This document shows positions 1 to 64,000 of a stretch of 64,000 nucleotides of DNA, one piece after another. Location: assembly GCA_963760875.1 (NCBI GenBank), contig CAVXEH010000014.1, forward strand, positions 216,538 to 280,537. The letters are read 5' to 3'. This stretch comes from an uncultured Chloroflexia bacterium. Its GTDB lineage: Bacteria > Chloroflexota > Limnocylindria > QHBO01. The number at the start of each line of letters is the position of its first letter. Position 1 is the first letter of the stretch. The notes under the pieces were generated by a model. That model was given only the letters and a program-made list of their open reading frames with translations, was not told the origin of the DNA and did no database searches. Position numbers and translations under genes: made by a program.

Positions 1-2
1 TG

Positions 3-200
3 GAGCCACCCAATGGGAACGGCGAGGTTGGTGCGCACTCGTCGGTGTCGATCGGCGCCTTCCGGCCACACGCCGGCCGCTGGCTCCGCCAAGCGCGCCA
101 CGAGCCAGTGCTTCTGACCTGGTACGGCCGCCCGGTGGCGGTCCTGCGCGCTGCACCTTCGCGGGTGCGACTCATCGGCTTCGACGAAAGGGGTTCCGAC
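3..200 (+). CDS. Partial Phd/YefM-like antitoxin domain. The 5' end lies outside the window. The frame stays open to 548 (ORF 45..548), so the true 3' end is unclear.
   Basis: Frame-0 translation ...VSIGAFRPHAGRWLRQARHEPVLLTWYGRPVAVLRA... matches the Phd/YefM core (pvvItrrGkpvAVlvs). No stop until 548, overlapping the next gene in another frame. Confidence 0.35.
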
Positions 201-201
201 C

Positions 202-813
202 ATGACCATCGATCGGCCGCTGACCGAGATCGGCGTCCGCGAGCTGCGCGACCGGCTGCGAGCCGTTCTGGCCCGCGTCCTGGACGGCGAGCCGTACGTG
301 GTGCTCTCCAACAGCGCCCCGGTGGCGGTGATGCTGTCCAAGGGCGAGGCCGATCGCTGGGAGCGCATCGAGCGCGGGCTGGCCGCCCTCCACGGCCTCG
401 AGATCTACCCCGAGCTGGCGCGCGACACCTCGGAGCTGGCGCAACTGATGCGCCGGGAACGCACGCCTTCCGGGCGCGAGCTGGAGCGGCTGGCTCGGGC
501 GCCGCGCGACATCCTGGGCCTGCACCACCACGTCAAGGCCGTGAGTGACGTGCGGATGAACATGGCCGAGGTCCTCGACGAGGTGAGCCACGGCCGGCCC
601 TGGCTGATCGTGAGCTCGGGCCGCTACACCGCGGTCATGATTCGCCCCGCCGAGTACGACCGGCTGCTGCGCCTGCGGCGGACGGTGGCCTGGTTCCGGG
701 CGGCCGGCCTCGACCTGGCCACGGCCACCGACGACGAGGTCATCGCCTGGGCTCGTAGCTACACCGCCCAGCCGTCGGCCGCCGAGGCTGGCGAGGGGTC
801 GGCGATCGCCTGA
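202..813 (+). CDS. Protein with two tandem Phd/YefM (prevent-host-death) antitoxin-like domains.
   Basis: First domain: TEIGVRELRDRLRAVLARVLDGEPYVVLSNSAPVAVMLSKGEADRWE. Second domain: VSDVRMNMAEVLDEVSHGRPWLIVSSGRYTAVMIRPAEYDRLL. Both fit the YefM/Phd N-terminal fold signature. ATG at 202; stop at 811-813. Confidence 0.7.
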   Translation: MTIDRPLTEIGVRELRDRLRAVLARVLDGEPYVVLSNSAPVAVMLSKGEADRWERIERGLAALHGLEIYPELARDTSELAQLMRRERTPSGRELERLARAPRDILGLHHHVKAVSDVRMNMAEVLDEVSHGRPWLIVSSGRYTAVMIRPAEYDRLLRLRRTVAWFRAAGLDLATATDDEVIAWARSYTAQPSAAEAGEGSAIA

Positions 814-830
814 TCGCCTCTCGATCCGTC

Positions 831-3167
831 ATGGCCGTTCCGTTCCCCTTCCCTTTCGAACTCTTCTTCATCGCTCCCGCGCTGGTCGGCTGCATCGCCT
901 TGCTCATCTGGGCGGTTCCGCGCCTGGTTCGCGCCTGGCAGCAGCGCCGATACGACGCCACCGTCGTCACCGAGCAGGTCCGCTTCGAGATCGTGGCACC
1001 GGGACGGGCAGCGCGCGACGAGGATTCCGCCGTCGAGCTGATCCGCGCCATCGCTCCACAGCAGCGGCTGGGGGACGACCGAGGCGGCAAGGGCTGGCCC
1101 ACCTTCGAGCTGCGCGCCGAGTGGCGCGATGGCCAGCTGGTCTGGCAGTTCCAGGGCGGCCGCCAGATGGCGGTGCGCGCGCAGGGCGCCCTCGCCTCGC
1201 TGTACCCCGGGACCGAGATCGAACGCGTGGCGATCAAGGACAGACCGGCGGTCGCCAGCGCGGTGGGACGCTTGACCGCTCCGTCATCTTGGCAATTTGG
1301 CTCGCCCACGACTGCGGGCGGTGCGACGCTCAGCCGGCTGGCCACCCTGCTGGCCACCGAGGCCGACGAGGCCGACGTCCGGCTGCGGGTCGTCGTGCGA
1401 CCCATCGCGCCTGAGCGCTGGCATGGCTGGCTGTACCCCGAATCCAAGCGCGAGTCCTTCGGTGCGCTGGTCTTGGAGGCGATCCTCGACGAGGTCTTCC
1501 AGCGCCCGCACGGCTCGGCGAGGGCACAGCCCGTCGCCCTATCGGAGGACGAGCGCGAGGCGCGCAGACGGAAGCGCGCCGCGAAGATCGGCCTCGAGGT
1601 CGGCCTGCTGCTCGAGGCCGCCGGGACCGATGTCGCCAGTGCCCGGGCGCTTCTCCATCGGCTCACCGGCTTCACCGATCTGCTGAGTGACGGCCTGCAG
1701 GCCATCGACTGGCGCGTCCGCGACGGTGCCGTCACCCAGCCCTCGCGCTTCCCGCTGGGTGACTGGGAGCTGGCCCAGCTGTGGTACCTGCCCGATGCCG
1801 CCTTCGACCAGGCCGGCCTGCCCCGCCATCGACCCCTGGCTGCACCGCCGCCGAGGTCCGCCGGCAACGGTGCAGCCTTGACCATCGGGGAGTCGCGCGG
1901 TCAGCCGCTGCGCCTGCCGGCCAGCAACCTTGCGCAGCATATGGCGCTGGTAGGTGCCACCGGCTCGGGCAAGAGCACCCTGCTGCTGAACATCGCGCTG
2001 GGGGTCCTCGACACGCCCATCGGCGCGACCGTGATCGATCCGCACGGCGACCTGGCGTCCGACATCCTGTCGCGCGTCGAGCAGCGGCACGCCGAGCGTG
2101 TCCACGTCCTGCGCCTGGCGGATCGGTCCAATCCGCGCGGCTTCAACTTCCTCGAGCGCCGCGGACCCGACGACGCCCAACTGGTGACCAGCGAGTTCGT
2201 CGGGCTCTTCAGTGACCTGTGGCCCGACTACACCGGCCCCAAGATGCAGCACTACCTGCGCCATGCCCTGCTGACGTTGCTGTCCCACTCGAAGCCGCAG
2301 ACCATCCTCGAGCTCATCCGGCTGCTGACCGATGACGCCTTCCGTGAGCGCTACCTCCGCGTCGTCGACGACCCGATGCTCCTCAACTTCTGGCGCACCG
2401 AGTGGCCGTCCGGAGCCAACCGCGAGCGCGACACGTCCATCAAGGCGGTCCTCAACAAGCTCGGCGCCTTCGTCTCGTACCAGTCGGTGCGCCAGGTCGT
2501 TGGCCAGGGGACCTCGACGATTCGGCCGAGGCGGATCATGGACGACGGCGACCTGTTGGTGGTCGACCTCTCGCAGGTCGGGGCTGATAACGCCCGCCTG
2601 TTCGGCGCCATGCTCATCAGCCGCTACTACATCGACGCGGTGGGTCGGCAGGGGACCGCGCGCGAAACCCGTCGCCAGCACCTGCTGCTGGTCGACGAGG
2701 TCGGCTCCTTCGACACCCGGGCCCTGGTCCGGATCCACGACGAGGGCCGCAAGTTCGGCCTGGTGCTGGTCACCGCCGCGCAATCGCTCGCCTCGCTCGG
2801 GACGCGGCTGCGCGACTCGATCCTGACCAACGCCGGGGCGCTCGGTGTCCTATCGCCCGGTCCGGACGACGCGCAGTTGCTCCGTCGCCTGCTGGCGCCG
2901 CTGAGCGCCGATGACCTGCTCGGGCTGCGGCAGTTCGAGCTCCTGCTGCGCATGCGCGGCGCCTCCGGCGGATACGAGACCTACGGCGGGATGGTCTGTC
3001 CGCCACCGCCCGGCTCGCCCGCCGCGGCCGAGGCCGTCATCCTGGCCAGCGATGGGCGTGATGCCCGACCGGTCGACCAGGTGCGGGCCGAGGTCCATCG
3101 CCGCGCCGGCGGCGACGAGCCGCGTGTCGATGGCGGGGCGCAGCGGCCGGTGACCGATCAGAAGTGA
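831..3167 (+). CDS. VirD4/TraG/TraD-like type IV coupling protein ATPase (DUF87/TraM-recognition type) with an N-terminal TM segment.
   Basis: 778 aa. N-terminal hydrophobic helix. Walker A LVGATGSGKST; Walker B LLLVDEVGSF. This is the typical architecture of conjugative DNA-transfer coupling ATPases. Confidence 0.8.
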   Translation: MAVPFPFPFELFFIAPALVGCIALLIWAVPRLVRAWQQRRYDATVVTEQVRFEIVAPGRAARDEDSAVELIRAIAPQQRLGDDRGGKGWPTFELRAEWRDGQLVWQFQGGRQMAVRAQGALASLYPGTEIERVAIKDRPAVASAVGRLTAPSSWQFGSPTTAGGATLSRLATLLATEADEADVRLRVVVRPIAPERWHGWLYPESKRESFGALVLEAILDEVFQRPHGSARAQPVALSEDEREARRRKRAAKIGLEVGLLLEAAGTDVASARALLHRLTGFTDLLSDGLQAIDWRVRDGAVTQPSRFPLGDWELAQLWYLPDAAFDQAGLPRHRPLAAPPPRSAGNGAALTIGESRGQPLRLPASNLAQHMALVGATGSGKSTLLLNIALGVLDTPIGATVIDPHGDLASDILSRVEQRHAERVHVLRLADRSNPRGFNFLERRGPDDAQLVTSEFVGLFSDLWPDYTGPKMQHYLRHALLTLLSHSKPQTILELIRLLTDDAFRERYLRVVDDPMLLNFWRTEWPSGANRERDTSIKAVLNKLGAFVSYQSVRQVVGQGTSTIRPRRIMDDGDLLVVDLSQVGADNARLFGAMLISRYYIDAVGRQGTARETRRQHLLLVDEVGSFDTRALVRIHDEGRKFGLVLVTAAQSLASLGTRLRDSILTNAGALGVLSPGPDDAQLLRRLLAPLSADDLLGLRQFELLLRMRGASGGYETYGGMVCPPPPGSPAAAEAVILASDGRDARPVDQVRAEVHRRAGGDEPRVDGGAQRPVTDQK

Positions 3168-3260
3168 CGCCGAACTGTCGTGCGACTGTGCCTACCCACG
3201 TCAGTCCTGCGGCGGCGGCTCGTGCTCGAATCGCGCGACCGCGCGCGGGAACTCACGTAG

Positions 3261-4160
3261 ATGAGCGCCATGTTCCGCATCTCGCCCGAGCGAGCTCCTG
3301 CCCTGGTCGACATCGGCCTGCTGTTGGTGCGCGACCGTGCCGGCCTGCGCCTGCTGGACCGCTGCGAAACCCTCACCGCCGAACAGCTTGCCGTCATCGT
3401 CCATCCCACCCGTCGCACCGCGCTGCGTCGGCTGCGCCGCCTCTGGCGCCTGGGCCTGCTCGAGCGCGCGCCTCTACTGCCTGAACGAGGAGGGATCCCG
3501 ATGGCCTACCGCCTGTCGCGTCGTGGTCGCACCCGTCTGGGGGTGACCGATGCCCGCGTCCGCTCGGCTGCACATATCCGGCATGCGCTCGACACGGTCG
3601 ACGTCGTCTGCGCCCTGCTGGAGTGGTCGCGCCGGCAAGAGGACACGGAGGGTGCCGAGCCGCTGGTCCAGGCCTGGCTTCCGGAGTCCATGACCGCCGG
3701 CGTCGTGGCTCCTCGGCTGCGGCCGGACTCGATCCTGGCCCTGCAGGCCGGTCCGCTGTCTGCCGCTCTGTGCGTGGAGGTCGACGAGGCGACCGAGAAG
3801 GCGCCGGTCATCCGCGCCAAGCTCGCCGCCTACGACGCCGCGCTCGGTGGCCGCATCGGCTGGCACCTGCTGTGGGTCGTTCCCTCACGCGATCGCGTCG
3901 ACTGGCTCCGCCGCCTCACTGCCCACGATCCCCCGCGACGCCTCCGCGGGCGCTGCTGGGCGGTCGTCCTGCCGGAGCTGCGGCCGTTGGGCGCCTCCGC
4001 CGAGGCCATCCCGGTCGGCTGGGCGGGCGAGCCCCGCCGCCTGATTGCGGTCCTCGACGACCCGCGGTCGCGCCGATGCCCGACTCCCATCGGCACCGAA
4101 GCCTGGATCAACCTCCTCGCCACCGGCGGCGGCGAGGACCTCTCCGAGGCGCTGCGCTGA
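3261..4160 (+). CDS. Replication-relaxation family protein (Replic_Relax, wHTH).
   Basis: LTAEQLAVIVHPTRRTALRRLRRLWRLGLLER... is the pattern typical of PF13814 proteins from small actinobacterial plasmids and integrative elements. Confidence 0.7.
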   Translation: MSAMFRISPERAPALVDIGLLLVRDRAGLRLLDRCETLTAEQLAVIVHPTRRTALRRLRRLWRLGLLERAPLLPERGGIPMAYRLSRRGRTRLGVTDARVRSAAHIRHALDTVDVVCALLEWSRRQEDTEGAEPLVQAWLPESMTAGVVAPRLRPDSILALQAGPLSAALCVEVDEATEKAPVIRAKLAAYDAALGGRIGWHLLWVVPSRDRVDWLRRLTAHDPPRRLRGRCWAVVLPELRPLGASAEAIPVGWAGEPRRLIAVLDDPRSRRCPTPIGTEAWINLLATGGGEDLSEALR

Positions 4161-4405
4161 GGCGTCGCCGCCACCGCGTCGTTCACGACCGCCATGCCTG
4201 GCCGCCAGACTGTCCCGCGGACCCCTCGCAGACCGCCCCGTCAAGTGCCCCGTCACCGCGGGCGGCGCTCCAGGCGGTCGCCACACGCGCCACGGACCGC
4301 CCAGCGCCGGAACCAGTCACCTGCCGTCCGCCGAACGGCGAGAGCACCTCGGCGAGGGCGAGGCCGAGAGCCTGGTCAGGACCCGAATCGGATCATTCGA
4401 CTCCT

Positions 4406-4460
4406 GGCCGAATGGGTCGCGGAATAGTGCTGCAACGCAGCGCGGCGTACCATTCGGACC
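4406..4460. promoter_or_regulatory. Inverted repeat GGCCGAATGGG / CCATTCGGACC, about 32 bp apart, just upstream of the serine recombinase start. Additional CGAAT-containing half-sites flank it.
   Basis: ccgaatgg (4408-4415) is the exact reverse complement of ccattcgg (4450-4457). cgaatcgg/cattcga and cgcgaatc lie nearby. The recombinase start is at 4483. Confidence 0.3.
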
Positions 4461-4482
4461 AGAGACCGCGAATCTGACGACG

Positions 4483-5964
4483 ATGCAGAAACTCCTTCCC
4501 CGTTCACTCGACGACCTGCGAGGGTTGCGTGCCGCCCGCTGGCTACGCGAATCGACCGGCGAGCAGTTCGACCGGTATGGCCCTGACAGCCAGCGCGAGC
4601 AGATGGAGCGCTTCGCCCAGCGCTTCGCCCTGGTCGACACCGGCCTGGCCTGGGAGGTCCCGGCCTCGGGTCGGACGGTGTGGCGCCATCCCACCATGGC
4701 CGCCATGCTGGCCGCCGCCCGCGCCGGCAGATTCGACATCCTCCTCACCGGCTACGCCGATCGCTGGCAGCGCAACCTGCGCCGCTTCCTGGAACTCATC
4801 GAGGATGCCCTCCACCCTTCTGGCGTGGCTCTCGTCATGTGCGACCGGCGCCTGCTGTCCAGCGACCCCCATGACTGGGACGAGATGGTCCGCGAGGCGC
4901 ACGCTGCCGAGATCTACAGTCGCCGCCTCGGCGAACGGATCGCGGACGGCTACGAGGCCCGCTACCACCGCTATGCCGATCCAGCCGGCAACGCCCCGCT
5001 CGGGTTCCGCCGGCAACCTGAGCCACCCCACCTGCTCGAAATCGATCCCGACGCCATCGGTCAGATCGTGCAGCTATTCGACGCGTACGGCCGGGGCGAC
5101 GCCAGCTACGCGAACCTTGGACATCAGTTCGGGCTGGCGGAGGCGAGGGTACGCGAGATCCTGGGCAATCCGGTGTACAACGGCTGGGCTGTCCGTGGCA
5201 GTCGAGGGCGGCGACGGCCCGAGGAGCGCGTCCCTGCGCGGTGGCGGGACGACCCGCCGGTGGACGACGATCTCTGGGACCGCGTGATGGCAGTTCGTCG
5301 GCAGCACAGGCATGGCGGAGGCCCTCGCAGGCGCGAGCGCCTTGACCCACTCGCCGGAGTGGTGTTCTGCACCTGCGGGCGGTACGTGAAGGCCAACGGG
5401 CTTGATGGCGGCGGCCGCCATCAGCGGATCCACCTTGGGTCCTGTTCGGCATGGGACGGGCGCCGGACCTACCCGACCGACACTTGGTACCGCCCGATGC
5501 TGGCTCAGGTTGCTCAGATCCGGCTCGACGACGCGACCGTCGAGCGCGTGGTCCACGCTCTGGGGCGTCCGGCGTTGGAACATGACGAGCTGCGCCGGAA
5601 GCGCGTCGAAGCGCGGCGCCGGCAGCTGGCATCGGACTATGCGGCCGGCACCTTGAACGAGGCGGAGTTTCTAAACGCCGCGGCGACGGTCCGCGACGAA
5701 GGCGAGACAGCGCCACGGACTCGACGTGCAACAGATCCACGGTCCGCGGCACGTCGGCTGCGCGACTTCGCCAGCCTCTGGTCGTCCCGCTCGGAAGCCC
5801 AGCGGGCCGAGATGCTCCGCACGATCTACGCTCGCGTCGAGGTCGAGGGCGCGACATTCGTCCAGGCGCACCTGACGGCTGACGCGCAGGAGTTGGGGCT
5901 TACGCTCGCGCTGCCCGAGTCGTTTGCTATGGCGCGCCCGGCAGGAATCGAACCCGCGACCTGA
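4483..5964 (+). CDS. Large serine recombinase (site-specific integrase).
   Basis: N-terminal resolvase catalytic motif AARWLRESTGEQ (R-x-S-T-x-x-Q) and a long C-terminal domain typical of large serine recombinases. The ATG at 4483 follows a long leader that is open in the ORF track from 4045. The 3' end overlaps the tRNA 3' end. Confidence 0.85.
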   Translation: MQKLLPRSLDDLRGLRAARWLRESTGEQFDRYGPDSQREQMERFAQRFALVDTGLAWEVPASGRTVWRHPTMAAMLAAARAGRFDILLTGYADRWQRNLRRFLELIEDALHPSGVALVMCDRRLLSSDPHDWDEMVREAHAAEIYSRRLGERIADGYEARYHRYADPAGNAPLGFRRQPEPPHLLEIDPDAIGQIVQLFDAYGRGDASYANLGHQFGLAEARVREILGNPVYNGWAVRGSRGRRRPEERVPARWRDDPPVDDDLWDRVMAVRRQHRHGGGPRRRERLDPLAGVVFCTCGRYVKANGLDGGGRHQRIHLGSCSAWDGRRTYPTDTWYRPMLAQVAQIRLDDATVERVVHALGRPALEHDELRRKRVEARRRQLASDYAAGTLNEAEFLNAAATVRDEGETAPRTRRATDPRSAARRLRDFASLWSSRSEAQRAEMLRTIYARVEVEGATFVQAHLTADAQELGLTLALPESFAMARPAGIEPAT

Positions 5965-6005
5965 TGGTCCGAAGCCATCCGCTCTGTCCGCTGAGCTACG
6001 GGCGC
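5930..6005 (-). tRNA. tRNA-Arg, anticodon TCG by manual folding, CCA encoded.
   Basis: The reverse complement folds as a 76-nt cloverleaf: acceptor GCGCCCG/CGGGCGC, U8, D-stem GCTC/GAGC, anticodon stem GATGG/CCATC with loop CUUCGGA (U33, anticodon UCG), 5-nt variable loop, T-stem GCGGG/CCTGC with TTCGATT loop, discriminator G, CCA. Confidence 0.8.
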
Positions 6006-6060
6006 GCGCCTCACGCTCACAGCGAGCGGAAGACCAGGCGAGCCATTCTGCCACAGCGCC
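5965..6060. repeat. Repeat copy 1: tRNA positions 1-41 plus about 55 nt of promoter-side flank. This is part of the intact tRNA locus.
   Basis: tggtccgaagccatccgctctgtccgctgagctacgggcgcgcgcctcacgctcacagcgagcggaagacc... recurs at 7335 and 8540. Confidence 0.85.
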
Positions 6061-6119
6061 CGGAGAGCGGGATGGTCTGGGGGTCAGACCTAGCTCACAG
6101 ATCGGCCAGCGGGAAGGAA

Positions 6120-6210
6120 TTCGGTACGGTGAGTTTCTTGTGAGGTCACCGTACCGAAGCACGTGCTAAAATTCGGTACGGTCCAATTATCCGGGGAGGT
6201 ATGTACCGAA
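6120..6210. promoter_or_regulatory. Array of four TTCGGTACGG-type sites in alternating orientation (spacing about 26 nt) in the 5' region of the fic gene.
   Basis: TTCGGTACGGTGA (6120-6132); TCACCGTACCGAA (6147-6159), a perfect inverted repeat of site 1; TTCGGTACGGTCC (6172-6184); GTACCGAA (6203-6210). The region is locally AT-richer. Confidence 0.45.
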
Positions 6211-6228
6211 CTCGTGCCGATTGAGATG

Positions 6229-7503
6229 CCGCAGCGTGGCCGCCCAACGCGCCTCGCCATCTTCGACGGCGTCGATCGCGAGATCGAGGAGATGCGCCGC
6301 ATCGGCGGGCTGCCCGCACCGTTTGAGGCACGCGATATCTGGACGGGCATCTGGTACGAGGAGGCGCACAACTCTACCGCGATCGAGGGCAACACCCTGC
6401 TGCTCAAACAAGTCCGGGTCTTGCTCGATGAGGGACGTGCCGTGGGAAATGAAGAGCTCGCGCAGTATCTCGAGGTCCAGGGCTATGCAGAAGCCGCTGA
6501 ATGGGTATACGAGCAGGCAACAAAGGCGGTGGCCTCGGTACCCAGCGACCACATCACGCTGACCGAGCTGCGACAGATGCACCGAACCCTGGTCGAGGCG
6601 GTATGGAAGGTGAAGCCTCCTGAACAGCTCATCGCCGGGGAAGGGCCAGGGTCATTCCGCCTGCACGACATCGGCGCCTTTGCCGGCGGGATGAAGCCAC
6701 CACCATTCACCGACGTCCACGCGCTCATGAGCGACTGGATCCGGGACGCGAATGCGGCACCCCGCAGCGGACAGCACCTCATGGAGCACCTGGCTACCCT
6801 CCATGCTCGCTTCGAGCAGATCCATCCGTTCCGCGATGGGAATGGGCGTGCAGGTCGCCTCGCCCTCAACCTGCTCCTCGTGCGGCGAGGCTACGCGCCC
6901 GCCGTGATCTACAAGCGGGACCGCGCGAAGTACCTGGCCGCACTCCGCCGGTCGGATCGCGGTAACAGCGGGTCCCTCGCGGAGCTCGTTGCGCGCGCAG
7001 TCAAGGACGGGCTGGACCGCTTCCTGTTGCCGGCCCTCGCCGGCCCGCATCGGCTGCTGCCGTTGTCAGCGCTGGCCGAGCGGGACCTCAGCCCGCTGGC
7101 CCTGCGCAGAGCCGCGCAGGCGGGCCGACTCCGCGCGACTCACCAGAACGGTCGCTGGTACTCGACGAAGCGCGATGTCCTCGCCTACCGGCAAGCCGCC
7201 GTCGCGGCCGGCCGTCATCGAGAGCGCTTGACGGGCCCGCGCGCGGGAGGCTCCTACGAAGTGCAGACACAGCGGATAACTCGGCGCGAAATGGTCGGCG
7301 CTGCACGAGGGCCAGCACACCGCCGTCGGATCTCTGGTCCGAAGCCATCCGCTCTGTCCGCTGAGCTACGGGCGCGCGCCTCACGCTCAAAGCGAGCGGA
7401 AGACCGAACGGGACATTGTAGGCACAGCGCTTGGACAGCAGAATGGTCGGCCGGTCCGTCTTGCATACCGGCGTCGGGCGGGACACGCCAAGTGACAACT
7501 TGA
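6229..7503 (+). CDS. Fic family protein (Fic/DOC adenylyltransferase-type). The C-terminus reads through the repeat junction and is probably truncated or replaced.
   Basis: Canonical Fic motif HPFRDGNGRAGRLALNLLLVRRG. The ORF is open from 6163 (GTG), and ATG at 6229 or GTG at 6217 are likelier starts. There is no stop before the reading frame enters repeat copy 2 (7266-7430) and the tRNA-remnant sequence. It ends at 7503. Confidence 0.7.
   Translation, partial: PQRGRPTRLAIFDGVDREIEEMRRIGGLPAPFEARDIWTGIWYEEAHNSTAIEGNTLLLKQVRVLLDEGRAVGNEELAQYLEVQGYAEAAEWVYEQATKAVASVPSDHITLTELRQMHRTLVEAVWKVKPPEQLIAGEGPGSFRLHDIGAFAGGMKPPPFTDVHALMSDWIRDANAAPRSGQHLMEHLATLHARFEQIHPFRDGNGRAGRLALNLLLVRRGYAPAVIYKRDRAKYLAALRRSDRGNSGSLAELVARAVKDGLDRFLLPALAGPHRLLPLSALAERDLSPLALRRAAQAGRLRATHQNGRWYSTKRDVLAYRQAAVAAGRHRERLTGPRAGGSYEVQTQRITRREMVGAARGPAHRRRISGPKPSALSAELRARASRSKRAEDRTGHCRHSAWTAEWSAGPSCIPASGGTRQVTT
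7266..7430. repeat. Repeat copy 2: a 65-nt X segment, then a partial tRNA (positions 41-1, at 7335-7375), then about 55 nt of tRNA upstream flank.
   Basis: cagcggataactcggcgcgaaatggtcggcgctgcacgagggccagcacaccgccgtcggatctc followed by tggtccgaagccatccgctctgtccgctgagctacgggcgcgcgcctcacgctcaaagcgagcggaagacc. It is about 85% identical to copy 3 over about 160 nt. Confidence 0.85.
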
Positions 7504-7523
7504 CAACTTGTCAGATCGGCCCG

Positions 7524-7883
7524 ATGCTGGGCCTTATGAACGCCGTCCTTTACTCGAACGCCCGCAATGAGTTCGCCGACATCTTCGCTGCGGCGATTGC
7601 TCACGCGCCCACTCGCATCGCCCGACGCCGGTCCGGAGAGGCGGTCCTCATCGGGCGCGACGATCTGCTCGCGCTAACCGAGCCGTTCGCCTTCCACCCT
7701 GCCGTTTACTTCGAGCCGAGCACGGTGTCGGTGTGGCTTCCGGAGTTCGAGGTGTGGGGACGAGGCGCCGACTTCGAGTCAGCCAAGGAGGACTTGATCG
7801 ACGAAGTGCGGCAATACATCGAGGAATACCTGGCCGCTGAGCGCGTCCGCATGGCTCCCAATCACCGGCCACACGTTCCGTAG
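7524..7883 (+). CDS. Orphan Phd/YefM-like antitoxin-family protein.
   Basis: MLGLMNAVLYSNARNEFADIFAAAIAHAPTRIARRRSGEAVLIGRDDLLALTE fits the Phd/YefM N-terminal domain. Stop at 7881-7883. No recognisable toxin gene downstream. Confidence 0.55.
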   Translation: MLGLMNAVLYSNARNEFADIFAAAIAHAPTRIARRRSGEAVLIGRDDLLALTEPFAFHPAVYFEPSTVSVWLPEFEVWGRGADFESAKEDLIDEVRQYIEEYLAAERVRMAPNHRPHVP

Positions 7884-8470
7884 GTGAGCGTGCCATGTTG
7901 CTCGACGATGCGCAGCTCGCGAGCGCCATCTTCTCTGAGCCAAGTCACTCGCTCTGATTCACCTTGCCGACCTTCCGCGGGCTGACCGGACTACCCGAGA
8001 AGGACTGTTGGGAGGAGGTGCCGATCTTGCTCGGGCCGACGCCGGGTTGGCGACCACTGGCGCTACCGGAAGCCATGCCGATGGCACCGTCTTGCGCACC
8101 AAGGTGTCTCATACCTCGGTCGCCGACGACCCTGGATCGGGCCTGACCCGCTCAGCATTCGGCGCACAACTGCGCACCACGAAGACGGCCTGCCGCGACG
8201 TCATGACCGAACTGCGCGATCGCTCTCCGGAGCCGGCCACCCAGTCGACCGCTCGAGCCCATCCCGGACTGGCTCACATCAGGCTGATAGGCCGTTGGCC
8301 TGGCGGAGGATGGGTAGCGGAACGGAGTGTCGCCGGATGGCAGGCACGAGATCACGGCGCAGGCGCGTCTTCTATGCTCGGATCGCAGACGCGAACCGTC
8401 TGGATACCCGGGCAGTATCTGCGGCATCCGAAGCGTGCCGTACATTGGCACCCTGGCGCTGCAAGCCTGC

Positions 8471-8635
8471 GCGACAGCGGATAACTCGGCCCAAAATGGT
8501 CAATGCTCCACGAGGGTGAGCACACCGCAGCGGGGTCTCTGGTCCGAAGCCATCCGCTCTGTCCGCTGAGCTACGGGCGCGCGCTTCACGCTCACATCGA
8601 GCGGAAAACCAGACGAGGCATTCTGCCACACGGCT
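8471..8635. repeat. Repeat copy 3: X segment, then a partial tRNA (8540-8580), then upstream flank.
   Basis: cagcggataactcggcccaaaatggtcaatgctccacgagggtgagcacaccgcagcggggtctc then tggtccgaagccatccgctctgtccgctgagctacgggcgcgcgcttcacgctcacatcgagcggaaaacc...cattctgccaca. Confidence 0.85.
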
Positions 8636-8717
8636 CACGCAGCGATATGGTGGCCCGCTGTACTCAGCGGACACCTCACGCCGGAATCCGGCACGCGTTG
8701 TGCGCGTGGATATCGGC

Positions 8718-9086
8718 ATGAGGAAGCTACTTGCCGCCGGGGCCATCCTGGCCCTTCTGCTCACCGCCTGCAGCCGAGGAAACGGCGCCTTGCCCACCGG
8801 GCCGTCCATGTCGGAGTCCATCGGCTCCGCGGAGGCCATGACCTGCTCGGACGCCTTCACGGCGCTGTCGGCCATCACCGTCCAGAGCATCACCACCCTC
8901 GACAACGCTGGTGACAAGCTGGACGCCACCATCCAGCACTGCCCTTCCGTCTCGGAGTGGCGTGCCGGGCTGCAGGCCGTCCTCCCCAGCCTCGATGCCA
9001 GCAAAGCCGAGGAGTTCATCGCGCGGCGCTGCCAGGGCAATCCGGAGCTGACGACCGCGCTGCTGTGCCGTCAGGTCGGCTCCTGA
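8718..9086 (+). CDS. Small lipoprotein with four conserved Cys.
   Basis: Signal peptide plus lipobox LLTAC. The ORF is open from 8700. It is paralogous to the next gene (C..AF...S...CP..S.W....QAVLP..D.....F...RC). Confidence 0.6.
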   Translation: MRKLLAAGAILALLLTACSRGNGALPTGPSMSESIGSAEAMTCSDAFTALSAITVQSITTLDNAGDKLDATIQHCPSVSEWRAGLQAVLPSLDASKAEEFIARRCQGNPELTTALLCRQVGS

Positions 9087-9171
9087 AGGGACTGCCGCCA
9101 AGGACCGGGTCGGCATGGGTCTTGCGAGGAGGGGACGGCGATCAACGCAACCTTGCACTGAGGACCATTGC

Positions 9172-9564
9172 ATGCGAACCCTTCTCGCGGTGGGAGCGCT
9201 CCTGGCGCTCCTGCTCGCTGCCTGCAGCACCAACTCCGGCTCGAGCGCCTCGCCAACACCGACCGAGCCGATGATGGCGTCGCCCTCGATGGACTCCACG
9301 GCCTCACCCCTCGCGATGAGCTGCGACGAGGCGTTTGGCAGCATGTCGGCCTCGGACCTGACATCGATTCACAGCCTCGCCGACGCTCAGGGTCTGCTGG
9401 ACACCACCATTGCCGCCTGCCCAACCCCATCCGACTGGACGACGGCCGCCCAGGCCGTGCTCCCCACGGTCGACCTCAGCCAGGCCCAGGACTTCCTGCG
9501 GCAGCGATGCGCGGCCAACGACCAGCTGGCTGCAACCCAGATCTGCAGCGCGCTCACGTCATGA
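9172..9564 (+). CDS. Small lipoprotein, paralog of 8718..9086.
   Basis: MRTLLAVGALLALLLAAC lipobox. Conserved CDEAF...CPTPSDW...QAVLP...FLRQRC pattern. The ORF is open from 9115. Confidence 0.6.
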   Translation: MRTLLAVGALLALLLAACSTNSGSSASPTPTEPMMASPSMDSTASPLAMSCDEAFGSMSASDLTSIHSLADAQGLLDTTIAACPTPSDWTTAAQAVLPTVDLSQAQDFLRQRCAANDQLAATQICSALTS

Positions 9565-9575
9565 CGGATGCGGGG

Positions 9576-10004
9576 TTACCAGAGCGCGAGGCCGGTCCTC
9601 TCGTCGTGCTCCCGAACAAGGGAGACATCGGTGAGCTCGCGAAGCTCCACCTCGACCATCCAGACCACGGTGCCGCGACGGATATGGCCTGTGACGCCCG
9701 CACCGCTCGCGTCGCCAAAGCTCGCGTGAGCATGGAGCATGGGCCGGCCGTCACGGAGCGAGACGTTCCCCACGAAGCCGGCCATCTCATGATGCGTATC
9801 TGAGCGGAGCTCCTCGTAGCGCAGCGCCTCCTGGTTGTAGAACGCGTATTCGAGGTGCTGCACGGCTCCCACCGCGGTGACCCAGGCGGCGTCGACCTTC
9901 TGTTCGGTGCAGAACCGCTCGATCTCCTCCACGAGGTCGCTGTCGGTGGGGAGCCGGCCGACGAACGTGCGTCCGATGGTCGCGGGTCGCAATCCGGTGC
10001 TCAT
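9576..10004 (-). CDS. PPC/DUF296 (PCC) domain DNA-binding protein.
   Basis: LVEEIERFCTEQKVDAAWVTAVGAVQHLEYAFYN...GNVSLRDGRPMLHAHASFGD...GHIRRGTVVWMVEVEL matches the DUF296 core. Start refined to MSTGLRP. Confidence 0.6.
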   Translation of the reverse strand: MSTGLRPATIGRTFVGRLPTDSDLVEEIERFCTEQKVDAAWVTAVGAVQHLEYAFYNQEALRYEELRSDTHHEMAGFVGNVSLRDGRPMLHAHASFGDASGAGVTGHIRRGTVVWMVEVELRELTDVSLVREHDERTGLALW

Positions 10005-10032
10005 GCGGGGGAATGCCTCCTCGATGCTTGCT

Positions 10033-12588
10033 TCATTCGAAATGCCGCAGGCTGCCGACGATCGACAGCCGCGCGGCGAGACGCGCGGGATAGATGCCGG
10101 CCAGTGCGGCAATCCCCGTGCCCAGCAGCACGACGATCACCAGCAGCAGCCACGGAACGGCGATCCCCCCGAAGTCGGACACGGCACCGACGGAGACGAG
10201 AGCCCAGGCCACCAGCAGTCCCACCCCGGCCGCCGCCAGCCCGCCGATGGTGCCCATGATGGCCGCCTCGGCCACGACCATGGCCTGCACCTGGCGGAGC
10301 GTCATCCCGTGCGAGCGCAGGATGGCGATCTCGCGGATGCGCTCGACCACGCCCATCGAGAGCGTGTTCACGATGCCCAGCCCTGCGATCAGGACGGAGA
10401 TGAAGGCGAGCGCGTCGAAGAGCCCGATGAGCCGATCGAGCGACTGGGACAGGTCGCCCGCGAGGTCGGCCGCGGTGATGGGTGCGGCGGCCAGGCTGCC
10501 AGCCATGTCCGCGACGGCCGAGCGGAACGCCGCCGGATCCACGCCGTCCTTGGGAACCAGGGCCCACAGCGAGGCGTCCGATGCGCCGAACACGTCCTTC
10601 GCATCGGCGAGGCTGACGAGCAGGTCGCCGTCACCACCCGGGGACGGAATCGAGTACGCGACCACCCCGGCCACCCGGAATGCGACGGGCGCCTGGCCGG
10701 GGAGACCAAGCAGCACTGAGTCCCCGGTCCCCAGCCCGTCGCGCTGGGCGATGGGCGCGGGCAGCAGGACCGCCTTTCCCTGCTCCAGGCCGGCGAAGGC
10801 CGACGTGCGGTCGCCATCGGTGAAGATCAGCGAGCCGGTCTGGTCGTAGACCGTTGGGTCGATGCCGGCTGCGGCCACCTCGGTTCGCTGCGACCCGTCG
10901 ACGCGAATGGCCGGGAACTCCACGATGGGCGTCGCGGTGCGCAGACCGCTGATCGCGTCGAGGGTGTCGCCGATGTCGGCCTCGCCGACGGCAATCCCCA
11001 GGCGCATGCCGTAGCCGCCGGGCAGCACCGAGTCGACCCAGCGCTGGGCGGTTCCGCGCGCCGTCTCCGCGACGGTTCCCAGCGCCACCACCGCCGCCAG
11101 ACCAATGAGCAGGGCACCCACGGTCAGCCCGGTGCGCGCCCGATCACGGGCCAGGTTCGCGCGTCCCAGCAGACCCTCCGCGCCGTAGAACCATTCGAAC
11201 GGCCTGCCGACCACGCGCCCGATGGGCTCCACCGCCAGCGCCACGACGGCGGCGCCGGCCACCAGGACGGCGACCGCCAGCAGCACCGCCGGCAGGGAGG
11301 CACTCCCTCGGGCCAGTGGATAGGTGGCCAGGCCCACGAGGATCAGGACGATCTCCAGCGCCACCAGCCAGCGGAGACGGTCCCACAGGCTGCGAACCGG
11401 CTGACGCGAGGGGCGAAGCGCATCGAGCGGACCGACGCGGGCGGCCAGCAGCGCGGGAACGCCGGCGGCGGCCACGGTCACCGCCAGGCCCACGCCCAGC
11501 GCCAGGAGCAGCGACAGCGGGTTGAGCGGCAGGCCATCGATCAGGACCGCGCGGGTGCTGCGCAGGAAGCCGATCATGCCGGCGGCCACCGCAATGCCCA
11601 GCAGGATGCCCAGCACCGAACCCGCCGTGCCCAGCGCGACCGCCTGGCGGCCGAAGATTCCCATGATCTGGCGCGCGGTGGTTCCTGCCGCTCGGAGCAG
11701 CCCGATCTCACGGCTGCGCTCGCTCAGGGTCATGCTCATGGTGTTGGCGACCAGGAAGCCGCCCACGGCAAGCGCTACCAGCCCGAACAGGAATGCGATG
11801 CCCGCGAATCCGTCCTGCGCCCGCTGGAGCTGGGCGGTGGCCGTCGCCACCGTCTCGACCACGAACGGCTCGTCCAGCGAACGGTCGAGCCCGGCCTGCA
11901 CCGTCTCCAGCTGGCCCGGGGCCACGACGAGGTCGACGGAGGTGACCGGCGCGACGACGACGGTGGTCTGGTCACCGGCCAGCTGGTCTTCGATTGTGGC
12001 CCGCGGCATGACTGCCACCGCACCCGAGCCCAGCGCCCCAAAGCCCACGTCGTCGAGGAGGCCGACGATGGTGAGCGGGGCCGCTCCCGCCTTCGCCCCG
12101 GACAGAAGCAGCTGGTCACCCACGCCCAGGTGGTGATCGGAGGCCCAGTGGGCGTTGACCATGACCTCGTCACTGCCGCTGTCGCTGAGGTAGCGCCCGG
12201 CGACGAGATGCGGGTCGCGGACAGCCCGATCGCTCGCCGGATCGATGCCGATCACCAGCATCCCGCTGAACACCTGCTCCTGCGGTCCGGGCAGCGTGCT
12301 CAGCTGCAGTCGCCGCTCGCTCACGGCAGCGGCCGCCTCCACGCCGGGCAGGCCGCGCAGGGCGGTGACCGCCCGGGCGGTCAGCCCGGTGTCGGAGAAC
12401 GCCCGCACCCGGAGATCGGCGCGGCCGAAGAGCTCGCTGGCGGCCCGCTGCACGGCGTCGGTCGCCGCCTGGTTGGCGACCAGGGTGGCGGTGATGATCG
12501 CGACACCAAGGGCGATGCCAGCGACGGTGAGGGCCGTGCGCAGCGGCCGGGCGCTGAGACCGCGCCAGGCCAGGGCGCTCAGGCGCAT
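10033..12588 (-). CDS. ABC transporter permease, FtsX/MacB-type with duplicated FtsX domains.
   Basis: 851 aa. Multiple TM blocks and large extracytoplasmic loops. FtsX-like C-terminal 4-TM bundles (...IAILRSHGMTLRQV...). Confidence 0.8.
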   Translation of the reverse strand: MRLSALAWRGLSARPLRTALTVAGIALGVAIITATLVANQAATDAVQRAASELFGRADLRVRAFSDTGLTARAVTALRGLPGVEAAAAVSERRLQLSTLPGPQEQVFSGMLVIGIDPASDRAVRDPHLVAGRYLSDSGSDEVMVNAHWASDHHLGVGDQLLLSGAKAGAAPLTIVGLLDDVGFGALGSGAVAVMPRATIEDQLAGDQTTVVVAPVTSVDLVVAPGQLETVQAGLDRSLDEPFVVETVATATAQLQRAQDGFAGIAFLFGLVALAVGGFLVANTMSMTLSERSREIGLLRAAGTTARQIMGIFGRQAVALGTAGSVLGILLGIAVAAGMIGFLRSTRAVLIDGLPLNPLSLLLALGVGLAVTVAAAGVPALLAARVGPLDALRPSRQPVRSLWDRLRWLVALEIVLILVGLATYPLARGSASLPAVLLAVAVLVAGAAVVALAVEPIGRVVGRPFEWFYGAEGLLGRANLARDRARTGLTVGALLIGLAAVVALGTVAETARGTAQRWVDSVLPGGYGMRLGIAVGEADIGDTLDAISGLRTATPIVEFPAIRVDGSQRTEVAAAGIDPTVYDQTGSLIFTDGDRTSAFAGLEQGKAVLLPAPIAQRDGLGTGDSVLLGLPGQAPVAFRVAGVVAYSIPSPGGDGDLLVSLADAKDVFGASDASLWALVPKDGVDPAAFRSAVADMAGSLAAAPITAADLAGDLSQSLDRLIGLFDALAFISVLIAGLGIVNTLSMGVVERIREIAILRSHGMTLRQVQAMVVAEAAIMGTIGGLAAAGVGLLVAWALVSVGAVSDFGGIAVPWLLLVIVVLLGTGIAALAGIYPARLAARLSIVGSLRHFE

Positions 12589-12603
12589 GGCGTCACCGCG
12601 CCG

Positions 12604-13350
12604 TCACAGACCCAGCTCGGCCAGACGATGGATGAGCGGCGCCGCGGCGTGGTCGGCCCGGCGCCCCAGGTTGATCTCATCGAGGATCTGCCCGTCTCGG
12701 ACGACCAGAACCCGATCAGCGTATGCCGCGGCCCGGGCATCGTGGGTGACGAGCACGATGGTCTGCCCAAGGCGCTCGCAGGAGTCCCACAGGAGGCCCA
12801 GGATCTCCGCCCCGGTGGTGTAGTCGAGGTTGCCGGTCGGCTCGTCCGCGAGCAGGATCGCGGGCTCCGTCGCCAGGGCTCGCGCCAGGGCCACCCTCTG
12901 CTGCTCCCCGGCGGAGAGCTGGTCCGGGCTGTTGTGACCCTTGCCACCCAGGCCGACGAGCTCCAGGAGCTGATCCACGCGCGGCCGGTGCGCCGCCGCC
13001 GCATCACCCGCGATGAGGAACGGCAGGGCCACGTTCTCGCTCACCGAGAGCAGCGGGATCAGGTTGAAGTACTGGAACACGAAACCGGTCTTCGCCCGAC
13101 GGGTCAGCGTGCGCTGCTCCTCGTCCATGTCCGTCAGGTTCACGCCGTCGATGACCACCTCGCCGCTGCTGGGCAGGTCGAGCCCGCCCAGGAGGTGGAG
13201 CATCGTGGATTTGCCGGATCCCGACGCGCCCATGATCGCCACGAACTCGCCCTTGGTGACGGAGAGGGACACGCCCCGCAGGGCGTCGACCTCGCGTCCG
13301 CCGAGCGGATAGCGTTTCACGAGGTCGTGGGCCTCGAGGATCACCGACAT
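12604..13350 (-). CDS. ABC transporter ATP-binding protein (MacB/LolD-like).
   Basis: Walker [10 protein letters not shown]; signature [15 protein letters not shown]; Walker [13 protein letters not shown]. Start at [10 protein letters not shown]. Confidence 0.85.
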
Positions 13351-13433
13351 TGCCCGACAGGATAGCGGAGCCATCTGCCGGTCGTGGTCCGCGCCTGGGC
13401 AAGCGCCACGAGGCGGAGGAGACCCGGGCGGCG

Positions 13434-14363
13434 TCAGCCGAGGAAGAAGCCCAGGAGGCTGCCGACGACCGTGTCGAAGAACCCATGGTCGGCGGGCGGC
13501 GCGGCGTCGATCCGGAACTGCGAGGCGACCACCGTGGCCCCCAGCGCATGGCGCGCGAACGGATCACGAGCCACCCAGTTCGCGGGCACCTGCCAGGCGT
13601 CGCCGGCACGCATCACGGCCTCCGCTGCCAGCGGGATGGCCGGAGTCGGTGTCGGGGTGGCGGTGGACGTTGGAGTCGGGGTGGACGTGGCTGCGGCGGC
13701 CGGCGTGGAGGTGCCGGTGGCCGGCGGGGGTGCCGTCGGCCTGGGCGTGGGCTTCGGCGTGGGCTTCGGCGTGGGCTTGGGGGTCGGAGCCGGTGCGGAG
13801 GACTTGGCCTGCATGAAGAGCTCGGTGTACATCCGGGGGCTGCGCGGCTTGCCCTGCCAGACGACGCTGTCGGCCGCGTAGGCTCCGATGCCGCCATGGG
13901 TCCAGACCGGGTTGAGGATGTTGTCGCGGTGGTCCGTCGAGTTCATGAAGGCGGTGTTGATGGCCACCGGAGAGTCGCCATCGGAATACCCGGAGTTCCA
14001 GCCGATGTTCTCGCCACCCCATGAGTACGACAGCCCATTGGTGTCGTAGTAGTGGAAGACCAGGCAGCCGCCGCAGGCGGGGATGTTGTGGCTGAAGTAG
14101 TCGTTGACGATCATGTCCTTCGACCGCCATCGGGCAATGCTCACCAGCGTGCTGTTCTGCTGGATGGGCTTGACGCCGTTGTTCACACGGTCGCCGTTCA
14201 TGAGGGACCACAGGCTGGATTCGGCCGCGCTCTGGTTCCAGCCCGCGACGATGCCCGGCGTCCAGGCCAGGAGCGCCGCGGTGAGCAGCGTGATGCCGGC
14301 GAGCGAGGCGGCACGCGCCACCGGTCGTCGGTTCCGGGTTCGATGCAGCAGCGGTTCGGACAT
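13434..14363 (-). CDS. Secreted CAP (SCP/PR-1-like) domain protein with a TPKP-repeat Pro/Thr linker and a C-terminal domain.
   Basis: Signal peptide. CAP motifs YFSHN...DHRDNIL...GENIGW. Linker APTPKPTPKPTPKPTPRPT. Confidence 0.7.
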   Translation of the reverse strand: MSEPLLHRTRNRRPVARAASLAGITLLTAALLAWTPGIVAGWNQSAAESSLWSLMNGDRVNNGVKPIQQNSTLVSIARWRSKDMIVNDYFSHNIPACGGCLVFHYYDTNGLSYSWGGENIGWNSGYSDGDSPVAINTAFMNSTDHRDNILNPVWTHGGIGAYAADSVVWQGKPRSPRMYTELFMQAKSSAPAPTPKPTPKPTPKPTPRPTAPPPATGTSTPAAAATSTPTPTSTATPTPTPAIPLAAEAVMRAGDAWQVPANWVARDPFARHALGATVVASQFRIDAAPPADHGFFDTVVGSLLGFFLG

Positions 14364-14597
14364 GGGGTGCTCCGGCAGGTTCGCCTCCCGTGGTGGGTGA
14401 CCCTCACACCCTACGAGGCCGCGGCCGAGCGGTCAGTAGCGCTGTGGTCCCGGGACGTGGGGTGACCTACGGGCGGGTTGGTCCCGGTCCCGGATGGGAC
14501 CATCTGCTGCTCCATGTGACACAGCCCGGACGCCGGAGGCCCTGGCGCGAGCCCGGCTGACCACGCTGGCACGGGTCATGCTGAAGACCCGGGCCAG

Positions 14598-15605
14598 ATG
14601 ACCACGATGACGACTGCGGGCGAAGCACCCGCTGCGCTCATGGACCACGTCTCCAAGCGCTTCGGGACGGTAGAAGCGCTCAGCGACGTCAGCCTGCGCG
14701 TGCCGCGCGGGTCGCTCGTGGGCGTGATTGGTCCCAGCGGGGCGGGAAAGACGACGGCCATTGCGCTCCTCACCGGCAACGCGGTACCCAGCGAAGGGCA
14801 GCTCCAGACCCTGGGCGAGGCGCCGGCGCGGCTGCGACGCTCGACCCGCTCGCGCATCGGCCTCATGCCGCAGCAGCTCACCCTGTTTGCCGACCTGTCC
14901 GCCGCGGAGAACGTCGACTTCTTCGGCAGCCTGTTCGGGCTTCTCGCCGGCCAGCGGCGCAAACGCACGGAGGCGGTCCTGCGCCTGCTCGAGCTCTGGG
15001 ACGTTCGCGGTCGGCGCGCGTCGCGCCTGTCCGGGGGCCAGCAGCGGCGGGTCCAGCTCGCGTGCGCCCTGGTGCACGAACCCGAGCTCATCTTCCTCGA
15101 CGAACCCACCGCCGGCATCGACCCGCTGCTGCGGCGGAGCGTGTGGGACGAGCTGCTCCACCAGCGCGATCGCGGCCGGACCCTGGTGGTGACCACGCAG
15201 TACGTCGTCGACGCCGATCACTGTGACGTCGTGGCGCTCATCGCCGGAGGTCGGCTGCTGGCGTTCGCCCCGCCCGGGGACCTGCGCCGTTCGGCCCTCC
15301 ACGGTGAGGTCGTGCAGGTCGAGGTCGAGGGCAGCTGGGACGCGCGCCCCCTCCGGGAGCTGCCCGTCGTGCGACGGCTCCATCGGCTCGCGCCCGGCCG
15401 CTACTGGGTAGTTGTGGACAACGCGGGCCGGGACACGCCGGACGTCATGGAGGCAGTGCGCGGCTCCGGGGTCGACGTCGTCTCCATCCGCGAATACCGG
15501 CCCAGCTTCGACGAGGTCTTCGAGACGCTGGTCCGCCGCGACACCGACGGCACCACCAATGGCGGCGGTGGCACGGATATCCTCGCCCTCCAGCTGCGCC
15601 GATGA
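14598..15605 (+). CDS. ABC transporter ATP-binding protein (ABC-2 type).
   Basis: GPSGAGKTT Walker A; LSGGQQRRVQLACAL signature; IFLDEPTAGID Walker B. Confidence 0.85.
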   Translation: MTTMTTAGEAPAALMDHVSKRFGTVEALSDVSLRVPRGSLVGVIGPSGAGKTTAIALLTGNAVPSEGQLQTLGEAPARLRRSTRSRIGLMPQQLTLFADLSAAENVDFFGSLFGLLAGQRRKRTEAVLRLLELWDVRGRRASRLSGGQQRRVQLACALVHEPELIFLDEPTAGIDPLLRRSVWDELLHQRDRGRTLVVTTQYVVDADHCDVVALIAGGRLLAFAPPGDLRRSALHGEVVQVEVEGSWDARPLRELPVVRRLHRLAPGRYWVVVDNAGRDTPDVMEAVRGSGVDVVSIREYRPSFDEVFETLVRRDTDGTTNGGGGTDILALQLRR

Positions 15606-16777
15606 ACGTGCTGCGGGCCATCACGCGGACCTTCGCGGTCGCTGGCAAGGAGACCCTCGTCGTGGTTCGCCGGCCATCCGCGCTCGCCACCCTGGTGCTA
15701 GGCCCGGTGATCATCCTGGCGGTCTTCGGGCTGTCCTACACGGGCCAGCCGGCGGTCCGCGCGGTGCTGGTGATTCCGCAGGGGAGCGGCCTGCCGAGCG
15801 ACCCGGCCGCGTACCACCTGGACAGCGCCGGGACGCTCAACGTGGTCGGCACGGCCGACAACGTCGAGGCCGCGCGGCGCCAGGTACAGGCTGGAACGGC
15901 CGACATCCTGGTGGCCGCCCCGGCGGACGCCGCGAAGGAGCTCCGCGACGGTCACCAGGTCACCATCCGTGTCGAGTACGACACAGTGAACCCCTATCAG
16001 AAAGCCGTGATCACCCGGCTCGCGCAGCCGCTGGCGGACAGCGTCAACCAGCAGATCATCAAACAGGCGGTCGCCTCCGGCGAGGGGCAGAGTGGAGCGT
16101 CGAACCTGCCGGCACCCGACGTGATCGCCGCTCCCACGAAGGCCGAGACCCATGATCTGGCTCCCACCGACCCCAGCCTGATCGCGTTCTACGGGATCGC
16201 GGTCCTGGCCCTCATCCTCCAGCACCTGGGCCTGACCCTTGGCGCGCTGTCCATGACGACTGATCGGCGGCAGAGCATGAGCGTCCTCCTGCGGGTGGCA
16301 CCCGTCACCGCATCCGAGCTGCTCGCCGGCAAGTACATCGCCTTCGCGATCCTGGTCGGGCTGGTGGGTGCCGCCCTCGTCGGACTGATGACCTGGGGAC
16401 TGGGCGTGCCCATGCTCGCCGCCACCGGCCCGGTGCTCCTGCTCCTTGGGCTCCTGGTCCTGGCCTCCATCGGCCTGGGCATGACCATCGCGCAGCTCAC
16501 GCAGTCGGAGTCGCAGGTCATCCAGCTTGCCCTGCTGGTGCTGCTTGCCTCGGTCTTCTTCGGGGGCCTGGCAATCGACCTCACGCAGTTCGCACGGCCC
16601 CTCCAGGTCGGCGCCGAGCTCCTCCCGGTAACGCAGGCCACGCGGCTGGGGCAGGACCTGTTCCTCCGCGGAGGCACCGGCGAAGCGTGGCGGTACGCGG
16701 CGCTGGCCGCGATGGTCATCGTGTTTGCGGCCACCGCCTGGGTCCTGCTGCGCAGAAGCCTCCTGCTGCGCCGATGA
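15602..16777 (+). CDS. ABC-2 family transporter permease.
   Basis: Six TM segments. Start overlaps the ATPase stop. Typical ABC-2 exporter permease topology. Confidence 0.75.
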   Translation: MNVLRAITRTFAVAGKETLVVVRRPSALATLVLGPVIILAVFGLSYTGQPAVRAVLVIPQGSGLPSDPAAYHLDSAGTLNVVGTADNVEAARRQVQAGTADILVAAPADAAKELRDGHQVTIRVEYDTVNPYQKAVITRLAQPLADSVNQQIIKQAVASGEGQSGASNLPAPDVIAAPTKAETHDLAPTDPSLIAFYGIAVLALILQHLGLTLGALSMTTDRRQSMSVLLRVAPVTASELLAGKYIAFAILVGLVGAALVGLMTWGLGVPMLAATGPVLLLLGLLVLASIGLGMTIAQLTQSESQVIQLALLVLLASVFFGGLAIDLTQFARPLQVGAELLPVTQATRLGQDLFLRGGTGEAWRYAALAAMVIVFAATAWVLLRRSLLLRR

Positions 16778-17421
16778 GGCCGCACCAGCCCGGGCGCCGG
16801 CTGCTGATGGCCCGGGCGATCGTGGGCGCGGTGGGCGTCCTGGCCCTTGTCCCCGCCATAGCCGCCGTCCTCAGCCTGGGCACCGGGGCACCGCTCGACC
16901 CCATTGGGAGCTGGATCCGCACGGAGCAGCGCGCCGTCGAGCGGACCGAGCGCGTGCTGAGCCGGGTGCAGGACGGTCTCGATGGCGCCGCGACGACCCT
17001 GGACGCTGCGACCGGGGCGGCGAACGACACCGCAGCCATGACCGATGCGCTGGCGAAGGCCATGAACGACCTCGCCGCCGCCTCGACCGTCCAGGTGCTG
17101 GGCATCGCGCCGTTCGCCAGCCTGGCTCCGCAGTTCGCCGAGCTGGGAACCCGCGCCTCCAGTTTGGCGGCGTCGTTGCGGACGACCGCGCAGAGCGTGG
17201 CGGGCACACGGTCCGATCTCGATGGCCTCAGCTCCGAGGTCACCGCGCTGTCGACCATGCTCGAGCAGCTCCGCTCGGGCGGCGGCCCAGCGGGGTCAGG
17301 CGGCAGCGGGCTGGCGATCACGCGGATCGTGCTGGCCATCCTCCTCGCGTGGCTGGCGCTCAGCGCTGCTCTGTCGGTCGTGGAGGCCCGCCTCGCGCTG
17401 AGCGCCAGCCGGCCGGCGTAA
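16774..17421 (+). CDS. Hypothetical membrane protein with a coiled-coil extracytoplasmic segment.
   Basis: ATGA overlap with the permease stop. N-terminal TM (IVGAVGVLALVPAIAAVL), Ala-rich helical middle, C-terminal TM. Confidence 0.5.
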   Translation: MRPHQPGRRLLMARAIVGAVGVLALVPAIAAVLSLGTGAPLDPIGSWIRTEQRAVERTERVLSRVQDGLDGAATTLDAATGAANDTAAMTDALAKAMNDLAAASTVQVLGIAPFASLAPQFAELGTRASSLAASLRTTAQSVAGTRSDLDGLSSEVTALSTMLEQLRSGGGPAGSGGSGLAITRIVLAILLAWLALSAALSVVEARLALSASRPA

Positions 17422-17424
17422 CGG

Positions 17425-17583
17425 TCAATCGTCCCTGGCGGTCTCACCTTCCTCGCGACGCTCCTTGTTCACCGTGCGCGCCGCGCGCTCCTCGGCCTCA
17501 TCCTCCCCGACGCCGCGATCCTTGTATGACTCCTTGATGTGCTCGTACTGCCGCTCGCGCTTCTTGCTCCACGAATCCGGCAT
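17425..17583 (-). CDS. Small conserved 52-aa protein (MPDSWSKKRERQYEHIKESY...), often annotated as a plasmid stabilization protein in actinobacteria.
   Basis: MPDSWSKKRERQYEHIKESYKDRGVGEDEAEERAARTVNKERREEGETARDD. The family assignment is from memory and not verified. Confidence 0.5.
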   Translation of the reverse strand: MPDSWSKKRERQYEHIKESYKDRGVGEDEAEERAARTVNKERREEGETARDD

Positions 17584-17806
17584 GGTCTCAGCTCCTCGTC
17601 TGGTGAGAGGCGTCCGACGGGCGAGCCGGACGCCTCTCGTGGACGTGGCCAGGTTGCACGTGGCGTGCCATCCGACCAGCGCCAACCTGCCGGTCTGCCG
17701 GCTGCCGCGGGCCGTTCGGCCCTTGCTCGGCGCCGAGCGGCTGTCGAGGCTGAGATGGTCGGTCCGGATCCGGCCGGCGCTGCGATCGCCACTGGAGAAG
17801 CCACGC

Positions 17807-18085
17807 ATGACGGTGAACCTCCCGAGCGCCCCACCCACACTGCGACGACCCGACTGGTCGCCGCTCGACATCGCCAGCGACCGATGCAAGGGTTGCGAGC
17901 TGTGCATCGGGGCGTGCCCAAAGCACTGCCTCGCCCTCGATCCCGCGACGGTCAACGTCCTCGGCTACCACCCCATCCGTCTCACTGACGCGGACGCCTG
18001 CACGAGCTGCGCCTTCTGCGCCCGGGTCTGCCCCGATGCGGTCTTCACCGTCTACGCCGCACCGCGCAAGGAGGCCCGGAGATGA
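17807..18085 (+). CDS. korD: 2-oxoacid:ferredoxin oxidoreductase delta subunit (4Fe-4S ferredoxin).
   Basis: Two CxxCxxCxxxCP motifs ([24 protein letters not shown]). Immediately upstream of the alpha subunit. Confidence 0.8.
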
Positions 18086-19215
18086 CCGCTGCCGTGCATC
18101 CGTCAAGGAATGGGAAGCAGCTCGCTGCGGAGCCGCCCGCCGCCCACGACCCGCGCGCGCGAGTCCTCATGAAGGGCAACGAGGCCATCGCCGAAGCCGC
18201 GATCCAGGCGGGCTGCGACGCGTACTTTGGCTACCCCATCACCCCGCAGGCCGAGCTGCTGGAGTGGATGGCCCGGCGCATGCCGGAACTTGGCCGGGTC
18301 TTTGTCCAGGCCGAATCGGAGCTGGGTGCCATCAACATGGCCCTGGGCGCCGCGGCCACCGGAGCCCGGGTGATGGTCTCGAGCTCTTCGCCGGGCATCA
18401 GCCTGATGGCCGAGGCGATGAGCTACATGGCTGGCTCCGAGACCCCCATGGTCCTCGTCAACGTCATGCGCGGCGGACCGGGCCTCGGAAGCATTGGCCC
18501 CTCACAGAGCGACTACTTCCAGGCGGTCAAGGGCCACGGCCACGGCGACTACAAGGTGCCCGTGCTGGCACCGGCATCCATCTCCGAGGCCGTGGAGCTG
18601 GTGGCGACCAGCTTCGAGCTCGCCGAGCGGTACCGGACGCCGGTGATCATCCTCGCCGACGGCACCATGGGCCAGGCCATGGAGCCGGTGGACCTCAGCT
18701 TCCGCACGCCGGACCGTGGCGTCTTCGACTGGGCGCTCACCGGTGCCGCCGGCCGGGCCCCCCGCGTCGTTCGCTCGCTGCACCTGGCGCCCGAGGATCT
18801 GGAGGTGCACAACCGGGCGCTGCAGGCCAAGTTCGCGCAGATCGCCGAGCGCGAGGTCCGCTGGACAGGCGAGCAGCTCGAAGACGCGGACCTCGTGATC
18901 GTTGCCTACGGCACCGCCGCCCGCGTCGCGCGCACCGTCGTGGCGCGAGCGCGAACCGAAGGCCTGCGGGTGGGCCTCTTCCGGCCCATCAGCCTGTGGC
19001 CCTTCCCCACCGATGAGCTTCGTCGCCGCAGCGAGTCGCTGCGGGGCCTCCTGGTCGTGGAGCTCTCCGCGGGGCAGATGGTGGAGGACGTGCGGCTGGC
19101 CGTGGAGGGCCGGAGTCCCGTGGCCTTCCATGGTCGCACCGGCGGCATGATCCCCACGCCCGATGAAGTGCTGGCCGCGCTGCGAGCGCTCGCCGGCAAC
19201 GGAGACCTCCGATGA
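18082..19215 (+). CDS. korA: 2-oxoacid:ferredoxin oxidoreductase alpha subunit.
   Basis: [30 protein letters not shown]...[24 protein letters not shown] is the conserved POR/KOR alpha N-terminus. Confidence 0.85.
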
Positions 19216-20030
19216 CCGTCATCGACACCCAGCGCCCCGGGGAGCGCCTGATCTTCCAGCGGCCCGAGCTGCTGGTCGACAAGTCAAGCCACTACTGCCC
19301 CGGCTGCGGGCACGGCATCATCCATCGGCTCATCGCCGAGCTCCTCGAGGAGCTGGACCTTGCGCCACGGACCATCGCGGTGGCTCCGGTGGGCTGCTCG
19401 GTCTTCGCCTACGAGTACCTGGCGGTGGACTGGGTCGAGGCGCCACACGGACGCGCTCCCGCCGTGGCGACGGGAATCCGCCGCGTCCGGCCCGACGCAT
19501 TCGTCCTGACCTACCAGGGCGACGGAGACCTCGCCGCCATCGGCACGGCCGAGATCGTGCACGCCGCCGCGCGCGGCGAGCCCATCAGCGGCATCTTCGT
19601 CAACAACGGGATCTACGGCATGACCGGCGGGCAGATGGCCCCGACCACCCTCCTCGGCCAGAAGACAACGTCCTCGCCGGGCGGGCGAGAGGCGAGCCTG
19701 GCCGGCTGGCCCATCCAGATCACGGAGATGCTGGCCCTGCTTCCGGGCGTCGCCTATGCGGCCCGTGGATCAGTGGCAGATCCTGCCCATATCGGGAAGA
19801 CGAAGGCCATGATCAAGCGCGCGTTCAGCGCCCAGATCAATGGCGAAGGATTTGCGCTGGTGGAGGTCCTCTCCAACTGCCCCGTGGGCTGGAACATGAC
19901 CGCCCCCGAGTCCATGGCCCATCTCGCTGAGGTGAGCGAGACCTATCCGCTGGGCGTCCTTGTTGATCGCGCCCGCGGAGTGGTCCCCGCTGTCACACCC
20001 GCCCTTGACCACCGCGCGAAGGAGGCCTGA
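19212..20030 (+). CDS. korB: 2-oxoacid:ferredoxin oxidoreductase beta subunit (TPP-binding).
   Basis: [16 protein letters not shown]...[25 protein letters not shown]-binding fold motifs. Confidence 0.85.
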
Positions 20031-20031
20031 C

Positions 20032-20595
20032 ATGGAACGTTCCGTCGTCTTCGCCGGGTTCGGCGGCCAGGGGCTGCTCTTCGCCGGCCAGGTCCTCGCC
20101 CGGGCCGGCATCAAGGACGGCCGCGAGGTCTTCTGGATTCCCTCCTACGGGCCGGAGATGCGGGGAGGCACGGCGTCGTGCACGGTGATCGTGGGCGACA
20201 GCGCCATCGGATCGCCGGTCGTGGACCGCTACGATGCCGCAGTGGTCATGAATCCTCCGTCACTCGCCAAGTTCGGTCCCCGGGTTGCCGCCGGCGGCCT
20301 GCTCATCGTCAATGCCTCCCTGGTCGAGGCGACCTCGGAACGGATTGACATCGATGAGCTGCGGCTGGACTGCACGGCGCTCGCGGCCAGGGGCGGTGAC
20401 GACAAGCTGGTAAGCGTGGTTGCGCTGGGAGCGCTCGTCTCCCGGCTTGGCTGGGTTTCGGTCGAGTCCGTGGAAGCGACCCTGCGCGAAATGGTCGGCG
20501 CCAAGCGTCCCCAGATCCTGGACGCGGACCTTGGTGCCTTTGCGGCGGGTGTCGACGCTGGTCGCGCGCAGGTGGGGATGCCCATCGGCGGGTGA
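20032..20595 (+). CDS. korC: 2-oxoacid:ferredoxin oxidoreductase gamma subunit.
   Basis: FAGFGGQGLLFAGQVLARAG...IPSYGPEMRGGTASCTVIV is the POR gamma signature. Start refined to MERSVVF. Confidence 0.8.
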   Translation: MERSVVFAGFGGQGLLFAGQVLARAGIKDGREVFWIPSYGPEMRGGTASCTVIVGDSAIGSPVVDRYDAAVVMNPPSLAKFGPRVAAGGLLIVNASLVEATSERIDIDELRLDCTALAARGGDDKLVSVVALGALVSRLGWVSVESVEATLREMVGAKRPQILDADLGAFAAGVDAGRAQVGMPIGG

Positions 20596-20611
20596 CCTCC
20601 GGCGCCCTCCG

Positions 20612-21157
20612 ATGGGAGGTGCGGTGGTGTCAGTCGATGATCCGCGACGGGAGATGGCCGAGCCGTTCCGGCGTGCGCTCGACGCGCTCGTCCTGCGGTG
20701 GGTGGGCGTCTACCTGCTGGCCGCCAGCGTGGTGGTCTGCCCGTTCCTGTGCGGTGCCGGTATCCACGAGGAGCACCTGATCCATGCCTGCCTGCCGGTC
20801 TTCCTGGTCGGGTTCATCGCGGTCCACCTGATCTGGCGACGACCCGCACCGCGGCACGACGGCTGGCGCAGGGCCTTCGAGGAGGACCCGCGCGACGCTC
20901 GGTTGACCGTCGGGGTTGGCCTCGCGGCCATCGCCGGCTTGACGCTGGCGCTGGTGGCCATTTTCTGCCCGCTGGGAGACCAGATGGCGCTGGCCGTGGC
21001 CCTCGGAATCTGGTTGCCGATCCTTGCACCGCTCTATGCGGGAGCGATCTGGGTGTCCATCGAATGCTCGATCCGGCGCCTCGGTTCGAGCGCCGACTCC
21101 GCGGATTCGAGCTTCCGGGACTATTGGCGCCACGTGGCGGAGCACGACCCCCGCTGA
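20612..21157 (+). CDS. Hypothetical membrane protein.
   Basis: Four predicted TM helices. High GC3. Follows korC. Confidence 0.45.
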   Translation: MGGAVVSVDDPRREMAEPFRRALDALVLRWVGVYLLAASVVVCPFLCGAGIHEEHLIHACLPVFLVGFIAVHLIWRRPAPRHDGWRRAFEEDPRDARLTVGVGLAAIAGLTLALVAIFCPLGDQMALAVALGIWLPILAPLYAGAIWVSIECSIRRLGSSADSADSSFRDYWRHVAEHDPR

Positions 21158-21165
21158 GGTTCCCA

Positions 21166-21756
21166 TTGACCGCCACGCGCGACCCGGGCATCCTCCGAAT
21201 CGTGCCGATCGAACCCGCCCCCGTCTCGAGCTGCCCCGGCTGCGCCGTCTCACTCCCCGCATCGGAATGGCCGGTGGACCCTCGCCGCAACGTCTCGCCC
21301 GCATGCTGGGAGCGCTACACCGCGGTCCTGGCGCACGAGGCAGAGCACATGCCCGCCCTGGGACGGCTCCATCAGCTGACCGTCGACACCTACGCGGCGC
21401 AGCACCCCGGACCCCAGGTGCCGGCCATCTCGGTCCCGTTCGCCCTCATTGGCCTGCTGCTGGCCCTCGACGAGAGCTGGAGCGGCCCCGCAGTACGGGC
21501 AGCCCACGGCTTCCTGGCAGAGCGCCACGCCGACTGGCCGGCCTTCAGGCCGCCCGACAGCCGTGGGGCCGTCACCGCTGCCGATGTCGCCGGCGCCCGG
21601 GGCCCCGACCAGCACGCCGCGCTGGTCGGACGCTGGGCTGCCGTCACCTGGGATGCGTGGCGGGAGGAGCACCACCGCATTCGCGCCTGGGCCGCCGAGG
21701 TGCTGCCGGCCGATGTGCGTGGCCGTCTGCGCGCGGAGACGGGTGCCGGGCGCTGA
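21166..21756 (+). CDS. Hypothetical protein with a CxxC motif, DUF5946-like.
   Basis: TTG start 8 nt after a GAGG motif. SSCPGCAVSLP...WERYTAVLAHEAEH...TVDTYAAQHPG. High GC3. The family assignment is tentative. Confidence 0.45.
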   Translation: MTATRDPGILRIVPIEPAPVSSCPGCAVSLPASEWPVDPRRNVSPACWERYTAVLAHEAEHMPALGRLHQLTVDTYAAQHPGPQVPAISVPFALIGLLLALDESWSGPAVRAAHGFLAERHADWPAFRPPDSRGAVTAADVAGARGPDQHAALVGRWAAVTWDAWREEHHRIRAWAAEVLPADVRGRLRAETGAGR

Positions 21757-21791
21757 TCCGGAGGCCACGGGACCAGGCGCAGTCCGCGTCC

Positions 21792-22178
21792 TCAGCCCGG
21801 CGCGCAGGGCTCCAGCAGCAGGAACTCATCGACCCCCAGCACACCCAGGGCCTGCCGCACGCCCTGGGGCACCAGGTGGCGTGACTGGTCGAGCACCACC
21901 GCGGGCGCGCAGTACCGGTGCCGGCGGCCGCGCGACTCCACCTCGCAGCCTCGTGCGGCCAGCACATTGCGCACCCACTGGGCGTTTGCACCGTACGTGA
22001 GCGGAATCACCAGGTGCTCACGCCGATGGAAGACGTTCACCGGCGTGAAGTAGTCGCGCCCGGTCCGGCGCCCTCGGTGCCTCACCACCCCGAAGCCCGG
22101 CGCGAGCCGGGCGACCGGACGGGTGAGCCGGTTCGTCACGCGGGCGTTGAAGCGGCCAAGAGCGTGCGGCAGCGGCAT
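21792..22178 (-). CDS. Deazaflavin (F420)-dependent nitroreductase family protein (DUF385).
   Basis: RLTRPVARLAPGFGVVRHRGRRTGRDYFTPVNV...YGANAQWVRNVLAARGCEV matches the DUF385 signature. Confidence 0.75.
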   Translation of the reverse strand: MPLPHALGRFNARVTNRLTRPVARLAPGFGVVRHRGRRTGRDYFTPVNVFHRREHLVIPLTYGANAQWVRNVLAARGCEVESRGRRHRYCAPAVVLDQSRHLVPQGVRQALGVLGVDEFLLLEPCAPG

Positions 22179-22214
22179 GGCGCCATCATGCGCCCCCGGG
22201 GCGCGGCTGACCGC

Positions 22215-23141
22215 TCACGCGGCGTTCTGGATCGCCGCGGACATCAGCGCGCGCGCCGCGTCAATGGGGATCGCGAAGCCCAGGCCCTGCGCGTCGGACG
22301 CGGTGGCGGTGTTGATGCCGATCACCTGCGCCGCAGCATTGACGAGCGGACCGCCACTGTTGCCCTGGTTGATGGCCGCATCGGTTTGGATCAGGCCGCT
22401 GAGCTGCTCGGCATTGCGCGGGCCGCTGCCGGCGGTGATCTGGCGGTCGAGGCCGCTGACGACGCCGGTGGTGACCGTGTTCGCGAACTGGCCGAGTGGG
22501 TCTCCAATGGCCACTACCAGCTGGCCCACCTGAAGGTCAGCGCTGGAGCCGATGGTGGCGACCGGCAGTCCCGTCGCGTTGACCTTGACAACGGCCAGGT
22601 CGGCCGCCGCGTCGGCCCTGACGACCGTACCGGGGAACTGGCGCCCGTCGGCCAGGGTCACGGTGATGGTGCCGCCGTCCGCGATGACGTGGTCGTTGGT
22701 GAGGATGTAGCCGTTCGCGTCGTAGATGAAGCCCGAGCCGATGCCCGTGGCCGTCCCACCGAAGCCGGCGCCCTGGGTCTCGATGACGACCACGGCGGGT
22801 CCCACGGACTTTGCCGCGGTGATCACCGCGGTGCTCTGGTCGCTGGTCGTGCTGGTGACGACCGACGCCGCCCGGGCGGTGGTCGAGGCCGATGGCTCAG
22901 CGGCAGCGGAGCCGCCGCTGAGCAGGGCTGCGGCACCCGCGCCGGCGCCGCCGCCGGCCACGATGCCAATGGTCACGGCCGCGACCGCGGTACGCAGCCA
23001 GCCGGGCGAGCGACGTGGCGGCTGGGGAGCGGCGGACTCGGGCAGGACGGTGGTGAGGAGGGTCACGGGCGCGGTGTCAGCTGGAGGAGTGGGGGTTGTG
23101 TCGACCGACCCGGAGAGGTCGGTGGGTTCGTTCGGATCCAT
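22215..23141 (-). CDS. Secreted trypsin-like serine protease (S1C, HtrA-like, without PDZ).
   Basis: Catalytic-triad contexts TNDHV, DLAVVKV and GNSGGPL. N-terminal TM/signal. Confidence 0.8.
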   Translation of the reverse strand: MDPNEPTDLSGSVDTTPTPPADTAPVTLLTTVLPESAAPQPPRRSPGWLRTAVAAVTIGIVAGGGAGAGAAALLSGGSAAAEPSASTTARAASVVTSTTSDQSTAVITAAKSVGPAVVVIETQGAGFGGTATGIGSGFIYDANGYILTNDHVIADGGTITVTLADGRQFPGTVVRADAAADLAVVKVNATGLPVATIGSSADLQVGQLVVAIGDPLGQFANTVTTGVVSGLDRQITAGSGPRNAEQLSGLIQTDAAINQGNSGGPLVNAAAQVIGINTATASDAQGLGFAIPIDAARALMSAAIQNAA

Positions 23142-23236
23142 GGGAGCTCGATTCCTCTGGTGTGCAGTGCCGATTCGTTGGTCCAAGCATGCGTCGCAAT
23201 TCTTTCGGACGGGTTACAGCCGGTGGGCTCGACGCC

Positions 23237-23254
23237 GTAACCGAACCGAAAGGC
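23237..23254 (+). promoter_or_regulatory. Conserved 18-nt motif CGTAACCGAACCGAAAGG (copy A), 78 nt upstream of the 23332 start.
   Basis: Identical or near-identical 18-mer at 25578 and 30851. Confidence 0.5.
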
Positions 23255-23331
23255 TGGGTCGCCCACGCTGCCGACCGTCACGGGAGCGGCCCGCTTCCCG
23301 AGGCCGATGCACCAGCACAGCGGAGAATCAC

Positions 23332-23928
23332 ATGACCATCTCGAGCACGACGCCCGATCAGCCGGAGGAGCGCGAGACCCGCGTCTTCACCCCGGCCGAG
23401 ACCGAGGTCGTCTTCCAGTCTCCCTTCACCGGCCCCGGCACCACCCGCCGCCGCGTCGGCGGCCTCTCGGCGGTGTCGCTCCTCCTTGCCCTCGCCGGCG
23501 TGGTCGCCATTGCCGGCGTCGCCTTCGCGGTCGGTCGCACCACCGCGGGCGGCGCGACAACCGACCTGCCGACGGGCGCCGGAGCCGGCGTCGGCAACAA
23601 CAACGGCACCGTCCCGAACCTGGGCGTACCCGGCGGGCGAGACGACAACGGCGTCAACGACGATGCCAACCGACCCGCCGAATCACGCAGCATCACCGGA
23701 ACGGTGACATCGGTCTCCGGCGGCACGCTCACCGTGCAGCTGGCCGGCGGCCAGACGGTGCAGGTCACCGTCGACGGCTCGACCACGTACCACAGCCAGA
23801 TTGCGGCATCGGCAGGCGATGTCTCGACCGGCAGCCAGGTCATCGTCTCGGTCTCGGGGTTCGGCCCGCCCGGCACCGACAGCGGCTCGCAACTCACGGC
23901 CAGTGACGTGACGATCGCGGGTCGCTGA
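23332..23928 (+). CDS. Membrane-anchored protein with a Thr-rich region and a C-terminal DUF5666-like beta domain.
   Basis: TM helix LSAVSLLLALAGVVAIAGVAFAV. TGTVTSVSGGTLTVQLAGGQTVQVTVDGSTTY repeat-like segment. Confidence 0.6.
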   Translation: MTISSTTPDQPEERETRVFTPAETEVVFQSPFTGPGTTRRRVGGLSAVSLLLALAGVVAIAGVAFAVGRTTAGGATTDLPTGAGAGVGNNNGTVPNLGVPGGRDDNGVNDDANRPAESRSITGTVTSVSGGTLTVQLAGGQTVQVTVDGSTTYHSQIAASAGDVSTGSQVIVSVSGFGPPGTDSGSQLTASDVTIAGR

Positions 23929-23945
23929 GCGGAGAATGGACGGGG

Positions 23946-25559
23946 ATGCCGGGATGGCACCCCAACCAGTATCGGTGCAGTGGGCGGGGTGGTCATGAGG
24001 TGAGCTTCGCGCGAAGGCACGCCGGGTTCCTGGCGGTCGCGTCCGCGGGTCTCGGACTTCGGGTGGTGCTCGCCTACCTGGCGTTCCCCAACCAGGGCCT
24101 GGAGACCGACCTCGGGTTCTTCCTGAGCTGGACGCGGACCCTGGGTGAGGTTGGTCCCGGCGCCTTCTACGCCAGCGCGGCGAGCGCGAACTATCCCCCG
24201 CTCTATCCGGCCATCCTGTGGGTGATGGGCCTGGCGGCGCACCCGCTGGCTGCGATCACAGGGAGCAGCCTGGACCAGGCGATGGTGGACCTGCTCAAGG
24301 TCCCTGCCATCACCGCGGACCTGCTCATCGCCCTCCTGCTGTACCGGGCGGGCTCCCGCTGGATCGGACGCCGCGCCGGCGTGGGCGCGGCGGCGCTGTA
24401 CCTATTCATCCCCGTTACCTGGTACGACTCCGCGCTGTGGGGGCAGGTCGACGCCGGCGGGACCCTGGTCATGCTGGGCGCGCTCCTGCTGCTGGTCGAG
24501 GGCTGGAGCGAGGCCGCGGCCGCCGTCGGCGCGCTCAGCATCCTGGTGAAGCCGCAGGACGCCATTGTGCTGGCGGTCATCGCGCCGGTCCTCGTCCGCC
24601 GCCATCTCCTGCGCGTCGGCAGCGGGCCGGCGCCTGCCCCTGGGCGGCGGCTCGCCTGGCTGGACCGCGCCCTGGGCGGGCTTCTGCACGAGCAGGGACC
24701 GGTGCGGCTGGGGACCTCGGCGGTTGCCGCGGGGCTCGCCGTCATCGTGCCGCTCCTGCCCTTCGACATCATCCGGCTCGCGCCCTCGAGCCTCTCCGAC
24801 GTCCCCGTCATCGGCCACGTGGCCGGGCTCGTCAGCCTGGTGCTCTCGCTTGGTGGCCAGTTCAGCGTGCTCACCGTCAATGCCTACAACGCGTGGGCGC
24901 TGGCGGGCCCGGCTCCCCTGGCGAGCATCATGGGCGGCGGCGGGTCGTGGACCCCGGACTCCATCGCCATCGTGGCGGGGATCCCGGCCTGGGCCCTTTC
25001 CGCGCTCCTCCTGGGGGGCGTCGCCCTGCTGGTCATGGTGGGGCTCCTGCGGCGCGACGGGTGGATGCCCATCTTCGGCGGCTTCGCCATCCTGGCCCTG
25101 GCGTTCTACCTCCTGCCTACCCGGGTGCACGAGCGCTATCTCTTCCCGTTCTTCGCGCCGGCTGCCCTGCTGGCCTCCCTGGCCGCCACACGCGTGGCCG
25201 GCTACGGCGCGCTGGGACTCCTCAACGTGGTCAACATCCACGCGGTGCTGGCCGCGCCGCTAGCGGTGACCTTCGGGGGCCGTGGATTCGGTGGCGGCGG
25301 AGGTGGGTTCGGCGGCGGAGACTTCGGTGGCGGGTTCCCCGGTGGCGGAGGCATCGGCTTCGGGAGGCTCATCAGCCAGATCTCCCTGCCGTTCGCGGAC
25401 CTCGCGCGGTCCGAGGTGGTGATCATCGCGGTCGCCCTGGGCCAGACGGCGGCGCTGGCGGGTCTCCTCGCGGTCTGGGTGGCGACCGTCATCCGTCCCA
25501 CCATCCCGTGGGTCGCCACGCAGAGGCGGGGGCAACCCGCCGTGCCCGGCCCAACATGA
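23946..25559 (+). CDS. GT-C fold membrane glycosyltransferase (GT39/GT87-like) with a Gly-rich C-terminal loop.
   Basis: More than 10 TM helices. YPPLYP... motif region. GGRGFGGGGGGFGGGDFGGGFPGGGGIGFG low-complexity loop like the GT39 at 31121. The start may be downstream (GTG near 24001). Confidence 0.65.
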   Translation: MPGWHPNQYRCSGRGGHEVSFARRHAGFLAVASAGLGLRVVLAYLAFPNQGLETDLGFFLSWTRTLGEVGPGAFYASAASANYPPLYPAILWVMGLAAHPLAAITGSSLDQAMVDLLKVPAITADLLIALLLYRAGSRWIGRRAGVGAAALYLFIPVTWYDSALWGQVDAGGTLVMLGALLLLVEGWSEAAAAVGALSILVKPQDAIVLAVIAPVLVRRHLLRVGSGPAPAPGRRLAWLDRALGGLLHEQGPVRLGTSAVAAGLAVIVPLLPFDIIRLAPSSLSDVPVIGHVAGLVSLVLSLGGQFSVLTVNAYNAWALAGPAPLASIMGGGGSWTPDSIAIVAGIPAWALSALLLGGVALLVMVGLLRRDGWMPIFGGFAILALAFYLLPTRVHERYLFPFFAPAALLASLAATRVAGYGALGLLNVVNIHAVLAAPLAVTFGGRGFGGGGGGFGGGDFGGGFPGGGGIGFGRLISQISLPFADLARSEVVIIAVALGQTAALAGLLAVWVATVIRPTIPWVATQRRGQPAVPGPT

Positions 25560-25577
25560 CCGCGACGCTCCCGCGCG

Positions 25578-25613
25578 CGTAACCGAGCCGAAAGGTTCGC
25601 TTCGCGAGACTGC
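25578..25613 (+). promoter_or_regulatory. Conserved motif copy B: CGTAACCGAGCCGAAAGG plus downstream CGCGAGACTGC, ending 5 nt before the 25618 start.
   Basis: Both sub-blocks are shared with copy C at 30851..30886. Confidence 0.5.
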
Positions 25614-25617
25614 GGGC

Positions 25618-25920
25618 ATGAAGACAGCGCAACGACTCTCCCCGGCACAGCGCAACCGCGCGATCGAGCGGCTTCGGGTGCTGACGGCGGGCGCAACGTT
25701 TGTCGGCGTCTCTGCAACCGTGGGCTTCAGCTGGGTTGCCGCAATGAGCAACCCCGGAACGCAGGCATCGGCGGCCGTCTCAACGACCTCGACCGGCTCG
25801 ACCACCTCCACCACTTCGAACGCATCGTCGACGAGCTCCTCGACCGGCTCGTCGCTGGGAACCACCATCATCGGCACCGGCACCAGTGGCCGGTCGCATG
25901 CGGCGAGCGGAGGATCCTGA
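25618..25920 (+). CDS. Small membrane-anchored Ser/Thr-rich protein.
   Basis: TM helix followed by ASAAVSTTSTGSTTSTTSNASSTSSSTGSSLGTT. First gene of a + strand operon. Confidence 0.45.
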   Translation: MKTAQRLSPAQRNRAIERLRVLTAGATFVGVSATVGFSWVAAMSNPGTQASAAVSTTSTGSTTSTTSNASSTSSSTGSSLGTTIIGTGTSGRSHAASGGS

Positions 25921-25922
25921 CC

Positions 25923-26852
25923 GTGATCCGGACCGCGACCTGGCGTGCCCTGGGCACCGGCGTGCGCCTCGTCACCAACGGCGGCCGGGCGGAGCGCGCA
26001 CGACGCGCCGTGGAGGAGCTCCTCGAGCTCGTCGACGCCACGTACAGCCGCTTCCGTGCCGACAGCGAGCTGTCCCGGCTCAATGCGCAGGCGGGGCAGA
26101 TCGTGCCGGTGAGCGGGCTTCTGACGAATGCGGTCGCCACGGCCCTGCGAGGCGCGCGGCTGAGCGGCGGACTCGTGGATCCGACGGTCGGGCGCGCCAT
26201 GCGCCTCATCGGCTACGACGACCACTTCGAGGTCATCTCGGCCCGGGCCGATGGCGCCCTGCGCTTCGAGCCGGTCCCCGGCTGGCAGGCGGTCCACCTC
26301 AACGAGGTGGCTCGAACCGTCCGCCTCGAACCAGGCGTTGAGCTCGACCTGGGATCCACCGGCAAGGCGCTGGCGGCCGATCTGGCCGCGGCCGCCGCCA
26401 ACCTGGTCATGCAAGGTGGCGGCGTCCTGGTCAGCCTGGGCGGCGACATCGCCGTGGCCGGTCTCGCGCCGGCAGGCGGCTGGCAGGTGCTGGCCGCTGA
26501 GAACCATGCGGCCCGGGTGGATGCCGATGGCGAGACCATCACCCTCACGGAGGGCGGCATCGCCACCTCGAGCATCACGGTCCGGCGCTGGACACGCCAG
26601 GGAATCGGTCTCCACCACCTGGTCGACCCGCGCACGGGCCGGCCCGTGGACAGCCCCTGGCGGACGGCAAGCGTGGCGGCCGCCACCTGCGTCGACGCCA
26701 ACATCGCCGCCACGGCCGCGATCCTCCTTGGCGAGCATGCAGCGGCCTGGCTCGCTGAGCGCAGCCTTCCGGCGCGCCTCGTCGCCAACGACGGAACCAT
26801 CCGGCGCGTGGCCGGCTGGCCGGCACCCGAGCCCGTGGCGGTGCCGGCATGA
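25923..26852 (+). CDS. apbE: FAD:protein FMN transferase (ApbE family).
   Basis: LDLGSTGKALAAD and the ApbE core. 309 aa. Confidence 0.8.
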   Translation: MIRTATWRALGTGVRLVTNGGRAERARRAVEELLELVDATYSRFRADSELSRLNAQAGQIVPVSGLLTNAVATALRGARLSGGLVDPTVGRAMRLIGYDDHFEVISARADGALRFEPVPGWQAVHLNEVARTVRLEPGVELDLGSTGKALAADLAAAAANLVMQGGGVLVSLGGDIAVAGLAPAGGWQVLAAENHAARVDADGETITLTEGGIATSSITVRRWTRQGIGLHHLVDPRTGRPVDSPWRTASVAAATCVDANIAATAAILLGEHAAAWLAERSLPARLVANDGTIRRVAGWPAPEPVAVPA

Positions 26853-27433
26853 TCGAGAGCCTGCTGTGGTACGCCACCCGCGGCGCGGGCATTGCGTCGC
26901 TGCTCATGCTCACGGGCGTTGTCGCCCTGGGCGTGCTGACCGCCGTTCGCTGGCAGCGGCCGGGATGGCCGCGGTTCCTGAGCGCGGAGTTCCACCAGGC
27001 CGTCAGCCTGCTGACGCTGGTCTTCCTGGGCATCCACATCCTCATCGCGGTCCTCGATCCCTACACCTCGCTGGGCGTGGATGCAGCGCTGCTGCCGTTC
27101 TCGTCACCGTACCGGCAGATCTGGCTTGGCCTGGGCGGCGTGGCGATGTACCTCATCGCCGCCATCGTCATCACCAGCCTCCTGCGCCCGCACTTCGGCC
27201 GGCGCACGTGGCGGGTCATCCACTGGCTCACCTACGCGGCGTGGCCGATGGCGCTGATCCACGGGATCGGCACGGGTTCCGACACCGGCGCCGTCTGGAT
27301 GTGGGCCTTGGATGGCCTGTGCCTGCTGACCGTCGGCGCGGCTGTGGCGTGGAGAGCGAGCGCCGCCGACGAGGCGCTCGTCGTCAAGGACGCGGCACTG
27401 CCGCCGTCCGGGTCGCAACGGGTGACCAGATGA
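26849..27433 (+). CDS. Ferric-reductase-like transmembrane heme-binding protein (MsrQ/FRD-type).
   Basis: Six TM helices with conserved His pairs (HQAVSLLTLVFLGIHILIAV...HWLTYAAWPMALIHGIG). Confidence 0.65.
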   Translation: MIESLLWYATRGAGIASLLMLTGVVALGVLTAVRWQRPGWPRFLSAEFHQAVSLLTLVFLGIHILIAVLDPYTSLGVDAALLPFSSPYRQIWLGLGGVAMYLIAAIVITSLLRPHFGRRTWRVIHWLTYAAWPMALIHGIGTGSDTGAVWMWALDGLCLLTVGAAVAWRASAADEALVVKDAALPPSGSQRVTR

Positions 27434-28680
27434 CCACCGTGGCGACGAGCCCCTACCGCCTCCTGGCCGGGCCCCGCTTCGAGCAGGGCCCCGAGCCGTA
27501 CGCCGAGCATGTCACCCGCCTGGGCGAGCCGCCGTACGGGTTCGCCGGGCCGCGGCTCATCGACAGTCTCGAGCGCAGCGGCCTGCTGGGCCGCGGCGGG
27601 GCGGGGTTTCCGGTGGGTCGCAAGTGGCGGGCCGTGGCCCAGCGAGCGCGTCGCGGGGCGGTGGTGATCGCCAACGGCGCCGAGGGCGAGCCGCGCTCGG
27701 CAAAGGACCGCGCGCTTCTCACCCTGCGGCCGCACCTCGTCCTGGACGGGGCCATCCTCGCCGCGCTCAGCGTGGGGGCGGACACCGTGCGTGTCTACGT
27801 GGGCACCGAGCACCGCGAGGCGGTGCGTGCCATGGCCAACGCGCTCGCCGAACGACCCCGGGTGCGCGGCCTGAGCCTGGAGCTGGTGGAGGCGCCGACC
27901 GGCTATGTCTCGGGCGAGTCGAGCGCTGTGGTCCGGTACCTCAACGAGCACGACGCGCGGCCCTCCACAACGCCGCCGCGCCCGTACGAGCGCGGGGTCC
28001 GCGGCCGGCCCACCCTGGTCCAGAACGTGGAGAGCCTGGCCTATGCGGCGCTCATCGCCCGCCACGGGGCAGCGTGGTACCGCGAGGCCGGGCGCGGCGA
28101 AACGCGCGGGACGGCCCTGGTGACCGTGACCGGCCCTGTCGCCGAACCCGGCGTGCGCGAGATCGAGTACGGCACCAGCCTCCGCGAGCTGATCGAGTCC
28201 GCCGGCGGCCGGCCGGAGGACGTGGGGGCGGTGCTGATCGGCGGGTACTTCGGCGGCTGGACCGCCGCGGCCGAGCTCCTCGACATGCCCCTGGACCCCG
28301 CCGCGCTCGCCGCCATCGGCCTCGGCTTCGGCTGTGGCCTGGTCGGGCTGCTGCCCGCCGGCTCGTGCGGCGTGTGGGCAACCGAGCAGATCATGACCTA
28401 CATGGCCGGCGAGAGCGCTCGCCAGTGCGGACCGTGCATCTTTGGCCTGGGCGCCATGGCCACCAGCCTGCGACGGCTGGCGACCGGCGGACCCGCGAGG
28501 GACGATCTGCCGAACCTGGACCGATGGTCGGTGGAGATCGCCGGTCGAGGGGCCTGTCACCATCCCGATGGCGCGGCCGCGCTGCTGCGCAGCGGGCTCT
28601 CGGTCTTCGCCGACGAGTTCGCCCTGCACGCCGCGGGTGGCTGCTCCAGCCCGCCGCGGCACGCGAGGGAGATGGCGTGA
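27430..28680 (+). CDS. NuoF-like NADH-binding FMN and 4Fe-4S flavoprotein (51-kDa subunit homolog).
   Basis: GRGGAGFPVGRKW, SGESSA, ESARQCGPCIFG match NuoF/NqrF-family FMN, NADH and Fe-S motifs. Confidence 0.75.
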   Translation: MTTVATSPYRLLAGPRFEQGPEPYAEHVTRLGEPPYGFAGPRLIDSLERSGLLGRGGAGFPVGRKWRAVAQRARRGAVVIANGAEGEPRSAKDRALLTLRPHLVLDGAILAALSVGADTVRVYVGTEHREAVRAMANALAERPRVRGLSLELVEAPTGYVSGESSAVVRYLNEHDARPSTTPPRPYERGVRGRPTLVQNVESLAYAALIARHGAAWYREAGRGETRGTALVTVTGPVAEPGVREIEYGTSLRELIESAGGRPEDVGAVLIGGYFGGWTAAAELLDMPLDPAALAAIGLGFGCGLVGLLPAGSCGVWATEQIMTYMAGESARQCGPCIFGLGAMATSLRRLATGGPARDDLPNLDRWSVEIAGRGACHHPDGAAALLRSGLSVFADEFALHAAGGCSSPPRHAREMA

Positions 28681-28946
28681 TGCGCCTGCGACTGGCGATC
28701 GACCGCATCCGTTGCGACGGCTACGGCATGTGCGCCGAGATCCTCCCCGAGATGATTGCCCTCGACGACTGGGGCTACCCGATCCTGCGCGACGCGCCCA
28801 TCCCCGGGCACCTGCTCGAGCTGGCGCAACGTGCCGTGGACATCTGCCCCGTCCTGGCCCTGCGCCTGGACCCGGTCCTGCGCGACGCGGCGCGCGACGT
28901 CGTGCGCGAGCGCCGGACGGAGGGAACGCTCCTCGGAGGAAGATGA
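28680..28946 (+). CDS. Small ferredoxin.
   Basis: IRCDGYGMCAEILPE...DICPV cluster-binding pattern. ATG overlaps the upstream stop by 1 nt. Confidence 0.65.
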   Translation: MRLRLAIDRIRCDGYGMCAEILPEMIALDDWGYPILRDAPIPGHLLELAQRAVDICPVLALRLDPVLRDAARDVVRERRTEGTLLGGR

Positions 28947-28950
28947 GCCC

Positions 28951-29619
28951 ATGCGCATCCTCGTGGCCGAGGACGATCCCGGCCTTCAGCAGATCATCGC
29001 CCTGGGCCTGCGGGACGCGGGATATCACGTCGACACGGTGGACCGCGGGGACGACGCCATCGACTACATGACGTGGTACGAGTACGACGTCGCGGTCATC
29101 GACTGGCGCATGCCGGGCGCGGAGGGCATTGACGTGGTCGCCTGGGCGCGGCGCCACGAGCGCCCCACGGCCCTCCTGATGCTCACCGCGCGTGACGCGC
29201 CGGCGGACCGCATCCGCGGCCTGGACACCGGCGCGGACGACTACCTGGTCAAGCCCTTCGACTTCGGGGAGCTGCTGGCCCGTATCCGGGCCCTGCAGCG
29301 GCGACCGCGTGGCATCGGCGGGCCGGTGCTGGAGCGCGGCAGGGTCTCGCTGGACCCGGCGAAGCGCGAGGTGGCCGTAGGCGACCACCCGTTGGCTTTG
29401 ACCGGCACCGAATACCTCATCCTCGAGGTCCTGATGCGCCGATCCCCGGCGGTGGTCGACCGCAAGGCGATTGCCGAGCATGCCTGGGCCGACGAGACCG
29501 ACCCGCTCGGCTCCAACGCCATCGACGTCCAGATGAGCCGCCTGCGGGCGAAGCTCCCCAACGCCGGGATTCGGATCGTCACCGTGCGCGGCGCCGGCTA
29601 TCGCCTGGAGGAGGCATGA
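28951..29619 (+). CDS. OmpR-family response regulator.
   Basis: Receiver MRILVAEDDPGLQ...DVAVIDWRMPG. Winged-helix C-terminal ...VRGAGYRLEEA. Confidence 0.85.
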   Translation: MRILVAEDDPGLQQIIALGLRDAGYHVDTVDRGDDAIDYMTWYEYDVAVIDWRMPGAEGIDVVAWARRHERPTALLMLTARDAPADRIRGLDTGADDYLVKPFDFGELLARIRALQRRPRGIGGPVLERGRVSLDPAKREVAVGDHPLALTGTEYLILEVLMRRSPAVVDRKAIAEHAWADETDPLGSNAIDVQMSRLRAKLPNAGIRIVTVRGAGYRLEEA

Positions 29620-30842
29620 GCGTGGCGGGCCCCCACCACGACGTGCGTCGCGCCTCGATCCGCGTTGCGCTGAGCACCACCGGCGCCGTGGCCGTGGTGT
29701 ACATCGTGGTGGCCATCGCCTTCTTCGCGATCGTCTCGACCAACCTGACCCGCCAGGTGGACGACCGGCTGACCGCCGCCTTGAGCCAGTCCCAGCCCGT
29801 GGGCAGCGGCTCCGGCGAGGAGCCGCCGGAGGGGCCCCATGATCGACCCCTTGGGCCACCGGTCCTGGTCTGGCTCATCCGCAGTGACGGCAGCGTGCTC
29901 ACCACGGTGAACGCGTCGCTGCCGACGCAGTATGCCGACGTCACCAGCCCCACCACGGCGACCATCAACGGGACCTCCGTGCGGCTCGCGGGCACCGACG
30001 TCGCTGGCGGCCACGTCATCGTTGGCCAGGACATCACCGACATCGGCCGCAGCCAGTCGAACCTGATCCTGGCCGAGGTCCTCATCGGCCCCATCCTGCT
30101 CATCCTCGTCTTTGGCGGAGCCGTCTTCGTGGGACGGCGGGTGGCCACGCCCATCGAGAGCGCCCGGCGTCGCCAGCTCGACTTCTCCGCCGACGCTTCG
30201 CACGAGCTGCGCACCCCGCTGTCGGTCATCGAGGCCAACACCAGCCTGGCGCTCTCCGAACCGCGCACCGCGGAGTGGTACCGCACCGCCTTCGAGCGGG
30301 TGAGCGGCGAGTCGGCGCGCATGCGCCGGCTGCTCGACGACCTGCTGTGGCTGTCGCGCTTCGACGCGCGTCGCGGGCAGCCCGACGCGGAGCCGGTGGA
30401 CCTGGGGATCATGGCGGCGCAGGCGGTGGACCGCTTCCGGGCCATCGCGGAGCAGCGCCACCTGGCGCTGAGCCTGGACGCCGCGGAGGGGCAGGTCATC
30501 AGCGCCCCGCCCGACTGGCTCGACCGCCTGCTGGGCGTGCTCCTCGACAACGCCTGCAAGTACTCACCGCAGGATGGTGCCGTGGCGGTATCGGTCCAGA
30601 CCGATGGCGGCCGCACCACGCTAAGCGTCGACGACACTGGTCCGGGCATTCCGGTGGAGCAGCGCCCGCGCATCTTCGACCGCTTCCACCGCGCTACCGA
30701 GAGCGGGTCGGGAGCCGGCCTGGGATTGGCCATCGCCGACGAGGTGGTGCGCGCCACCGGTGGCCGATGGCGCCTGGAGACCTCGCCGCGCGGCGGCGCG
30801 AGGATGTCGGTCAGCTGGCCACGGGGACGCCTCGCCACCTGA
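29616..30842 (+). CDS. Sensor histidine kinase (two TM, HAMP-like, HisKA, HATPase_c).
   Basis: H-box SHELRTPLSVI. N/G boxes DDTGPGIP...GSGAGLGLAIA. Start overlaps the response-regulator stop. Confidence 0.85.
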   Translation: MSVAGPHHDVRRASIRVALSTTGAVAVVYIVVAIAFFAIVSTNLTRQVDDRLTAALSQSQPVGSGSGEEPPEGPHDRPLGPPVLVWLIRSDGSVLTTVNASLPTQYADVTSPTTATINGTSVRLAGTDVAGGHVIVGQDITDIGRSQSNLILAEVLIGPILLILVFGGAVFVGRRVATPIESARRRQLDFSADASHELRTPLSVIEANTSLALSEPRTAEWYRTAFERVSGESARMRRLLDDLLWLSRFDARRGQPDAEPVDLGIMAAQAVDRFRAIAEQRHLALSLDAAEGQVISAPPDWLDRLLGVLLDNACKYSPQDGAVAVSVQTDGGRTTLSVDDTGPGIPVEQRPRIFDRFHRATESGSGAGLGLAIADEVVRATGGRWRLETSPRGGARMSVSWPRGRLAT

Positions 30843-30850
30843 CCCCCCGG

Positions 30851-30886
30851 CGTAACCGAACCGAAAGGCACCGGGCGCGAGACTGC
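30851..30886 (+). promoter_or_regulatory. Conserved motif copy C: CGTAACCGAACCGAAAGG plus CGCGAGACTGC, immediately after the histidine-kinase stop and upstream of the GtrA-like/GT39 genes.
   Basis: See copies A and B. Confidence 0.5.
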
Positions 30887-30950
30887 CGTCAATGTCCATC
30901 ACGACCGCGCCGCCACTCGTCCGGCAGGCCCGGCCATCACCAGCGTTGCG

Positions 30951-31124
30951 GTGGTCGTCCTGCACGAGATCACCGCGACGCCACCCCGCACCGTGGAGCT
31001 CGTCGTGCTCATCGGCGCCAACGGACTTGCGACGGTCGTCCGCTTCGTCATGCTTCGCGCATGGATCGACCGGGGCCGACGACCGTCAGCGACCAGCGCC
31101 CAGCTGAGAAAGGCCCTGTCATGA
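30951..31124 (+). CDS. Possible GtrA-family small membrane protein. It may be an N-terminally truncated or frameshifted remnant.
   Basis: The frame after the HK stop translates ...PAITSVAVVVLHEITATPPRTVELVVLIGANGLATVVRFVMLRAWIDRGRRP. This resembles the C-terminal half of GtrA proteins (..N.l...NFllnR.W.F.). The TGA overlaps the GT39 ATG (ATGA). GTG start at 30951. It is absent from the ORF track because it is under 60 codons. Confidence 0.3.
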   Translation: MVVLHEITATPPRTVELVVLIGANGLATVVRFVMLRAWIDRGRRPSATSAQLRKALS

Positions 31125-33055
31125 CCTCCATCTCCCGCCCGTCCACCGAGACGGCACTCCACCGTCGGCCCGGTGTGCCGGGCCTGGCGACCCTGGTTCG
31201 GGGCCGCGCGGACGAGGCTGCGTGGGTCCGGCCCGCGTTCTGGGGGGTCACCGCGCTGGCCGCGGTCCTCTACGTCGTCAACCTCACCGTCTCGGGGTTC
31301 GCGAACACCTACTACTCGGCCGCCGCCCTTGCCGCCAGCCAGAGCTGGTCGGCGTGGTTCTTCGGCAGCTTCGATGCCGCGAACTTCATCACCGTCGACA
31401 AGCCGCCGCTGGCCACCATGTTCATGGGCCTCTCCGTCCGGGTCTTTGGCCTCTCGTCGTGGAGCGTCCTGCTCCCGGAGGCGCTGGCCGGGGTAGCGGG
31501 CGTGGCGCTCCTGTGGGCCATCGTGAAGCGCTCGTACGGGCCGGCGGCAGCCACCATCGCGGCGCTGGTCATGGCCCTCACCCCGGCCGCGGTCCTCATC
31601 TTCCGCTACAACAACCCCGACGCCCTGCTGACCCTCCTGCTCGTCGGCGCCGCGGGCGCGTTCCTGCGCTCGCTGGAGAAGGGCCGCGTCCGCTGGGTCG
31701 TGCTGGCCGCGGTCCTGGTGGGCTTCGCCTTCAACACCAAGCTCCTGCAGGCCTACCTGGTGCTCCCCGTCTTCGCCGTCACCTACCTCATCGCGGCACC
31801 GGGCTCCGTCCTGCGGCGCCTTGGCATCCTGGGCATCGCTCTGGTGACCGTCCTGGTCAGCAGCAGCTGGTGGGTGCTCGGGACCCTCCTGTCATCCACG
31901 CATCCGTTCATCGGCGGATCCACCAACAACTCCGCCCTGGACCTGATCTTCGGGTACAACGGCCTGGCGCGGATCTTTGGCAACACCTTTGGCGGCGGGG
32001 GCGGTGGTCCGGGGGGCGGCTTCGCCGGTGGTCCGGGCGGCTTCGGTGGCGGCGGTGGCTTCTCCGGCACGCCGGGCCTGCTTCGGCTCTTCAACAGTGA
32101 GCTCGGTGGCCAGGTCGCCTGGCTCCTCCCCTTCTCCCTGGTCGGCATGGTGGCAGGCCTCGCCCTGCGCTGGCGCACCCCGCGCACGGATCCGCGGCGC
32201 GCGGCCGCCCTCATGTGGGGCGGCTGGCTGGTGGTGACCGCGGCCACGTTCAGCTTCATGTCGGGGATCATCCACAGCTACTACGCGGTGGCCCTGGCGC
32301 CGGCGATTGGCGCGCTCGTGGGCATCGGCATCGTGGAGCTGTGGTCCTGGCGCCGACGATCCATTGCCGGTGGCCTGGTGCTGGGCGCGACGATCCTGGG
32401 CAGCGGGCTCCTTGCCTGGCAGCTCCTCGAGCGGACGCCCGCCTTCGCGCCCGGCCTGGGCCTGGTCGTCCTGGGCGTGTCCGCGGTGGTGGCGCTGATC
32501 GTCGCCCTGCCGCACGACGAGCACCAGCGCCACACCCAGATGGCCGCCGTCGCCCTGGGTGTGGCGATCCTCCTTGCCGCTCCCGGCACCTACGCGGTGG
32601 ACACCATGCTCACCGCGCACTCCGGCGGCGACCCTGCGGCCGGGCCGAGCGCCGGCAACTTCGGCGTCGGTGGCGGCGGGCCGGGAGCGGCCTCGACCGA
32701 CTCCGCCCTGATCCAGTACCTGCTCGCCAACCAGGATGGCGCCACCTGGATCGTCGCCACCACATCGGCCCAGGAAGCCGGATCGCTGGAGCTGGCGGCG
32801 GGCGCGCCGGTCATGGCCATGGGCGGATTCAACGGCAGTGACCCTGCCCCGACCCTGGACGAGTTCAAGGCCCTGGTGGCCGCCGGCAAGATCAGGTACG
32901 TGCTGGTCAGCGGACGGGGCGGGTTCGGCGGTCCCGGCCGTGGCTCGTCCTCCGTGTCGGCCATCGACACCTGGGCGGCCTCGGTCGGCACCCAGGTTGC
33001 CTATGGCGGCAGCGCCACCCTCTACGACCTGTCGTCCCTCGCCACTGCGAGCTGA
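31121..33055 (+). CDS. Glycosyltransferase family 39 (PMT/ArnT-like protein O-mannosyltransferase) with a Gly-rich loop and a C-terminal periplasmic domain.
   Basis: N-terminal GT39 region (VDKPPLATMFMGLSVRVFG..., many TM helices). GGGGGPGGGFAGGPGGFGGGGGFSG loop. Long C-terminal soluble domain. Confidence 0.75.
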   Translation: MTSISRPSTETALHRRPGVPGLATLVRGRADEAAWVRPAFWGVTALAAVLYVVNLTVSGFANTYYSAAALAASQSWSAWFFGSFDAANFITVDKPPLATMFMGLSVRVFGLSSWSVLLPEALAGVAGVALLWAIVKRSYGPAAATIAALVMALTPAAVLIFRYNNPDALLTLLLVGAAGAFLRSLEKGRVRWVVLAAVLVGFAFNTKLLQAYLVLPVFAVTYLIAAPGSVLRRLGILGIALVTVLVSSSWWVLGTLLSSTHPFIGGSTNNSALDLIFGYNGLARIFGNTFGGGGGGPGGGFAGGPGGFGGGGGFSGTPGLLRLFNSELGGQVAWLLPFSLVGMVAGLALRWRTPRTDPRRAAALMWGGWLVVTAATFSFMSGIIHSYYAVALAPAIGALVGIGIVELWSWRRRSIAGGLVLGATILGSGLLAWQLLERTPAFAPGLGLVVLGVSAVVALIVALPHDEHQRHTQMAAVALGVAILLAAPGTYAVDTMLTAHSGGDPAAGPSAGNFGVGGGGPGAASTDSALIQYLLANQDGATWIVATTSAQEAGSLELAAGAPVMAMGGFNGSDPAPTLDEFKALVAAGKIRYVLVSGRGGFGGPGRGSSSVSAIDTWAASVGTQVAYGGSATLYDLSSLATAS

Positions 33056-33147
33056 TCAGGTCACCGACGGTCGCCTCCTCCCGACCGTTGACTCCCACGC
33101 CCCGGTGGGCGCTCTCCTCCACCGGGGCGTTCTGCTGCCTCGGCCGG

Positions 33148-33175
33148 ATGTTCGAGTGGCTGGAACGTATCGTCC
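33148..33175 (+). repeat. 28-nt direct repeat, copy 1 (ATGTTCGAGTGGCTGGAACGTATCGTCC), upstream of arsR.
   Basis: 24/28 identical to 34490..34517. Further shared blocks lie nearby (GACGTCAGGTTACGG vs GACGTTACGTTCCGG). Confidence 0.6.
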
Positions 33176-33335
33176 ATCGGAGACCCCCGCCGCCCTTCTC
33201 CGGGACGTCAGGTTACGGCGGCTCGAACACCGCGTCCGGGACCGCGGCCAACGGGGCCCTTCCTGGACATTGGGTTTCATCGGCTCGAACATCGGCTGGC
33301 GGCCTATATTGACCATCATCGATATACTGTGAGGC

Positions 33336-33629
33336 ATGAAGGACGCAGACCCGGACATCCAGCTCCTGACCGCCCTCGCCGACCCGGTGCGCCTCAGCAT
33401 CGTCCGGCAGCTCGCGGCAGCCCGGACGCCCATCTGCGCCTGCGAGTTCACCGAGTGCTGCACCGTCAGCCAGCCGACCGTGAGCCACCACCTGCGCACC
33501 CTGCGCGAGGCGGGCCTGGTCAGCACCGAGCGGCGAGGCACCTACATCTACTACGACCTCGCCCCGGATTTCGGACGCCGATGGGCCGGCCTGGGCCGCA
33601 CCCTCTCCGGCCTCGCCCAGGTGGCCTGA
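33336..33629 (+). CDS. arsR: ArsR/SmtB family metalloregulator.
   Basis: HTH LADPVRLSIVRQL...CACEF...SQPTVSHHLRTLREAGLV. Confidence 0.85.
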   Translation: MKDADPDIQLLTALADPVRLSIVRQLAAARTPICACEFTECCTVSQPTVSHHLRTLREAGLVSTERRGTYIYYDLAPDFGRRWAGLGRTLSGLAQVA

Positions 33630-33660
33630 GCCGCAACCGACCGTCGAAGGAGACAGACCG

Positions 33661-34473
33661 ATGACCAACCAGATCCACGAGCAGGTGCGCGAGCGCTACG
33701 CGCAGGCGGCCGTCGGTGTGCTGCAGACGGGAACAGCGGCCTGCTGCGACGAGCCGGGCATCGGTCCGGAGCTGTACTCCGCGCTCGAGCAGGCAGAGCT
33801 GCCCACCGCGGCGGTCATGGCCTCGCTGGGCTGCGGCAACCCCCTCGCCGTCGCGGACCTGCACCCCGGGGAGCGGGTCCTGGACCTTGGCTCCGGCGGC
33901 GGCATCGACGTGCTGCTGTCCGCAAAGCGGGTGGGGCCGGAAGGCCGCGCCATCGGCCTGGACATGACCGACGAGATGCTGGCCCTGGCCCAGCGCAACG
34001 CGGCGGAGGCGGGCGCCACCAACGTCGAGTTCCTGAAGGGCACCATCGAGGCCATCCCGCTCCCGGCGGACTCGGTGGACGTGGTGATCAGCAACTGCGT
34101 CGTCAACCTGGCCGCGGACAAGCCGTCCGTCTTCCGCGAGATCGCCCGGGTCCTGCGGCCCGGCGGGCGGGTCGGGATCACCGACATCGTGGCCGATGAC
34201 TCCCTCACCCCCGAGCAGCGCGCCCAGCGCGGCTCGTACGTGGGCTGCATCGCCGGCGCGCTGAGCTTCAGCGAGTTCTCCGCCGGTCTGCAGGCGGTTG
34301 GCCTGGCCGATGTCTCGGTCACCCCGACCCACGCGGTGGCCGAGGGGATGCACAGCGCCATCGTGAAGGCGGTGAAGCCCGCGGATGCGTCGCCATCGGT
34401 CTCGTTGGAGGCTTCGCCGGACGCACTGCCGATGGCGACCGGAGGCTGCTGCGGCGGCTCCGGCTGCTGCTAG
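33661..34473 (+). CDS. arsM: Arsenite S-adenosylmethionine methyltransferase.
   Basis: SAM-binding VLDLGSGGGIDV. Conserved Cys at N- and C-termini (AACCDEP...GGCCGGSGCC), typical of ArsM. Confidence 0.8.
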   Translation: MTNQIHEQVRERYAQAAVGVLQTGTAACCDEPGIGPELYSALEQAELPTAAVMASLGCGNPLAVADLHPGERVLDLGSGGGIDVLLSAKRVGPEGRAIGLDMTDEMLALAQRNAAEAGATNVEFLKGTIEAIPLPADSVDVVISNCVVNLAADKPSVFREIARVLRPGGRVGITDIVADDSLTPEQRAQRGSYVGCIAGALSFSEFSAGLQAVGLADVSVTPTHAVAEGMHSAIVKAVKPADASPSVSLEASPDALPMATGGCCGGSGCC

Positions 34474-34489
34474 CCGTCTCCTCCGGCGC

Positions 34490-34517
34490 ATGTTCGAGTG
34501 GTTGAAACCTAACGTCC
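34490..34517 (+). repeat. 28-nt direct repeat, copy 2 (ATGTTCGAGTGGTTGAAACCTAACGTCC), downstream of arsM.
   Basis: Pairs with 33148..33175. Confidence 0.6.
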
Positions 34518-34667
34518 CTGAAGCACCGCGCCCAGCCTCCTCACGGACGCAGTGTTATGCGCCCCCGAACCTCACGTCCGTGGACGGTCGGACGTGCGGC
34601 GCCGGCCGCCCCTCCCGGACGTTACGTTCCGGTGGATGTAACACGGCGTGCCGGTGACGTCGGAAGG

Positions 34668-35366
34668 CTAGACGCTAACCCCGATCAGGCTGCCCACGCC
34701 GAAGGTGACCGCGGCGGCAACGCCGCCCAGGGCGAGCTGGCGCAGGCCGGTGAGGAGCGGGCTCCGGCGGGTGAGGATGCTGACGCCCACGCCCAGCAGG
34801 AACAGGGCGACCAGGCTGACGCCCAGGCTGGTCGCGAACGCCAGCCCGCCCGCGGTGAGCAGGTAGGGCACCAGCGGGATCAGGGCACCCAGGGTGAAGG
34901 CGAAGAAGGAGCCGATGCCGGCCGCCCACGGTGACCCGATGGAGCGGGCGTCGAGGCCCACCTCCTCGAAGATGAGCAGGCGGGTCGCGGCCTCGGGGTC
35001 GGCGAAGACGCGGCTGACGAAGGTCTCCGCCTCGTCCTGGGTGAAGCCTCGGTCGCGATAGATGCCGATGAGGATCCCGCGCTCCTGGTCGGATGCCTCC
35101 CGCAGCTGGTGGCGCTGGAAGGCGAGCTGGTAGGCGAGCAGCTCCTGCTGGCTCTTCACGCTGATGTACTCGCCCACGCCCATGCTGAAGGCGCCGGCCA
35201 GGAGGCCCGCGATCCCGGCCAGGACGATGATGCCCGGCGCCGGATTCGCGCCTGCGACGCCCATGACCAGGGCCAGGTTGGAGACGAGCCCGTCGTTGCC
35301 GCCAAAGACCACCGGGCGCAGGACGCTGATGAGCCGCGTCTCGTGCGGCGAGGAGGGATCCGGCAT
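34668..35366 (-). CDS. VIT1/CCC1 family iron/manganese transporter.
   Basis: VIT-family N-terminal FGGNDGLVSNLALVMGVAGA and five TM helices. Start refined to MPDPSS. Confidence 0.75.
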   Translation of the reverse strand: MPDPSSPHETRLISVLRPVVFGGNDGLVSNLALVMGVAGANPAPGIIVLAGIAGLLAGAFSMGVGEYISVKSQQELLAYQLAFQRHQLREASDQERGILIGIYRDRGFTQDEAETFVSRVFADPEAATRLLIFEEVGLDARSIGSPWAAGIGSFFAFTLGALIPLVPYLLTAGGLAFATSLGVSLVALFLLGVGVSILTRRSPLLTGLRQLALGGVAAAVTFGVGSLIGVSV

Positions 35367-35687
35367 GGTCGGCGGGTGGAGGAAGGGGATGCGTCGGACC
35401 ATCGGCGCCCATTGGAGCGTCCGCGGCCCTTCAGCGCAAGGGGCCGAACGGACCCGATCGGCAGGACCTCGACCCATGGCCGGGCCACGGCGTCAGCTGG
35501 TGATGTCATCACCGCTACGACCGGCGAGCGCCCGGAGCCGACGCGATGCACCGCTGCCAACGGTCATATCGGCGGCCAGGTCACCTGATCGGCCGAGGAA
35601 CCGCCTCAGTGGCGCCGCGCGGGTCCCTCCGACGGTCGCAGTGATGACCTCACGACCACGCCGGCCCGCGGCCGGCCGGTCCGCGAT

Positions 35688-36647
35688 CTAGCCGGCAGCC
35701 GATTCCATGGCAGTGGCGAGGCCCTCGAGGAACGCGCGGTCTTCGGTCGTGAGCTCGGGTGCCGTGAGCACGAGAAGCGCGACGTTCGCCACGCGGAGCC
35801 AGCGACAGGCGAAACGGAATGATCCGCTGGGCGAGACGCCGCTGCCGGTCGACTGGACCGCAGCGGCGGACAGCGCCCCGGCGACGCCCTGGGCCACGCG
35901 CACGCTGCGCGCGGCGGCCGCAGCCGAGGGCGAGATGCCCATCCAGGTCACCGCCGGCTCGCGGTTCACCGCATGGACGATGGGGTAGATGTCGCCTGCC
36001 GGGAGGCCGCTGCCGCAATCGGTCTGGGAGGTCGTGTCAGATAGAGGCGTCACCACCGCCCCGGGCTGCAGCTCGTTGAGCACCTGCTGCATCACTGCCG
36101 CCGTGAGCGGGTGTGGCGCGGTGACTGCGTCGCCGTTCCAGGGAATCGCATCGACCACCACCGCCCGCGCGCAGGCGTCGGTTGCGCTCCCGCAATGGCC
36201 TGCCCGTGCGTCACGGGTGTGCACGCGGAGGATCGCTGCACCGCTGCGCAGGTTCGCCATCCGCACAAAGGCGAAGCTCAGGGCACGGTCGGCCCCGGGC
36301 CAGACAACGTCCGATCCCGCCACGTCACTGAGGACCGGCTGCCCGCACGACCACAGCCAGCCCTGGCTCCCGGTATCAGCCGGGCACGAGCGAGTGCCGT
36401 GGGTCACCGTCAGCCAGCCGCCGACCAGGACCGATACGCTCGTCGTGCCTGAATCCAGCACTGCCAGCGCCCGGTCGCCGCGCAGCACCGGCATGCCGTC
36501 AATCGCCAGCGGAATCCCGTCCGGATACCGGATTGGCGCGACTGGGTCTGCCTGACTGGCGTCCGGCGTTCCAGCCTGGACGCAACTGGCGAGGCCAACG
36601 ACCAGGACGATCGCCATGGCGGCGGTCACCCGCATGCGGACGTTCAT
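35688..36647 (-). CDS. Secreted/lipoprotein of unknown function.
   Basis: Signal peptide MNVRMRVTAAMAIVLVVGLASC. Several Cys. The start overlaps the CoA-transferase B stop. The upper part of ORF 35688..37580 is opposite-strand or other-frame noise. Confidence 0.55.
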   Translation of the reverse strand: MNVRMRVTAAMAIVLVVGLASCVQAGTPDASQADPVAPIRYPDGIPLAIDGMPVLRGDRALAVLDSGTTSVSVLVGGWLTVTHGTRSCPADTGSQGWLWSCGQPVLSDVAGSDVVWPGADRALSFAFVRMANLRSGAAILRVHTRDARAGHCGSATDACARAVVVDAIPWNGDAVTAPHPLTAAVMQQVLNELQPGAVVTPLSDTTSQTDCGSGLPAGDIYPIVHAVNREPAVTWMGISPSAAAAARSVRVAQGVAGALSAAAVQSTGSGVSPSGSFRFACRWLRVANVALLVLTAPELTTEDRAFLEGLATAMESAAG

Positions 36648-37498
36648 GGCGGCAAGACGGTTCGAGGCGAGGTTTGGTTCTGGCGGACGATACGCCCGAT
36701 TCGTTCCCTGGCGAGCGTCCGCGGGTGTAGATCCCCCGCGGATCGAGCTCCTCGCGGATGAGGCGCAGCTCCTCCGCGGAGGGCGGCTCCGTGACCCCCA
36801 CCGTCGTCGCGCGCTGCGGCTCCCAGGCCATGCGCGGCGAGCTGCTCCTCGGCCACGCCGGGATGGAGGGAGCGCAGCTCCATCTCGCCATCGGGCGCGA
36901 AGCCGAACACCGCAAGGTCCGTCACGACCAGGGTCGGACCGCTCCCGCGCCAGGACGGCGTGGCGTCGCCATCGGTCCCGCGGACGTGGCCGGCGGAGGT
37001 CTGGAAGTCCAGGCGCTCCACGAAGCTGCGACGCGACTGGCGCATGATCACCAGCACCTCGCGCGCGTTGAGGGCGATCTCGCAGGCCCCGCCCGAGCCC
37101 GGCAACCGCACGCTCGGCGCGTCGTATGGCCCAATCACCGTGGTGTTGAGGTTCCCGAAGCGGTCGATCTGCGCCCCGCCCAGGAAGCCAACGTCCACGA
37201 GCCCACCCTGCAGGTAGAAGGAGAACAGCTCGAACATGCTCATGGCCGCGGTGGCGCCGGTGACGATGGTGGGATCGCCAATCGACAGCGGCAGCCTCGC
37301 CGGCCGCGCCCCGAAGACGCCGGCCTCGTAGACCAGCACCAGCTCGGGCGCGACGGTTCGCCGGGCGAGGTTGCAGGCGATGTTCGGCAGGCCTACCCCC
37401 ACGAAGCAGACCCGCTTGCCAGCCAGCCGCCGAGCGGCGGCGGCGATCATCATCTCGGACGCGCTGTACCCGGCGCCGAGTGCGCCCGGACCGCTCAC
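36644..37498 (-). CDS. CoA transferase subunit B (3-oxoacid/glutaconate CoA-transferase family).
   Basis: MIAAAARRLAGKRVCFVGVGLPNIACNLARR...SENGI-type fold conservation. It has an unusual Gly/Arg-rich 60-aa C-terminal tail before the stop. Confidence 0.7.
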   Translation of the reverse strand: MSGPGALGAGYSASEMMIAAAARRLAGKRVCFVGVGLPNIACNLARRTVAPELVLVYEAGVFGARPARLPLSIGDPTIVTGATAAMSMFELFSFYLQGGLVDVGFLGGAQIDRFGNLNTTVIGPYDAPSVRLPGSGGACEIALNAREVLVIMRQSRRSFVERLDFQTSAGHVRGTDGDATPSWRGSGPTLVVTDLAVFGFAPDGEMELRSLHPGVAEEQLAAHGLGAAARDDGGGHGAALRGGAAPHPRGARSAGDLHPRTLARERIGRIVRQNQTSPRTVLPP

Positions 37499-38437
37499 CG
37501 GTACTCCCCGTAGTCCACGCTGCCGGACGGTGCGCTCCCCGGCCGCAACGCCGCGAGCCGATCCACTCCCAGCTTCTCAAGGTAAGAAGCCCGGCCGTCC
37601 AGCCCGTACACCCACTCGCGCAGCCAGGCCTCGAGGCGATCCGGATCGCGCGAGATCAGATCCCACTCCACGTAGAAGGCGTTGTCCCGGTCGTAGCAGC
37701 CCTGGGCGTAGGACGGGTGCGCGCCCCAGGGCTCCACCACCACCGCGTCCACCACCAGCCCGGGCACCAGGGTGCGGTTCGGATCCGCGCGGATGACGGT
37801 CTCGTCCACGAGCTCCTCGACCACTGCGATCACCCGTGAGGCGGCGAACGCCGCCTCCTTCTGGCAGCCCAGCAGCCCCCAGACCTGGACGTCGCCATCG
37901 GCCGAGGCGCGCTGGGCGTGGATGATCGTCACGTCAGGGTTCAGCGGCGGAACCACCGCAATCGACTCGTCTCCGTACGGCGAAGCGACCTCGCGGATCA
38001 GCGGGTTGGCGCGCGGCAGGTCGGAGTCCACGATACGAGCGCAGCGGGAAGAACGGCAGGCGCGAGGCGCCGGCGGTGTATCGGCCCACCATCCCGAAGT
38101 GGCTGTACTCCTCCACCTCGAGTGATGAACCGATGTCGACGCCGCCATCGGTCCCGGCTCGCCGCTCGAGGCGGCGACGGATGGCATGCAGGCCGCCCAC
38201 CCCGGGATTGCCCAACCAGCTGAAGATCAGCTTGCGCGCGCACCCCGCGGCCACCATCTGGTCGTAGACGAGGTCCGGGGTCAGCCGGGCGAGGGTCAGG
38301 TCGCGCCGCCCTTGACGAATGATCTCGTGCCCGGCGGCGAAGCTGATGAGGTGGGTGAAGCCCTCGATCGCCACCGTGTCGCCGTCGCGCACGAGCTCCG
38401 CGATCGCGTCGTGCATGGTGGTGACCTTGTCCGGCAT
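37495..38437 (-). pseudogene. CoA transferase subunit A, split by a frameshift near 38025 (or a sequencing error).
   Basis: The N-terminal half is in ORF 37934..38680 (MPDKVTTMHDAIAELVRDGDTVAIEGF...RLPFFPLRSYRG). The C-terminal half is in ORF 37495..38187 (DLPRANPLIREVASPYGDESIAVVPPLNPDV...). Together they reconstitute one subunit-A sequence across two frames. Confidence 0.5.
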
Positions 38438-38501
38438 CGGCGCGCAGGCTAGCACCTCAGCACGATTGAACATACGGCAGGCCGGCTTCGTCGGGTAGGG
38501 T

Positions 38502-39080
38502 GTGATTGGGACCGTCCCGTACATGGGGGTGGCGAGGGTGGAGGACGTGGAGGCGGTGCGAATCGAGTCGCAATCGGCTCGGGCGGCCGCCTTTGCCGCC
38601 CTGGTGGACGGGCAGCTCGACGCCGGATACCGGCTCGCCACCTTCATCCTCGGTGACCGCGAGGAAGCGGCCGATGCCACGCAGGAGGCGGCTGCGGATG
38701 CCTGGCAACGCTTCGGCTCGCTGCGCGATCACGACCGGTTCGCGGCGTGGTTCCAGCGGATCGTGGTGAACCAGTGCCGGGACCGGCTACGGAGCAGGCG
38801 GCGCCGCCCTGGACCGATGCCGGCCTTCGACCTCGTCAGTCGCGACTCGACCCCGGACGTCGACGAGCGTCAGGCCCTCGCCCAGGCGCTGGCAGGGCTA
38901 ACGCCGGGGCATCGCGCGGTGATCGCGCTGCGCTACCTGGCCGATCTGCCGACGGCCGAGATCGCGGCACGGCTGGGCGAGCGGCCGGGGACCGTCCGCT
39001 CTCGCCTCCATTACGCCCTGCGCGAGCTGCGGGCAGCGCATGACGCGGCGCAGCGCCTGCCCAGGGATCCACGGCCATGA
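38502..39080 (+). CDS. ECF (sigma-70 family) RNA polymerase sigma factor.
   Basis: Region 2 (...ATQEAAADAWQRF...FAAWFQRIVVNQCRDRLR) and region 4 (LTPGHRAVIALRYLADLPTAEIAARLGERPGTVRSRLHYALRELR). Start may be ATG at 38523. Confidence 0.8.
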   Translation: MIGTVPYMGVARVEDVEAVRIESQSARAAAFAALVDGQLDAGYRLATFILGDREEAADATQEAAADAWQRFGSLRDHDRFAAWFQRIVVNQCRDRLRSRRRRPGPMPAFDLVSRDSTPDVDERQALAQALAGLTPGHRAVIALRYLADLPTAEIAARLGERPGTVRSRLHYALRELRAAHDAAQRLPRDPRP

Positions 39081-41362
39081 ACGACGATCGCTTCGACACC
39101 AACCTGCGCTCGGTGGTCCGCGAGGTAACTCGCGTCGGGGCTCCGGACGGCGTGCGGCTGCGGGTTGCCGCGGCCACCGACCAGCCGGTGGTCGTGGTGC
39201 ACCGCTTTGCGTGGCCACTGCGGATCGGGGCAGGCGTCGCGATGGTGGCTGCGGTTGCGATCCTCGCGTTCCTCGTCGTGCGTCCCCTCGCCGTCGGACC
39301 GACCCCGATCATCAGCGGCGATCCGCGCTTCGCCAAGTGCTTCGGAACGCAGACCGACGCCATTGCAGCATTCCCGCTCGAACACGCCCGCGACTACCAC
39401 GCGTACTTCCCGAACATGGGCCTCTCGCCGGAGCTGGAGACCGATGCGGCCGCGTTCGTCGTCGTCTTCGCGAATCCGTTCGGGTATCCGGGACCGCTGC
39501 TGCCCGGTGTGCGAGCTTCCGGGGCTTCGCCACAGGTCTATGAACAGCCGAACCCCGGGCCGAACCATCACGACATGTGCATCTGGGTTGGCGACCTCGA
39601 CACAGGCACCTTCACCATCTACGGCGACGTGGACGTCACCGGAATGACGGCATCCCCGCGCCTCCCGACACCACCAGCCCGGGCATCGGCCACGCCCGAC
39701 CACTCGTCTCAGATCGATTGGGAGGCCGCCACGCTGGATGGCAAGCCGTTCAGCCTGCCCACCGACGCCTCGGTGATCGCCGGAGCGAGCTTTGGCGGCG
39801 GATACGTCCTCGCGGGGAACCAGGGATCCGAACCGAGCCTGGTGACGTGGTGGTCAGCGGACGGGGTGAGCTGGGAGCAGGTCGACTCCGGCAACCCGAC
39901 GTTCGCCGGCGCCACGGCGCAGTTCGTGGTGAGCGTCCCGGGCGGGCTCCTGATGATCGGCGGAGGCGGACTCGATGCCGGGTGCGCCGGCGGCGTCTTC
40001 GGCTGCAACCCGGTGGACATCATGCGCATGTGGCTGAGCAGCGATGGGCAACGGTGGGCTGAGCTTCCGGGGACGACGACCGCCCTCTTCGATCGTGTTC
40101 AGCTCAGCTCCGTGGCCGCCGGACCGTCCGGGCTGCTCGCTGTCGGGCAGCGCGTGCCCGTCCAAGGAAGCACGACTACCCCCGTCGTCTTCACCTCCCC
40201 CGATGGCGTGACCTGGCGCGAATGGCCGCAGTTCGCGGGTTCTTTCCCTGCCGCGGTCGCTCTCCGCGTCATCCCGGTCAGCGGCGGCTACGTGGTGCTC
40301 GGCGGCGACAATCACCCAAACGGAGAATCGAGCGGCACCGCCGCGGCGTGGTTCACGTCGGACGGATCGACCTGGCGGAAGGTGCTCACTCCCAATGACA
40401 GCCAGATCTCGGCTGGATACTCCGGCGCAGACGGCGTCATCGCCCTCTCCGCTACCTCCCCGACGGACGGGCATGAACAGGTCTGGCAATCGCCCGACGG
40501 TCAGTCATGGCACCAGGTCACCCCGGCCAGTCTTCCAATGGTCCCGATGCCCAGTGGTCCGGGACTCTTCTCCGATGGAGCTGTCATCGTCGACATTGAC
40601 TCGGATGGAAGCGGACGCCCCGGTGCCTGGTGGTCCACCGACGGGGTGACCTGGACTCCTCTTGCCACCACTGGCGCTCCGAAGTGGAGCGCGGACGCGT
40701 ACCCGGCCACCATCGGGCCCGCGGGCATCGTCGCGGTCAACTACCCCACCAGCTATGCGGGGCTGGAGCACCCTGAAGTCTGGTTCGGCGCCTGGACGCG
40801 ACCAGAACTCTCGGTTCCCTCGGCCTCCCCGCTACCGACGCCCCTGCCGTCCCAGCCGGTGGCCTCGTCCGCCGCGGGAGCGCTCACGAGGCCTCCGGTG
40901 AGCACCACCGCCACAGAAGCCGGCTTCACGCTGAAGATGACGTTGGACCACGATCGGTACCGCGCCGGGCAGCCGATCGCGGTGACGACCACCCTCGCCT
41001 ACGGTGGGCCGAACGACCACGTAACAATCTGGGGGAATGGCAATCCGGGGCCTATAGGCTTCGACGTGGTGCAGGTCGACGGTCCGCTGGCGATGCACGG
41101 CGGCGGCACGAGTGACTGCGTGTCGTATGCCGTGACGAAAGGCACCTCGGTCGGCTATGCGTTCAGCAAGCTGGGCGGCTGGTCGTACGACGACCCGTAC
41201 GCGCCCTATTACGCCAGCTACTACCACGATCCGCAGCTCCGCCTGCCCGCGGGCACCTGGCTTATCTCGGCAAAGGGGCTCTTCGCCATCGGCGGCTCCG
41301 ACTGCGGCCAGGGGCAGGCCGCGAACCTCCAGGCGAGCATCGAGATCGTGGTCGAGCCCTGA
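39077..41362 (+). CDS. Membrane anti-sigma factor-like protein with an extracytoplasmic BNR/Asp-box beta-propeller domain.
   Basis: Start overlaps the sigma-factor stop. Single TM (IGAGVAMVAAVAILAFLVV). Six or more S-x-D-G-x-x-W motifs (SADGVSWEQ, SSDGQRWAE, SPDGVTWRE, TSDGSTWRK, SPDGQSWHQ, STDGVTWTP). Confidence 0.65.
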   Translation: MNDDRFDTNLRSVVREVTRVGAPDGVRLRVAAATDQPVVVVHRFAWPLRIGAGVAMVAAVAILAFLVVRPLAVGPTPIISGDPRFAKCFGTQTDAIAAFPLEHARDYHAYFPNMGLSPELETDAAAFVVVFANPFGYPGPLLPGVRASGASPQVYEQPNPGPNHHDMCIWVGDLDTGTFTIYGDVDVTGMTASPRLPTPPARASATPDHSSQIDWEAATLDGKPFSLPTDASVIAGASFGGGYVLAGNQGSEPSLVTWWSADGVSWEQVDSGNPTFAGATAQFVVSVPGGLLMIGGGGLDAGCAGGVFGCNPVDIMRMWLSSDGQRWAELPGTTTALFDRVQLSSVAAGPSGLLAVGQRVPVQGSTTTPVVFTSPDGVTWREWPQFAGSFPAAVALRVIPVSGGYVVLGGDNHPNGESSGTAAAWFTSDGSTWRKVLTPNDSQISAGYSGADGVIALSATSPTDGHEQVWQSPDGQSWHQVTPASLPMVPMPSGPGLFSDGAVIVDIDSDGSGRPGAWWSTDGVTWTPLATTGAPKWSADAYPATIGPAGIVAVNYPTSYAGLEHPEVWFGAWTRPELSVPSASPLPTPLPSQPVASSAAGALTRPPVSTTATEAGFTLKMTLDHDRYRAGQPIAVTTTLAYGGPNDHVTIWGNGNPGPIGFDVVQVDGPLAMHGGGTSDCVSYAVTKGTSVGYAFSKLGGWSYDDPYAPYYASYYHDPQLRLPAGTWLISAKGLFAIGGSDCGQGQAANLQASIEIVVEP

Positions 41363-41522
41363 ACCCGTTCCTGCGCCATCGAGGTCTGGCTTCCAGCCTG
41401 GCCTGATTCGGGTCTGGCGCGCGTCAGGCGTGTCAGGCAACGCGGGAACACCCCCGTACGCATCGCCGCACACGTGACAGGTGTCAGGCGATGGCGTGGC
41501 GTGACAGGTGTACAACTGGCCG

Positions 41523-42371
41523 ATGGAGCAGAACGGGTCGCATCTGCAGGTCGGCATCGTCCTCCCCGGTGGCCGTGCCGAGCAGCAGCTGGAGCAGGCC
41601 GTGCTGGCTGACGAGGCCGGCTGGGACGGGGTCTTCGTCTGGGAGGCCGCCTACGGCGTGGACGCCTGGACGCTGCTGGGTGCGATGGCGGCCAGGACGC
41701 GGCGCGTGAAGCTGGGCACTCTGCTCACCCCGCTCCCCTGGCGTCGCCCCTGGAAGGTGGCGAGCCAGGTCGCGACGCTCGACCAGCTGTCGCGTGGTCG
41801 AGCCATCCTGGCCGTTGGCCTTGGCGCGGTGACCGATGACCTGCCGCTGACCGGAGAGCTGACCGACGTGCGGCAGCGGGCGGACCTGCTGGACGAGGGC
41901 ATCGACCTCCTCCACGAGCTGTGGGACGGCCGGCGCTCGCACCACGGACCGGCGTACGAGTTCGAGCTCGCGCTCGACGACCAGATGGTCGTGGCGCGCC
42001 CGGTCCAGGCGCGCATCCCGATCTGGGCGGTAGGGGCCTGGCCGCGGCCGAAGTCCATGCGCCGCGTCCTGCGCTGCGACGGCGTCATCCCGCAGTTCAC
42101 CGATGAAGAGAGTCCCGCGCAGGTCCGCGCCGTGCGGGAGTGGCTGAACGCCCACGGCGCGAGTCCGGCGCTCGACATCGTCATGCAGGGCCAGACCGCC
42201 GCCGATGACGGGACCGCGCCGGCCCAGCTCGCGGCGTGGGCGGACGCCGGCTGCACGTGGTGGCTCGAGACGCTGTGGGAGATGCCGCACCACGTGGACG
42301 AGCGGATGGCCCAGGTTCGGCGCCGGATCGTGGCCGGTCCTCCACGTCCTCCCGGCGCGTCCTCGTCCTGA
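41523..42371 (+). CDS. LLM-class F420-dependent oxidoreductase (luciferase-like monooxygenase family).
   Basis: GIVLPGG...LADEAGWDGVFVWE...ILAVGLGA. TIM-barrel LLM pattern. Confidence 0.7.
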   Translation: MEQNGSHLQVGIVLPGGRAEQQLEQAVLADEAGWDGVFVWEAAYGVDAWTLLGAMAARTRRVKLGTLLTPLPWRRPWKVASQVATLDQLSRGRAILAVGLGAVTDDLPLTGELTDVRQRADLLDEGIDLLHELWDGRRSHHGPAYEFELALDDQMVVARPVQARIPIWAVGAWPRPKSMRRVLRCDGVIPQFTDEESPAQVRAVREWLNAHGASPALDIVMQGQTAADDGTAPAQLAAWADAGCTWWLETLWEMPHHVDERMAQVRRRIVAGPPRPPGASSS

Positions 42372-42378
42372 GACCCGT

Positions 42379-42924
42379 TCAGCCCTGGACCGATGGCGCC
42401 CAGTCCGCGGCCACCAGCCGCTCCACGCCACGGAACGCCAGGTAGGCCAGCGCCACGCCGGCGGTGTTGACGATGACGTCATCGACATCGGCCACCCGGT
42501 ACGTGTAGCCCAGGATCGTCGAGACCGCGAGCTGGCTCAGCTCGATGGCCAGGCTCATGGCCATCCCCACGGCGATCACGCGGCCTGCCGTCCGGCAGCG
42601 CGGCGACAGGAGCGGCAGCCAGACCGCCGCCGGCGCCAGCACCAGCAGGTTGCCGATCAGCTGGGTGGTGTCCCAGATGCTCGTATCGCCTTGCGCGAAG
42701 CCGACCAGGTGCACCAGGGGGACGAGGTTGTTCTCCTGGAGATGCTCGGCCGCGCGCTCCGCGATGAGCAACGCCTGCACCGGCAGCGGGAAGAGCACCA
42801 GCGCCATGACCGCGGCCACGTGGGCGACGATCAGCAGCTCGAGCGCGAGCCTTGGCCATGGCAGGCGCAGGCGCCAGGCCCGCACCACCAGCACGCCCGC
42901 GACGATGACCGCGGGCAGGATCAT
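42379..42924 (-). CDS. VanZ family protein.
   Basis: Four TM helices. NLVPLVHLVGFA...NTAGVALAY matches VanZ-like. Confidence 0.65.
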   Translation of the reverse strand: MILPAVIVAGVLVVRAWRLRLPWPRLALELLIVAHVAAVMALVLFPLPVQALLIAERAAEHLQENNLVPLVHLVGFAQGDTSIWDTTQLIGNLLVLAPAAVWLPLLSPRCRTAGRVIAVGMAMSLAIELSQLAVSTILGYTYRVADVDDVIVNTAGVALAYLAFRGVERLVAADWAPSVQG

Positions 42925-42938
42925 GACCGTGCCTTCGA

Positions 42939-43307
42939 TCACGGATCGGCGCGCCCGATGCTGTCGCAGGTGACGGTGACGCGGTCCAACGGGATGCCGA
43001 ACAGCGTGTAGGCGGTCACCTCCCAGGTGGATTGGTCGCCATCGGTCACGGCTGCGCACCTACCAGTTGCCGGACCGGTTCGTCGAACGGCATACGCGCG
43101 GAAGACGACGCGTTGCGCTGCGTTATCCCAGTGGCCGTACGCCATGTCTCGTACCATCGAACGCAGGGCGGGCGTGCCACCGGACGATTCCCCCGCCGCG
43201 CGACCAGAGGCCACCACCTGGCCGACGACGAGCAGGATCAGCAGCAGCCCCGCGATCGCAACCGCCACCAGGCCGCCCGTGACCCGCCACCCGCGCCGCT
43301 GCGTCAT
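42939..43307 (-). CDS. Small membrane-anchored hypothetical protein.
   Basis: N-terminal TM LVAVAIAGLLLILLVV. High GC3. Confidence 0.35.
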   Translation of the reverse strand: MTQRRGWRVTGGLVAVAIAGLLLILLVVGQVVASGRAAGESSGGTPALRSMVRDMAYGHWDNAAQRVVFRAYAVRRTGPATGRCAAVTDGDQSTWEVTAYTLFGIPLDRVTVTCDSIGRADP

Positions 43308-43380
43308 TCGTGCTTCCTCCCCGGTCCTGCCGCGTCATCATCGGCCAATCCAAGCCGCAGATGCACGAAGGGAGGCCGAC

Positions 43381-43758
43381 GTGGGTTTCTTCCGCTACTG
43401 GTTCCGCGCCGTGCGCGAGGGCTTCCGCGACCCGGCCGCGCGGCCGCTCTTCCTGTCTGTCGCCGCGCTGCTGGCGACCGGCACGGTCGTCTACGCGCTC
43501 GTCGAGCGCTGGTCGCTGCTGGACTCGCTCTATTTCAGCGTCATGACCCTCACCACGGTCGGCTACGGCGACTTCGCCCCGCACACCGTGGCCGGCAAGG
43601 TCTTCACCATGGTCTACGTGCTGGCAGGCATCGCGGTCATCCTGGCCTTCGCGGAACACCTGCTCCGGCGCATGGTCGAGATCCGCGCCCGCGACCACCC
43701 GACCGATGGCGGCGCCACCCCGTCCCCCTCGCCTTCGCGGGGCGCGCTCCACGACTGA
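43381..43758 (+). CDS. Minimal 2-TM potassium channel (KcsA-like pore only).
   Basis: Selectivity filter TTVGYGD between two TM helices. GTG start at 43381. Confidence 0.75.
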   Translation: MGFFRYWFRAVREGFRDPAARPLFLSVAALLATGTVVYALVERWSLLDSLYFSVMTLTTVGYGDFAPHTVAGKVFTMVYVLAGIAVILAFAEHLLRRMVEIRARDHPTDGGATPSPSPSRGALHD

Positions 43759-43943
43759 CGTCCCGGTGTGCGCAGACGCTCGACGTCGCCAGATGCGCAT
43801 TTCCTCGTTGGTAGGCGCGATAACGCTGCCGACGGGGCCGCTGCGGCACTGCCTCTGAGCGTGACGCCGCCTCTCAGAAGCGTCCCCGCCAGGGTCCGGA
43901 GCGCCTACCATCGCCGAATCGGAGATTTGGCGCTTTGCCGGCG

Positions 43944-44654
43944 CTAGAAGTCGAACGACGGCGCAGCGGCGTTCACGAATCCGGCCGCCATGGCGTCCGG
44001 CGCGGCGAATTCGTGGAGCAGCAGCTGGAGGTCACGGACGGCCGCCGCGACCGTATCGGCTCCGCCCTCGTGCTGGGCCTCCACGGTGATAAGCACCTCG
44101 GTCGTCTCCGGTCCCGACGCGCTCTCGGCCGATTGCCGCCAGCACCATCGGCGCGCGCTCACCAACCCGGCCTCGTCCACGAAGATCACCTCGCCCGGAT
44201 CGGGATGCTGCGTCTCGCCCGTACCCAGGTCCGTGAAGCGCTCGTCGCCGCTGGCCAGAGTCACGGTGGTGCCGCCGGTCGCCGCGCGCTGGTCGAACAC
44301 CGCCACCGGCAGGGCGTGGGTGATGCTGACCAGGTTGCCGATGTCGACCAGCAGGTTGATGGAGGGAATCGAGCCCTGCTTGGTCAGGCGCCGCAGGAGC
44401 GCCTCGGCCGCAGACCGATAGCCGGTGGGGTCCACGCCAAAGGCCCGGAACGCCCGCCGCCAGGCGGCCAGGCTGGGCAGCTCGGACAGCGACTTCCCGT
44501 TGAGCATGGCGCGCACCGCGACCTGCTCCGCCTCGAAGCGGGACACCAAGGCCTCCGGAGAGGGACCGTTGTCCAGGCCCGTGACCTGGATCACCCCGCC
44601 CTGGACCGCGGGGAAGCGCTCGACGATCGCGGCGTCGTACCGAAAGCCCGCCAT
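43944..44654 (-). CDS. B3/4 domain protein (tRNA-binding domain, PheT B3/B4-like).
   Basis: SINLLVDIGNLVSITHALPVAVFD matches the B3_4 domain. Confidence 0.65.
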   Translation of the reverse strand: MAGFRYDAAIVERFPAVQGGVIQVTGLDNGPSPEALVSRFEAEQVAVRAMLNGKSLSELPSLAAWRRAFRAFGVDPTGYRSAAEALLRRLTKQGSIPSINLLVDIGNLVSITHALPVAVFDQRAATGGTTVTLASGDERFTDLGTGETQHPDPGEVIFVDEAGLVSARRWCWRQSAESASGPETTEVLITVEAQHEGGADTVAAAVRDLQLLLHEFAAPDAMAAGFVNAAAPSFDF

Positions 44655-44677
44655 GCCCCGATGCTACCCAACCGGCG

Positions 44678-45226
44678 CTAGAGCGGGCGGTTGCAGCCGG
44701 TGGCGAAGCCTGCCGCTATGGCGATCATGACCGCCACCCAGGCCCCTCCCAGCCAGGCGCCGGCACCAACCAGCAGCCCCTGGAGCGGATGAGCGGCACG
44801 CAGCCGCTCCCGCGCCAGCAGGCCGGAGGTCACGAAAGTGACGCCCGCCACCAGACCCACCAGGGATGACCAGACCACGTACTCCCCGGCACTCCCTCGC
44901 GATCCGAACTGGCAATCTCGCACGGCGAGGGTGCTCTCCGTCCATCCGGCAACCGCCACCGCCAACACCAGACCAGCCACCCACCCCACGGCGCGCAGCG
45001 ACCGATCATCCAGACCGCGCCATGCTGCTCCAGCGACGAGCGGAACCATTGCCAGCAGCGGGACCACGAACAGCCACCCAAACGTTGCGCGGTCGAACGG
45101 GCCAATGACCACAGCGCGGCCGCTGACCCACCAGATGGCGTAGACGGTCGCAACGGCGATCAGCGGTGCCGCCACGGGCAGGGCCAGGCCAGTAGCGCGT
45201 TGTGGCTCGGCATGGTCCCTCTGCAT
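44678..45226 (-). CDS. Hypothetical membrane protein.
   Basis: Five hydrophobic helices. No recognisable motif. Confidence 0.45.
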   Translation of the reverse strand: MQRDHAEPQRATGLALPVAAPLIAVATVYAIWWVSGRAVVIGPFDRATFGWLFVVPLLAMVPLVAGAAWRGLDDRSLRAVGWVAGLVLAVAVAGWTESTLAVRDCQFGSRGSAGEYVVWSSLVGLVAGVTFVTSGLLARERLRAAHPLQGLLVGAGAWLGGAWVAVMIAIAAGFATGCNRPL

Positions 45227-45342
45227 GCGCGAATCATGGGCTCCCGGTCAAGACGTCTCACACGCCCGTCCAGCACATGCGCCCTACCGGCGCGCGTGCA
45301 TCCGGCACCCACGGCCCTTGGTCGTGGCAGCACAATGACCGG

Positions 45343-46047
45343 ATGCGAGTGTTCGTGGCGGGGGCGACCGGTGTCGTGGGACGGCAGCTCGTCCCCATGC
45401 TCGTGGCCGCCGGGCATGACGTCACCGGAACCACCCGACACGCCACCCGGACCGACGCCCTTGCGCAGGCCGGCGCGACCCCGGTCGTCGTTGAGGCCAC
45501 CGACCGCGCTGCCCTGGCCCGCGCCGTCACCGAGGCCCGACCCGAGGTCGTCATCCACCAGCTCACCGACCTGGCGGCCGCCACCGCCGCCGGATACACA
45601 CCAGCCGTGCTGGCCGCCAACGCCGCCCTGCGGAGGAGTGCCACGGCCAGGCTCATCGACGCGGCCGAGAGAGCGGGCGCCCGCAGGATCGTGGCGCAGA
45701 GTGGCGCCTGGCTGTACGCGGCCGGGCCGGAGCCGCACATCGAGGACGATCCGCTGGGCGCGGCCGACGAGGGCGGTCGCATCACCCTGGGCGGAATCCT
45801 GGCCCTGGAGAGCGCCGTGCTCGGATCGTCCAGGCTGGAGGGCGTCGTCCTCCGCTACGGGCTCCTGTACGGGCCGGGCACCGGCAGCGATACGGCGGCG
45901 TCGCCATCGGTCGGGGTGGTGGCTGCGGCCAGAGCCGCCGCGCTCGCGGTGGACCATGGCAGGCCGGGCGTCTTCAACGTGGTGGACGATGGCGGTCCCG
46001 TCTCGAACGCGAAGGCGCGCGACGAGCTCGGCTGGACCCCGGACTAG
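45343..46047 (+). CDS. NAD(P)-binding NmrA/SDR-like oxidoreductase or epimerase.
   Basis: Rossmann motif MRVFVAGATGVVGRQLV. Start refined from ORF 45202. Confidence 0.7.
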   Translation: MRVFVAGATGVVGRQLVPMLVAAGHDVTGTTRHATRTDALAQAGATPVVVEATDRAALARAVTEARPEVVIHQLTDLAAATAAGYTPAVLAANAALRRSATARLIDAAERAGARRIVAQSGAWLYAAGPEPHIEDDPLGAADEGGRITLGGILALESAVLGSSRLEGVVLRYGLLYGPGTGSDTAASPSVGVVAAARAAALAVDHGRPGVFNVVDDGGPVSNAKARDELGWTPD

Positions 46048-46091
46048 CCGGGGGATCGCTGGCGACCCGCGGTGATGGATACTGCGAACCG

Positions 46092-46736
46092 ATGTCCACG
46101 ACGCACGCGTCCCACCGCCGCCAGCCCGATCTCACCCCGTTCGACGGCGAAGCCCTGCAGGAGCACCACGACTACGACGGCGTCCGCTTCGCCGATCTCG
46201 ACCTGTCCGCGCAGGACGGCCGCGATGCGCGCTTTGTCGAGTGCCGGTTCGAACAATGCAACCTGGACGGGGCGCAGCTCGCCAGGGTTCGGCTGCTGGA
46301 CACGGCCCTGGTCGAGGTCCACGGGGCGAGCCTGGACCTGGCCGATTCCACCTGGCGCGGCACCACCCTCGAGGATGCCCGCCTGGGGGCGGTGATCCTG
46401 ACCGGCGCCAGCTGGACCGATGTCACGCTGCGCGGCTCCAAGCTGGGCTTCGTCAACCTGGCCGATGCGCACCTCGACGAGGTCACCTTCACCGGCTGCG
46501 AGATCGGCACCCTCGACCTCCGCCTCGCCCGGGCAACCACCGTCTCGTTCGCCGACTGCACCATCGACGAGCTCAACGTCTCCGGCGCCACCCTGGCCGA
46601 TGTCGACCTGTCCGGCGCCCGGCTCCGCTCCCTGGTGGGCGTCGAGAGCCTGCGCGGCGCGATCGTGGGACGTGACCAGCTGAACGACCTCGCCCCGCTG
46701 CTCGCCTCGCAGCTGGGCATCGAGGTCCGCGACTGA
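46092..46736 (+). CDS. Pentapeptide repeat protein.
   Basis: Consecutive A(D/N)LxX pentapeptides (ADLDLSAQDG...ARLLDTALVEVHGASLDLADS...). Confidence 0.75.
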   Translation: MSTTHASHRRQPDLTPFDGEALQEHHDYDGVRFADLDLSAQDGRDARFVECRFEQCNLDGAQLARVRLLDTALVEVHGASLDLADSTWRGTTLEDARLGAVILTGASWTDVTLRGSKLGFVNLADAHLDEVTFTGCEIGTLDLRLARATTVSFADCTIDELNVSGATLADVDLSGARLRSLVGVESLRGAIVGRDQLNDLAPLLASQLGIEVRD

Positions 46737-46751
46737 TCGGGACGCGGCAGG

Positions 46752-48704
46752 CTACATCGGCTCGACAGTGCCCACGTGGTAGGGCACGTCCACGACCACG
46801 GTGCGCGGCCGGAAGAAGAGCCGGAGCTTGAGGCGCAACGCCGTCTGGTTGTGCAGCGGGTACTCCCAGGCGTGCCGCGGCACGAACTCGGGGAGGACCA
46901 CGGTGGTGGTGACATCGGGCTCGAGCGCCTCGGTGGCGTCCAGGTAGGCCAGCAGCGGCGCGACCAACGCCCGGTACGGGGACTCCAGGATGACGAGGCG
47001 CACCGGTCCGCCCCAGGCTTCCCAGCGCTCCTGCATGCGCGCCAGCTCCTCGCGATCGTCCGCGACGTGGACCGCGGTCACCTCGTCCGACAGGGACCGG
47101 GCATAGGCCAGTGCCTCGAGCGCGGGCCGGTCCATGCGACTGATGGGCACCACCACCCTCGTCCGGCGCACCGGCAGGACGCCTGCGGTCCAGCGCGTAG
47201 CCAGCTCGTGCTCCAGGCCGGCGTAGTGCCGGCCGATGGCCCACATGAGGCCGATGAGCAGCGGGATGAGGATGAGGATGATCCAGGCGCCCAGCGCGAA
47301 CTTGGCGACCCCCACGATGACCGCGACCATGCCGGTCGCGACGGCGCCCGCTCCGTTCAGGGCGGCGCGCCAGCGCCAGCCACGCTGCTCCTCGCGCAGC
47401 CGCCACCAGTGGCGCACCATGCCCGACTGGCTCAGGGTGAACGCCACGAAGACGCCCACCGTGTAGAGCGGGATCAGGTTGGTCACGCTGCCGCCGAACG
47501 CCACGATCAGGACGCAGGCCAGCACCGACAGGACCACGATGCCCACGCTGAACGCCAGGCGGTCGCCGCGGAACGCGAACTGGCGCGGCATCCACTCGTC
47601 GCGGGCCAGGATGCTCGACAGGCGCGGGAAGTCGGCGAATGCGGTGTTGGCGGCAAGGACCAGGAGCAGCGCCGTCGATACCTGGATGAGGTAGTGATAC
47701 GGCGTGCCCGCCCCCACCAGCGTCCGCGTGATCTGGCTGATCACCGTCTCCTGCTCGGTGGGGTCGGGCAGGACGCCCATCTGCCCCGCCAGGAAGCTGA
47801 TCCCCAGGAAGATGGTCCCGAAGAACAGGCCCATCATGACCAGCACGCTGCCGGCATGCCGTGACTCCGGCGGCGAAAAGGCCGGGACCCCGTTGGCCAC
47901 CGCCTCCGTGCCGGTGAGGGCCACGGACCCCGAGGCAAAGGCCCGCAGGATGAGGAGCAGGCTCAGCCCTTCCACGGCCCCCTGGGCGCCCAGCGCGCCG
48001 GTGGGTGGCACGTAGTGCGGCAGCGTCCCGGTCGCAAACCGGAACAACCCGAACGCCAGAAGGCCGTAGATGGCGAGCAGGTAGACGTAGGTGGGGATGG
48101 CGAAGATGTTCGCGCTCTCGCGAATCCCGCGCAGGTTGCCCAGGCACAGCGCAACCACGAAGGCCACCCCAATGGCCACCCGCAGGTCGAACAGCCCCGG
48201 AACGATCGACGTCAGGGCGGCCACCCCGGCCGCGATGGACACCGCCACGGTGAGGACGTAGTCGGTCAGCAGCGCGGCGGCGGCCACCAGCCCCGGGAGG
48301 CGACCAAGGTTGTCGTTGGCGACGATGTACGAGCCGCCTCCGGACGGATAGGCCCGGATCGTCTGCTGGTAGCTGGTCACCACGATGGCAAGCACCGCCA
48401 CGATGGCGATGGTCAGGGGCAGCGTCAGCGCCAGGGCCCCCACCCCGGCGGCGACCATCACCCGCATGATCTCCTCGGAGGCATAGGCCGATGACGAGAT
48501 GTTGTCGGAGGCGAAGACGGCCAGGCCCTTGACGGGGCCGATGCGCTCGTGGATCTCGTGCGCGGAGGCGATGCGCCGCCCGATGAGGACGCGGCGCAGC
48601 CGATCGACGATCCGACCGGACACAGTGACGGGTCGCAGGACGCCCTCGGACGCCACCAGGTGACCGGGGCCGTCACGCCGGAACACCGCAGCGAACGGCT
48701 CCAT
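46752..48704 (-). CDS. APC-superfamily amino acid permease with a C-terminal cytoplasmic domain.
   Basis: Twelve TM helices. GSYIVANDNLG. C-terminal about 150-aa soluble domain. Start refined to MEPFAAV. Confidence 0.7.
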   Translation of the reverse strand: MEPFAAVFRRDGPGHLVASEGVLRPVTVSGRIVDRLRRVLIGRRIASAHEIHERIGPVKGLAVFASDNISSSAYASEEIMRVMVAAGVGALALTLPLTIAIVAVLAIVVTSYQQTIRAYPSGGGSYIVANDNLGRLPGLVAAAALLTDYVLTVAVSIAAGVAALTSIVPGLFDLRVAIGVAFVVALCLGNLRGIRESANIFAIPTYVYLLAIYGLLAFGLFRFATGTLPHYVPPTGALGAQGAVEGLSLLLILRAFASGSVALTGTEAVANGVPAFSPPESRHAGSVLVMMGLFFGTIFLGISFLAGQMGVLPDPTEQETVISQITRTLVGAGTPYHYLIQVSTALLLVLAANTAFADFPRLSSILARDEWMPRQFAFRGDRLAFSVGIVVLSVLACVLIVAFGGSVTNLIPLYTVGVFVAFTLSQSGMVRHWWRLREEQRGWRWRAALNGAGAVATGMVAVIVGVAKFALGAWIILILIPLLIGLMWAIGRHYAGLEHELATRWTAGVLPVRRTRVVVPISRMDRPALEALAYARSLSDEVTAVHVADDREELARMQERWEAWGGPVRLVILESPYRALVAPLLAYLDATEALEPDVTTTVVLPEFVPRHAWEYPLHNQTALRLKLRLFFRPRTVVVDVPYHVGTVEPM

Positions 48705-48806
48705 GACGCTCACGTACCGATCCCCCGGCCGTGCGCCGCGCCGTGTCCGCAGCGCACGAAGCTCAGCGTTGGGAGGTGTCTCCTCCAGCTCGCCTCCCCG
48801 CACCGC

Positions 48807-49058
48807 TCACCCGATGGGTTCGACCACGATGTCCCATCGCGGCGAGGCAGGGCGCGCTCGAACGACAACGCCCTCGGCGCGGCCGAAGGCCTGGGCATCG
48901 GGGAGGATGCGCGCGGCGAACCCCAGTCCCACGTGCGTGACGCGACGGGCGCCGCCGGCCGCCACCAGGCTCACCGACGAGCAGACCAGGCGAAGCTCGC
49001 GCTCGGGTGAGGGCTGGGCGATGGACAGCGGCGACTCGTCGGCCGTGATCAGTGCCAT
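48807..49058 (-). CDS. Small hypothetical protein downstream of the two-component system.
   Basis: 83-aa ORF with moderate GC3. No motif. Confidence 0.25.
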   Translation of the reverse strand: MALITADESPLSIAQPSPERELRLVCSSVSLVAAGGARRVTHVGLGFAARILPDAQAFGRAEGVVVRARPASPRWDIVVEPIG

Positions 49059-49126
49059 GACCCGATCGTCGCCCGCGCTCCAAGAAGGAACCGGCCCGCG
49101 CCAGCCTGCGTCCGCTCAAGAAGCGA

Positions 49127-49840
49127 TCAAGATCCGTCCGGAGGCGCCTCCTCGCGCACGCGGTAACCCACGCCGGGCTCCGCCACGATCAACCGCGCTG
49201 CGGCGCCGGTCGGGTCGGCGGCCGCCAGCTTGCGACGGATGGATGCGACGTGCACGTGGAGGTAGTGCGCCTCCTCGGTGTACGGCTGGCCCCAGACCGC
49301 CCGCAGCAGGCCGCCGCGGGTCACGACCCGCCCGGCATGGCTGAGCAGGACCTTGAGCAGCTCGTACTCGCGCGGCGTGAGATGGACGGCGGCACCACTC
49401 ACGGTGGTCTCGCGACGCAGCGGATCCAGGCGGATGGGCCCAACCCGCAGAACGCCGCCCTCCTCGACGGCCGGGCTGGTGCTGCGGCGCAGGGCGACGC
49501 GCAGACGAGCGCCTAGCTCGGCCATCCCGATGGGCTTGGTGAGATAGTCATCGGCACCCAGGTCCAGCGCGTCCACCTTGCTGCGCTCCTGGTCCCGCGC
49601 GGACAGGACGATGATGGGTGTCTGGGCGTCGCGCCGGATGCGGCGAATCACGGAAAGCCCGTCGATGCCCGGCAGTCCCAGGTCCAGGAGGACGACATCG
49701 GGCCGGCGTGCCTCCCATTGGCGAAGGGCCTCCTCGCCATCGGCTGCCAGGCGCACGTCGTACCCGTGGCCGCGAAGGTTCGCCGCCACCAGGGATCGCG
49801 CCGGCCCGTCGTCCTCCACGAGCAGCACGCCGGCGCTCAT
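49127..49840 (-). CDS. OmpR-family response regulator (KdpE-like).
   Basis: Receiver VLLVEDDGPARSL...VVLLDLGLPGIDG. Winged helix. Confidence 0.85.
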   Translation of the reverse strand: MSAGVLLVEDDGPARSLVAANLRGHGYDVRLAADGEEALRQWEARRPDVVLLDLGLPGIDGLSVIRRIRRDAQTPIIVLSARDQERSKVDALDLGADDYLTKPIGMAELGARLRVALRRSTSPAVEEGGVLRVGPIRLDPLRRETTVSGAAVHLTPREYELLKVLLSHAGRVVTRGGLLRAVWGQPYTEEAHYLHVHVASIRRKLAAADPTGAAARLIVAEPGVGYRVREEAPPDGS

Positions 49841-51438
49841 GGTTCCGCGACCACCGGCTCGTCCGGGGCCGGGCCGAGCGCGGGATCCGTCACCGATGGC
49901 TCCGCGACGCGCAACCGCACCATCACCGCAAAACCCCCCAGCGGGCTCCGGGACGCCTCGACAGAGCCGCCCATCGCCTCGGCCAGCCCGCGCACCACGG
50001 CCAGCCCCAGCCCCGTCCCGCGCCGAGCGCCCCGATCCGCATCCGGCCCGCGGCGGAACTTGTCGAAGACCCGAGACAGGTCGCCCATCACGCCCGGCCC
50101 CGCGTCCTCCACGGTCAGCTCCAGGTGCTCGCCGGCAGCCCTGCCCAGGATCCGCACGTTGGCCCCGTCGGGGACGTAGCGGGCCACGTTCTCGAGGAGA
50201 TTGGTGAGGATCTGGTCCAGCATCAGGGGATCGGCCCAGACCGCGGGGAGGTCATCGGGCAGGTCCACCTCCAGGTGGTGGGAGCGCAGCGCTCCGGCCA
50301 GGCGCTCCACGACGGCCTCCACGATGGTCGCCACCGGTACGAGCTCCAGGTCCGCCGTCAGCGCACCGCTCTCGATCCGGCTCATGTCCAGCAGGTTCGT
50401 GACGAGCTGGTTAAGCCGGTCCGCCTCGCGGTCGATGGCCCTGCCCAGCTCGGCGCGATCCGCGTCGGTCACGGCCAGGTCGGGGTCCGCAAGATTGCCG
50501 GCAGCCGCCCGGATGGTTGCCAGCGGCGTTCGCAGATCGTGCGAAACGGAGTCCAGGAGCGCGGTCTTGGCACGGTCGCCGCGCCGGGCGATCTCCACCT
50601 CGGCTGCCGTGGCAGCCAGCTGTCGGCGGCGTACGGCCTGGGCAAGCTGGTCGGCGGCCGCGGCGAGCAGCCGCGATTCCTCGTCGTTCGGATCCGGGAG
50701 CCCTCGCGGACGCTCGGCCCAGAGCGTGCCGAAGGATTCGTCTCCCACCGCGAGGTCGACGCGGAAGAGCCGGGTCGTCTCGCGCTCCTCGGCCCCTGCG
50801 CGGTGCGGCTGGTGAATCCGCCGCCACACCACCTCTCCGCCGGCATCGTCTCGGCGGAGCAGCGCGGAGCTGCTCGCATCCGGACGCGGTGCGCTGGGCC
50901 GGCTGTCCGCGAGGAGCCGCTCGGGCGCGGAACCGGCGGCGGCCGTCACCCAGACGCGCTCCATCCGGGTGTCGCCCACCAGCCGGTCCACGATCGCTCC
51001 TGCCGCGCTCTCGAGGCGCTCTGCCGCAGTGATCGCCCGGCTGACGGCATACAGCGCGCGGGCCTCGCGCTCGCGCCGCGACGCCAGCTGCTCGCGGTCA
51101 CGCTGGCGCCCCGCCAGTCGACCAATGAGCGTGCCGATGACCAGGAACAGGATCAGGTTGAGGAACTGCTCGGGGTTCGCCACGCTGAACGTATAGAGCG
51201 GCTGGACGAATCCGAAGTTGTACACGAAGAAGGCAAGAACGGCGGTGGCGATCGCCGGTGTGGCACCCAACCGGATGGCGACGGCCGCCACGCCCAGGAG
51301 GTAGACGGCCGAGGCATCGGGCAGGTCCAGCCCATGCTCGAGCACGAACGCACCCAGCGTGCAGACGGCGAGCGCACTCGCGATCTCTCCCGCCTCCCGG
51401 GCCGCTCCCTGCCAGTCGACGACGCGCGGCATGTGCAC
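49837..51438 (-). CDS. Sensor histidine kinase with an N-terminal DUF4118 membrane domain (KdpD C-terminal-half type, lacking KdpD/Usp sensor domains).
   Basis: DUF4118-like TM block (VYLLGVAAVAIRLG...FFVYNFGFVQPLYTF...FLNLILFLVIG). GAF-like region. H-box SHDLRTPLATI. HATPase. Confidence 0.75.
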   Translation of the reverse strand: MHMPRVVDWQGAAREAGEIASALAVCTLGAFVLEHGLDLPDASAVYLLGVAAVAIRLGATPAIATAVLAFFVYNFGFVQPLYTFSVANPEQFLNLILFLVIGTLIGRLAGRQRDREQLASRREREARALYAVSRAITAAERLESAAGAIVDRLVGDTRMERVWVTAAAGSAPERLLADSRPSAPRPDASSSALLRRDDAGGEVVWRRIHQPHRAGAEERETTRLFRVDLAVGDESFGTLWAERPRGLPDPNDEESRLLAAAADQLAQAVRRRQLAATAAEVEIARRGDRAKTALLDSVSHDLRTPLATIRAAAGNLADPDLAVTDADRAELGRAIDREADRLNQLVTNLLDMSRIESGALTADLELVPVATIVEAVVERLAGALRSHHLEVDLPDDLPAVWADPLMLDQILTNLLENVARYVPDGANVRILGRAAGEHLELTVEDAGPGVMGDLSRVFDKFRRGPDADRGARRGTGLGLAVVRGLAEAMGGSVEASRSPLGGFAVMVRLRVAEPSVTDPALGPAPDEPVVAEP

Positions 51439-51473
51439 GGATCGTACGCCCGTCGGTGCGTCGCTACCCGCGA

Positions 51474-52223
51474 TCAGGATCCGTGGCGCCGGCGCCCGCC
51501 CGTCCCCGACGACTCGCGCAGCGCCAGCCCGCCCACGACGATCACGAGGGCAAGGGCCAGGGCGAGCGGGATCCAGGCCGGCCAGCCACCGCCCGTCCCT
51601 CCGAGCGACGAGGGCACCGTCACCAGCGCGAGCTCGCCCAGATGCCCGACCGAGCTCGAGAGGTACAGGTCCGAGAGGCCGGTGTGCGAGGTGGGCAGCT
51701 CAATCCAGCCCTCCGCCGTCCGCAGCACCATGACCGGCTGGCGCGTCCCAGCCGGAGCCCGCAGCACCACGGTCACCGTCGATCCTGCCGCGATGGGCAC
51801 CTCGTCTCCCTTCCCGTCGACGACGCGGACGCGGTACACGTTGCCCGCCAGGGCACGACCCGGCATCAGCTGGCCCGATGGCACCGCCTCGATGGTCACC
51901 CGCAGCGTGCGGGCCGCCCCCACGTCGAACGCCCCGGGCGCCGCCAGCAGCTGGGCCTGGGGCGGGCTTTCCGATGTGGCCGTGGCAAGCCCCGGGGAGA
52001 CGCCGCCCGCGACCTGCAGCGTATCGTCCGCATCTCCCGGATCGCCGGCCTGTCCGCCGCTGGGTTGCACGAAGCGATACGGCTCCTCGACCACAACCCC
52101 GTCGAGCAGCGGCGACAGCGGGGCGGGCGCGGCCACCTGGGCCAGGATCATGCCCGCCAGCCCGGCTGCCGCAACCAGTCCCGCGACCCGTGGCCGCCCA
52201 TGGCCCGGCCGGGCCCTAGTCAC
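51474..52223 (-). CDS. Secreted, C-terminally membrane-anchored protein, paralog 1.
   Basis: Signal peptide. FDGVVVEEPYRF...PPQAQL...LAGNVYRV...VLRAP. C-terminal TM. Confidence 0.55.
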   Translation of the reverse strand: MTRARPGHGRPRVAGLVAAAGLAGMILAQVAAPAPLSPLLDGVVVEEPYRFVQPSGGQAGDPGDADDTLQVAGGVSPGLATATSESPPQAQLLAAPGAFDVGAARTLRVTIEAVPSGQLMPGRALAGNVYRVRVVDGKGDEVPIAAGSTVTVVLRAPAGTRQPVMVLRTAEGWIELPTSHTGLSDLYLSSSVGHLGELALVTVPSSLGGTGGGWPAWIPLALALALVIVVGGLALRESSGTGGRRRHGS

Positions 52224-52977
52224 GGCGGTTCAGGGTCGCCGCCGCCGCAAGCAGCCCCAGCGCCAGCGCGCCGAGCACGACGGCCACGATGGCCAGGATG
52301 GGCGGGCCTCCACCTCCAGCCGGCACGGGGGTGGGCGTGGGCGCCGAGCTGCTGCCTGAGCTGAACCCGGCGCTCGCCACCGCCTGCTGGGTGATGACGG
52401 CAACGTCGCCAAGCGAGGTGACGTTGGCGGTGAACAGGTCCGGCAGTCCGCCGTTCTGGGTGGGCACCACCGTCCACTGGCCATTGGTGAGCTGGTAGAG
52501 GCTTCCGCTCGTGACCGCCGGGGGCGCCCGCAGGACGATGGTGGCGGTCGCGCCGGCCAGGAAGGTCACGGGGTTGCCGTCCTGGTCGGTCAGTGACATG
52601 TGGTAGACGTTCCCGGCCAGGATGCGCGGCGGAGCCGGGTTGGGAGGCGGAACCGGTGAGATCGTTGCGATGAGCGTGCTTGTCCCGCTGGGCAGGGAGA
52701 TGGCGCCCTGGTCCACGATCAGCTGGGCCTGCGGTGGCTGCTCGGTGGTGGCCGAATAGATGTTGGGGGCCGTACCGCCGTGGACGTCGAAACGGTCGGT
52801 CGCCGAGGTCGGGTCGCCATCGGCGCCGGACGGCGGGCTCAGGTAGCGGTAGGGATCCTCGACGACCACGCCGTCGAAGAGCGGCATCGGGCCGGGGCCA
52901 CCCACCAGGTGGACGGCAACCAGCATGAGCAGGGCCGCGCCCATGACCGTGCCGGCCCTGCCGCGCATCACAGCCAC
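52216..52977 (-). CDS. Secreted, C-terminally membrane-anchored protein, paralog 2.
   Basis: FDGVVVEDPYRY...PPQAQL...LAGNVYHM...VLRAP. C-terminal TM. About 35% identical to 51474..52223. Confidence 0.55.
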   Translation of the reverse strand: MAVMRGRAGTVMGAALLMLVAVHLVGGPGPMPLFDGVVVEDPYRYLSPPSGADGDPTSATDRFDVHGGTAPNIYSATTEQPPQAQLIVDQGAISLPSGTSTLIATISPVPPPNPAPPRILAGNVYHMSLTDQDGNPVTFLAGATATIVLRAPPAVTSGSLYQLTNGQWTVVPTQNGGLPDLFTANVTSLGDVAVITQQAVASAGFSSGSSSAPTPTPVPAGGGGPPILAIVAVVLGALALGLLAAAATLNRRD

Positions 52978-53558
52978 CAGGTCGCCAGGTCGGCCACGAC
53001 GTGCGCGGCCGCAGGCGCGGCGACGCTACCGGTCAGGAGCCGCAGCCCGGCGAGCCAGACGCCGACCGCCAGGTCGAGCGGGACCACGCCCCACCCGTAG
53101 AGCGGCACGTGGACCAGCGCGAATGCCATGCTGCTCGCGGCAACTGCCACCTGCCAGCCGCCCCACTCGGTCAGAACGTCCAGGAGGGAACCCCGGAAGG
53201 CGACTTCCTCCGCCGTCGCCACCAGCACCGTTACGGCCGCCCACCCCCAGAACGGTTGCGGCCGCATGCCAACGATGCTCCCGGCACCCGGGTGCAGGAC
53301 CAGCGGGACCGCGACCAGCAGCGCCCCGCCTGCGACGCCCACCCCGAGCGCCGCGAGCGATGGCCGGCCGAACCGCCATCCGGCCGCGCCGGCGACCGCC
53401 AGCAGCACGGCACCGAACAGCGCCCCGGCCGCGAACGCGCTGGGCACCGCGTGGCCGTTGAACGTGGCGCGTGCGACCGCGGCCAGGCCAATGGCTGCCG
53501 TGAGACCGGCGGCCCGGCCAGCCGCTGATGGTCGCCGAGCGATGGCGAGCACGGCCAT
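52968..53558 (-). CDS. CPBP family intramembrane metalloprotease (CAAX protease-like).
   Basis: EEVAFRG and FALVH motifs. Confidence 0.65.
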   Translation of the reverse strand: MAVLAIARRPSAAGRAAGLTAAIGLAAVARATFNGHAVPSAFAAGALFGAVLLAVAGAAGWRFGRPSLAALGVGVAGGALLVAVPLVLHPGAGSIVGMRPQPFWGWAAVTVLVATAEEVAFRGSLLDVLTEWGGWQVAVAASSMAFALVHVPLYGWGVVPLDLAVGVWLAGLRLLTGSVAAPAAAHVVADLATWWL

Positions 53559-53563
53559 GGACG

Positions 53564-54979
53564 TCAGTGTGCCAGCGGGACGAAGGCGATGGGCCCCGTG
53601 GCGTACGTGGCAGGCCACACGAACGTGTAGCTGCGCACGGCCTGCCACTGCCAGATGACCGCGGAGGCCAGGAGGTTCTGGCCCATGGTGGCCGGCGCCG
53701 ACGAGAAGCGCAGGCCCGCGCCGTTTGGCAGCGACCCGGCGGGCAGATCGACCGCGCGCGCCGCCTTGGCGATGGTCGCGGCGTCCGGTTCGCCCTGCCG
53801 CGCGGCCTTCGGCAGCACGTCATGGAACAACGCCCACCCTGCGGTGAACCCGCTCAGCGCCTCCTCGGTGGGTCCGGCACCGGCCGAGCCTTCCTCGACC
53901 GGCCCGGTGATCGTGTACCCGCCGCTGCCTCCGCCGGCACCGTAGCCACCGGTGTCGCCGGATCCGTAGGCGTCGCCGTAGCCCCCTCCCCAGCCACCGT
54001 CCTGCGCGGCCGAGGGCGCGGCCATGGGTGAGGGCGAGGCACCGGCCGCCCACGCTGCGGCCAGGCGCTCGTAGACGGCACGCGCCTGCCCCGAGAGCGC
54101 CGATGGCTGGAATCCACCCGTAGGGCGGTCGGACGCGAAAATGCCGATGGCGTCCGGTCCCAGCTCCCCGGCGAAATCGGGGTCGCACTCCGCCATGGTC
54201 GAGCCGATGAGCGCCGACACGTGGAGTCCGGCGGTCAGCATTGCCTGGCGAAACGCCACGCCATCGGGGATGTGCGAGGCGAGGATGATGACGTCGGGGC
54301 GTGCCGCCGCCAGCCGGCGCATGAGGGATGGCCAGTCCGGCAGGCTGAGGCTATACGACGTGCGCAGCACCACGGGCATGCCGGTCCGCTGCGCCGTGGC
54401 ATCGGCCGCATCGGCCACCGACGACGCGTAGGCGTCCTGCGCGTTCACGATGGCCAGCCGCACGTCCGAGGCCGCCGATCCCAGCCGCGGGGCCAGGGCC
54501 TGGGCAGCGAAGGCGGCGGAGTTGGTGCCCAGGTTGCTGCCGCTGGCGCCAACCCGGAAGACGAGCGGCAGGCCACGCCCGGTGAGCTGGTCTGCCACCG
54601 CGCCCGCCTCCCAGTACACGAGCCCCGCATCGTTGGCCGCGGTGCTCCCCGCGATCGAGAGATCCGATGAGTACGCGCCGATGACGGCCTGCACGCCGTC
54701 GGACTTCAGCGCCGCCATGACCGCCGGAGCGTCGGCGGCGCTCTCGAGGTCGCGCACGTCGAGCTCCACGCGGCGGCCGTCGATGCCGCCATCGGCGTTC
54801 ACCATGTCGGCCGCAATCTGCACGCCGCGCTGCTCCTGGCCGGCCAGGCCGGCCGCGTTCCCGGTGAGGGGGAAGACCGCGCCGATGCGGATGGGGGCCG
54901 GCGAGCGGGCGCGTCCCACGAGCTGCCAGCCACCGATGGCCGCGGCCGCGACCAGGAGGAGGGCGGCGGACACGACCAT
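53564..54979 (-). CDS. ABC transporter substrate-binding protein (type 1 periplasmic binding fold, Leu/Ile/Val-binding family) with a Gly/Tyr-rich insert.
   Basis: IRIGAVFPLTGNAAGLAGQEQRGVQIAADMVN...GVQAVIGAYSS. Insert GGWGGGYGDAYGSGDTGGYGAGGGSGGY. Confidence 0.7.
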   Translation of the reverse strand: MVVSAALLLVAAAAIGGWQLVGRARSPAPIRIGAVFPLTGNAAGLAGQEQRGVQIAADMVNADGGIDGRRVELDVRDLESAADAPAVMAALKSDGVQAVIGAYSSDLSIAGSTAANDAGLVYWEAGAVADQLTGRGLPLVFRVGASGSNLGTNSAAFAAQALAPRLGSAASDVRLAIVNAQDAYASSVADAADATAQRTGMPVVLRTSYSLSLPDWPSLMRRLAAARPDVIILASHIPDGVAFRQAMLTAGLHVSALIGSTMAECDPDFAGELGPDAIGIFASDRPTGGFQPSALSGQARAVYERLAAAWAAGASPSPMAAPSAAQDGGWGGGYGDAYGSGDTGGYGAGGGSGGYTITGPVEEGSAGAGPTEEALSGFTAGWALFHDVLPKAARQGEPDAATIAKAARAVDLPAGSLPNGAGLRFSSAPATMGQNLLASAVIWQWQAVRSYTFVWPATYATGPIAFVPLAH

Positions 54980-55052
54980 CGCGGTGCGTGCCGAACGGGC
55001 GGGACGGTGCGTGGGCTCAGGCGCGGCTGTGATCACTGCTGCGGACCTCGGG

Positions 55053-55535
55053 TCACTTGACGGTGAAGATGACGGTGTTGGTGACAACTCGCGGGTTGAA
55101 CGGGGCATGGTCGGAGGCGACGAACTCGGCACGGATGGCGTAGGTACCCGGCTTGACCGGCAGGTCCTGGCTCAGGGAGTAGTTCATGGAGACCAGGACG
55201 TTGTCCACGTACAGGTGGACGTGGCCCTCGTCCGGACGGAGGTTCGTGGTGGTGGCCTGCACGATCTTCGCGCCGGTGAGGCTGAACTCGATGTGGACGG
55301 TGTCACCGGTGACCTGCTGGTTCGGCGTGGGGCTGACGATGGTGAGCACGGCGGTCGAGGACGGTCGCGAGCCGCCGGAGGGGGACGGCTCCCCCGACGA
55401 CGGGACGGCCGAGCCGCCGTTGCCCGGACCGCATCCGGCCAGCAGGACAAGCAGGAGCGCCAAAGCGAGCGCGGCGGGTGACCAACGGCCGCCCACCCGG
55501 CGAGCGTCGAACGGTGCGTGCATGGGAATCCTCAC
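55053..55535 (-). CDS. Lipoprotein (Ig-like beta domain) in a copper-resistance cluster.
   Basis: Lipobox LLAGC. Immediately upstream, on the minus strand, of CopCD. Confidence 0.5.
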   Translation of the reverse strand: MRIPMHAPFDARRVGGRWSPAALALALLLVLLAGCGPGNGGSAVPSSGEPSPSGGSRPSSTAVLTIVSPTPNQQVTGDTVHIEFSLTGAKIVQATTTNLRPDEGHVHLYVDNVLVSMNYSLSQDLPVKPGTYAIRAEFVASDHAPFNPRVVTNTVIFTVK

Positions 55536-57532
55536 TTCCCTACGGTGATGGTGAGCTGGGTGGTCAGCGGGGCACCGCCCGGGGGAGTGCCGGCGATGGA
55601 GACACGGTAGTCGCCTGCCTGCGCGGTGGTGTCCGCCACGAAGTGACCGGGCTCCAGCTCGCGCGGCGTGAGCGAAGCGAGCGGCGCGTCCGCCGGTCCG
55701 AATTCGAGCTCCACGCTGGGCACCGGAAGCTCGTTCCCGGCGGGGTCGAAGAACGTGACGTGAAGCTCGTTGGCTCCGGGTGTCCCCGGATCCAGGTAGA
55801 CCTGCACCGTGTTACCCCCGCCGAGGTGCACGGTGTACAGCGTGGGCAGGCCGGGCACCTGGTTCACGTCGATCGATGGCTGTGACGTGCGGGTGGTGAG
55901 ATCGAACGCGACCTCCACCGTCCGAGCTCCGCCGGCTATCTGGGCCGTGACCTTCCAGGCGCCGTCGATCGAGAGGTTGGCACCCGTGGCGGTGTAGACG
56001 CCCGGGTCGCTCTCGGCGAGCGCCAGCTGGCTGGTCCCGACGTCGGGCCGGCTCGGAATCGTGAACCGCAGGGTCACGTTCCGTCCGGGAAGCGCGTCAC
56101 CGCTGTCGTAATCGGTGAGCGCCAGGCGGAAGGTGTTGAAGCCCGCGGCGCCGGGGCTGACCTCGAGCCGAGCCTTCACGGTCGTGCCAAAGTCGTGCCC
56201 GCTCACCGCCAGGGGGGTCTCCGCCGACGAAGATGCGCCGGATCCCGCAGCCTGGACGGGCGGAGCCAGGTTGACCAGCGTCGCGGAGAGGACGAGCACG
56301 ACGGCGCCGATCGCCAGCTCCGAGCCTCCCACGACCCGGAGGCCACGGAGCGTCCGCGACGCGCGGGGCGCATTGCGGAAATGGTTGACCGCACCCAGCC
56401 CCGCCAGGGCAACGATGAGCGCGGATTTCGCGACGACCACCAGGCCGAACCCAGTGGTGAAGAGCGCGTCGAGCGACCCGACCTCCGCGATGGCGCGCAG
56501 CAGGCCGGTGCCGGCCACCAGCGCGATCCCGACCGTCGCGCTCCATGCGAAACGGCGCGCGGCCCGGCCGCTCACCTCACCCGGGACGCCGGGGATGGTG
56601 AGGAGCAGCGCCAGCAGGCCGCCCAGCCAGGTGCCCGCCGCGGCGATGTGCAGCCATTGCACGGCGACCTCCAGCGGGACCAGGTCGCCCGCGGCCGCGT
56701 GGCTGGCCAGGGCATCGGACAGCATGGCCGCGGCTCCCAGCACACCCAGGCCCATGAGCGTCCACCGGCCACGCAGGCTCCGCCGGACGAGCCCAATGAC
56801 GACGAGCACCCCGCCGGCGGCGACCGGGACCGCCCGGAGCAATGCCGCCGACCCGATGGAGGTGCCAAGCGCGGATACGAGCCCCACCCCTGAGTCGCTG
56901 ACCTGGACTCCGACCACCATCGCGGTGCCGATGGCGATCGCCGCCCACGCGGCGACCTCGAGCCCTCCGGCTCGCGGCGGCGGGCTGGCGTAGGCGAAGA
57001 GCGCGACGAAGGCGGTTCCCAGCGCAAGGAGCAGCCCCAGGTAGAGCAGCCAGCGGCCGATCACCGCGAAGGGCGAGACCGCCGACGACCCGCTGGCCTG
57101 CACGCTGCCCGAGCTGGACCCGGTCGGAGGTGGCGGCGCGCTGCCTACCCCGAACGCGTACGAGCCGGCGGCGAGATGCCCGTCCACCGTGGACAGCGTC
57201 CGCCAGGCCACGGTGTACACGCCGTTCGGCAGCGACCCGACCGCCACCGTGAGATCCCGTGGCTTCCCGGGGACCGCGTTGGTCGGTCCAGTGGAGACCG
57301 CCGTTCCCGAGGCATCCAGGACCTTGATGGTCGAGAGCTTGGGGTCCGGGGTCTCGGTGAAGGTGATGGTCACCTCGGCCGGCGCGGTGGCGAGGTTCGC
57401 GCCGGGCGCGGGGCTGGCCGAGACGAGCAGGGCGTGGGCACTGGCTCGCGCGGGAGCAAGGCAGAGCAGCAGCCCCGCGGCGATCGTCGTCGCGAGGGCT
57501 GCTGCCCGGACCCGTCCTGCCGTTGGCGTCAT
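55532..57532 (-). CDS. Copper resistance CopC-CopD fusion protein with a C-terminal extracytoplasmic domain.
   Basis: Signal peptide, then mature HALLVSASPAPGA (CopC His1 motif). Eight or more TM helices (CopD). C-terminal YtkA-like domain. Confidence 0.75.
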   Translation of the reverse strand: MTPTAGRVRAAALATTIAAGLLLCLAPARASAHALLVSASPAPGANLATAPAEVTITFTETPDPKLSTIKVLDASGTAVSTGPTNAVPGKPRDLTVAVGSLPNGVYTVAWRTLSTVDGHLAAGSYAFGVGSAPPPPTGSSSGSVQASGSSAVSPFAVIGRWLLYLGLLLALGTAFVALFAYASPPPRAGGLEVAAWAAIAIGTAMVVGVQVSDSGVGLVSALGTSIGSAALLRAVPVAAGGVLVVIGLVRRSLRGRWTLMGLGVLGAAAMLSDALASHAAAGDLVPLEVAVQWLHIAAAGTWLGGLLALLLTIPGVPGEVSGRAARRFAWSATVGIALVAGTGLLRAIAEVGSLDALFTTGFGLVVVAKSALIVALAGLGAVNHFRNAPRASRTLRGLRVVGGSELAIGAVVLVLSATLVNLAPPVQAAGSGASSSAETPLAVSGHDFGTTVKARLEVSPGAAGFNTFRLALTDYDSGDALPGRNVTLRFTIPSRPDVGTSQLALAESDPGVYTATGANLSIDGAWKVTAQIAGGARTVEVAFDLTTRTSQPSIDVNQVPGLPTLYTVHLGGGNTVQVYLDPGTPGANELHVTFFDPAGNELPVPSVELEFGPADAPLASLTPRELEPGHFVADTTAQAGDYRVSIAGTPPGGAPLTTQLTITVGK

Positions 57533-57545
57533 CGGCGTGGGTGGC

Positions 57546-58217
57546 TCAGCCGACGGTTGCCCGCGGTCGCCGCCAGGCGACGGCCAGGGCCACCAGGCCC
57601 ACCACGATCCCCACGCCCCCAACCGCGCCTCCGACCACCAGGGCCAGCGTGGCGCGCGATGCGGCGTCATCGGCGCTGGTGCCGGCCGATCCCGCACGCG
57701 AGTCCACCCGGTCGATCCGGGTCACCACGTCGCCCATGGCGGGAAGCTGGTCGGGGAACTGGATGGCGGTGGGCTCCACCGCGGCGTCGAAGGTGGACTC
57801 CGAGGAGGTCACCGTTTCATCGATGGCCGTGTCATGGATCTTGCCGCTGACGTGGAACGTGTAGTCACCCGGCGCGGTGGGGATGAGGGGTGCCTCATAG
57901 TCGCCGGGGATACCCAGGCCGGTGTCCTCGTCGTAGGTCGGCGCCAGCGACATGGGGTCGGAGTCCTGCCCACCGGTGCTGACCACCACGGTCATGTCAT
58001 CGGGGCTCAGGTCGTCGACCGGGTTGCCGTTCGCGTCCTTGATGACGACCTGGACGGCATTCTGCTCGCCGACGTAGGTGGGTTCCTTCACCCAGCCGAT
58101 GGCGACGGTGTACGGACCCACCTGCTTCACGACGTGGGCCGCGACGAGCGATGCGACCCCCAGCGAGAAGGCTGCGGCCAGGGCGCAAGCCGCGACCCAG
58201 CGCACGCGTGCGGACAT
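57546..58217 (-). CDS. YcnI-like (DUF1775) copper-binding membrane-anchored protein.
   Basis: Signal peptide ending ...AAH-VVKQVGPYTV (mature N-terminal His). C-terminal TM. Co-located with copCD. Confidence 0.5.
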   Translation of the reverse strand: MSARVRWVAACALAAAFSLGVASLVAAHVVKQVGPYTVAIGWVKEPTYVGEQNAVQVVIKDANGNPVDDLSPDDMTVVVSTGGQDSDPMSLAPTYDEDTGLGIPGDYEAPLIPTAPGDYTFHVSGKIHDTAIDETVTSSESTFDAAVEPTAIQFPDQLPAMGDVVTRIDRVDSRAGSAGTSADDAASRATLALVVGGAVGGVGIVVGLVALAVAWRRPRATVG

Positions 58218-58316
58218 TCGGTGCTACCTCGTGCTCGGTTCGTCGAGTGGGGTCCGACGCGCGAGCGCGTCAGACCAGCCGGCGGCGAGGCGCTGGGCTA
58301 CGGGACGTTTCGGGCG

Positions 58317-58991
58317 TCACCCGAACGGCAGACCGGTGCCTCGCACTCCGAGCACGGGCGGAGCTCGTCCCCCGATGCGGCGGGCGAGCGGCGTCGCAGC
58401 CGGGCGCACCGGCTCGAAGGTGCGCCGCAGCCCATGCGGGTCGGGGCGCCGGAGGCGGGCGCGGAGGCAGGCCCGCGAGGCCAGCACCTCGTGGCGCCAG
58501 CGATACAGGGTCGCGACCGAGGCCACGAGGCCCGCGATCGACGCGAAGATGCCCAGGACCGCAGGCGAAGCCGGGAATCCGAGCAGGACCCCAAGGCCGG
58601 GCAGCGGCAGGCCCACGGCGTGGCGCTCCCAGTTCTCCGAGGCGACGAAGAGGGCAAGGGCGACCAGTCCAATGACCACCCAGATGCGTGCCGCGCCGCG
58701 GAGCAGCTCCGACCACCGCGCGCCTCGGGCGGTCGACGAGGCCCCCGCCGGCGCCGACGCGGCGAGCTGGCGGAGCACCCACAGGCGCCGGGCGGCGAGC
58801 GTGAGGATCGCAAGGCTGATGCCGATAGCGCTGAACACCGTCACCGCCCACAGCTCGCCGTGACCGGTGCGCGCCATGGCGCTGCGGAAGTCCGCGCCGT
58901 ACATGGCCAGGTAGAGGACGTCGTGGGCCAGCACGAAGGTGGCGAATCCCATGCCGCCCATGGCGAGAACGGAGTCGCGGCGTCCGGTCAC
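58317..58991 (-). CDS. Hypothetical membrane protein.
   Basis: Four TM helices. High GC3. Confidence 0.45.
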   Translation of the reverse strand: MTGRRDSVLAMGGMGFATFVLAHDVLYLAMYGADFRSAMARTGHGELWAVTVFSAIGISLAILTLAARRLWVLRQLAASAPAGASSTARGARWSELLRGAARIWVVIGLVALALFVASENWERHAVGLPLPGLGVLLGFPASPAVLGIFASIAGLVASVATLYRWRHEVLASRACLRARLRRPDPHGLRRTFEPVRPAATPLARRIGGRAPPVLGVRGTGLPFG

Positions 58992-60490
58992 TCGAGAAGG
59001 GTAGTCGAAAAGACGCGACGGTAGATGTCCTGGCCGTGGCTGGTGGGCAGCGGTTCCCCGGGCACGATCCGGAACGTGCGCGTGCCGTCCGGCAGGCGCT
59101 CGGCACGCAGGAAGGCCGCCTGCCCGTCCACATGTTCATGCAGCGTGGCTGCCAGGTCGAACATGTGCGTCACGTAGGCGACCTTGACGCCGCTCTCCAG
59201 GAGAGCCTGCACGATCTGGCGGCCGATCTCCGATCCCTCGCGCTCGTTCGTGGATGCGAAGGACTCGTTGAGCAGGACCAGCCCGCCGCGGCCGACGGCA
59301 TCCACGATCGCGCTCATCCGGCCCAGCTCTTCGTCGAGCTTGCCACTGCGCAGGGCGGCGTCCTCCTCGCGCTTGAAGTGCGTGAAGACGGCGTCGCGCA
59401 CATCGGCCCGGAACGCCTCGGCCGGGACGAACATGCCGGCCTGCATCATGAGCTGGGCCACGCCCAGGCTCCGCAGGAAGGTCGACTTGCCTCCGCGGTT
59501 GGCCCCGGTCACCACCACGAGCGGCATGCCATCGGCATCGACGTCGCTGCCCGTCACCCGACCCTCGCCCATGGCGAGGCTCAGCGGGGCGTCGTACAGG
59601 GCCCGGGCCGTGAGCACCGGCGAACCGGCCGCCATCGGCTCGGGCATGCAGGTTGGCTCGCCCTTGCTGCGCAGGGCATCGGCAAGGTTGACGCATCCAA
59701 GATAGAAGCCCAGCTCGGCGCGGAGCTGGGCGAAGTAGCTGACGATGTGGTCGGTCGACTCGCCCACGGCACTCGCCGCCAGCGCAATGCCGCGGCCGCG
59801 CAGGGCCCCCAGGGCTTCCGCCCCGGCGGTGTCGCGGGGGTCGAGCTCCCACGTGTAGCTCTCCTCCCCTGCCAGGCCGATGCGCTCCCGCCACCCGCCG
59901 CGTCCAACCGGACGTCGCAGCACGTAGGCAGTGTCGGGGTTCGCAGGCCCCAGGGTCGCCGACAGGATCACCCCGCCATGGAACCGCAGCCGCCGCAGGT
60001 GCTCCTCGACGGCACCCAGGTACGCCTCGCCCAGCTCATCCTGGAGCTCGGAGAAGAGGCGGCGGAAGCCAGGCGATTCGAAGACGTGCTCCTGCTCCCG
60101 CGCGATCTCGCGCATCCGGCGCAGGGCCACGACGAAGTGCCCCAGCAGCTCGATGGACCGATGGAGCAGCGACTCGGGATAGCGGGTCGAGTAGATCCAG
60201 TGCCTGCGTTCCTCCTCCACCGCGTCGACCGCGATCGAGTACAGCTCGCGCGCGACATCGGGGTGAGCGAGGCAGTCGGCCAGGACCGCCTGGCGGTACC
60301 GGATCGCATCGGGGTCGTGGAGGCTGTCCAGCAACGTGTGGCTCGCGACTCCGTGCAGGTACTTGTCGCCGGCGCCCATGGCACGCAGCAGGATGCCCAG
60401 GCCAAGATCGGCCAGCAGGGCATCGGCGTTGGCCGGCAACGCCGCCTCCGGGTCCAGGTCGCGATCGGCAAATGCCAGGCGCACCTTCAT
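58988..60490 (-). CDS. MutS-family ATPase (domains III/V only; no mismatch-binding or Smr domain), paralog B.
   Basis: Walker A VVVTGANRGGKSTFLRS. ABC-like signature/Walker B LVLLNESFASTNEREG. Start overlaps the upstream paralog's stop. Confidence 0.75.
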   Translation of the reverse strand: MKVRLAFADRDLDPEAALPANADALLADLGLGILLRAMGAGDKYLHGVASHTLLDSLHDPDAIRYRQAVLADCLAHPDVARELYSIAVDAVEEERRHWIYSTRYPESLLHRSIELLGHFVVALRRMREIAREQEHVFESPGFRRLFSELQDELGEAYLGAVEEHLRRLRFHGGVILSATLGPANPDTAYVLRRPVGRGGWRERIGLAGEESYTWELDPRDTAGAEALGALRGRGIALAASAVGESTDHIVSYFAQLRAELGFYLGCVNLADALRSKGEPTCMPEPMAAGSPVLTARALYDAPLSLAMGEGRVTGSDVDADGMPLVVVTGANRGGKSTFLRSLGVAQLMMQAGMFVPAEAFRADVRDAVFTHFKREEDAALRSGKLDEELGRMSAIVDAVGRGGLVLLNESFASTNEREGSEIGRQIVQALLESGVKVAYVTHMFDLAATLHEHVDGQAAFLRAERLPDGTRTFRIVPGEPLPTSHGQDIYRRVFSTTLLE

Positions 60491-62088
60491 CCGGACAGCC
60501 GCGCCTTCACGCTCGGGTAGGTGAGCCCGTGCCTTTCGGCAATGGCCATGGCGTAGGCGAGGCCATCCGGGGGACGTCGGACGATCCGGAATGTCCGGGG
60601 CGCGTCATCGCCCGGTTCGACGGTGCTGACCATGCTCACGATGGCCGTGTCCAGGGCAACCAGCTCATCCAGGAAGGTGACGACCACGCAGCGCAGGCCA
60701 CAGTGGAGGATTCGGCGCATGACCTGCGCGCCGATGAAGCGCTGGTCGTCGACGGTGGTGGAGCTGAAGCTCTCGTTCATGATCACCAGGCTCGACGCCG
60801 TGGCCTGCTCCAGGATGGCCCGGATCCGGCGCAGGTCGTCCTCCAGCTTGCTGCTGAGGTCCTCGACCTGCTCAGCACGTTCGAAGTGGGTGAAGATCTG
60901 GTCCACCAGCGACACGCGTGCCGATTCGCCGGGGACCGGCATGCCCAGCCGGGCCAGGTGATGCAGCTGGCCGACGGCGCGGGCGAAGGTCGTCTTGCCG
61001 CCCTGGTTCGGGCCCGACACGAGCACGACCCGCTCGTCGCCCCGCAATGCGATGTCGTTGCGGATGACGGGCGTCCGGCTGCCCAGCAGCGAGCCCGCGA
61101 GCGCCAGATCGAACATGCCGCTGGCGAGCATGCCCGGGCCCGTCTCGTCCACCCGTGGATAGCAGAACGGCAGGCCTAGCTCGCCCTCCACGCGTTCCAC
61201 GTGGTCGTGGACCGCGAGGTACCAGCGAATCTCGCGGTCGAAGCGATCGATGACGGGATCCAGGAACTCGGCGTTCCTGCTGGCGTACCCGTGCAGCGTC
61301 TCGAAGGCGCCGGGATGCAGCCGGGCGACACGGTCCAGGATGGCGGCCTCCACGTGGTTCATGTCCGACCCGGTGTCGAAGCGCCACCCGTAGGGTTTCG
61401 CCGTCCCCTGACGGAACTTCTCGAAGGCCTGGAGCACCTCAGCGCTGTAATCGGGCTCTTCGCGGGCGCGGGTGACGGTGACCCGCGGGCCATGGATGCG
61501 CATCCGGTAGCTGACGCCGGCGATCGAGGCCCGCGTGCGTCGCGTGTCCTCGACGGGAGCAGTGAACGCCTGCGAGCGAACGTACGCCGCGAGATGATCC
61601 CGGAACCCCCGCAGACCAGCAGAGCGCAGGTCTGCGGGAGCCAGCCCCCGGCCAAGCGTCATGACGGCCTCCTGGTACGCGTCCACGGCGCTCAGCAGCC
61701 AGCGCTCGCGATCGAAGTCGTGGTGGCTCTTCTGGGCGTGGCCCAGACGCCGCCGAACGGCCTGCATCGACTCGCCGAAGTCGCGCAGCGCGGCCAGCGC
61801 GGCCTCGTCCTCGAGGTCGCGGAACACGTCCTGGCGGTACGTGATCGCGGCGACATCGGTCAGGGGAACCCGGAAGACCCAGGCCAGCTCGCGGCTGCCG
61901 GCATCGGCCAGGATCGAGCGCTCGATGTCGTCGAGGTGCAGATCGCCAAAGTACGGCGGTTCCGCCGGCACGCTCGTGGGCGTGCGGCCGCCGGCCCCGG
62001 GAAACAGGATGCTGTGGAATGGCGTGGGATCCACCTCTTCGCCGTCGGTCGAGGGCGGCCCCGGAAACGAAACGGCTCCCGGAGCCAT
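60487..62088 (-). CDS. MutS-family ATPase (domains III/V only), paralog A.
   Basis: VLVSGPNQGGKTTFARAVGQ...LVIMNESFSSTTVDDQ. Confidence 0.75.
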   Translation of the reverse strand: MAPGAVSFPGPPSTDGEEVDPTPFHSILFPGAGGRTPTSVPAEPPYFGDLHLDDIERSILADAGSRELAWVFRVPLTDVAAITYRQDVFRDLEDEAALAALRDFGESMQAVRRRLGHAQKSHHDFDRERWLLSAVDAYQEAVMTLGRGLAPADLRSAGLRGFRDHLAAYVRSQAFTAPVEDTRRTRASIAGVSYRMRIHGPRVTVTRAREEPDYSAEVLQAFEKFRQGTAKPYGWRFDTGSDMNHVEAAILDRVARLHPGAFETLHGYASRNAEFLDPVIDRFDREIRWYLAVHDHVERVEGELGLPFCYPRVDETGPGMLASGMFDLALAGSLLGSRTPVIRNDIALRGDERVVLVSGPNQGGKTTFARAVGQLHHLARLGMPVPGESARVSLVDQIFTHFERAEQVEDLSSKLEDDLRRIRAILEQATASSLVIMNESFSSTTVDDQRFIGAQVMRRILHCGLRCVVVTFLDELVALDTAIVSMVSTVEPGDDAPRTFRIVRRPPDGLAYAMAIAERHGLTYPSVKARLSG

Positions 62089-62178
62089 GCTCCAGAAGCC
62101 ATCACCCGTCAGACGGGAAACATCGCGAGCTTCATCGCGTATCGATTGGGCGGATTGTTCTGCCCGGTAGCGTGGGTG

Positions 62179-62586
62179 TCAACTCGGAGGAGCAGCGGCC
62201 TCGCGCACCACGGTGGCGTCGCCTCCACGCGCCGACAGCCCGCCGGCGGCCAGCCACAACGGCGTCAGCACGAACGGAACCTGGCCGAGCACGCCGACGA
62301 CGTTGCCAGCCGCCAGGCCGATGCCCAGCACGGCGAGGCCCACGGCAACCGGCGTCCTGCGCCCGACCAGCCAGCCCGTGACCACCAGGAGCGGCAACGC
62401 GAGGAGGATCCGTCCCCCGTTGTAGAGCGCGACCTCGCGCTGCCAGCTGGTCAGCGCACCGGCGGCGTCGAGCTGACCACCTGACGCCGAGAGGGCGAGG
62501 AAGAAGGCGGCCACTCCGGCTGCCGCCAGCAGACCCGCGGCAAGCAGCAGGCTCAGCACCGTCAGGCGCCTGACCTGATCGGCCAT
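62179..62586 (-). CDS. Hypothetical membrane protein. The start is uncertain; the ORF is open to 62811, overlapping the next gene.
   Basis: Multiple TM helices. Confidence 0.4.
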   Translation of the reverse strand: MADQVRRLTVLSLLLAAGLLAAAGVAAFFLALSASGGQLDAAGALTSWQREVALYNGGRILLALPLLVVTGWLVGRRTPVAVGLAVLGIGLAAGNVVGVLGQVPFVLTPLWLAAGGLSARGGDATVVREAAAPPS

Positions 62587-62587
62587 C

Positions 62588-63319
62588 TCACCAACGATCG
62601 CCGCGGCGCTCAGGCAGAGCGCTGCGACCGCCAGCACCCACAGGACATCCCCGACCTGCACGGCGGCGGCGTGGTCGCCGTAGTAGGCCAGGATGGCTGC
62701 CCCATCGGCGCTGCCAGAGGGTTGGCCGTGCCAGATGACCTCCTCGCACAGGGTGAAGGCCGCGGCCGCGAACACCCCGCTCGCAGCGGCAAGCCAGGCG
62801 AGGCGGCTCACGCGGGTCCGCCACCATGGCGTACTCCTCGATCAGCATCCAGGCCTTCCCGTCCATGGTGAATTCGTTGCGCCATCGGGCATGGGTTTTG
62901 TCGTCAATGATCCAGGTCAGGCGGATCCGAGGATAGCCCTCCGCGAGCGACTCGTACACGAGCCGATTCCCGTCGATGTGCCCGCGGAAGATGGACAGGT
63001 TGGGGCCGTTGTTGTCCGCGCTCGCGGCCCGGTACTCGCCGGCCATCCCGTCCCAGCCGGCGATCCAGTGCAGCCGCCAGGTCAGGACGAAGGTGCCATC
63101 CGCCAGGTGCTGGTCCTGCCCGAAGTCGCAGTCGTACCAGAGCCCGTCCTGGATGAGGCGGCAGGTCGCATGGCCTTCGCCGCTCATCTCCGGCGAGCCG
63201 GGGCCCATGCCGCCGGCCTGGATGGTGCCGGTCCAGCGCCAGTCGCGGTAGAAGGGGGCCAGTGCAGCCATCTCGGGGCCGGCCACCTTCGAGGCCGGCA
63301 GTGGAGCCGTGGTCGTCAT
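62588..63319 (-). CDS. DUF1579 domain protein with an odd Arg/Gly-rich C-terminal extension.
   Basis: WYDCDFGQD...FVLTWRLHWIAGWDGMAGEYRAA...NRLVYESL matches DUF1579. Confidence 0.5.
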   Translation of the reverse strand: MTTTAPLPASKVAGPEMAALAPFYRDWRWTGTIQAGGMGPGSPEMSGEGHATCRLIQDGLWYDCDFGQDQHLADGTFVLTWRLHWIAGWDGMAGEYRAASADNNGPNLSIFRGHIDGNRLVYESLAEGYPRIRLTWIIDDKTHARWRNEFTMDGKAWMLIEEYAMVADPREPPRLACRCERGVRGRGLHPVRGGHLARPTLWQRRWGSHPGLLRRPRRRRAGRGCPVGAGGRSALPERRGDRW

Positions 63320-63543
63320 GGCAGTCGATTCCCTGCGGGCGTCCGGCGGCGCATTGGGCGTCCCGCCTGCGCGCGCCCACCCGCGATCGTCCGGAGAGGC
63401 ACGTGCCCCAACCAGTGCTGGACGGCCCGCCACGAACGCATCCTTCGGCCTGCTGCCTCCACCCGGCCGATCTGTGCCGGATGCCTCTTGCGCCGATGCT
63501 GTAGGACCTGCATGGTTTGCGTGCTTACGCACATACGCAATCA

Positions 63544-64000
63544 GTGAGGTTGTCCGTGTCCGCCCGGTCCCGCTCGTCCCGTCAGCGCACCCGCATCCCC
63601 GTCCGTCGCCGTCCACCCTGGCTGCTGCTCGGCGGCGCCGTCGCCGCCCTGGCCATCGTCGGCGTGCTGGCCGTGGGCCTGCTGAGCGGACACGGCGTCA
63701 CCGAGATCAGCCCTGCCCAGCTCCAGGCGGAGCTCGCCACCAAGGACTTCACGCTGCTGAACGTGAAGACGCCCTACATCGGCGAGATCGAGGGCACGGA
63801 CCTGTGGATCCCCTACGACCAGCTCGCCGCCCGCACCGCAGAGCTGCCGTCCGACAAGTCGGCCAGGATCGTCGTGTACTGCCGAACCGGCAACGAGAGC
63901 AGCATCGCGGTGCAGACGCTCAGCAGCCTGGGCTACACGAACCTTGAGGAGCTGACTGGAGGCATGACGGCCTGGACGGCCGCCGGCGGCGCGTTGGTGA
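63544..64000 (+). CDS. Rhodanese-domain sulfurtransferase, partial (3' end beyond the window).
   Basis: N-terminal TM, then the rhodanese fold with active-site CRTGNES. GTG start. No stop before the window end. Confidence 0.65.
   Translation, partial: MRLSVSARSRSSRQRTRIPVRRRPPWLLLGGAVAALAIVGVLAVGLLSGHGVTEISPAQLQAELATKDFTLLNVKTPYIGEIEGTDLWIPYDQLAARTAELPSDKSARIVVYCRTGNESSIAVQTLSSLGYTNLEELTGGMTAWTAAGGALV

Follow-up and report, generated by a model that had tools for sequence, protein, structure and literature searches.

A probable integrative mobilizable element with a large serine recombinase at a tRNA-Arg gene in Limnocylindria-type Chloroflexota

In this study, a 64-kb stretch of DNA (the window) was analysed, and we consider it likely that an integrative mobilizable element (IME) of ~6.2 kb occupies its positions 1-5945 with the right-hand ~97% of its length. 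The element, which belongs to Chloroflexota, namely Limnocylindria-type soil bacteria, would combine a large serine recombinase (LSR) inserting into tRNA-Arg with helper-dependent transfer. Four co-directional ORFs on the + strand (202-813, 831-3167, 3261-4160 and 4483-5964) had been read in an earlier note on this DNA as a compact module like that of an integrative mobilizable element, with a coupling ATPase, a replication/relaxation protein and a large serine recombinase; the ORF list confirmed the four genes, and HMM matches together with evidence of mobility support the description. The element carries its own integrase and relaxase, and mating-pore genes, already reported missing, were found neither in the 64-kb window nor in related loci, which is the combination by which an IME is recognized. 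Its left end, rightly placed outside the window by the earlier note, lies only ~180-260 nt upstream of the window start, a position fixed only to within ~100 nt.

Results

The LSR (4483-5964, + strand, 493 aa) contains Resolvase and Recombinase domains (Pfam PF00239, 8e-13; PF07508, 1e-4, 22.8 bits against a cut-off of 21.1), and other matches were weak (NCBIfam XisF, 5e-9; CcrB, 2e-8). In 17 homologues the N-terminus coincides with a start at ATG 4483. Ser24, the catalytic residue within RESTGEQ, and the motif DRWQRNLRR are invariant in 18 homologues, and so are the Cys/His zinc-ribbon residues C296, C298, H317 and C321. The 3'-most 35 nt of this ORF overlap the 3' part of an intact tRNA-Arg gene (anticodon TCG; 5930-6005, - strand), the integration target, which was identified by ARAGORN and by Rfam (RF00005, 66.9 bits, E 7e-13). 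Codons up to a Gly codon (5944-5946) are element-derived, and the tRNA, read in antisense, supplies the last five codons plus the stop (5947-5964). The register is fixed across the family: the LSR ends inside tRNA-Arg in 55 of 80 species-level Chloroflexota genome loci, with an offset of 31 nt in 48 of these 55, and three tRNA-Arg isoacceptors serve as targets. A tRNA-antisense C-terminal peptide is present in 98 of the 120 best LSR homologues, thus the tRNA-encoded tail appears to be the normal integrated state of these relatives.

The crossover position was deduced by homology from relatives, not from the window copy itself. Pairs of attL and attR in five loci (L014, L040, L073, L080 and L083) have 16-17 3'-terminal tRNA bases in common and then diverge, and in L040 and L073 attL enters, beyond these bases, DNA coding for a 'native' recombinase tail. 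Where recombinase genes retain this tail intact, an imperfect palindrome of ~44 bp is centred between the G's of the Gly codon (seven of nine loci). By this comparison, crossover in the window would fall at the T stem/T loop boundary, at 5944-5945, and a putative attR would occupy 5921-5968, with the P arm at 5921-5944, the central GG at 5944-5945 and the tRNA-derived B' arm at 5946-5968. The earlier note had placed the recombinase at an anticodon-loop junction; this site was rejected, as the relatives cross over in the T stem and the anticodon-stem junction belongs to repeats of the tRNA 5' half lying to the right of the tRNA (7335-7417 and 8540-8622), separate from the recombinase. Leftward extension, which had been suggested as a way to attL, did not deliver a clean one: a canonical attL (a displaced 16-nt tRNA end, then a P' arm) was not found for the window-type element, and the best candidate, at 5242-5257 of locus L001, agrees at only 12 of 16 positions, close to what chance would give.

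L001, from another genome, matches window 1-5964 at 100% identity, while the host genes on the right are only 78-85% (~80%) identical. A relative with the same four genes, 81.6% identical, lies at tRNA-Arg(TCT), where both flanks differ. The complete identity amid ~80% identical neighbours and the 82% identical copy at tRNA-Arg(TCT) therefore show that the element is mobile and that it has spread horizontally in recent time. Between these two elements, the cargo and the recombinase catalytic domain share 80-95% identity and the recombinase DNA-binding half only 43-72%, as would be expected from retargeting. L001 also shows 100% identity to a further locus, L002, over a stretch of at least 11.5 kb that takes in 5.3 kb on the element's left side, thus the recently shared block possibly exceeds 6.2 kb.

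This extended identity, the lack of a clean attL and the existence of decayed relatives (a truncated recombinase in L089, pseudogene fragments in L014) would also suit a window copy that is a locked-in remnant, with a truncated tRNA-encoded tail, a degenerate attL and excision lost, its identity to L001 being due to homologous recombination of a larger block. We regard this as unlikely, because all five ORFs (the four above and one that starts before the window) are intact with invariant catalytic residues, the same module occupies two different tRNA-Arg genes with unrelated flanks, and tRNA-encoded tails are usual in the relatives. For the mobile element that we favour, the excision competence of the window copy is one that we infer, since neither a clean attL nor an oriT was found; no circular form was seen. 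No oriT-like repeats stood out in the element; the 322 nt that separate the relaxase gene from the recombinase gene (4161-4482), to which no function is given, show 58-85% identity between L001 and L007 and contain short and weak repeats only.

The product of 3261-4160 (+ strand, 299 aa) is probably a relaxase of the MOBC type. It matches Replic_Relax (PF13814, 1.4e-20, 74.6 bits against a cut-off of 25.3), the family used as MobC in CONJscan (PMC5357655), and its AF2 model (pLDDT 91) predicts an N-terminal winged helix and a restriction-endonuclease-like domain, for which Foldseek returned FokI (3e-4), PaqCI, XisH and MarR/PadR winged-helix proteins as top matches. MOBC relaxases are PD-(D/E)XK-related with a wHTH at the N-terminus (PMC12857230), and the predicted fold, together with conserved acidic residues in the alignment (P155-D156 and E173-x-D175 are invariant), fits this architecture.

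The 778-aa product of 831-3167 (+ strand) is a membrane-anchored P-loop ATPase of the FtsK/HerA/VirD4 superfamily (Pfam, AF2 and Foldseek), and it is probably a type IV coupling protein. Pfam identified a DUF87/HerA central domain (1e-9), TrwB_AAD_bind (6e-5; 22.5 bits against a cut-off of 20.5, with no single stretch reaching the cut-off alone) and FtsK_SpoIIIE (4e-4), and many homologues bear both PF10412 and PF01935. The AF2 model (pLDDT 80.6) has a long N-terminal helix at residues 9-47, which provides the membrane anchor, and an ATPase domain at 340-760; the Walker A (GATGSGKST) and Walker B (DE) motifs are invariant among homologues. By Foldseek E-value the order is HerA (4e-15), VirB4 (5e-14) and TrwB (7e-13), and TrwB is the best match by rmsd (~5 Å) and TM-score (0.61-0.65 on the target). 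Its relatives on plasmids (29-34% identity) carry annotations as T4SS DNA-binding or TraM-recognition proteins. The HMM searches proposed earlier thus upheld the Phd, Replic_Relax and recombinase assignments; for the VirD4/TraG-like ATPase, the TrwB and DUF87 matches bear out the general assignment but not its specificity, HerA, VirB4 and TrwB all fitting the fold, and membership in VirD4/TraG is likely.

Gene context points the same way. The ATPase gene is followed by the Replic_Relax gene in nearly all of 57 metagenome loci, and in two of them, L152 and L154, the pair comes after T2SSE/TadA-like, T2SSF, TadE and RcpC genes, with a P-loop_TraG/AAA_10 VirB4-like ATPase (7.5e-13) and an SLT+M23 hydrolase also upstream and, in L154, a tyrosine integrase in addition. 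The gene is therefore placed as that of a coupling protein, beside a relaxase and, in the fuller clusters, with a VirB4 ATPase, and since the pair closes an ICE-like Tad/VirB4/hydrolase cluster in two loci, the reading as an IME holds. Such clusters of related bacteria could act as helpers; no helper element was visible in the data for this genome.

Two Phd/YefM-like genes precede the ATPase gene. The first, on the + strand, is represented by its 3' part at 1-209 and begins 111 nt before the window (L001 5407); it matches PhdYeFM_antitox (6.9e-8, 32.6 bits, cut-off 29.8), its translation is kept in L007 (85% aa identity) and L149 (57%), and over its first ~85 nt L001 and L007 share ~100% identity. 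Its reading frame, ending at ~209, overlaps the second gene (202-813, + strand), which encodes a double Phd/YefM antitoxin-like protein (PF02604, 1e-16, two stretches; TIGR01552, 3e-14) and lies upstream of the ATPase gene in L007, L149 and a subset of the metagenome loci. No toxin gene was found beside them among the ORFs, and the proteins most likely regulate by binding DNA or act as accessory factors.

Phd domains are, on the other hand, typical of toxin-antitoxin systems, and the Phd/ATPase/nuclease trio might be an anti-phage defence or addiction cassette (HerA-like ATPase, PD-(D/E)XK nuclease, antitoxin-like regulator) carried as mere cargo by a serine-recombinase island. The top match of the ATPase in the PADLOC defence library was mad8 (6e-14), several HerA models also matched, Foldseek returned HerA-NurA and DUF4297-HerA complexes, the nuclease fold resembles restriction enzymes, and the neighbours of the trio in L149-151 are genes of type I R-M, HEPN/NTase and RES; one close relative of the trio stands in such a defence-island setting with no integrase visible. 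However, this origin seems improbable: the nuclease reaches about three times the score that Pfam's curated Replic_Relax/MOBC threshold demands, the ATPase possesses a membrane helix at its N-terminus, its best TM-score and rmsd against TrwB and plasmid relatives annotated as coupling proteins, the pair in L152 and L154 directly adjoins VirB4-like, hydrolase and pilus genes and an integrase, and the Phd genes lack an adjacent toxin gene. It is very improbable that the element is self-sufficient in transfer or maintenance, whether through an ATPase that pumps double-stranded DNA in the FtsK/TraB manner of actinomycete integrative elements or through Replic_Relax as replication initiator of the excised circle, because the FtsK-type matches (the weak FtsK_SpoIIIE match, alongside CedB/CedD matches) span only the P-loop, fold and gene context indicate coupling proteins working with a VirB4 machine, and, for all the 'replication-relaxation' name of the Pfam family, replication genes are absent from the ORF list.

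Discussion

For the helper-dependent IME that we favour, the following mechanism may be proposed. The LSR would insert the circular element into tRNA-Arg at the GG on the 3' strand of the T stem (~tRNA positions 61-62), attP being placed in the 3'-terminal part of the recombinase gene. The incoming DNA would supply the last ~15 tRNA bases anew, so that the tRNA-Arg would stay intact. Since attP would sit within the LSR reading frame, integration would swap the C-terminal tail of the protein, the native 20-25 residues being lost as a by-product and replaced by a short tRNA-antisense peptide. The MOBC-type nuclease would nick a putative oriT, and through the membrane-anchored ATPase the DNA would enter the mating apparatus that a Tad-pilus/VirB4-type conjugative element in the same cell provides. 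A more doubtful extension is that, with att in the last codons, the circle encodes a full-length integrase with the conserved tail '...IPIEGRDEWLAAAR' and the integrated copy a tail-less or tRNA-tailed one, the swap perhaps acting as a directionality or activity switch with no separate directionality factor. If true, the family would consist of naturally programmable integrases aimed at the highly conserved T-arm/acceptor sequence of tRNA.

SSV1-type archaeal integrases likewise have attP inside the integrase reading frame, and their integration into tRNA genes alters the gene. They are, however, tyrosine recombinases whose gene is split in two, whereas here only the last ~25 codons would be exchanged.

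The pairing of a serine recombinase with a tRNA gene, which the earlier note had called unusual, is indeed so, but it has a precedent in DsiB of Dehalococcoides, a serine recombinase that targets the tRNA-like gene ssrA with its own 3' end overlapping att (McMurdie et al. 2011, PMC3146451). Both come from the same phylum and involve an LSR of ~500-540 aa whose site in a tRNA-like gene lies in the T-loop region; the integrase gene always reaches with its 3' end across the att site, so that the stop codon falls outside the island, tandem arrays occur, and the islands are considered mobilizable elements without transfer genes of their own (PMC3146451). The LSR described here shows this same DsiB-type arrangement, its 3' end crossing att in the T-arm. 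Unlike the ssrA islands, which target tmRNA, the present family uses tRNA-Arg, the DsiA/ParB/Mom integration module is absent, and the cargo comprises a relaxase and a coupling ATPase; the likeness to DsiB is drawn from the published description, not from sequence.

In its gene content, the element resembles streptococcal IME_Class_8, in which a coupling protein, a PF13814/MobC relaxase and a serine integrase follow one another in a compact co-directional array (Coluzzi et al. 2017, PMC5357655). Phylum and target site differ, Phd-like genes are additional here, and the canonical VirD4 of IME_Class_8 is replaced by a divergent DUF87/TrwB-like protein with an extra domain of ~280 aa. The putative relaxase shares PF13814 and the predicted winged helix plus restriction-endonuclease-like domain with TraX of pAD1 and MobC of CloDF13, but pairwise similarity to plasmid-borne members was undetected at E 1e-5, and nicking is putative. 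Similarly, the ATPase has the membrane anchor, the Walker A/B motifs and the position beside a relaxase gene seen in TrwB, VirD4 and Cag-beta, and its domain superposes on TrwB; it differs in identity (only ~16%), in an extra middle domain (50-330) and in that HerA and VirB4 are equal by E-value.

The family thus provides a second and much larger case beside the single published example, DsiB, as it extends over 55 or more species-level genomes and three isoacceptors of tRNA-Arg, and here too attP appears to lie within the integrase's own reading frame. The proposal of 2011 that integrases of this kind are not alike in the free and in the integrated element (PMC3146451) is now directly testable, with native-tail and tRNA-tail forms and a predicted 44-bp attP in hand as sequences. 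For genome engineering, too, serine integrases that recognize a conserved tRNA site could prove useful. Limnocylindria-type Chloroflexota are abundant, uncultured soil bacteria, and the MOBC and coupling-protein pair, together with ICEs of the Tad/VirB4 type, gives a first view of their conjugation-related mobilome.

Gene content of the element

The gene identities and their arrangement are firmly established. An earlier note on this DNA had described four co-directional open reading frames (ORFs), and both the set and its domain identities hold on a Pfam search: a PhdYeFM antitoxin-like gene with two matching stretches at 202-813 (E 1e-16), a 778-aa P-loop protein at 831-3167 with a DUF87/HerA central domain (1e-9) and matches to TrwB_AAD_bind (6e-5) and FtsK_SpoIIIE (4e-4), a Replic_Relax (PF13814) gene at 3261-4160 (1.4e-20, 74.6 bits vs a cut-off of 25.3), and a gene at 4483-5964 whose product is a large serine recombinase (LSR) because it carries Resolvase (8e-13) and Recombinase (1e-4) domains. 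Alignment with 17 homologues backs the ATG at 4483 as the LSR start and shows the catalytic serine, a DRWQRN motif and a Cys/His zinc-ribbon pattern to be invariant. A further small Phd-domain frame, ORF0, runs from 111 nt before the window to near 209, and the element holds three to four Phd-like domains. A putative ORF0 promoter picked by eye upstream (TTGACT-17-TAGCCT) was not called by a consensus scan and was dropped. The LSR frame enters the 3' part of a tRNA-Arg(TCG) over 35 nt; this tRNA (5930-6005, minus strand, Rfam 66.9 bits) is the sole tRNA of the 64-kb window, and the C-terminal LSR residues ARPAGIEPAT are the antisense-strand translation of its acceptor stem and T arm.

Mobility and extent of the element

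The element has recently spread horizontally. Two contigs from Danish soil metagenomes, L001 and L002, encode exactly the same LSR protein. Positions 5519-11482 of L001 are 100% identical to window 1-5964, window 6001-7000 has no counterpart in L001, and the host genes right of the tRNA (a PCC-domain protein, a MacB-type ABC transporter and ferredoxin/POR) are 78-85% identical between the two. L002 equals L001 from the L002 left end to 17 nt past the tRNA, beyond which lies an unrelated element beginning with a tyrosine integrase gene. A related locus, L007, carries the same Phd, ATPase, Replic_Relax and LSR set at 81.6% nucleotide identity in a different gene, tRNA-Arg(TCT), with both flanks unrelated. 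Homology between L001 and L007 begins 180-200 nt left of window position 1, which argues that the element measures only ~6.2 kb and is made up of the Phd, ATPase, Replic_Relax and LSR genes alone. The block common to L001 and L002 reaches 5.3 kb farther left than the element, so the most recently exchanged unit could be larger.

Identity between the L001 and L007 copies is 80-95% over the cargo and the LSR catalytic domain but falls to 43-72% in the LSR DNA-binding half (window ~5030-5900) and at the left end, the pattern that a swap of target specificity between TCG and TCT would be expected to leave. Separately, the first ~85 nt of ORF0 (L001 5407-5490, 111 to about 28 nt before the window) are ~100% identical between L001 and L007, a near-perfect match between elements otherwise 82% identical. 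This conservation exceeds what coding alone explains, and the stretch could be a cis-acting site, e.g. an oriT or an operator.

A recombinase family whose genes run into tRNA genes

The LSR has hundreds of relatives of ~500 aa at about 50% identity, and a search of a phage collection found none at 1e-5. Among the 120 best relatives, 98 end in a tRNA-antisense peptide, ...ARP(T/A/E)G(F/I/L)EP(A/P)T..., one such tail being FGSGGRRSIH, and about 15 instead in a conserved 'native' tail, ...ARPTG-VGxALATYxIPIEGRDEWLAAARRxA. Taking one genome per species gave 80 loci, all from Chloroflexota MAGs and mostly from Ca. Limnocylindrales/Limnocylindria. The overlap and its register are plain across this set: in 55 of the 80 the LSR gene overlaps a minus-strand tRNA-Arg (44 CCG, 6 TCT and 5 TCG), and in 48 of these 55 the distance between the end of the codon aligned with residue 493 and the tRNA 3' end is exactly 31 nt. 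The overlap is a family-wide rule and no accident of one locus. The cargo of the LSR loci varies, and the ATPase/relaxase set occurs only in L001, L002, L007, L008 and L010.

A second, distant LSR subfamily, 35% identical in the catalytic domain, was seen in L096 (13436-15040), L135 (1972-3576) and L105. It lies 3' of the same ATPase-relaxase pair, and its ORF crosses a tRNA-Pro(CGG) gene on the minus strand, with the end ...GARGFEPPTSSS...; the arrangement recurs here on another tRNA. L001 also encodes, at 830-2368, a paralogous 512-aa serine recombinase without a tRNA tail, 43% identical over the catalytic domain. It lies 7.6 kb left of the element with a Transposase_mut gene, an ECF sigma/anti-sigma pair and a secreted serine protease as neighbours, and this region may be another island.

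A putative attP within the recombinase reading frame

Six loci (L014, L040, L064, L073, L080 and L083) carry upstream direct repeats spanning the 3'-terminal 16-17 tRNA bases, TGGCGCGCCCGACAGG(A), corresponding to the ARPxG codons, and past these bases the upstream copy, attL, departs from attR. In L040 and L073 attL continues into native-tail-coding DNA, and in L080 it holds a frame-shifted leftover of the native tail. The native-tail LSR genes contain a ~44-bp imperfect palindrome around the Gly codon; in 7 of 9 loci its midpoint falls between the codon's two G bases, and 12-17 of 21 arm positions are complementary. Such a palindrome has the look of an intact serine-integrase attP. Taken together, the tRNA-end repeats, the attL copies running into native-tail DNA and the palindrome suggest, from these relatives, that attP is embedded in the LSR reading frame. 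By the same comparison, the GG crossover probably falls at window 5944-5945, about tRNA positions 61-62, in the 3' strand of the T stem beside the T loop; the element-side end would read ...GCCCGGCAG up to the point of exchange and G after it, and a 16-nt tRNA end, TGGCGCGCCCGGCAGG, is predicted at the element's attL.

If attP lies inside the frame, integration would swap the last ~15 tRNA bases for an identical element-borne copy and carry the native-tail-coding DNA away to the element's opposite, left end, and the resident LSR gene would then close with codons taken from the tRNA. Where elements stand in tandem, the left arm of one would restore a native-type tail to the LSR of its upstream neighbour, and L014, L040 and L073 are consistent with this. 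Native-tail LSR genes with an intact attP palindrome also occur on contigs without any tRNA (L003 7572-9110, L005 4878-6434 and L006 6180-7724). L005 and L006 are phage-like in look, with lysin, HNH and many small ORFs, and the order in L003 of an LSR gene followed by a ParB-methyltransferase gene recalls the Dehalococcoides integration module.

For the element itself, the earlier note had proposed looking for attL left of the window, and several searches of the left boundary, including that in L001, found no canonical attL. No displaced tRNA 3' half was present in the 10 kb left of the LSR, local alignment of the left boundary with attR gave noise-level scores in L001 and L007, and tblastn with native tails found no native-tail-coding DNA in L001, L002 or the window. 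The P' arm (one attP half) of L017, the closest native-tail relative, did not match the element left end, candidates for an inverted copy of the other half, the P arm, scored within the background distribution with none convincing, and mismatch maps of L155 vs L007 and of L001 vs L002 left the element boundaries unmarked. The search with the tRNA-end 16-mer returned only a 12/16 match, at L001 5242-5257, within the 135-nt gap that separates ORF0 from the protease gene preceding it. The left end of L007 encodes ...ILSRIVYAIPIDLHSGPT followed by a stop, and its IPI motif resembles native tails and might be a faint trace of one.

A second junction on the 5' side of the tRNA

The 5' part of the tRNA-Arg (nt 1 to ~41), together with ~50 nt of promoter-side sequence upstream of it, is repeated at window 7335-7417 and 8540-8622, each copy having a conserved left arm of ~65 nt (7269-7334 and 8474-8539); L001 has three copies (12900-12937, 14080-14117 and 15011-15045). 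Lying right of the tRNA, these repeats invert the usual situation, in which it is 3' fragments that are repeated. They depart from the intact tRNA exactly past the 3' strand of the anticodon stem, at a point that coincides by chance with the end of the LSR stop codon (5964). The earlier note had placed the LSR junction in the anticodon loop, which is wrong for the LSR: in L083, whose tRNA and LSR tail are the same as the window's, attL and attR diverge already 28 nt from the tRNA 3' end, and the anticodon-stem junction was rejected as the LSR crossover. The 5'-part repeats occur in 9 of 54 related loci, and every one begins at a distance of 36 (+/-2) nt from the tRNA 3' end. The islets between them are lower in G+C (62-68% vs 70-73%) and carry cargo genes only (Fic, PHD_like antitoxin, Kelch, kinase and regulator), with no recombinase in any islet. 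The divergence at 28 nt, the repeat junction at 36 (+/-2) nt and the cargo-only islets argue for another integration system acting on the 5' side of the tRNA. In the window, the cargo of the two islets consists of a PHD_like antitoxin gene (7431-7883, 6e-12) and a Fic/DOC-domain gene (6163-~7334, Pfam 4e-18), the latter with an ORF that enters the tRNA-fragment repeat.

The sole candidate enzyme seen for this junction is the tyrosine integrase of L002 (11629-12573, Phage_integrase 1.8e-25), which lies on the 5' side of the same tRNA; two classes of recombinase therefore exploit this tRNA, one from each side. The tyrosine-integrase element also holds a Replic_Relax gene (15877-16776, minus strand), and no homologues of this integrase were found beside other tRNA 5'-half arrays.

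The ATPase-relaxase pair and its link to conjugation

The ATPase has ~330 relatives of steady length (~780 aa), many with TrwB_AAD_bind and DUF87 matches, and plasmid-borne homologues, 29-34% identical, carry the annotations T4SS DNA-binding, conjugative DNA transfer or TraM-recognition protein. A search with an ATPase profile yielded 57 metagenome loci, and in essentially every one with enough sequence a Replic_Relax gene lies 100-250 nt 3' of the ATPase, with a Phd gene 5' of it in a subset. Downstream of the pair are the LSR family of the window with tRNA-Arg (L129), the different LSR ending in tRNA-Pro(CGG) (L096, L105 and L135), or unrelated genes. The pair is tied to conjugation clusters: in L152 and L154, where the ATPase is 58-61% identical, it ends a gene cluster encoding a ParA/CbiA protein, a T2SSE (TadA/VirB11-like) ATPase, T2SSF proteins, TadE/TadG-like pseudopilins, RcpC, a VirB4-like 730-aa P-loop_TraG/AAA_10 ATPase (7.5e-13) and an SLT+M23 cell-wall hydrolase, with a tyrosine integrase farther on past the pair in L154. 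This context suggests that the ATPase fills the coupling-protein slot of an integrative conjugative element (ICE). The regions themselves (L152 1-13358 and L154 1-20907) are ICE-like, joining Tad-pilus-type genes, the VirB4-like ATPase and the hydrolase to the DUF87 ATPase and a MOBC relaxase, and are candidates for a conjugation system of uncultured soil bacteria. ThiS-like, ThiF (E1-like) and AAA_16 genes lie 3' of the pair in three otherwise different elements (L149 13662-21929, L152 16629-20745 and L154 15146-19369).

In the AF2 model of the ATPase (pLDDT 80.6), a long N-terminal helix precedes a middle domain of ~280 aa and then the ATPase domain, which fits onto TrwB with an rmsd of ~5 A and a TM(target) of 0.61-0.65; HerA and VirB4 gave slightly better E-values than TrwB, with poor rmsd. 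In the Replic_Relax model (pLDDT 91), an alpha/beta domain comes after a winged helix, and the best PDB matches are FokI, PaqCI and XisH; P155-D156 and E173-x-D175 are invariant residues. MOBC relaxases are PD-(D/E)XK enzymes with an N-terminal wHTH (PMC12857230), and PF13814 corresponds to the MobC superfamily of CONJscan (PMC5357655); the modelled fold and invariant residues agree with such a relaxase. No Replic_Relax relatives were found in a plasmid collection at 1e-5, and repeat searches for an oriT gave only short, weak repeats.

The Phd/ATPase/nuclease trio may alternatively, though much less probably, be a defence system, as suggested by a mad8 match, the HerA-like fold and the defence-island context of the trio in L149-151. 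The reading as an integrative mobilizable element (IME), put forward in the earlier note, is largely right, and only its anticodon-loop junction has to be given up. As that note had stated, mating-pore genes are absent (none in the window, L001, L002 or L007). From what is known of these families, the MOBC protein of such an IME would nick at a putative oriT, the ATPase would act as coupling protein, and a helper's Tad/VirB4 apparatus would be used for transfer.

Relation to known systems

Among integrases, the nearest precedent is that of the Dehalococcoides ssrA islands, DsiB (GenBank ACZ62382), which, in the view of the authors who described it, may be fully functional only on a circular element or beside an adjacent island (PMC3146451). 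For the architecture it is the streptococcal IME_Class_8, in which a VirD4 coupling protein is followed by a PF13814/MobC relaxase and a serine integrase (PMC5357655). What is new is the target, tRNA-Arg in three isoacceptors, the size and consistency of the LSR family, its conserved native tail, the explicit putative attP palindrome within the ORF, and the connection with Chloroflexota ICEs of the Tad/VirB4 type.

Follow-up and report, generated by a model that had tools for sequence, protein, structure and literature searches.

Xer-dependent dif modules are small cargo units between Xer-type recombinase sites, which use the host XerCD and plasmid dif-like sites and involve no tRNA gene. Genomic islands at tRNA genes have been collected in Islander under a 2-kb minimum and an integrase filter; tandems of three or more account for 4 of its 3919 islands, and the 5'-fragment configuration for 159 of the 3919 (PMC4383910). 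Arrays of elements are also known from Streptococcus, where CIMEs are part of ICE-IME accretion arrays of the ICESt1/3 type (PMC5704250). In Dehalococcoides, islands at ssrA are associated with the serine recombinase DsiB (McMurdie 2011, PMC3146451), and Prochlorococcus carries tycheposons (Hackl et al., 10.1101/2020.12.28.424599). Here, we analysed a 64-kb stretch of DNA from an uncultured Chloroflexota bacterium, referred to as the window, in which a tRNA-Arg(TCG) gene is followed by partial copies of its 5' half. This duplication of a 5' half, which an earlier note on the sequence had called unusual, is uncommon yet precedented among the Islander islands. We consider it likely that integrative elements of two unrelated kinds exploit this gene, one from each side, with a cassette array of the type associated with the recombinase IntY (see below) on its 5' side.

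The tRNA gene and its displaced 5' halves

ARAGORN predicts a single tRNA in the window, the tRNA-Arg(TCG), which is also the sole Rfam match within 5800-8800 (66.9 bits). The intact minus-strand gene described in the earlier note is thereby borne out. Nucleotides 41 to 1 of the tRNA plus one base form a 42-mer, termed a5, that is found three times without a mismatch (starting at 5965, 7335 and 8540; chance expectation 0), as expected from the recurrence of 5' half and upstream flank noted before. Identity between copy 1 and copies 2 and 3 starts at these same positions and extends over ~95-110 nt, including ~55-70 nt upstream of the tRNA; the 3' part of the tRNA (5930-5964) occurs only once in the window. 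The break in identity falls within the anticodon stem, 3 nt into its 3' strand, in agreement with the position at the anticodon stem/loop proposed earlier. Moreover, the predicted hairpin CGCTC-N5-GAGCG precedes the tRNA 5' end at all three copies, within an upstream region that we call U. U1 also contains a leftward extended -10-like TGnCAGAAT and a repeated GAGCGG-type motif. A strict sigma-70 scan of 5900-8750 returned no promoter site, and a terminator scan of the same stretch was likewise uninformative; U may nevertheless act as a promoter. Copies 2 and 3 have the preceding segment, X, in common, and their 149-nt repeat is 87% identical. The X segments had been described before, starting at 7266 and 8471; they are present, but begin 3 nt later and are 66 nt long.

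Table 1 Features of the tRNA-Arg(TCG) locus and its flanks.
Feature	Position	Strand	Evidence or remark
Double Phd/YefM antitoxin	202-813	+	
Left-element cargo and transfer genes	202-4160	+	Pfam, NCBIfam
HerA/FtsK/TraD-like ATPase	831-3167	+	
Replic_Relax	3261-4160	+	
Large serine recombinase, 493 aa	4483-5964	+	Pfam Resolvase PF00239 and Recombinase PF07508
tRNA-Arg(TCG)	5930-6005	-	ARAGORN, Rfam
a5 copy 1 (tRNA nt 1-41 and one further base, belonging to the working tRNA)	5965-6006	-	exact 42-mer; under the model, would be delivered by the Fic cassette
Cassette 1 (Fic-A, 1370 bp), a5-U-Fic-X	5965-7334	+	Pfam Fic; 96% identity to cassettes in L031, L033 and L035
U1, element-type upstream region	6007-6075	.	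hairpin 6014-6028 (CGCTC-ACAGC-GAGCG); alignments
X2, right arm of cassette 1, alpha subtype	7269-7334	.	opens with conserved motif ACAGCGGATAACTCG
a5 copy 2, displaced tRNA 5' half	7335-7376	-	exact 42-mer
Cassette 2 (PHD-like toxin-antitoxin, 1205 bp, decayed)	7335-8539	+	Pfam PHD_like
U2	7377-7447	.	hairpin 7384-7398
X3, right arm of cassette 2	8474-8539	.	repeat comparison with X2
a5 copy 3, outermost displaced 5' half of the window	8540-8581	-	exact 42-mer
U3	8582-8652	.	hairpin 8589-8603
Two paralogous lipoprotein genes, between array and PCC	8700-9564 (8700-9086, 9115-9564)	+	signal-peptide repeat D2
PCC-domain gene, chromosomal anchor at the far side of the array; then MacB/FtsX and ABC genes	9576-10004	-	Pfam PCC

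Both units of the window show signs of decay. In cassette 1, the Fic ORF (6226-7503) reads on through X2 and a5 copy 2, because a 1-nt deletion near 7193 abolishes its usual stop. Cassette 2 is 86% identical to intact counterparts in loci L001 and L036 of related genomes; its PHD_like antitoxin ORF (7431-7883) carries a TGG to TAG change at 7881, and the toxin remnant detected by tblastn (7964-8289) is broken across three frames. Since the 64-kb window contains no homologue of IntY (best tblastn E = 0.57), we regard the two cassettes, as judged from their sequence, as non-autonomous and decaying. The units resemble CIMEs in having conserved ends, a cargo of only Fic and a decayed PHD-type toxin-antitoxin pair, and no recombinase or transfer genes; their earlier description as CIME-like elements lacking an integrase agrees with this content and with the comparative data.

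On the far side of the array, the PCC flank is shared with L001, L045, L058 and L059. Homologues of the lipoprotein genes are convergent on PCC in L061/L062 and lie after the last a5-U in L036; those of the window may belong to the native flank or derive from a cassette that became fixed long ago.

A cassette family at tRNA-Arg and its candidate recombinase

A genome scan detected the X...a5 unit at ~18 loci of Chloroflexota MAGs, mostly as arrays. At this tRNA, the X, tRNA 5' half and U unit of ~170 nt forms arrays of 2 to at least 5 copies in ~14 Chloroflexota ("Limnocylindria") MAGs, with the tRNA plus four copies in L031 and at least five copies in L035 and L010 together; the comparison set consists of metagenome assemblies throughout, and a 170-nt repeat could give misjoins in short-read assemblies. 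The sole match in a scan of viral contigs was a chance match.

The 28 inter-unit cassettes fall into 15 families, whose cargo includes Fic, PHD and VapBC toxin-antitoxin pairs and sigma/anti-sigma pairs. Most units measure 0.86-1.4 kb, lack an integrase and hold a single gene or a single toxin-antitoxin pair. Cassettes of the Fic-A, Fic-B, PHD toxin-antitoxin, VapBC and Fic-C families occupy differing array positions in different genomes while sharing 98-99.7% identity, L031 carries both Fic-A and Fic-B, and near-identical cassettes are found beside different neighbours in different genomes. The order Fic-A, VapBC, Fic-C is common to three MAGs. The X subtype goes with the cassette to its left and the distal U with the cassette to its right, and the cassette is therefore defined as a5-U-cargo-X.

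Over 23 distinct units, a5 is conserved at 92.5% and the distal motif of X at 90%, versus 32-54% for neighbouring sequence; the middle of X reaches 54%. U contains the conserved hairpin and promoter-like motifs in both directions. Each unit has about three copies of a GAGCG(G/T)AAAAC-like motif, in distal X, in the hairpin arm and near the rightward -10, and these copies change in step between element lineages. The strong conservation of a5 and part of X could also be expected if the partial copies were working RNA genes, i.e. a U-driven regulatory RNA or decoy made of tRNA 5' half and X, for instance antisense to neighbouring cargo. Every copy indeed retains the upstream region of the real tRNA, and leftward transcription from the copies would be antisense to the preceding cargo gene. 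However, no covariation-supported structure was found on either strand, the partial copies gave no Rfam match, the middle of X is poorly conserved, and such a role leaves the variable cassette order and the association with IntY unexplained. We regard it as extremely improbable as an explanation of the array, though compatible with the cassette model as a side effect. An attC-like hairpin or other structured RNA spanning X, a5 and U likewise gained no support: RNAalifold on the 23 units gave a covariation of ~0 and no compensatory pairs. The reverse strand showed only an invariant long-range pairing, and an imperfect inverted match between the distal X motif and the D-arm to anticodon arm of the tRNA showed no covariation and left the a5 variants uncompensated.

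Relatives allowed us to follow the outer end of the array. In L001/L059 and L045, non-U sequence lies between the outermost a5 copy and the PCC stop, which would place the crossover within tRNA nt 1-41. That the outermost copies of L001 and L045 have a different sequence upstream also indicates that cassettes donate a new 5' half and upstream region, as the earlier note had supposed. L021 contains a similar copy with non-U upstream sequence. The pattern of an outermost copy with its original upstream region is seen in relatives only, because the copy at 8540 in the window has U-type upstream sequence, followed by the lipoprotein genes that may be native. A virgin site, as the earlier note had advised seeking, is present in L064/L065, where PCC, 620 nt and an intact tRNA follow one another without X or U; L058, whose PCC is 92% identical to that of the window, is nearly empty and retains a ~230 bp scar without cargo. 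Cassette content and order differ between genomes, which speaks against a fixed, invariant triple copy, and the comparative data agree with the sequential site-specific integrations into the tRNA gene that had been proposed.

IntY, an Xer-like tyrosine recombinase, was found in nine contexts, which represent eight homologues of 57-100% identity. A spacing of ~105-151 nt (mostly 105-111) separates it from the 5' end of the tRNA or a5, with divergent orientation, in L002, L043, L044, L045, L054, L056, L068 and L069, and a truncated IntY occupies the same position in L035. Complete IntY elements run from the intact tRNA to a displaced 5' half, spanning 2589 bp in L045 and 6.8 kb inside an array in L044; phage-like IntY elements ending in a displaced 5' half measure 8067 bp with a capsid gene (L068) and 7544 bp with TerL (L069). 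Complete elements are present at two tRNA-Arg variants, and IntY also adjoins a tRNA-Lys (L054). For the latter and for L056, no displaced fragment was found within the 8 kb taken, and in several arrays the stretch covered contains no IntY. Against the integron-integrase model TIGR02249, whose cut-off is 265, IntY reaches only 42.8 bits; XerC/XerD match it best, though also far below their cut-offs, and no recognisable arm-binding domain was found in it. Judging from this association, IntY is most likely the enzyme that makes the arrays.

The decay in the window, where Fic is frameshifted, the PHD ORF has gained a nonsense codon and the toxin is a pseudogene, together with the lack of a recombinase for its cassettes, could instead mark the array as a fixed relic of old tandem duplications or decayed islands, inherited vertically and shuffled only by homologous recombination at the 170-nt repeats. 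Such recombination could delete or swap units, and the sub-order shared by three MAGs would fit vertical descent. Against this stand the same ends on fifteen unrelated cargo families, the conservation of a5 and distal X far beyond adjoining sequence, the near-identical cassettes amid different neighbours, the intact IntY genes at a constant position in many genomes, and complete elements with a displaced 5' half at two tRNA-Arg variants, with IntY also beside tRNA-Lys. We thus consider a relic unlikely.

The serine-recombinase element and a model of the locus

The last 11 codons of the large serine recombinase (MARPAGIEPAT) are antisense to the tRNA 3' part and the ORF ends at 5964, in agreement with the C-terminal sequence and the overlap given in the earlier note. 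The exact protein (P0001) and 444 homologues were retrieved, most of them with antisense-tRNA C-terminal peptides. The enzyme has catalytic and Recombinase domains, and its gene lies at the end of the element, adjoining the att site. The window is 100% identical to L001 over 1-5977 and 99.9% identical to L002 over 1-6037, while the chromosomal flank of L001 is only ~80% identical. Among the window, L001 and L002, the first difference is at 5978, and the 100% block ends between 5965 and 5977. Furthermore, L003 and L004, which are the contigs of L001 and L002, are mutually identical for at least 15.8 kb leftward of the tRNA. Neither the window nor 15.7 kb of leftward sequence in these sister contigs yielded a displaced tRNA 3' fragment, and the left end of the element lies beyond that. 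The unintegrated relatives L040 and L041 have no more in common with the tRNA than 12-16 nt at its very 3' end. On this sequence evidence, we regard the left element (>15.7 kb) as separate from the array and recently transferred, with the large serine recombinase as its putative driver, and the relatives of this recombinase appear to recombine within the final codons of their own genes, where these meet the 3' end of the tRNA.

Could this enzyme have built the array, with the cassettes as its satellites using the same crossover? It is the sole recombinase near the array of the window, its coding sequence ends exactly where the identity of the copies breaks, and its relatives flank the same tRNA in L012, L031 and L033. 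On the other hand, L040 and L041 have no similarity to X beside their short tRNA match, arrays without a serine recombinase next to the tRNA exist in L008 (which has the array of L001), L045-47 and L058, repeats of the 5' half are missing where another member of the family adjoins tRNA-Arg(CCG), and the element is 100% identical in genomes with differing arrays. We therefore regard it as very improbable that this serine recombinase made the array. The integrase module does lie on the other side of the tRNA, as had been stated, but its recombinase very probably does not belong to the array. Two further possibilities were discarded: the second resolvase of the left flank is a 35% paralogue without the tRNA-like tail, and X is not a relic of an integrase C-terminal tail. 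Alternative-tail relatives end in ...RIPIEGRDEWLAAARRSA and one frame of X gives QRITRREMVGAARG; X has no DNA similarity to the tail-coding DNA of L040/L041, and the X subtypes differ in frame.

Returning to IntY as the candidate enzyme, we propose the following model. A circular cassette would carry an attachment site of ~170-230 bp, made up of the X arm, the tRNA 5' half (nt 1-41) and U. Recombination would take place within the tRNA 5' half, with the anticodon loop as the likeliest point, and put the cassette between the two tRNA halves. The 5' half and upstream region of the incoming cassette would then serve the working tRNA, and the former 5' half would be moved outward, behind the X arm of the cassette. 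Repeated insertion would give stacked cassettes with the newest adjoining the tRNA, and recombination between internal sites would delete or shuffle them. IntY would be provided by some units, which carry it beside their a5-U arm, and cassettes such as those of the window, if still mobile, would rely on it in trans. The working tRNA-Arg(TCG) is probably a chimera, with its 3' end supplied or overlapped by the serine-recombinase element and nt 1-41 supplied by the Fic cassette.

More tentatively, the system might be a functional analogue of integrons anchored at a tRNA in an uncultured Chloroflexota class. A cassette-borne Xer-like recombinase, acting at the anticodon loop of tRNA-Arg(TCG), would capture and shuffle single-gene cassettes that each bring a tRNA 5' half and a two-way promoter; the newest would re-promote the essential tRNA, which would make the site self-stabilising, and express its own cargo, with the GAGCG(G/T)AAAAC motifs in X and U as possible accessory sites setting directionality. 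If the insertion model proposed above is right, tRNA-targeting integrases can sustain an open-ended cassette array beyond one or two islands, from units too small and integrase-poor for present island finders. The locus would also be a concrete case of elements that replace an essential tRNA gene's 5' half together with its promoter, a rare mirror of the usual 3'-fragment strategy, and of a single tRNA gene rebuilt from both ends by unrelated recombinase families. A defined recombinase with a ~200 bp site would be a candidate genome-engineering tool, and the arrays would open a window onto the flux of toxin-antitoxin, Fic and sigma/anti-sigma genes in a little-known soil lineage.

Comparison with known systems

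The left element is best compared with the ssrA islands. Both occur in Chloroflexota, encode a large serine recombinase with the 3' end of its gene antisense to part of a t(m)RNA gene at att, and compare with respect to tandem islands, including members without an integrase. However, the left element targets a tRNA 3' end, shows no small partner recombinase, carries a HerA/FtsK-like ATPase and Replic_Relax, and lies opposite a cassette array across the tRNA gene. Tycheposons share with the array the tRNA-adjoining elements divided by partial tRNA copies and the degenerate remnants that pile up outward, but are larger and have their own integrase and replication genes. With the dif modules, the array has in common small cargo units and, if IntY is the enzyme, bounding sites for an Xer-type recombinase.

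CIMEs, like the cassettes, are att-bounded units without recombination or transfer genes, arranged in tandem at a target that autonomous relatives also occupy. Here, in contrast, non-autonomous units far outnumber autonomous ones, the units are cassette-sized, varied in cargo and shuffled among genomes, and the target is a tRNA 5' half. Islander/TIGER islands, whose tyrosine integrases cross over at the anticodon loop, likewise run from an intact tRNA to a tRNA fragment repeated in direct orientation (window, L045, L068 and L069), and share an identity block that starts from the anticodon stem-loop, a tyrosine recombinase adjoining att (in the relatives) and tandems via a regenerated site. An integrase inside the element near att, ~105-134 nt from a5, is found in L002, L044, L045, L068 and L069 but not in the units of the window, and unoccupied related sites exist (L064/L065, and the L058 scar). 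Our arrays differ in the 5' half with new upstream sequence, in units most of which fall below the 2-kb limit and fail the integrase filter, and in reaching at least five units.

Integrons differ in several respects: IntY is not an integron integrase and is encoded inside the a5-U...X unit rather than outside the array, an attC-like fold is not supported, a tRNA gene serves as the anchor, and each cassette has its own upstream region. Nevertheless, both systems consist of ordered, small, mostly single-gene cassettes, many of them toxin-antitoxin, with a conserved end site and a variable middle, and both have a tyrosine-type recombinase, what appears to be one privileged insertion end, and the same cassette at different array positions.

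The tRNA-Arg gene and its partial copies

ARAGORN and Rfam agree on an intact minus-strand tRNA-Arg(TCG) gene, as the earlier note had proposed, and Rfam gave no other match within 5800-8800. A match to the Plastid-ycf2 5'UTR at 5932-6005 on the plus strand, opposite the tRNA, stayed under the gathering score (27.7 bits); antisense tRNA sequence almost certainly produced it spuriously. The 5' half of the tRNA (nt 1-41, termed a5) and its upstream flank do recur as described in that note: a 42-mer spanning tRNA nt 41 to 1 and one further base has three exact occurrences against a chance expectation of zero, and similarity between the copies reaches ~55-70 nt past the tRNA 5' end (region U). The tRNA 3' part (5930-5964) is single-copy in the window. 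Copies 2 and 3 are each preceded by the shared segment that the note had seen, here delimited to 66 nt (arm X). Copy 1 departs from the other two within the anticodon stem, 3 nt along its 3' strand, which confirms the proposed break at the anticodon stem/loop, and the hairpin CGCTC-N5-GAGCG lies 9-23 nt upstream of all three tRNA 5' ends, again as noted earlier.

The window's cassettes are non-autonomous and decaying. The Fic gene (6226-7503) carries a 1-nt deletion near 7193 and has lost its stop codon, and its frame reads through to 7503 over ~100 codons across the X of copy 2, the antisense tRNA half and the adjoining U. The PHD-like gene contains a nonsense codon at 7881, and its partner gene is broken over three frames. 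Together with the absence from the 64-kb window of any homologue of IntY, an Xer-like tyrosine recombinase found in related loci, these lesions uphold the earlier view of decayed, CIME-like units.

The array and its attachment site in related genomes

A search pattern in which the X motif is linked to the anticodon loop, run over one genome per species, returned 34 loci. Of these, ~18 belong to MAGs labelled Chloroflexota, "Ca. Limnocylindria" or "uncultured Chloroflexia"; the others are as many as chance alone would give. Every sequence used for comparison comes from a metagenome assembly. In these MAGs the repeated unit consists of X, then the tRNA 5' half, then U. The inter-unit stretches (n=28) sort into 15 families, encoding toxin-antitoxin or Fic functions (three kinds of Fic protein, a PHD-like antitoxin with its partner, VapBC) as well as ECF sigma factors with Kelch or TolB-like partners, a cyclase, an amidase, an oxidoreductase, a kinase and peptidases. 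The same cassette is found at differing array positions between genomes at 98-99.7% identity. Fic-B leads the array in the related locus L001, takes second place in L012 and comes fourth in L031; Fic-A leads in the window, L031 and L033 and sits behind another unit in L035. Both are present in L031. A fixed, invariant triple copy, the outcome that the earlier note had set against serial insertion, is thereby ruled out. The 20% difference between the window and L001 Fic genes reflects separate cassette alleles rather than divergence of orthologues.

Coordinates and properties of the features discussed (conservation is identity across 23 distinct units)
Feature	Location	Remarks
tRNA-Arg(TCG)	5930-6005, minus	ARAGORN; sole tRNA in the 64-kb window
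42-mer of tRNA 5' half	5965-6006	exact occurrences at 5965, 7335 and 8540
X (66 nt)	7269-7334, 8474-8539	ahead of copies 2 and 3; common to both
Left-hand element, genes in the window	202-5964	double Phd/YefM antitoxin, HerA/FtsK/TraD-like ATPase, Replic_Relax protein, large serine recombinase
Conservation, tRNA 5' half		92.5%
Conservation, X first 16 nt (ACAGCGGATAACTCG)		90%
Conservation, X proximal		68%
Conservation, X middle		54%
Conservation, U proximal		70%
Conservation, U distal		44%
Conservation, cargo end		32%
Array	L031	tRNA + four partial copies
Array	L035+L010 (one contig)	at least 5 copies
Array	L033+L036	at least 5 copies
Array	L001, L008	tRNA + three copies
IntY target	L043, L044	a5 unit of tRNA-Arg(TCG) array
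IntY target	L045-47	tRNA-Arg(TCG)
IntY target	L068, L069	tRNA-Arg(TCG)
IntY target	L056	variant tRNA-Arg(TCG)
IntY target	L054/L055 (L054 6817-7948)	tRNA-Lys(CTT)
IntY element	L045	2589 bp; IntY + Kelch protein; directly adjoins PCC
IntY element	L044	6.8 kb; internal to array continuing with Fic and PHD cassettes
IntY element	L068	8067 bp; capsid gene
IntY element	L069	7544 bp; TerL + HNH genes

The X subtype always accompanies the cassette to its left and the distal U the cassette to its right, and the cassette therefore reads a5-U-cargo-X. In L001/L059 and L045 the outermost copies lack U; unrelated sequence comes next and leads up to the stop codon of PCC, the chromosomal anchor gene on the far side of the array. 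This places the crossover within tRNA nt 1-41. The outermost L001 copy carries a 1-nt deletion, and L021 holds a similar copy without U. Judging from this layout, the outermost copy in L001/L059 and L045 is the original chromosomal 5' half; the relatives thus bear out the earlier note's idea that a fresh 5' half and upstream region reach the tRNA with each insertion.

Empty sites, which the earlier note had pointed to as a check, exist among PCC-anchored metagenome loci. The virgin site L064/L065 consists of PCC, 620 nt and an intact tRNA without X or U; a TACAAT box lies 14 nt upstream of the tRNA. The nearly empty site L058, whose PCC is 92% identical to that of the window, runs from the PCC stop through a trimmed 5' half (GGTTCGGACC), X, ~100 nt and U to an intact tRNA and a MetE-like gene. 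Its cargo-less unit (L058 3270-3550) is in effect a bare attachment site of ~230 bp in the window's closest relative. The lipoprotein genes at 8700-9564 are two tandem paralogues with signal-peptide regions 73% identical. In L061/L062 their homologues run convergently towards PCC, and in L036 they come after the final unit; the window's pair is either native flank or an old fixed cassette.

A GAGCG(G/T)AAAAC-like motif occurs ~3x per unit: where X starts, in the hairpin's right arm, and close to a rightward promoter-like TTGACT-17-TAAAAC before IntY. It shifts in step among element lineages, with L068 carrying GAGCGTAAAAC three times. The repeats may serve as accessory binding sites in a putative attP some 200 bp long. 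The X start (window 7269-7283 and 8474-8488, and all related units) is conserved as much as the tRNA half, forms an imperfect inverted match to the sense strand of the tRNA D-arm/anticodon stem and is similar to U motifs (GAGCGGAAAAC). An RNA or hairpin structure of the unit found no covariation support, and a strict promoter scan returned no hit.

IntY, the probable recombinase of the array

The recombinase of the array is probably IntY. In L002 it is a 314-aa tyrosine recombinase with Phage_int_SAM and Phage_integrase domains, starting 105 nt past the tRNA 5' end and transcribed divergently. It resembles XerC/XerD, scores far under their cut-offs and is not an integron integrase. In homologues at 57% to 95% identity the gene is placed alike, for the most part 105-111 nt from the 5' end and at ~134 nt in L044, and the hairpin recurs. 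The homologue at tRNA-Lys(CTT), 63% identical, has the same TTTCACGCTC-N5-GAGCG hairpin alongside, so the hairpin belongs to the integrase module and not to one tRNA. A complete IntY element has the intact tRNA at one end and, at the other, a displaced 5' half with an X-like arm ahead of it; one unit in L035 is opened by a truncated IntY. At position 5978 the window's working tRNA pairs as A28-U42, that of L001 and L002 as G28.U42; the chimeric tRNAs differ at this one anticodon-stem pair because their 5' halves come from different cassettes.

The left-hand element and known systems

The element to the left of the tRNA is separate from the cassette array. Its serine recombinase ends in MARPAGIEPAT, and these last codons (window 5929-5964) lie antisense to the tRNA. 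An identical protein is encoded on two further contigs, with window 1-5977 matching L001 at 100% identity and window 1-6037 matching L002 at 99.9%. The first mismatch to both is 5978, within the tRNA 5' half; to the right of the shared block L001 is only ~80% identical to the window (chromosomal flank) and L002 is unrelated. This distribution of identity indicates that the element moved very recently between divergent hosts. The contigs of these loci, L003 and L004, are mutually identical for at least 15.8 kb leftwards, and no tRNA 3' fragment was seen in this flank, which therefore does not reach the left end. L008 carries the array of L001 (99.9%) with a MetE-like gene in place of the element, and thus represents its empty site. 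The identical block also contains, 4.4-8 kb left of the window start (L003 3058-6649), a Transposase_mut gene and another resolvase-family gene, whose 512-aa product is only distantly related to the first recombinase (35% identity). The left-hand element is possibly composite.

Nearly all C-termini of 444 serine recombinase homologues are antisense-tRNA peptides, e.g. ARPTGFEPATFGSGGRRSIH, and a minority has a conserved alternative tail ending in RIPIEGRDEWLAAARRSA. Two homologues with this tail sit within phage- or plasmid-like gene strings, and all that their DNA shares with the tRNA is the final 12-16 nt at its 3' end, inside the MARPxG codons. We infer that members of this family cross over at the 3' end of the tRNA, within their own coding sequence, such that integration would swap the protein tail; the last 20-25 residues seem to be replaced. 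On the other side of a tRNA-Arg(CCG) bearing a family member, 5'-half repeats are absent.

Such a tail swap on recombination at the tRNA 3' end would be like the behaviour of DsiB, the serine recombinase of the Dehalococcoides ssrA islands (PMC3146451). Published work describes serine integrases as having no known tRNA gene targets (PMC4383910; PMC7192596). The gene set of the left-hand element is similar to that of actinomycete-type integrative conjugative elements. Islands displacing a 5' tDNA fragment are known and rare (159/3919), as are tandems of three or more islands (4/3919), and Islander discards candidates <2 kb or without an integrase (PMC4383910). The array behaves like CIME accretion and is like an integron in several respects, but its probable recombinase is not an integron integrase and an attC-like fold found no covariation support.

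Follow-up and report, generated by a model that had tools for sequence, protein, structure and literature searches.

The 64,000-nt stretch of DNA analysed here (hereafter the window) carries four copies of an 18-bp box, which is a putative operator and quite probably that of the OmpR/PhoB-family response regulator (RR) encoded at 28951-29619; as such it would define an autoregulated envelope regulon. The mechanism would be an ordinary one, namely a textbook activator site of the OmpR/PhoB type, and a literature search retrieved no description of a regulon that joins a protease, glycosyltransferases and a flavin redox module.

The repeated box and its genomic context

The repeated 18-base motif is real. 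Indeed, the pattern CGTAACCGARCCGAAAGG has exactly three matches in the window, all on the plus strand (23236-23253, 25578-25595 and 30851-30868), with 0.11 expected by chance and three or more matches in none of 100 shuffles. The initial annotation had already listed three plus-strand copies, at 23237, 25578 and 30851; the last two positions are exact and the first is off by one base. The relaxed core GTAACC-N4-CGAAAG has four matches in the window versus 0.03 expected, the additional one being an exact minus-strand copy (23202-23217) that had been missed and that is predicted to drive an HtrA-like protease gene, so that the promoters number four and not three. The boxes are as follows:

23201-23218, minus strand: box P, TGTAACCCGTCCGAAAGA, the fourth copy, facing the HtrA-like protease gene
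23236-23253, plus strand: box A, CGTAACCGAACCGAAAGG
25578-25595, plus strand: box B, CGTAACCGAGCCGAAAGG, in the predicted promoter of an operon whose last two genes encode the RR and the histidine kinase (HK)
30851-30868, plus strand: box C, CGTAACCGAACCGAAAGG, 8 nt 3' of the HK stop codon

Boxes P and A are divergent and 19 nt apart, and a divergent pair is also present in the related locus L001 (3588, minus strand; 3623, plus strand). The conserved unit is C-GTAAC-n6-GAAAG-G, i.e. two CGWAASS half-sites (CGTAACC and CGAAAGG) offset by 11 bp. Among the sites of the lineage scan described below, position -1 is a C in 81/90 and position +17 a G in 70/82, by which each half-site grows to 7 nt, with a register of 11 bp, and the n4 spacer is weakly constrained and differs from site to site (GGAT, CGTC, CATT and others). 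The tandem ACCGA-ACCGA, initially read as the direct repeat, falls largely within this variable spacer. When the flanks of the three plus-strand copies were aligned, no similarity was found beyond the 18-mer and a downstream block, CGCGAGACTGC; the copies are therefore not part of a larger duplicated element, and a duplicated repeat or a mobile element was ruled out as their origin.

The genes around the boxes are the following:

22215-23141, minus strand: HtrA-like serine protease of the trypsin fold (Pfam Trypsin_2, 4e-35)
23332-23928, plus strand: protein with one TM segment and, at its C-terminus, a weak DUF5666-like domain (E = 0.006, under the cut-off)
23946-25559, plus strand: 537-aa polytopic membrane protein, candidate divergent PMT_2-type (GT-C) glycosyltransferase, assigned via its orthologs
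25618-25920, plus strand: 100-aa single-TM S/T-rich protein with the C-terminus HAASGGS-COOH
25923-26852, plus strand: ApbE flavin transferase (Pfam, 1e-48)
26849-27433, plus strand: MsrQ-like ferric-reductase transmembrane component (PF01794)
27430-28680, plus strand: NuoF-like FMN/NAD(H)-binding iron-sulfur protein
28680-28946, plus strand: small 4Fe-4S ferredoxin (Fer4_15)
28951-29619, plus strand: OmpR/PhoB-family RR, proposed binder of the box, recognition helix SNAIDVQMSRLRAKL
29616-30842, plus strand: cognate HK, its extracytoplasmic loop measuring about 110 aa
30892-31124, plus strand: GtrA-like remnant, truncated and frameshifted, about 225 nt of the 5' half being absent relative to L001
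31121-33055, plus strand: 644-aa GT-C glycosyltransferase with PMT_2 and YkcB_C domains

This gene context corresponds overall to the initial annotation, apart from the 537-aa glycosyltransferase candidate, which has no Pfam match of its own, and the GtrA-like gene, which proved to be truncated and out of frame. The protease, whose start is likely the ATG at 23141 preceded by GAGGAA, scores 218 bits against the NCBIfam HtrA model, under the cut-off, and no PDZ domain was detected in it. Many orthologs of the 537-aa protein (52-77% identity) carry PF13231 (PMT_2); comparisons of the protein itself with the PMT_2 protein of the window (BLASTP) and with PDB sequences gave no match, so that its family assignment comes only through the Pfam matches of these orthologs. 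The 644-aa glycosyltransferase fails the test against the Pmt equivalog NF058602 (23 bits for a cut-off of 800), and with PMT_2 and YkcB_C domains as the sole indications, the protein O-mannosylation function that had been attributed to these genes is not established. The RR combines a Response_reg (4e-26) and a Trans_reg_C domain (2e-18) according to Pfam, matches the PhoB models of NCBIfam below the cut-off, and has BasR, RegX3, MtrA and PhoP as its closest relatives in the PDB.

Predicted promoter architecture downstream of the box

A hexamer of the form nAnnnT, mostly GAGACT, is located 10-11 nt 3' of the box. Copies B and C have CGCGAGACTGC in common, beginning 7 nt past the 18-mer, as had been noticed initially, and a weaker form, CGCCCACGCTGCC, is found equally far from copy A. 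The block is predicted to be the -10 region of a promoter and not a second operator, with the following hexamers:

23186-23191, minus strand: predicted -10 hexamer CATGCT of the protease promoter (P), 10 nt past the box core
23264-23269, plus strand: predicted -10 hexamer CACGCT of promoter A
25606-25611, plus strand: predicted -10 hexamer GAGACT of promoter B, with the ATG at 25618 6 nt after it
30879-30884, plus strand: predicted -10 hexamer GAGACT of promoter C, with the ATG at 30892 7 nt after it

In loci picked by HK homology alone, a sample of 24 boxes that is unbiased as to the hexamer, an nAnnnT hexamer follows at 10 or 11 nt in every case (24/24), and an ATG or GTG comes 6-7 nt after it in 14/24, one further site having a GTG at 4 nt. 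The 90 lineage sites of the motif scan show a spacing between box and hexamer of 11 nt in 82 cases, 10 nt in 8 and 12 nt in none, versus 14, 9 and 4 for the same spacings in the chance matches outside the lineage. Likewise, an ORF of 50 aa or more begins 6-7 nt past the hexamer at 58/90 lineage sites versus 2/27 chance matches. With an ATG at this distance in both promoters B and C, the corresponding mRNAs are probably leaderless, whereas the position of the promoter A hexamer would give a 5' UTR of about 56 nt, in which GGAG precedes the ATG at 23332. The position under a -35 element is occupied by the variable n4 spacer or by a part of the box and is never TTGACA-like, and neither a canonical sigma-70 promoter nor an intrinsic terminator was found in the region 22900-31300. 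The box is used in both orientations, each copy facing its own gene.

Conservation of the box and linkage to the two-component system

A scan for the box plus GAGACT was carried out over 185,579 species genomes; it demanded this hexamer and both half-sites, and yields neither the full regulon nor an unbiased logo. It returned 90 sites within the Limnocylindria/CSP1-4 lineage and 27 chance matches outside of it. The window itself belongs to this lineage of Chloroflexota and is not actinobacterial. At 80/90 of the lineage sites the genes downstream belong to the cluster's own families, and scattering over unrelated or intragenic sites, which the initial annotation had named as a ground for refutation, is not what is observed. 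In about 80 related genomes of uncultured soil Chloroflexota, the box stands before these same gene families, all organisms that carry it being uncultured and represented by MAGs. It precedes the homologs of the genes that come first in their operons (protease, 10/10; DUF5666-like protein, 7/8; small protein, 6/6; GtrA, 22/31) and was not found before genes internal to the operon (HK, 0/50; NuoF-like, 0/21; ferredoxin, 0/20). The motif is also present at orthologous promoters in relatives: box B is kept in the related loci L001, L003 and L005, and box C in L001, L003/L004 and L007.

As regards the kinase, boxes are restricted to cases with an HK of about 52% identity or more (11 matches versus 1.65 in shuffles). 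No box was found with distant HK homologs from metagenomes (<50% identity), and most of their upstream regions are unrelated, which makes the box untraceable outside the clade. Among 85 motif-selected loci of 8 kb, an RR at least 65% identical is present in 43 and the HK in 42, versus neither of them in any of the 27 chance loci; for the remaining half or so, 8 kb may be too short a stretch to include the RR. Where an RR-HK pair is on its own, a box precedes the RR gene at no more than 300 nt from the gene start (13 of 56 RR genes). Furthermore, three loci of a sister RR clade present another repeat, GTCATG-N5-GTCAYG, followed by TAGACA and then by a leaderless RR gene, and their recognition helix reads SNT[LI]DVH.ARLR versus SNAIDVQ.SRLR, which is invariant in the box clade.

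Three features of this operator class are found together here, namely (i) an RR with a receiver domain and a winged-helix Trans_reg_C domain encoded within the regulon, (ii) half-sites in tandem direct repeat at a distance of roughly one turn of the helix (10-11 bp), as in OmpR/PhoB operators, and (iii) a fixed place of the box, which replaces the -35 element about 10 bp before the -10 hexamer, as for class II activators. On conservation and specificity, the core of the initial proposal, an OmpR-type box with a regulon that includes its own operon, thus passes both of the checks that had been set for it; its three-promoter set and its ACCGA repeat do not stand.

Proposed mechanism and alternative explanations

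Following a presumed signal at the kinase, a phosphorylated RR dimer would occupy both CGWAASS half-sites head-to-tail, with a distance of 11 bp between their centres. The box would lie at about -40 to -23, in place of a -35 element, and the bound RR would recruit the RNA polymerase holoenzyme to a weak -10 element of the form nAnnnT (GAGACT, CACGCT, CATGCT) 10-11 nt downstream; in the case of B and C, the first transcribed base would be the A of the ATG. Promoter P would serve the HtrA-like protease, promoter A the DUF5666-like protein and the PMT_2-like membrane glycosyltransferase, promoter B the small HxxSGGS protein, ApbE, the MsrQ-like, NuoF-like and ferredoxin proteins, the RR and the HK, and promoter C the GtrA remnant and the PMT_2/YkcB_C glycosyltransferase. 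The presence of the RR and HK genes in the promoter B operon would result in positive autoregulation of the system, and the protease promoter shifts the theme towards an envelope-stress regulon.

It is unlikely that the box is bound by another transcription factor encoded elsewhere, either of the OmpR family or GlnR-like, with the RR-HK pair as a mere target. Such a factor would fit the resemblance of GTAAC-n6-GAAAG to actinobacterial GlnR a/b sites, the second RR-HK pair that L007 has beside a box and the presence of the RR within 8 kb in only about half of the motif-selected loci, and the actual binder could be an OmpR-family paralog from another part of these genomes; however, the targets have no relation to nitrogen metabolism, the genomes or loci with the box are only those with the HK identity given above, stand-alone RR-HK pairs carry the box before the RR gene, and the box clade has an invariant recognition helix, that of the clade with another repeat being different. 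Repression by the same RR on the same box, through occlusion of the -35 region, appears improbable: a protein bound over -40 to -23 could indeed block RNA polymerase, but the -35 position never resembles TTGACA, no canonical promoter was detected, and the placement is identical to that of the activating PhoB, CiaR and GlnR boxes.

The AAC-containing -35 elements of some ECF sigma factors resemble GTAAC, and the window contains an ECF sigma gene 7.6 kb further on (38502-39080); L001 and L003 have one too. A reading of the motif as the -35/-10 signature of such a factor is nevertheless very unlikely, given that three blocks are conserved and not two, that the distances to the hexamer (21 nt from GTAACC, 11 nt from CGAAAG) are respectively too long and too short for the usual 16-17 nt, and that the downstream element has the A2/T6 of a housekeeping -10 and not CGT. 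Moreover, ECF-like genes occur in only 5/85 motif loci versus 43 for the RR, and no box is found near the ECF gene of the window; an ECF promoter identity was rejected on these spacings and on the missing linkage. The initial annotation had left a 5'-UTR RNA element as an alternative. An action of the motif as RNA, in a 5' UTR or at a 3' end, for instance through a C-GAAA-G tetraloop hairpin in copy B, has hardly any probability. Copy B folds to -24.6 kcal/mol (z = -2.27), and across sites the n4 spacer shows an excess of G-U-tolerant pairing with the 3' flank (z 3.8 versus site shuffling). On the other hand, the folds of copies A, C and P are poorer than those of shuffled sequence (z +0.9 to +1.9), the excess disappears for Watson-Crick pairs only (z 0.9), a stem of at least four extra pairs is present in only 19/90 sites, many of them mutually orthologous, and an inverted repeat around GAAAG in a pentaloop register gave no excess pairing across sites. 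A known RNA family was rejected, with no relevant Rfam match at E <= 1 and unconvincing folding for three of the four copies. In addition, the fixed 10-11 nt to the -10 hexamer, followed by an ATG 6-7 nt on, would place the box upstream of the transcript, and the box functions in both orientations, each towards its own gene. With G-U pairs allowed, a subset of boxes including copy B could form the GAAA-tetraloop hairpin, and the operator model does not need it.

Comparison with known systems

Among the members of the CiaR regulon are htrA and genes for modification of the cell envelope, and several homologs of the HK are labelled 'CiaH' in JGI/KEGG. The CiaR box is TTTAAG-N5-TTTAAG, 10 nt before the -10 element (PMC3091779). 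The box described here shares with that of streptococcal CiaRH a 6-N5-6 direct repeat that replaces the -35 element 10 nt before the -10 hexamer, but the hexamers differ (TTTAAG versus CGTAAC and CGAAAG), as do the phyla; unlike in CiaRH, no small-RNA targets were seen here and the promoters appear to be largely leaderless. The pho box is located 10 bp upstream of the -10 element, with activation via sigma region 4 (PMC1906773). Both it and the box presented here consist of two tandem direct repeats with an 11-bp period, substitute for a -35 element and belong to the same RR family, whereas the half-site sequences, the non-phosphate targets and the single dimer site per promoter distinguish the present system from Escherichia coli PhoB.

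The a and b sites of GlnR are separated by n6. They read gTnAc and GaAAC and are bound head-to-tail around the -35 position (PMC10235972). The half-sites GTAAC and GAAAG come close to them in the same order, the last base differing from that of the GlnR b site. Unlike GlnR, which is an orphan regulator of nitrogen genes with usually two boxes (four sites), the system of the window has a single a-b pair per promoter, a cognate HK and envelope/redox targets in a Chloroflexota lineage, and an actinobacterial GlnR regulon was excluded on these grounds. BasR, of the PmrAB/BasSR system that controls arnT, is among the closest solved relatives of the RR. In PmrAB-arnT as well as in CpxAR, MprAB and CssRS-HtrA, an autoregulated two-component system drives a PMT-like GT-C protein and/or an HtrA-family protease. 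Unlike in these systems, there is no lipid A pathway here and the sensor domain of the kinase is unrelated by annotation.

Limnocylindria (CSP1-4/Ellin6529) are abundant, uncultured soil Chloroflexota, and a literature search found no work on gene regulation in this class. A putative operator and promoter architecture is now defined at the sequence level for them, with evidence for frequent leaderless transcription; for one conserved two-component system this amounts to a specific regulon that can be put to the test, in which ApbE/MsrQ-like extracytoplasmic redox modules are tied to the envelope functions of HtrA and GT-C proteins. With the box, members of the regulon become predictable in new MAGs, and it can also serve in the interpretation of soil metatranscriptomes; its value is one of annotation and hypothesis generation, not of new principles.

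The small S/T-rich protein and its possible flavinylation

The sections of Meheust et al. 2021 (PMC8238504) considered here report MsrQ-like flavinylation systems that associate ApbE, a PF01794 membrane protein, a NuoF-like subunit and VIT1, place such clusters mainly in Actinobacteria, and make no mention of their transcriptional control by two-component systems. The promoter B operon has exactly the associations given in these sections, i.e. ApbE, a PF01794 MsrQ-like protein and a NuoF-like protein, with a VIT1 gene near the operon. Unlike typical flavinylation clusters, it encodes the small protein with a C-terminal HxxSGGS in place of an FMN_bind-domain protein, none of which was found in the operon with Pfam.

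A word search with the small protein retrieved close relatives only, and its wider family was found by profile search. The C-terminus of the family, [H/Q][V/A][T/S][T/S]GGS, matches the motif of FMN_bind-domain substrates, D-x-x-[S/T]-G-A-[S/T], at positions 4, 5 and 7 only. Judging from its sequence, the S/T-rich protein may be a target of ApbE flavinylation as much as a glycosylation substrate. It is a rather doubtful but broader idea that a single two-component system, with a regulon present throughout Limnocylindria, couples extracytoplasmic flavin electron transfer to HtrA proteolysis and two GT-C glycosyltransferases, and that the commonest first gene of its operons, which encodes a membrane-tethered protein of about 100 aa ending in [H/Q]xx[S/T]GGS-COOH, specifies a new minimal ApbE substrate with a natural C-terminal flavin tag. 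By analogy with MgrB-like peptides, the small protein could also feed back on the kinase.

Conserved boxes in the window

The 18-mer CGTAACCGARCCGAAAGG occurs three times in the window, always on the + strand (boxes A, B and C), against 0.11 matches expected by chance, and three or more matches were found in none of 100 shuffles, which reproduces the repeat reported in the initial annotation. Relaxing it to the core GTAACC-N4-CGAAAG recovers a further exact copy on the minus strand (box P), so that the three copies described initially stand but their total does not: the core has four matches versus 0.03 expected in this window of 71% G+C. When the 170 nt around each + strand copy were aligned, similarity was confined to the 18-mer and a short block, CGC-sAsrCT-GC, located 7-10 nt 3' of it and common to all three; as conservation stops there, the copies are not parts of a larger repeat. 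The 18-mer is a real, strongly conserved and promoter-associated element, and its copies are arranged as follows.

Boxes and associated features in the window
23186-23191, - strand: predicted -10 hexamer of the box P promoter
23202-23217, - strand: box P, pointing at the gene of an HtrA-like trypsin-fold protease (22215-23141)
23236-23253, + strand: box A, heading two genes, for a DUF5666-like protein and then a 537-aa polytopic protein
25578-25595, + strand: box B, heading a tightly packed, overlapping string of seven genes that ends with the response regulator (RR, 28951-29619) and histidine kinase (HK, 29616-30842) genes
30851-30868, + strand: box C, 8 nt past the HK stop codon, heading a GtrA-like remnant and a PMT_2/YkcB_C glycosyltransferase gene

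Boxes P and A form a divergent pair separated by 19 nt, a layout also kept in L001, a homologous locus from a relative (3588-, 3623+). The first product behind box A has a single TM segment and a weak DUF5666-like domain; the second product has no Pfam match of its own, and PMT_2 is present in many of its orthologs. Box B is followed, in order, by genes for an S/T-rich protein of 100 aa with one TM segment, ApbE, an MsrQ-like membrane protein of the ferric-reductase type, a NuoF-like protein, a small ferredoxin, the RR and the HK. The GtrA-like gene 3' of box C (30892-31124) is truncated: its 5' half lacks about 225 nt in comparison with the intact 150-aa GtrA of L001 (11278-11730). The ATG after promoter C does not share the reading frame of the GtrA C-terminus that is left, which points to a pseudogene or to a deletion introduced by assembly. 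The PMT_2 gene that follows is intact.

Box and promoter architecture

The anatomy of the box was examined in 24 sites from loci picked by HK homology alone (the window, L001, L003, L005, L007 and L120-L129) and in the 90 sites of the Limnocylindria lineage from the genome scan described below, whose search pattern included GAGACT. An nAnnnT hexamer (GAGACT, GACACT, CACGCT, CATGCT and CAATCT among others) lies 10 or 11 nt 3' of the 16-nt core in all 24 HK-selected sites; ATG or GTG follows 6-7 nt past the hexamer in 14 of them, and GTG at 4 nt in one more. Among the lineage sites, 82 have a spacing of 11 nt and 8 one of 10 nt, with no case of 12 nt, versus 14, 9 and 4, in the same order, among 27 chance matches from other phyla. 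A start codon 6-7 nt past the hexamer opens an ORF of at least 50 aa in 58/90 lineage sites versus 2/27 chance matches.

Within the lineage sites, C directly precedes GTAACC in 81/90, G directly follows CGAAAG in 70/82, and the middle four bases are weakly constrained ([G/C][G/A][T/A][C/T]); therefore, the conserved unit is CGTAACC-n4-CGAAAGG. It is a direct repeat of two CGWAASS half-sites spaced with a period of 11 bp; an equivalent notation is GTAAC-n6-GAAAG. The ACCGA-ACCGA tandem, initially taken as the meaningful repeat, falls largely in the variable part of the box and was abandoned. If transcription from promoter B started at the ATG, the box would span about -40 to -23. Neither a canonical sigma-70 promoter nor an intrinsic terminator was found in 22900-31300, which fits activator-dependent promoters that would lack a -35 element.

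This layout is like that of CiaR activator boxes (TTTAAG-N5-TTTAAG, 10 nt ahead of the -10; PMC3091779) and of the PhoB pho box, for which the -10 lies 10 bp downstream (PMC1906773). It is also like that of GlnR, whose half-sites (a site gTnAc, b site GaAAC) are the nearest in sequence; GlnR binds head-to-tail around -35 and, when bound, contacts sigma region 4 and the beta flap (PMC10235972). However, the window RR has a cognate kinase, envelope/redox targets and a single a-b pair per promoter, and the system is thus not a GlnR regulon.

Conservation and putative target genes

All four box positions are kept in L001 (HK 85% identical), and subsets of them in L003/L004 (75%), L005 (68%) and L007 (58%), so the box is retained at orthologous promoters of relatives, and its absence there, named as a refutation in the initial annotation, was not observed. 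L007 is devoid of the ApbE operon; its RR gene start is preceded, at about 110 nt, by a box. A scan of 185,579 species, one genome each, with GTAAYC-N4-CGAAAG-N{10,12}-GAGACT returned 112 stretches, about 85 of which are from Chloroflexota or carry the same gene families; the other 27 are scattered over other phyla with no related genes downstream. The MAGs holding HK homologs and scan matches are titled 'Candidatus Limnocylindrales bacterium', 'Chloroflexi bacterium CSP1-4' or 'uncultured Chloroflexia bacterium' and belong to the Chloroflexota, class Limnocylindria. The window itself is not actinobacterial.

At 80/90 lineage sites, the 3.5 kb that follow the site encode families found in the cluster itself (small protein, ApbE, MsrQ-like, RR, GtrA/PMT_2, protease). 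When a box was sought within 300 nt upstream of each gene, it was found before operon-first genes and not before the HK, NuoF-like, ferredoxin and 537-aa glycosyltransferase genes; the motif is hence not scattered over unrelated or intragenic sites, the other refuting outcome named in the initial annotation.

Box occupancy per gene family (gene family; position; genes with box upstream)
Protease; operon-first; 10/10
DUF5666-like; operon-first; 7/8
Small protein; operon-first; 6/6
GtrA; operon-first; 22/31
RR; first only if heading an operon; 13/56
MsrQ-like; internal promoter in some genomes; 13/33
HK; internal gene; 0/50
NuoF-like; internal gene; 0/21
Ferredoxin; internal gene; 0/20
537-aa glycosyltransferase; internal gene; 0/6

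Some relatives have a second box, placed within apbE or just past its end and directly before the MsrQ-like gene (L076 2775, L080 7055; also L033, L071, L092 and L114-L116). This extra box probably acts as an internal promoter; none is present at the apbE/MsrQ-like junction of the window. A NOX/FRE-like ferric reductase (PF01794 + FAD_binding_8 + NAD_binding_1; L042, L111) and an S/T-rich HlyD-like adaptor protein (L050, L064) are also box-preceded and are candidate additional regulon members elsewhere, missing from the window.

Proposed regulator of the box

The best explanation is that the box serves as operator for the neighbouring OmpR/PhoB-family RR, in an autoregulated regulon of four window promoters that would comprise the HtrA-like protease, two GT-C glycosyltransferase operons and the ApbE/MsrQ-like redox module with the two-component genes; systems of this kind are well known, and the lineage here is uncultured. 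Box B heads the operon that contains the RR and HK genes, and among 85 motif-selected 8-kb loci an RR at least 65% identical is encoded in 43 and the HK in 42, with neither found in the 27 chance-match loci; autoregulation by this RR, as put forward initially, is the preferred reading of these sequences. Of 80 metagenome loci selected for HK homology (28-73% identity), only those whose HK is at least about 52% identical have boxes (11 matches versus 1.65 in shuffles).

The strongest indirect evidence comes from a sister RR clade (50-52% identical; L136 4453, L141 1402, L144 9250, + strand). In these three loci, the RR promoter reads GTCATG-N5-GTCAYG, about 9 nt, TAGACA and then a leaderless RR start codon: the layout is that of the box clade but the hexamer differs. 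The recognition helix is SNT[LI]DVH.ARLR in the sister clade and invariant SNAIDVQ.SRLR in the box clade, and the altered positions are presumably the base-contacting ones, by analogy with PhoB. Such co-variation of helix and repeat at constant architecture suggests that the cognate RR reads the box. Even so, another regulator may bind it, or the RR may repress instead of activating; we infer RR binding, regulation direction, transcription starts and the kinase signal from sequence. The RR passes no NCBIfam equivalog cut-off (nearest models RppA, CopR/CztR and PmrA), and BasR is among the solved structures closest to it.

Reading the motif as an ECF sigma promoter fails, since spacings of 21 nt and 11 nt do not suit such a promoter and gene linkage is poor, an ECF-like sigma gene being present in just 5/85 motif-selected loci. 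An RNA element, the alternative offered in the initial annotation for a 5'-UTR location, has little support: there is no Rfam match, folding is no better than that of shuffled sequence for three of the four copies, the box is 5' of the inferred transcription start, and it appears functional in either orientation, as each copy points at a gene of its own. In its favor, the n4 spacer and 3' flank can form a C-GAAA-G tetraloop hairpin, G-U pairs allowed, in copy B (25584-25600) and at 19/90 sites, with a modest pairing excess over site shuffling of z 3.8 with G-U versus z 0.9 for Watson-Crick pairs only. Because many hairpin sites are mutually orthologous, the signal may be an artefact of their kinship; alternatively, the hairpin may form at the 3' end of transcripts that read through from upstream.

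An ECF sigma factor gene (38502-39080, +) is encoded in the window, followed by a 761-aa ORF (39077-41362, +) that has no Pfam match and is possibly an anti-sigma factor; no box lies near this ECF gene. A similar pair is found near the cluster in L001 and L003 and is absent from most motif-selected loci.

Redox module and small protein

The ApbE, MsrQ-like, NuoF-like and ferredoxin genes (25923-28946) correspond to the MsrQ-like ApbE-associated systems of Meheust et al. (PMC8238504), where they are mainly actinobacterial and associations with NuoF-like and VIT1 are noted. A VIT1 iron-transporter gene (34668-35477, -) lies downstream of the module, as does an ArsR-methyltransferase pair; neither has a box.

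The operon-first small protein (25618-25920) belongs to a family of S/T-rich single-TM proteins of about 95-125 aa, comprising 294 clusters at E <= 1e-3 in a profile search (member sequences P0241-P0405), and no Pfam family covers it. GGS occurs within the last few residues in 118 of the best 149 of these 294 clusters, the typical, highly conserved C-terminus being [H/Q][V/A][T/S][T/S]GGS-COOH. This end resembles the seven-residue ApbE flavinylation motif D-x-x-[S/T]-G-A-[S/T], a motif that performs best when placed at a protein terminus (PMC12052999). Because of this likeness, the position of its gene directly upstream of apbE, the lack of any FMN_bind-domain protein in the redox operon and the paralogs that also head GtrA/PMT_2 operons, three roles are conceivable for the small protein: a minimal substrate of flavinylation, a substrate of glycosylation, or a peptide acting in feedback.

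Both glycosyltransferase candidates contain long, low-complexity Gly/Phe-rich loops, GGGGGGFGGGDFGGGFPGGGG and GGGGGPGGGFAGGPGGFGGGGGF, located at 25275-25350 (537-aa protein) and about 32080-32160 (PMT_2 protein), and in L131 and L133 proteins whose genes precede that of the RR have similar G/F-rich tails.
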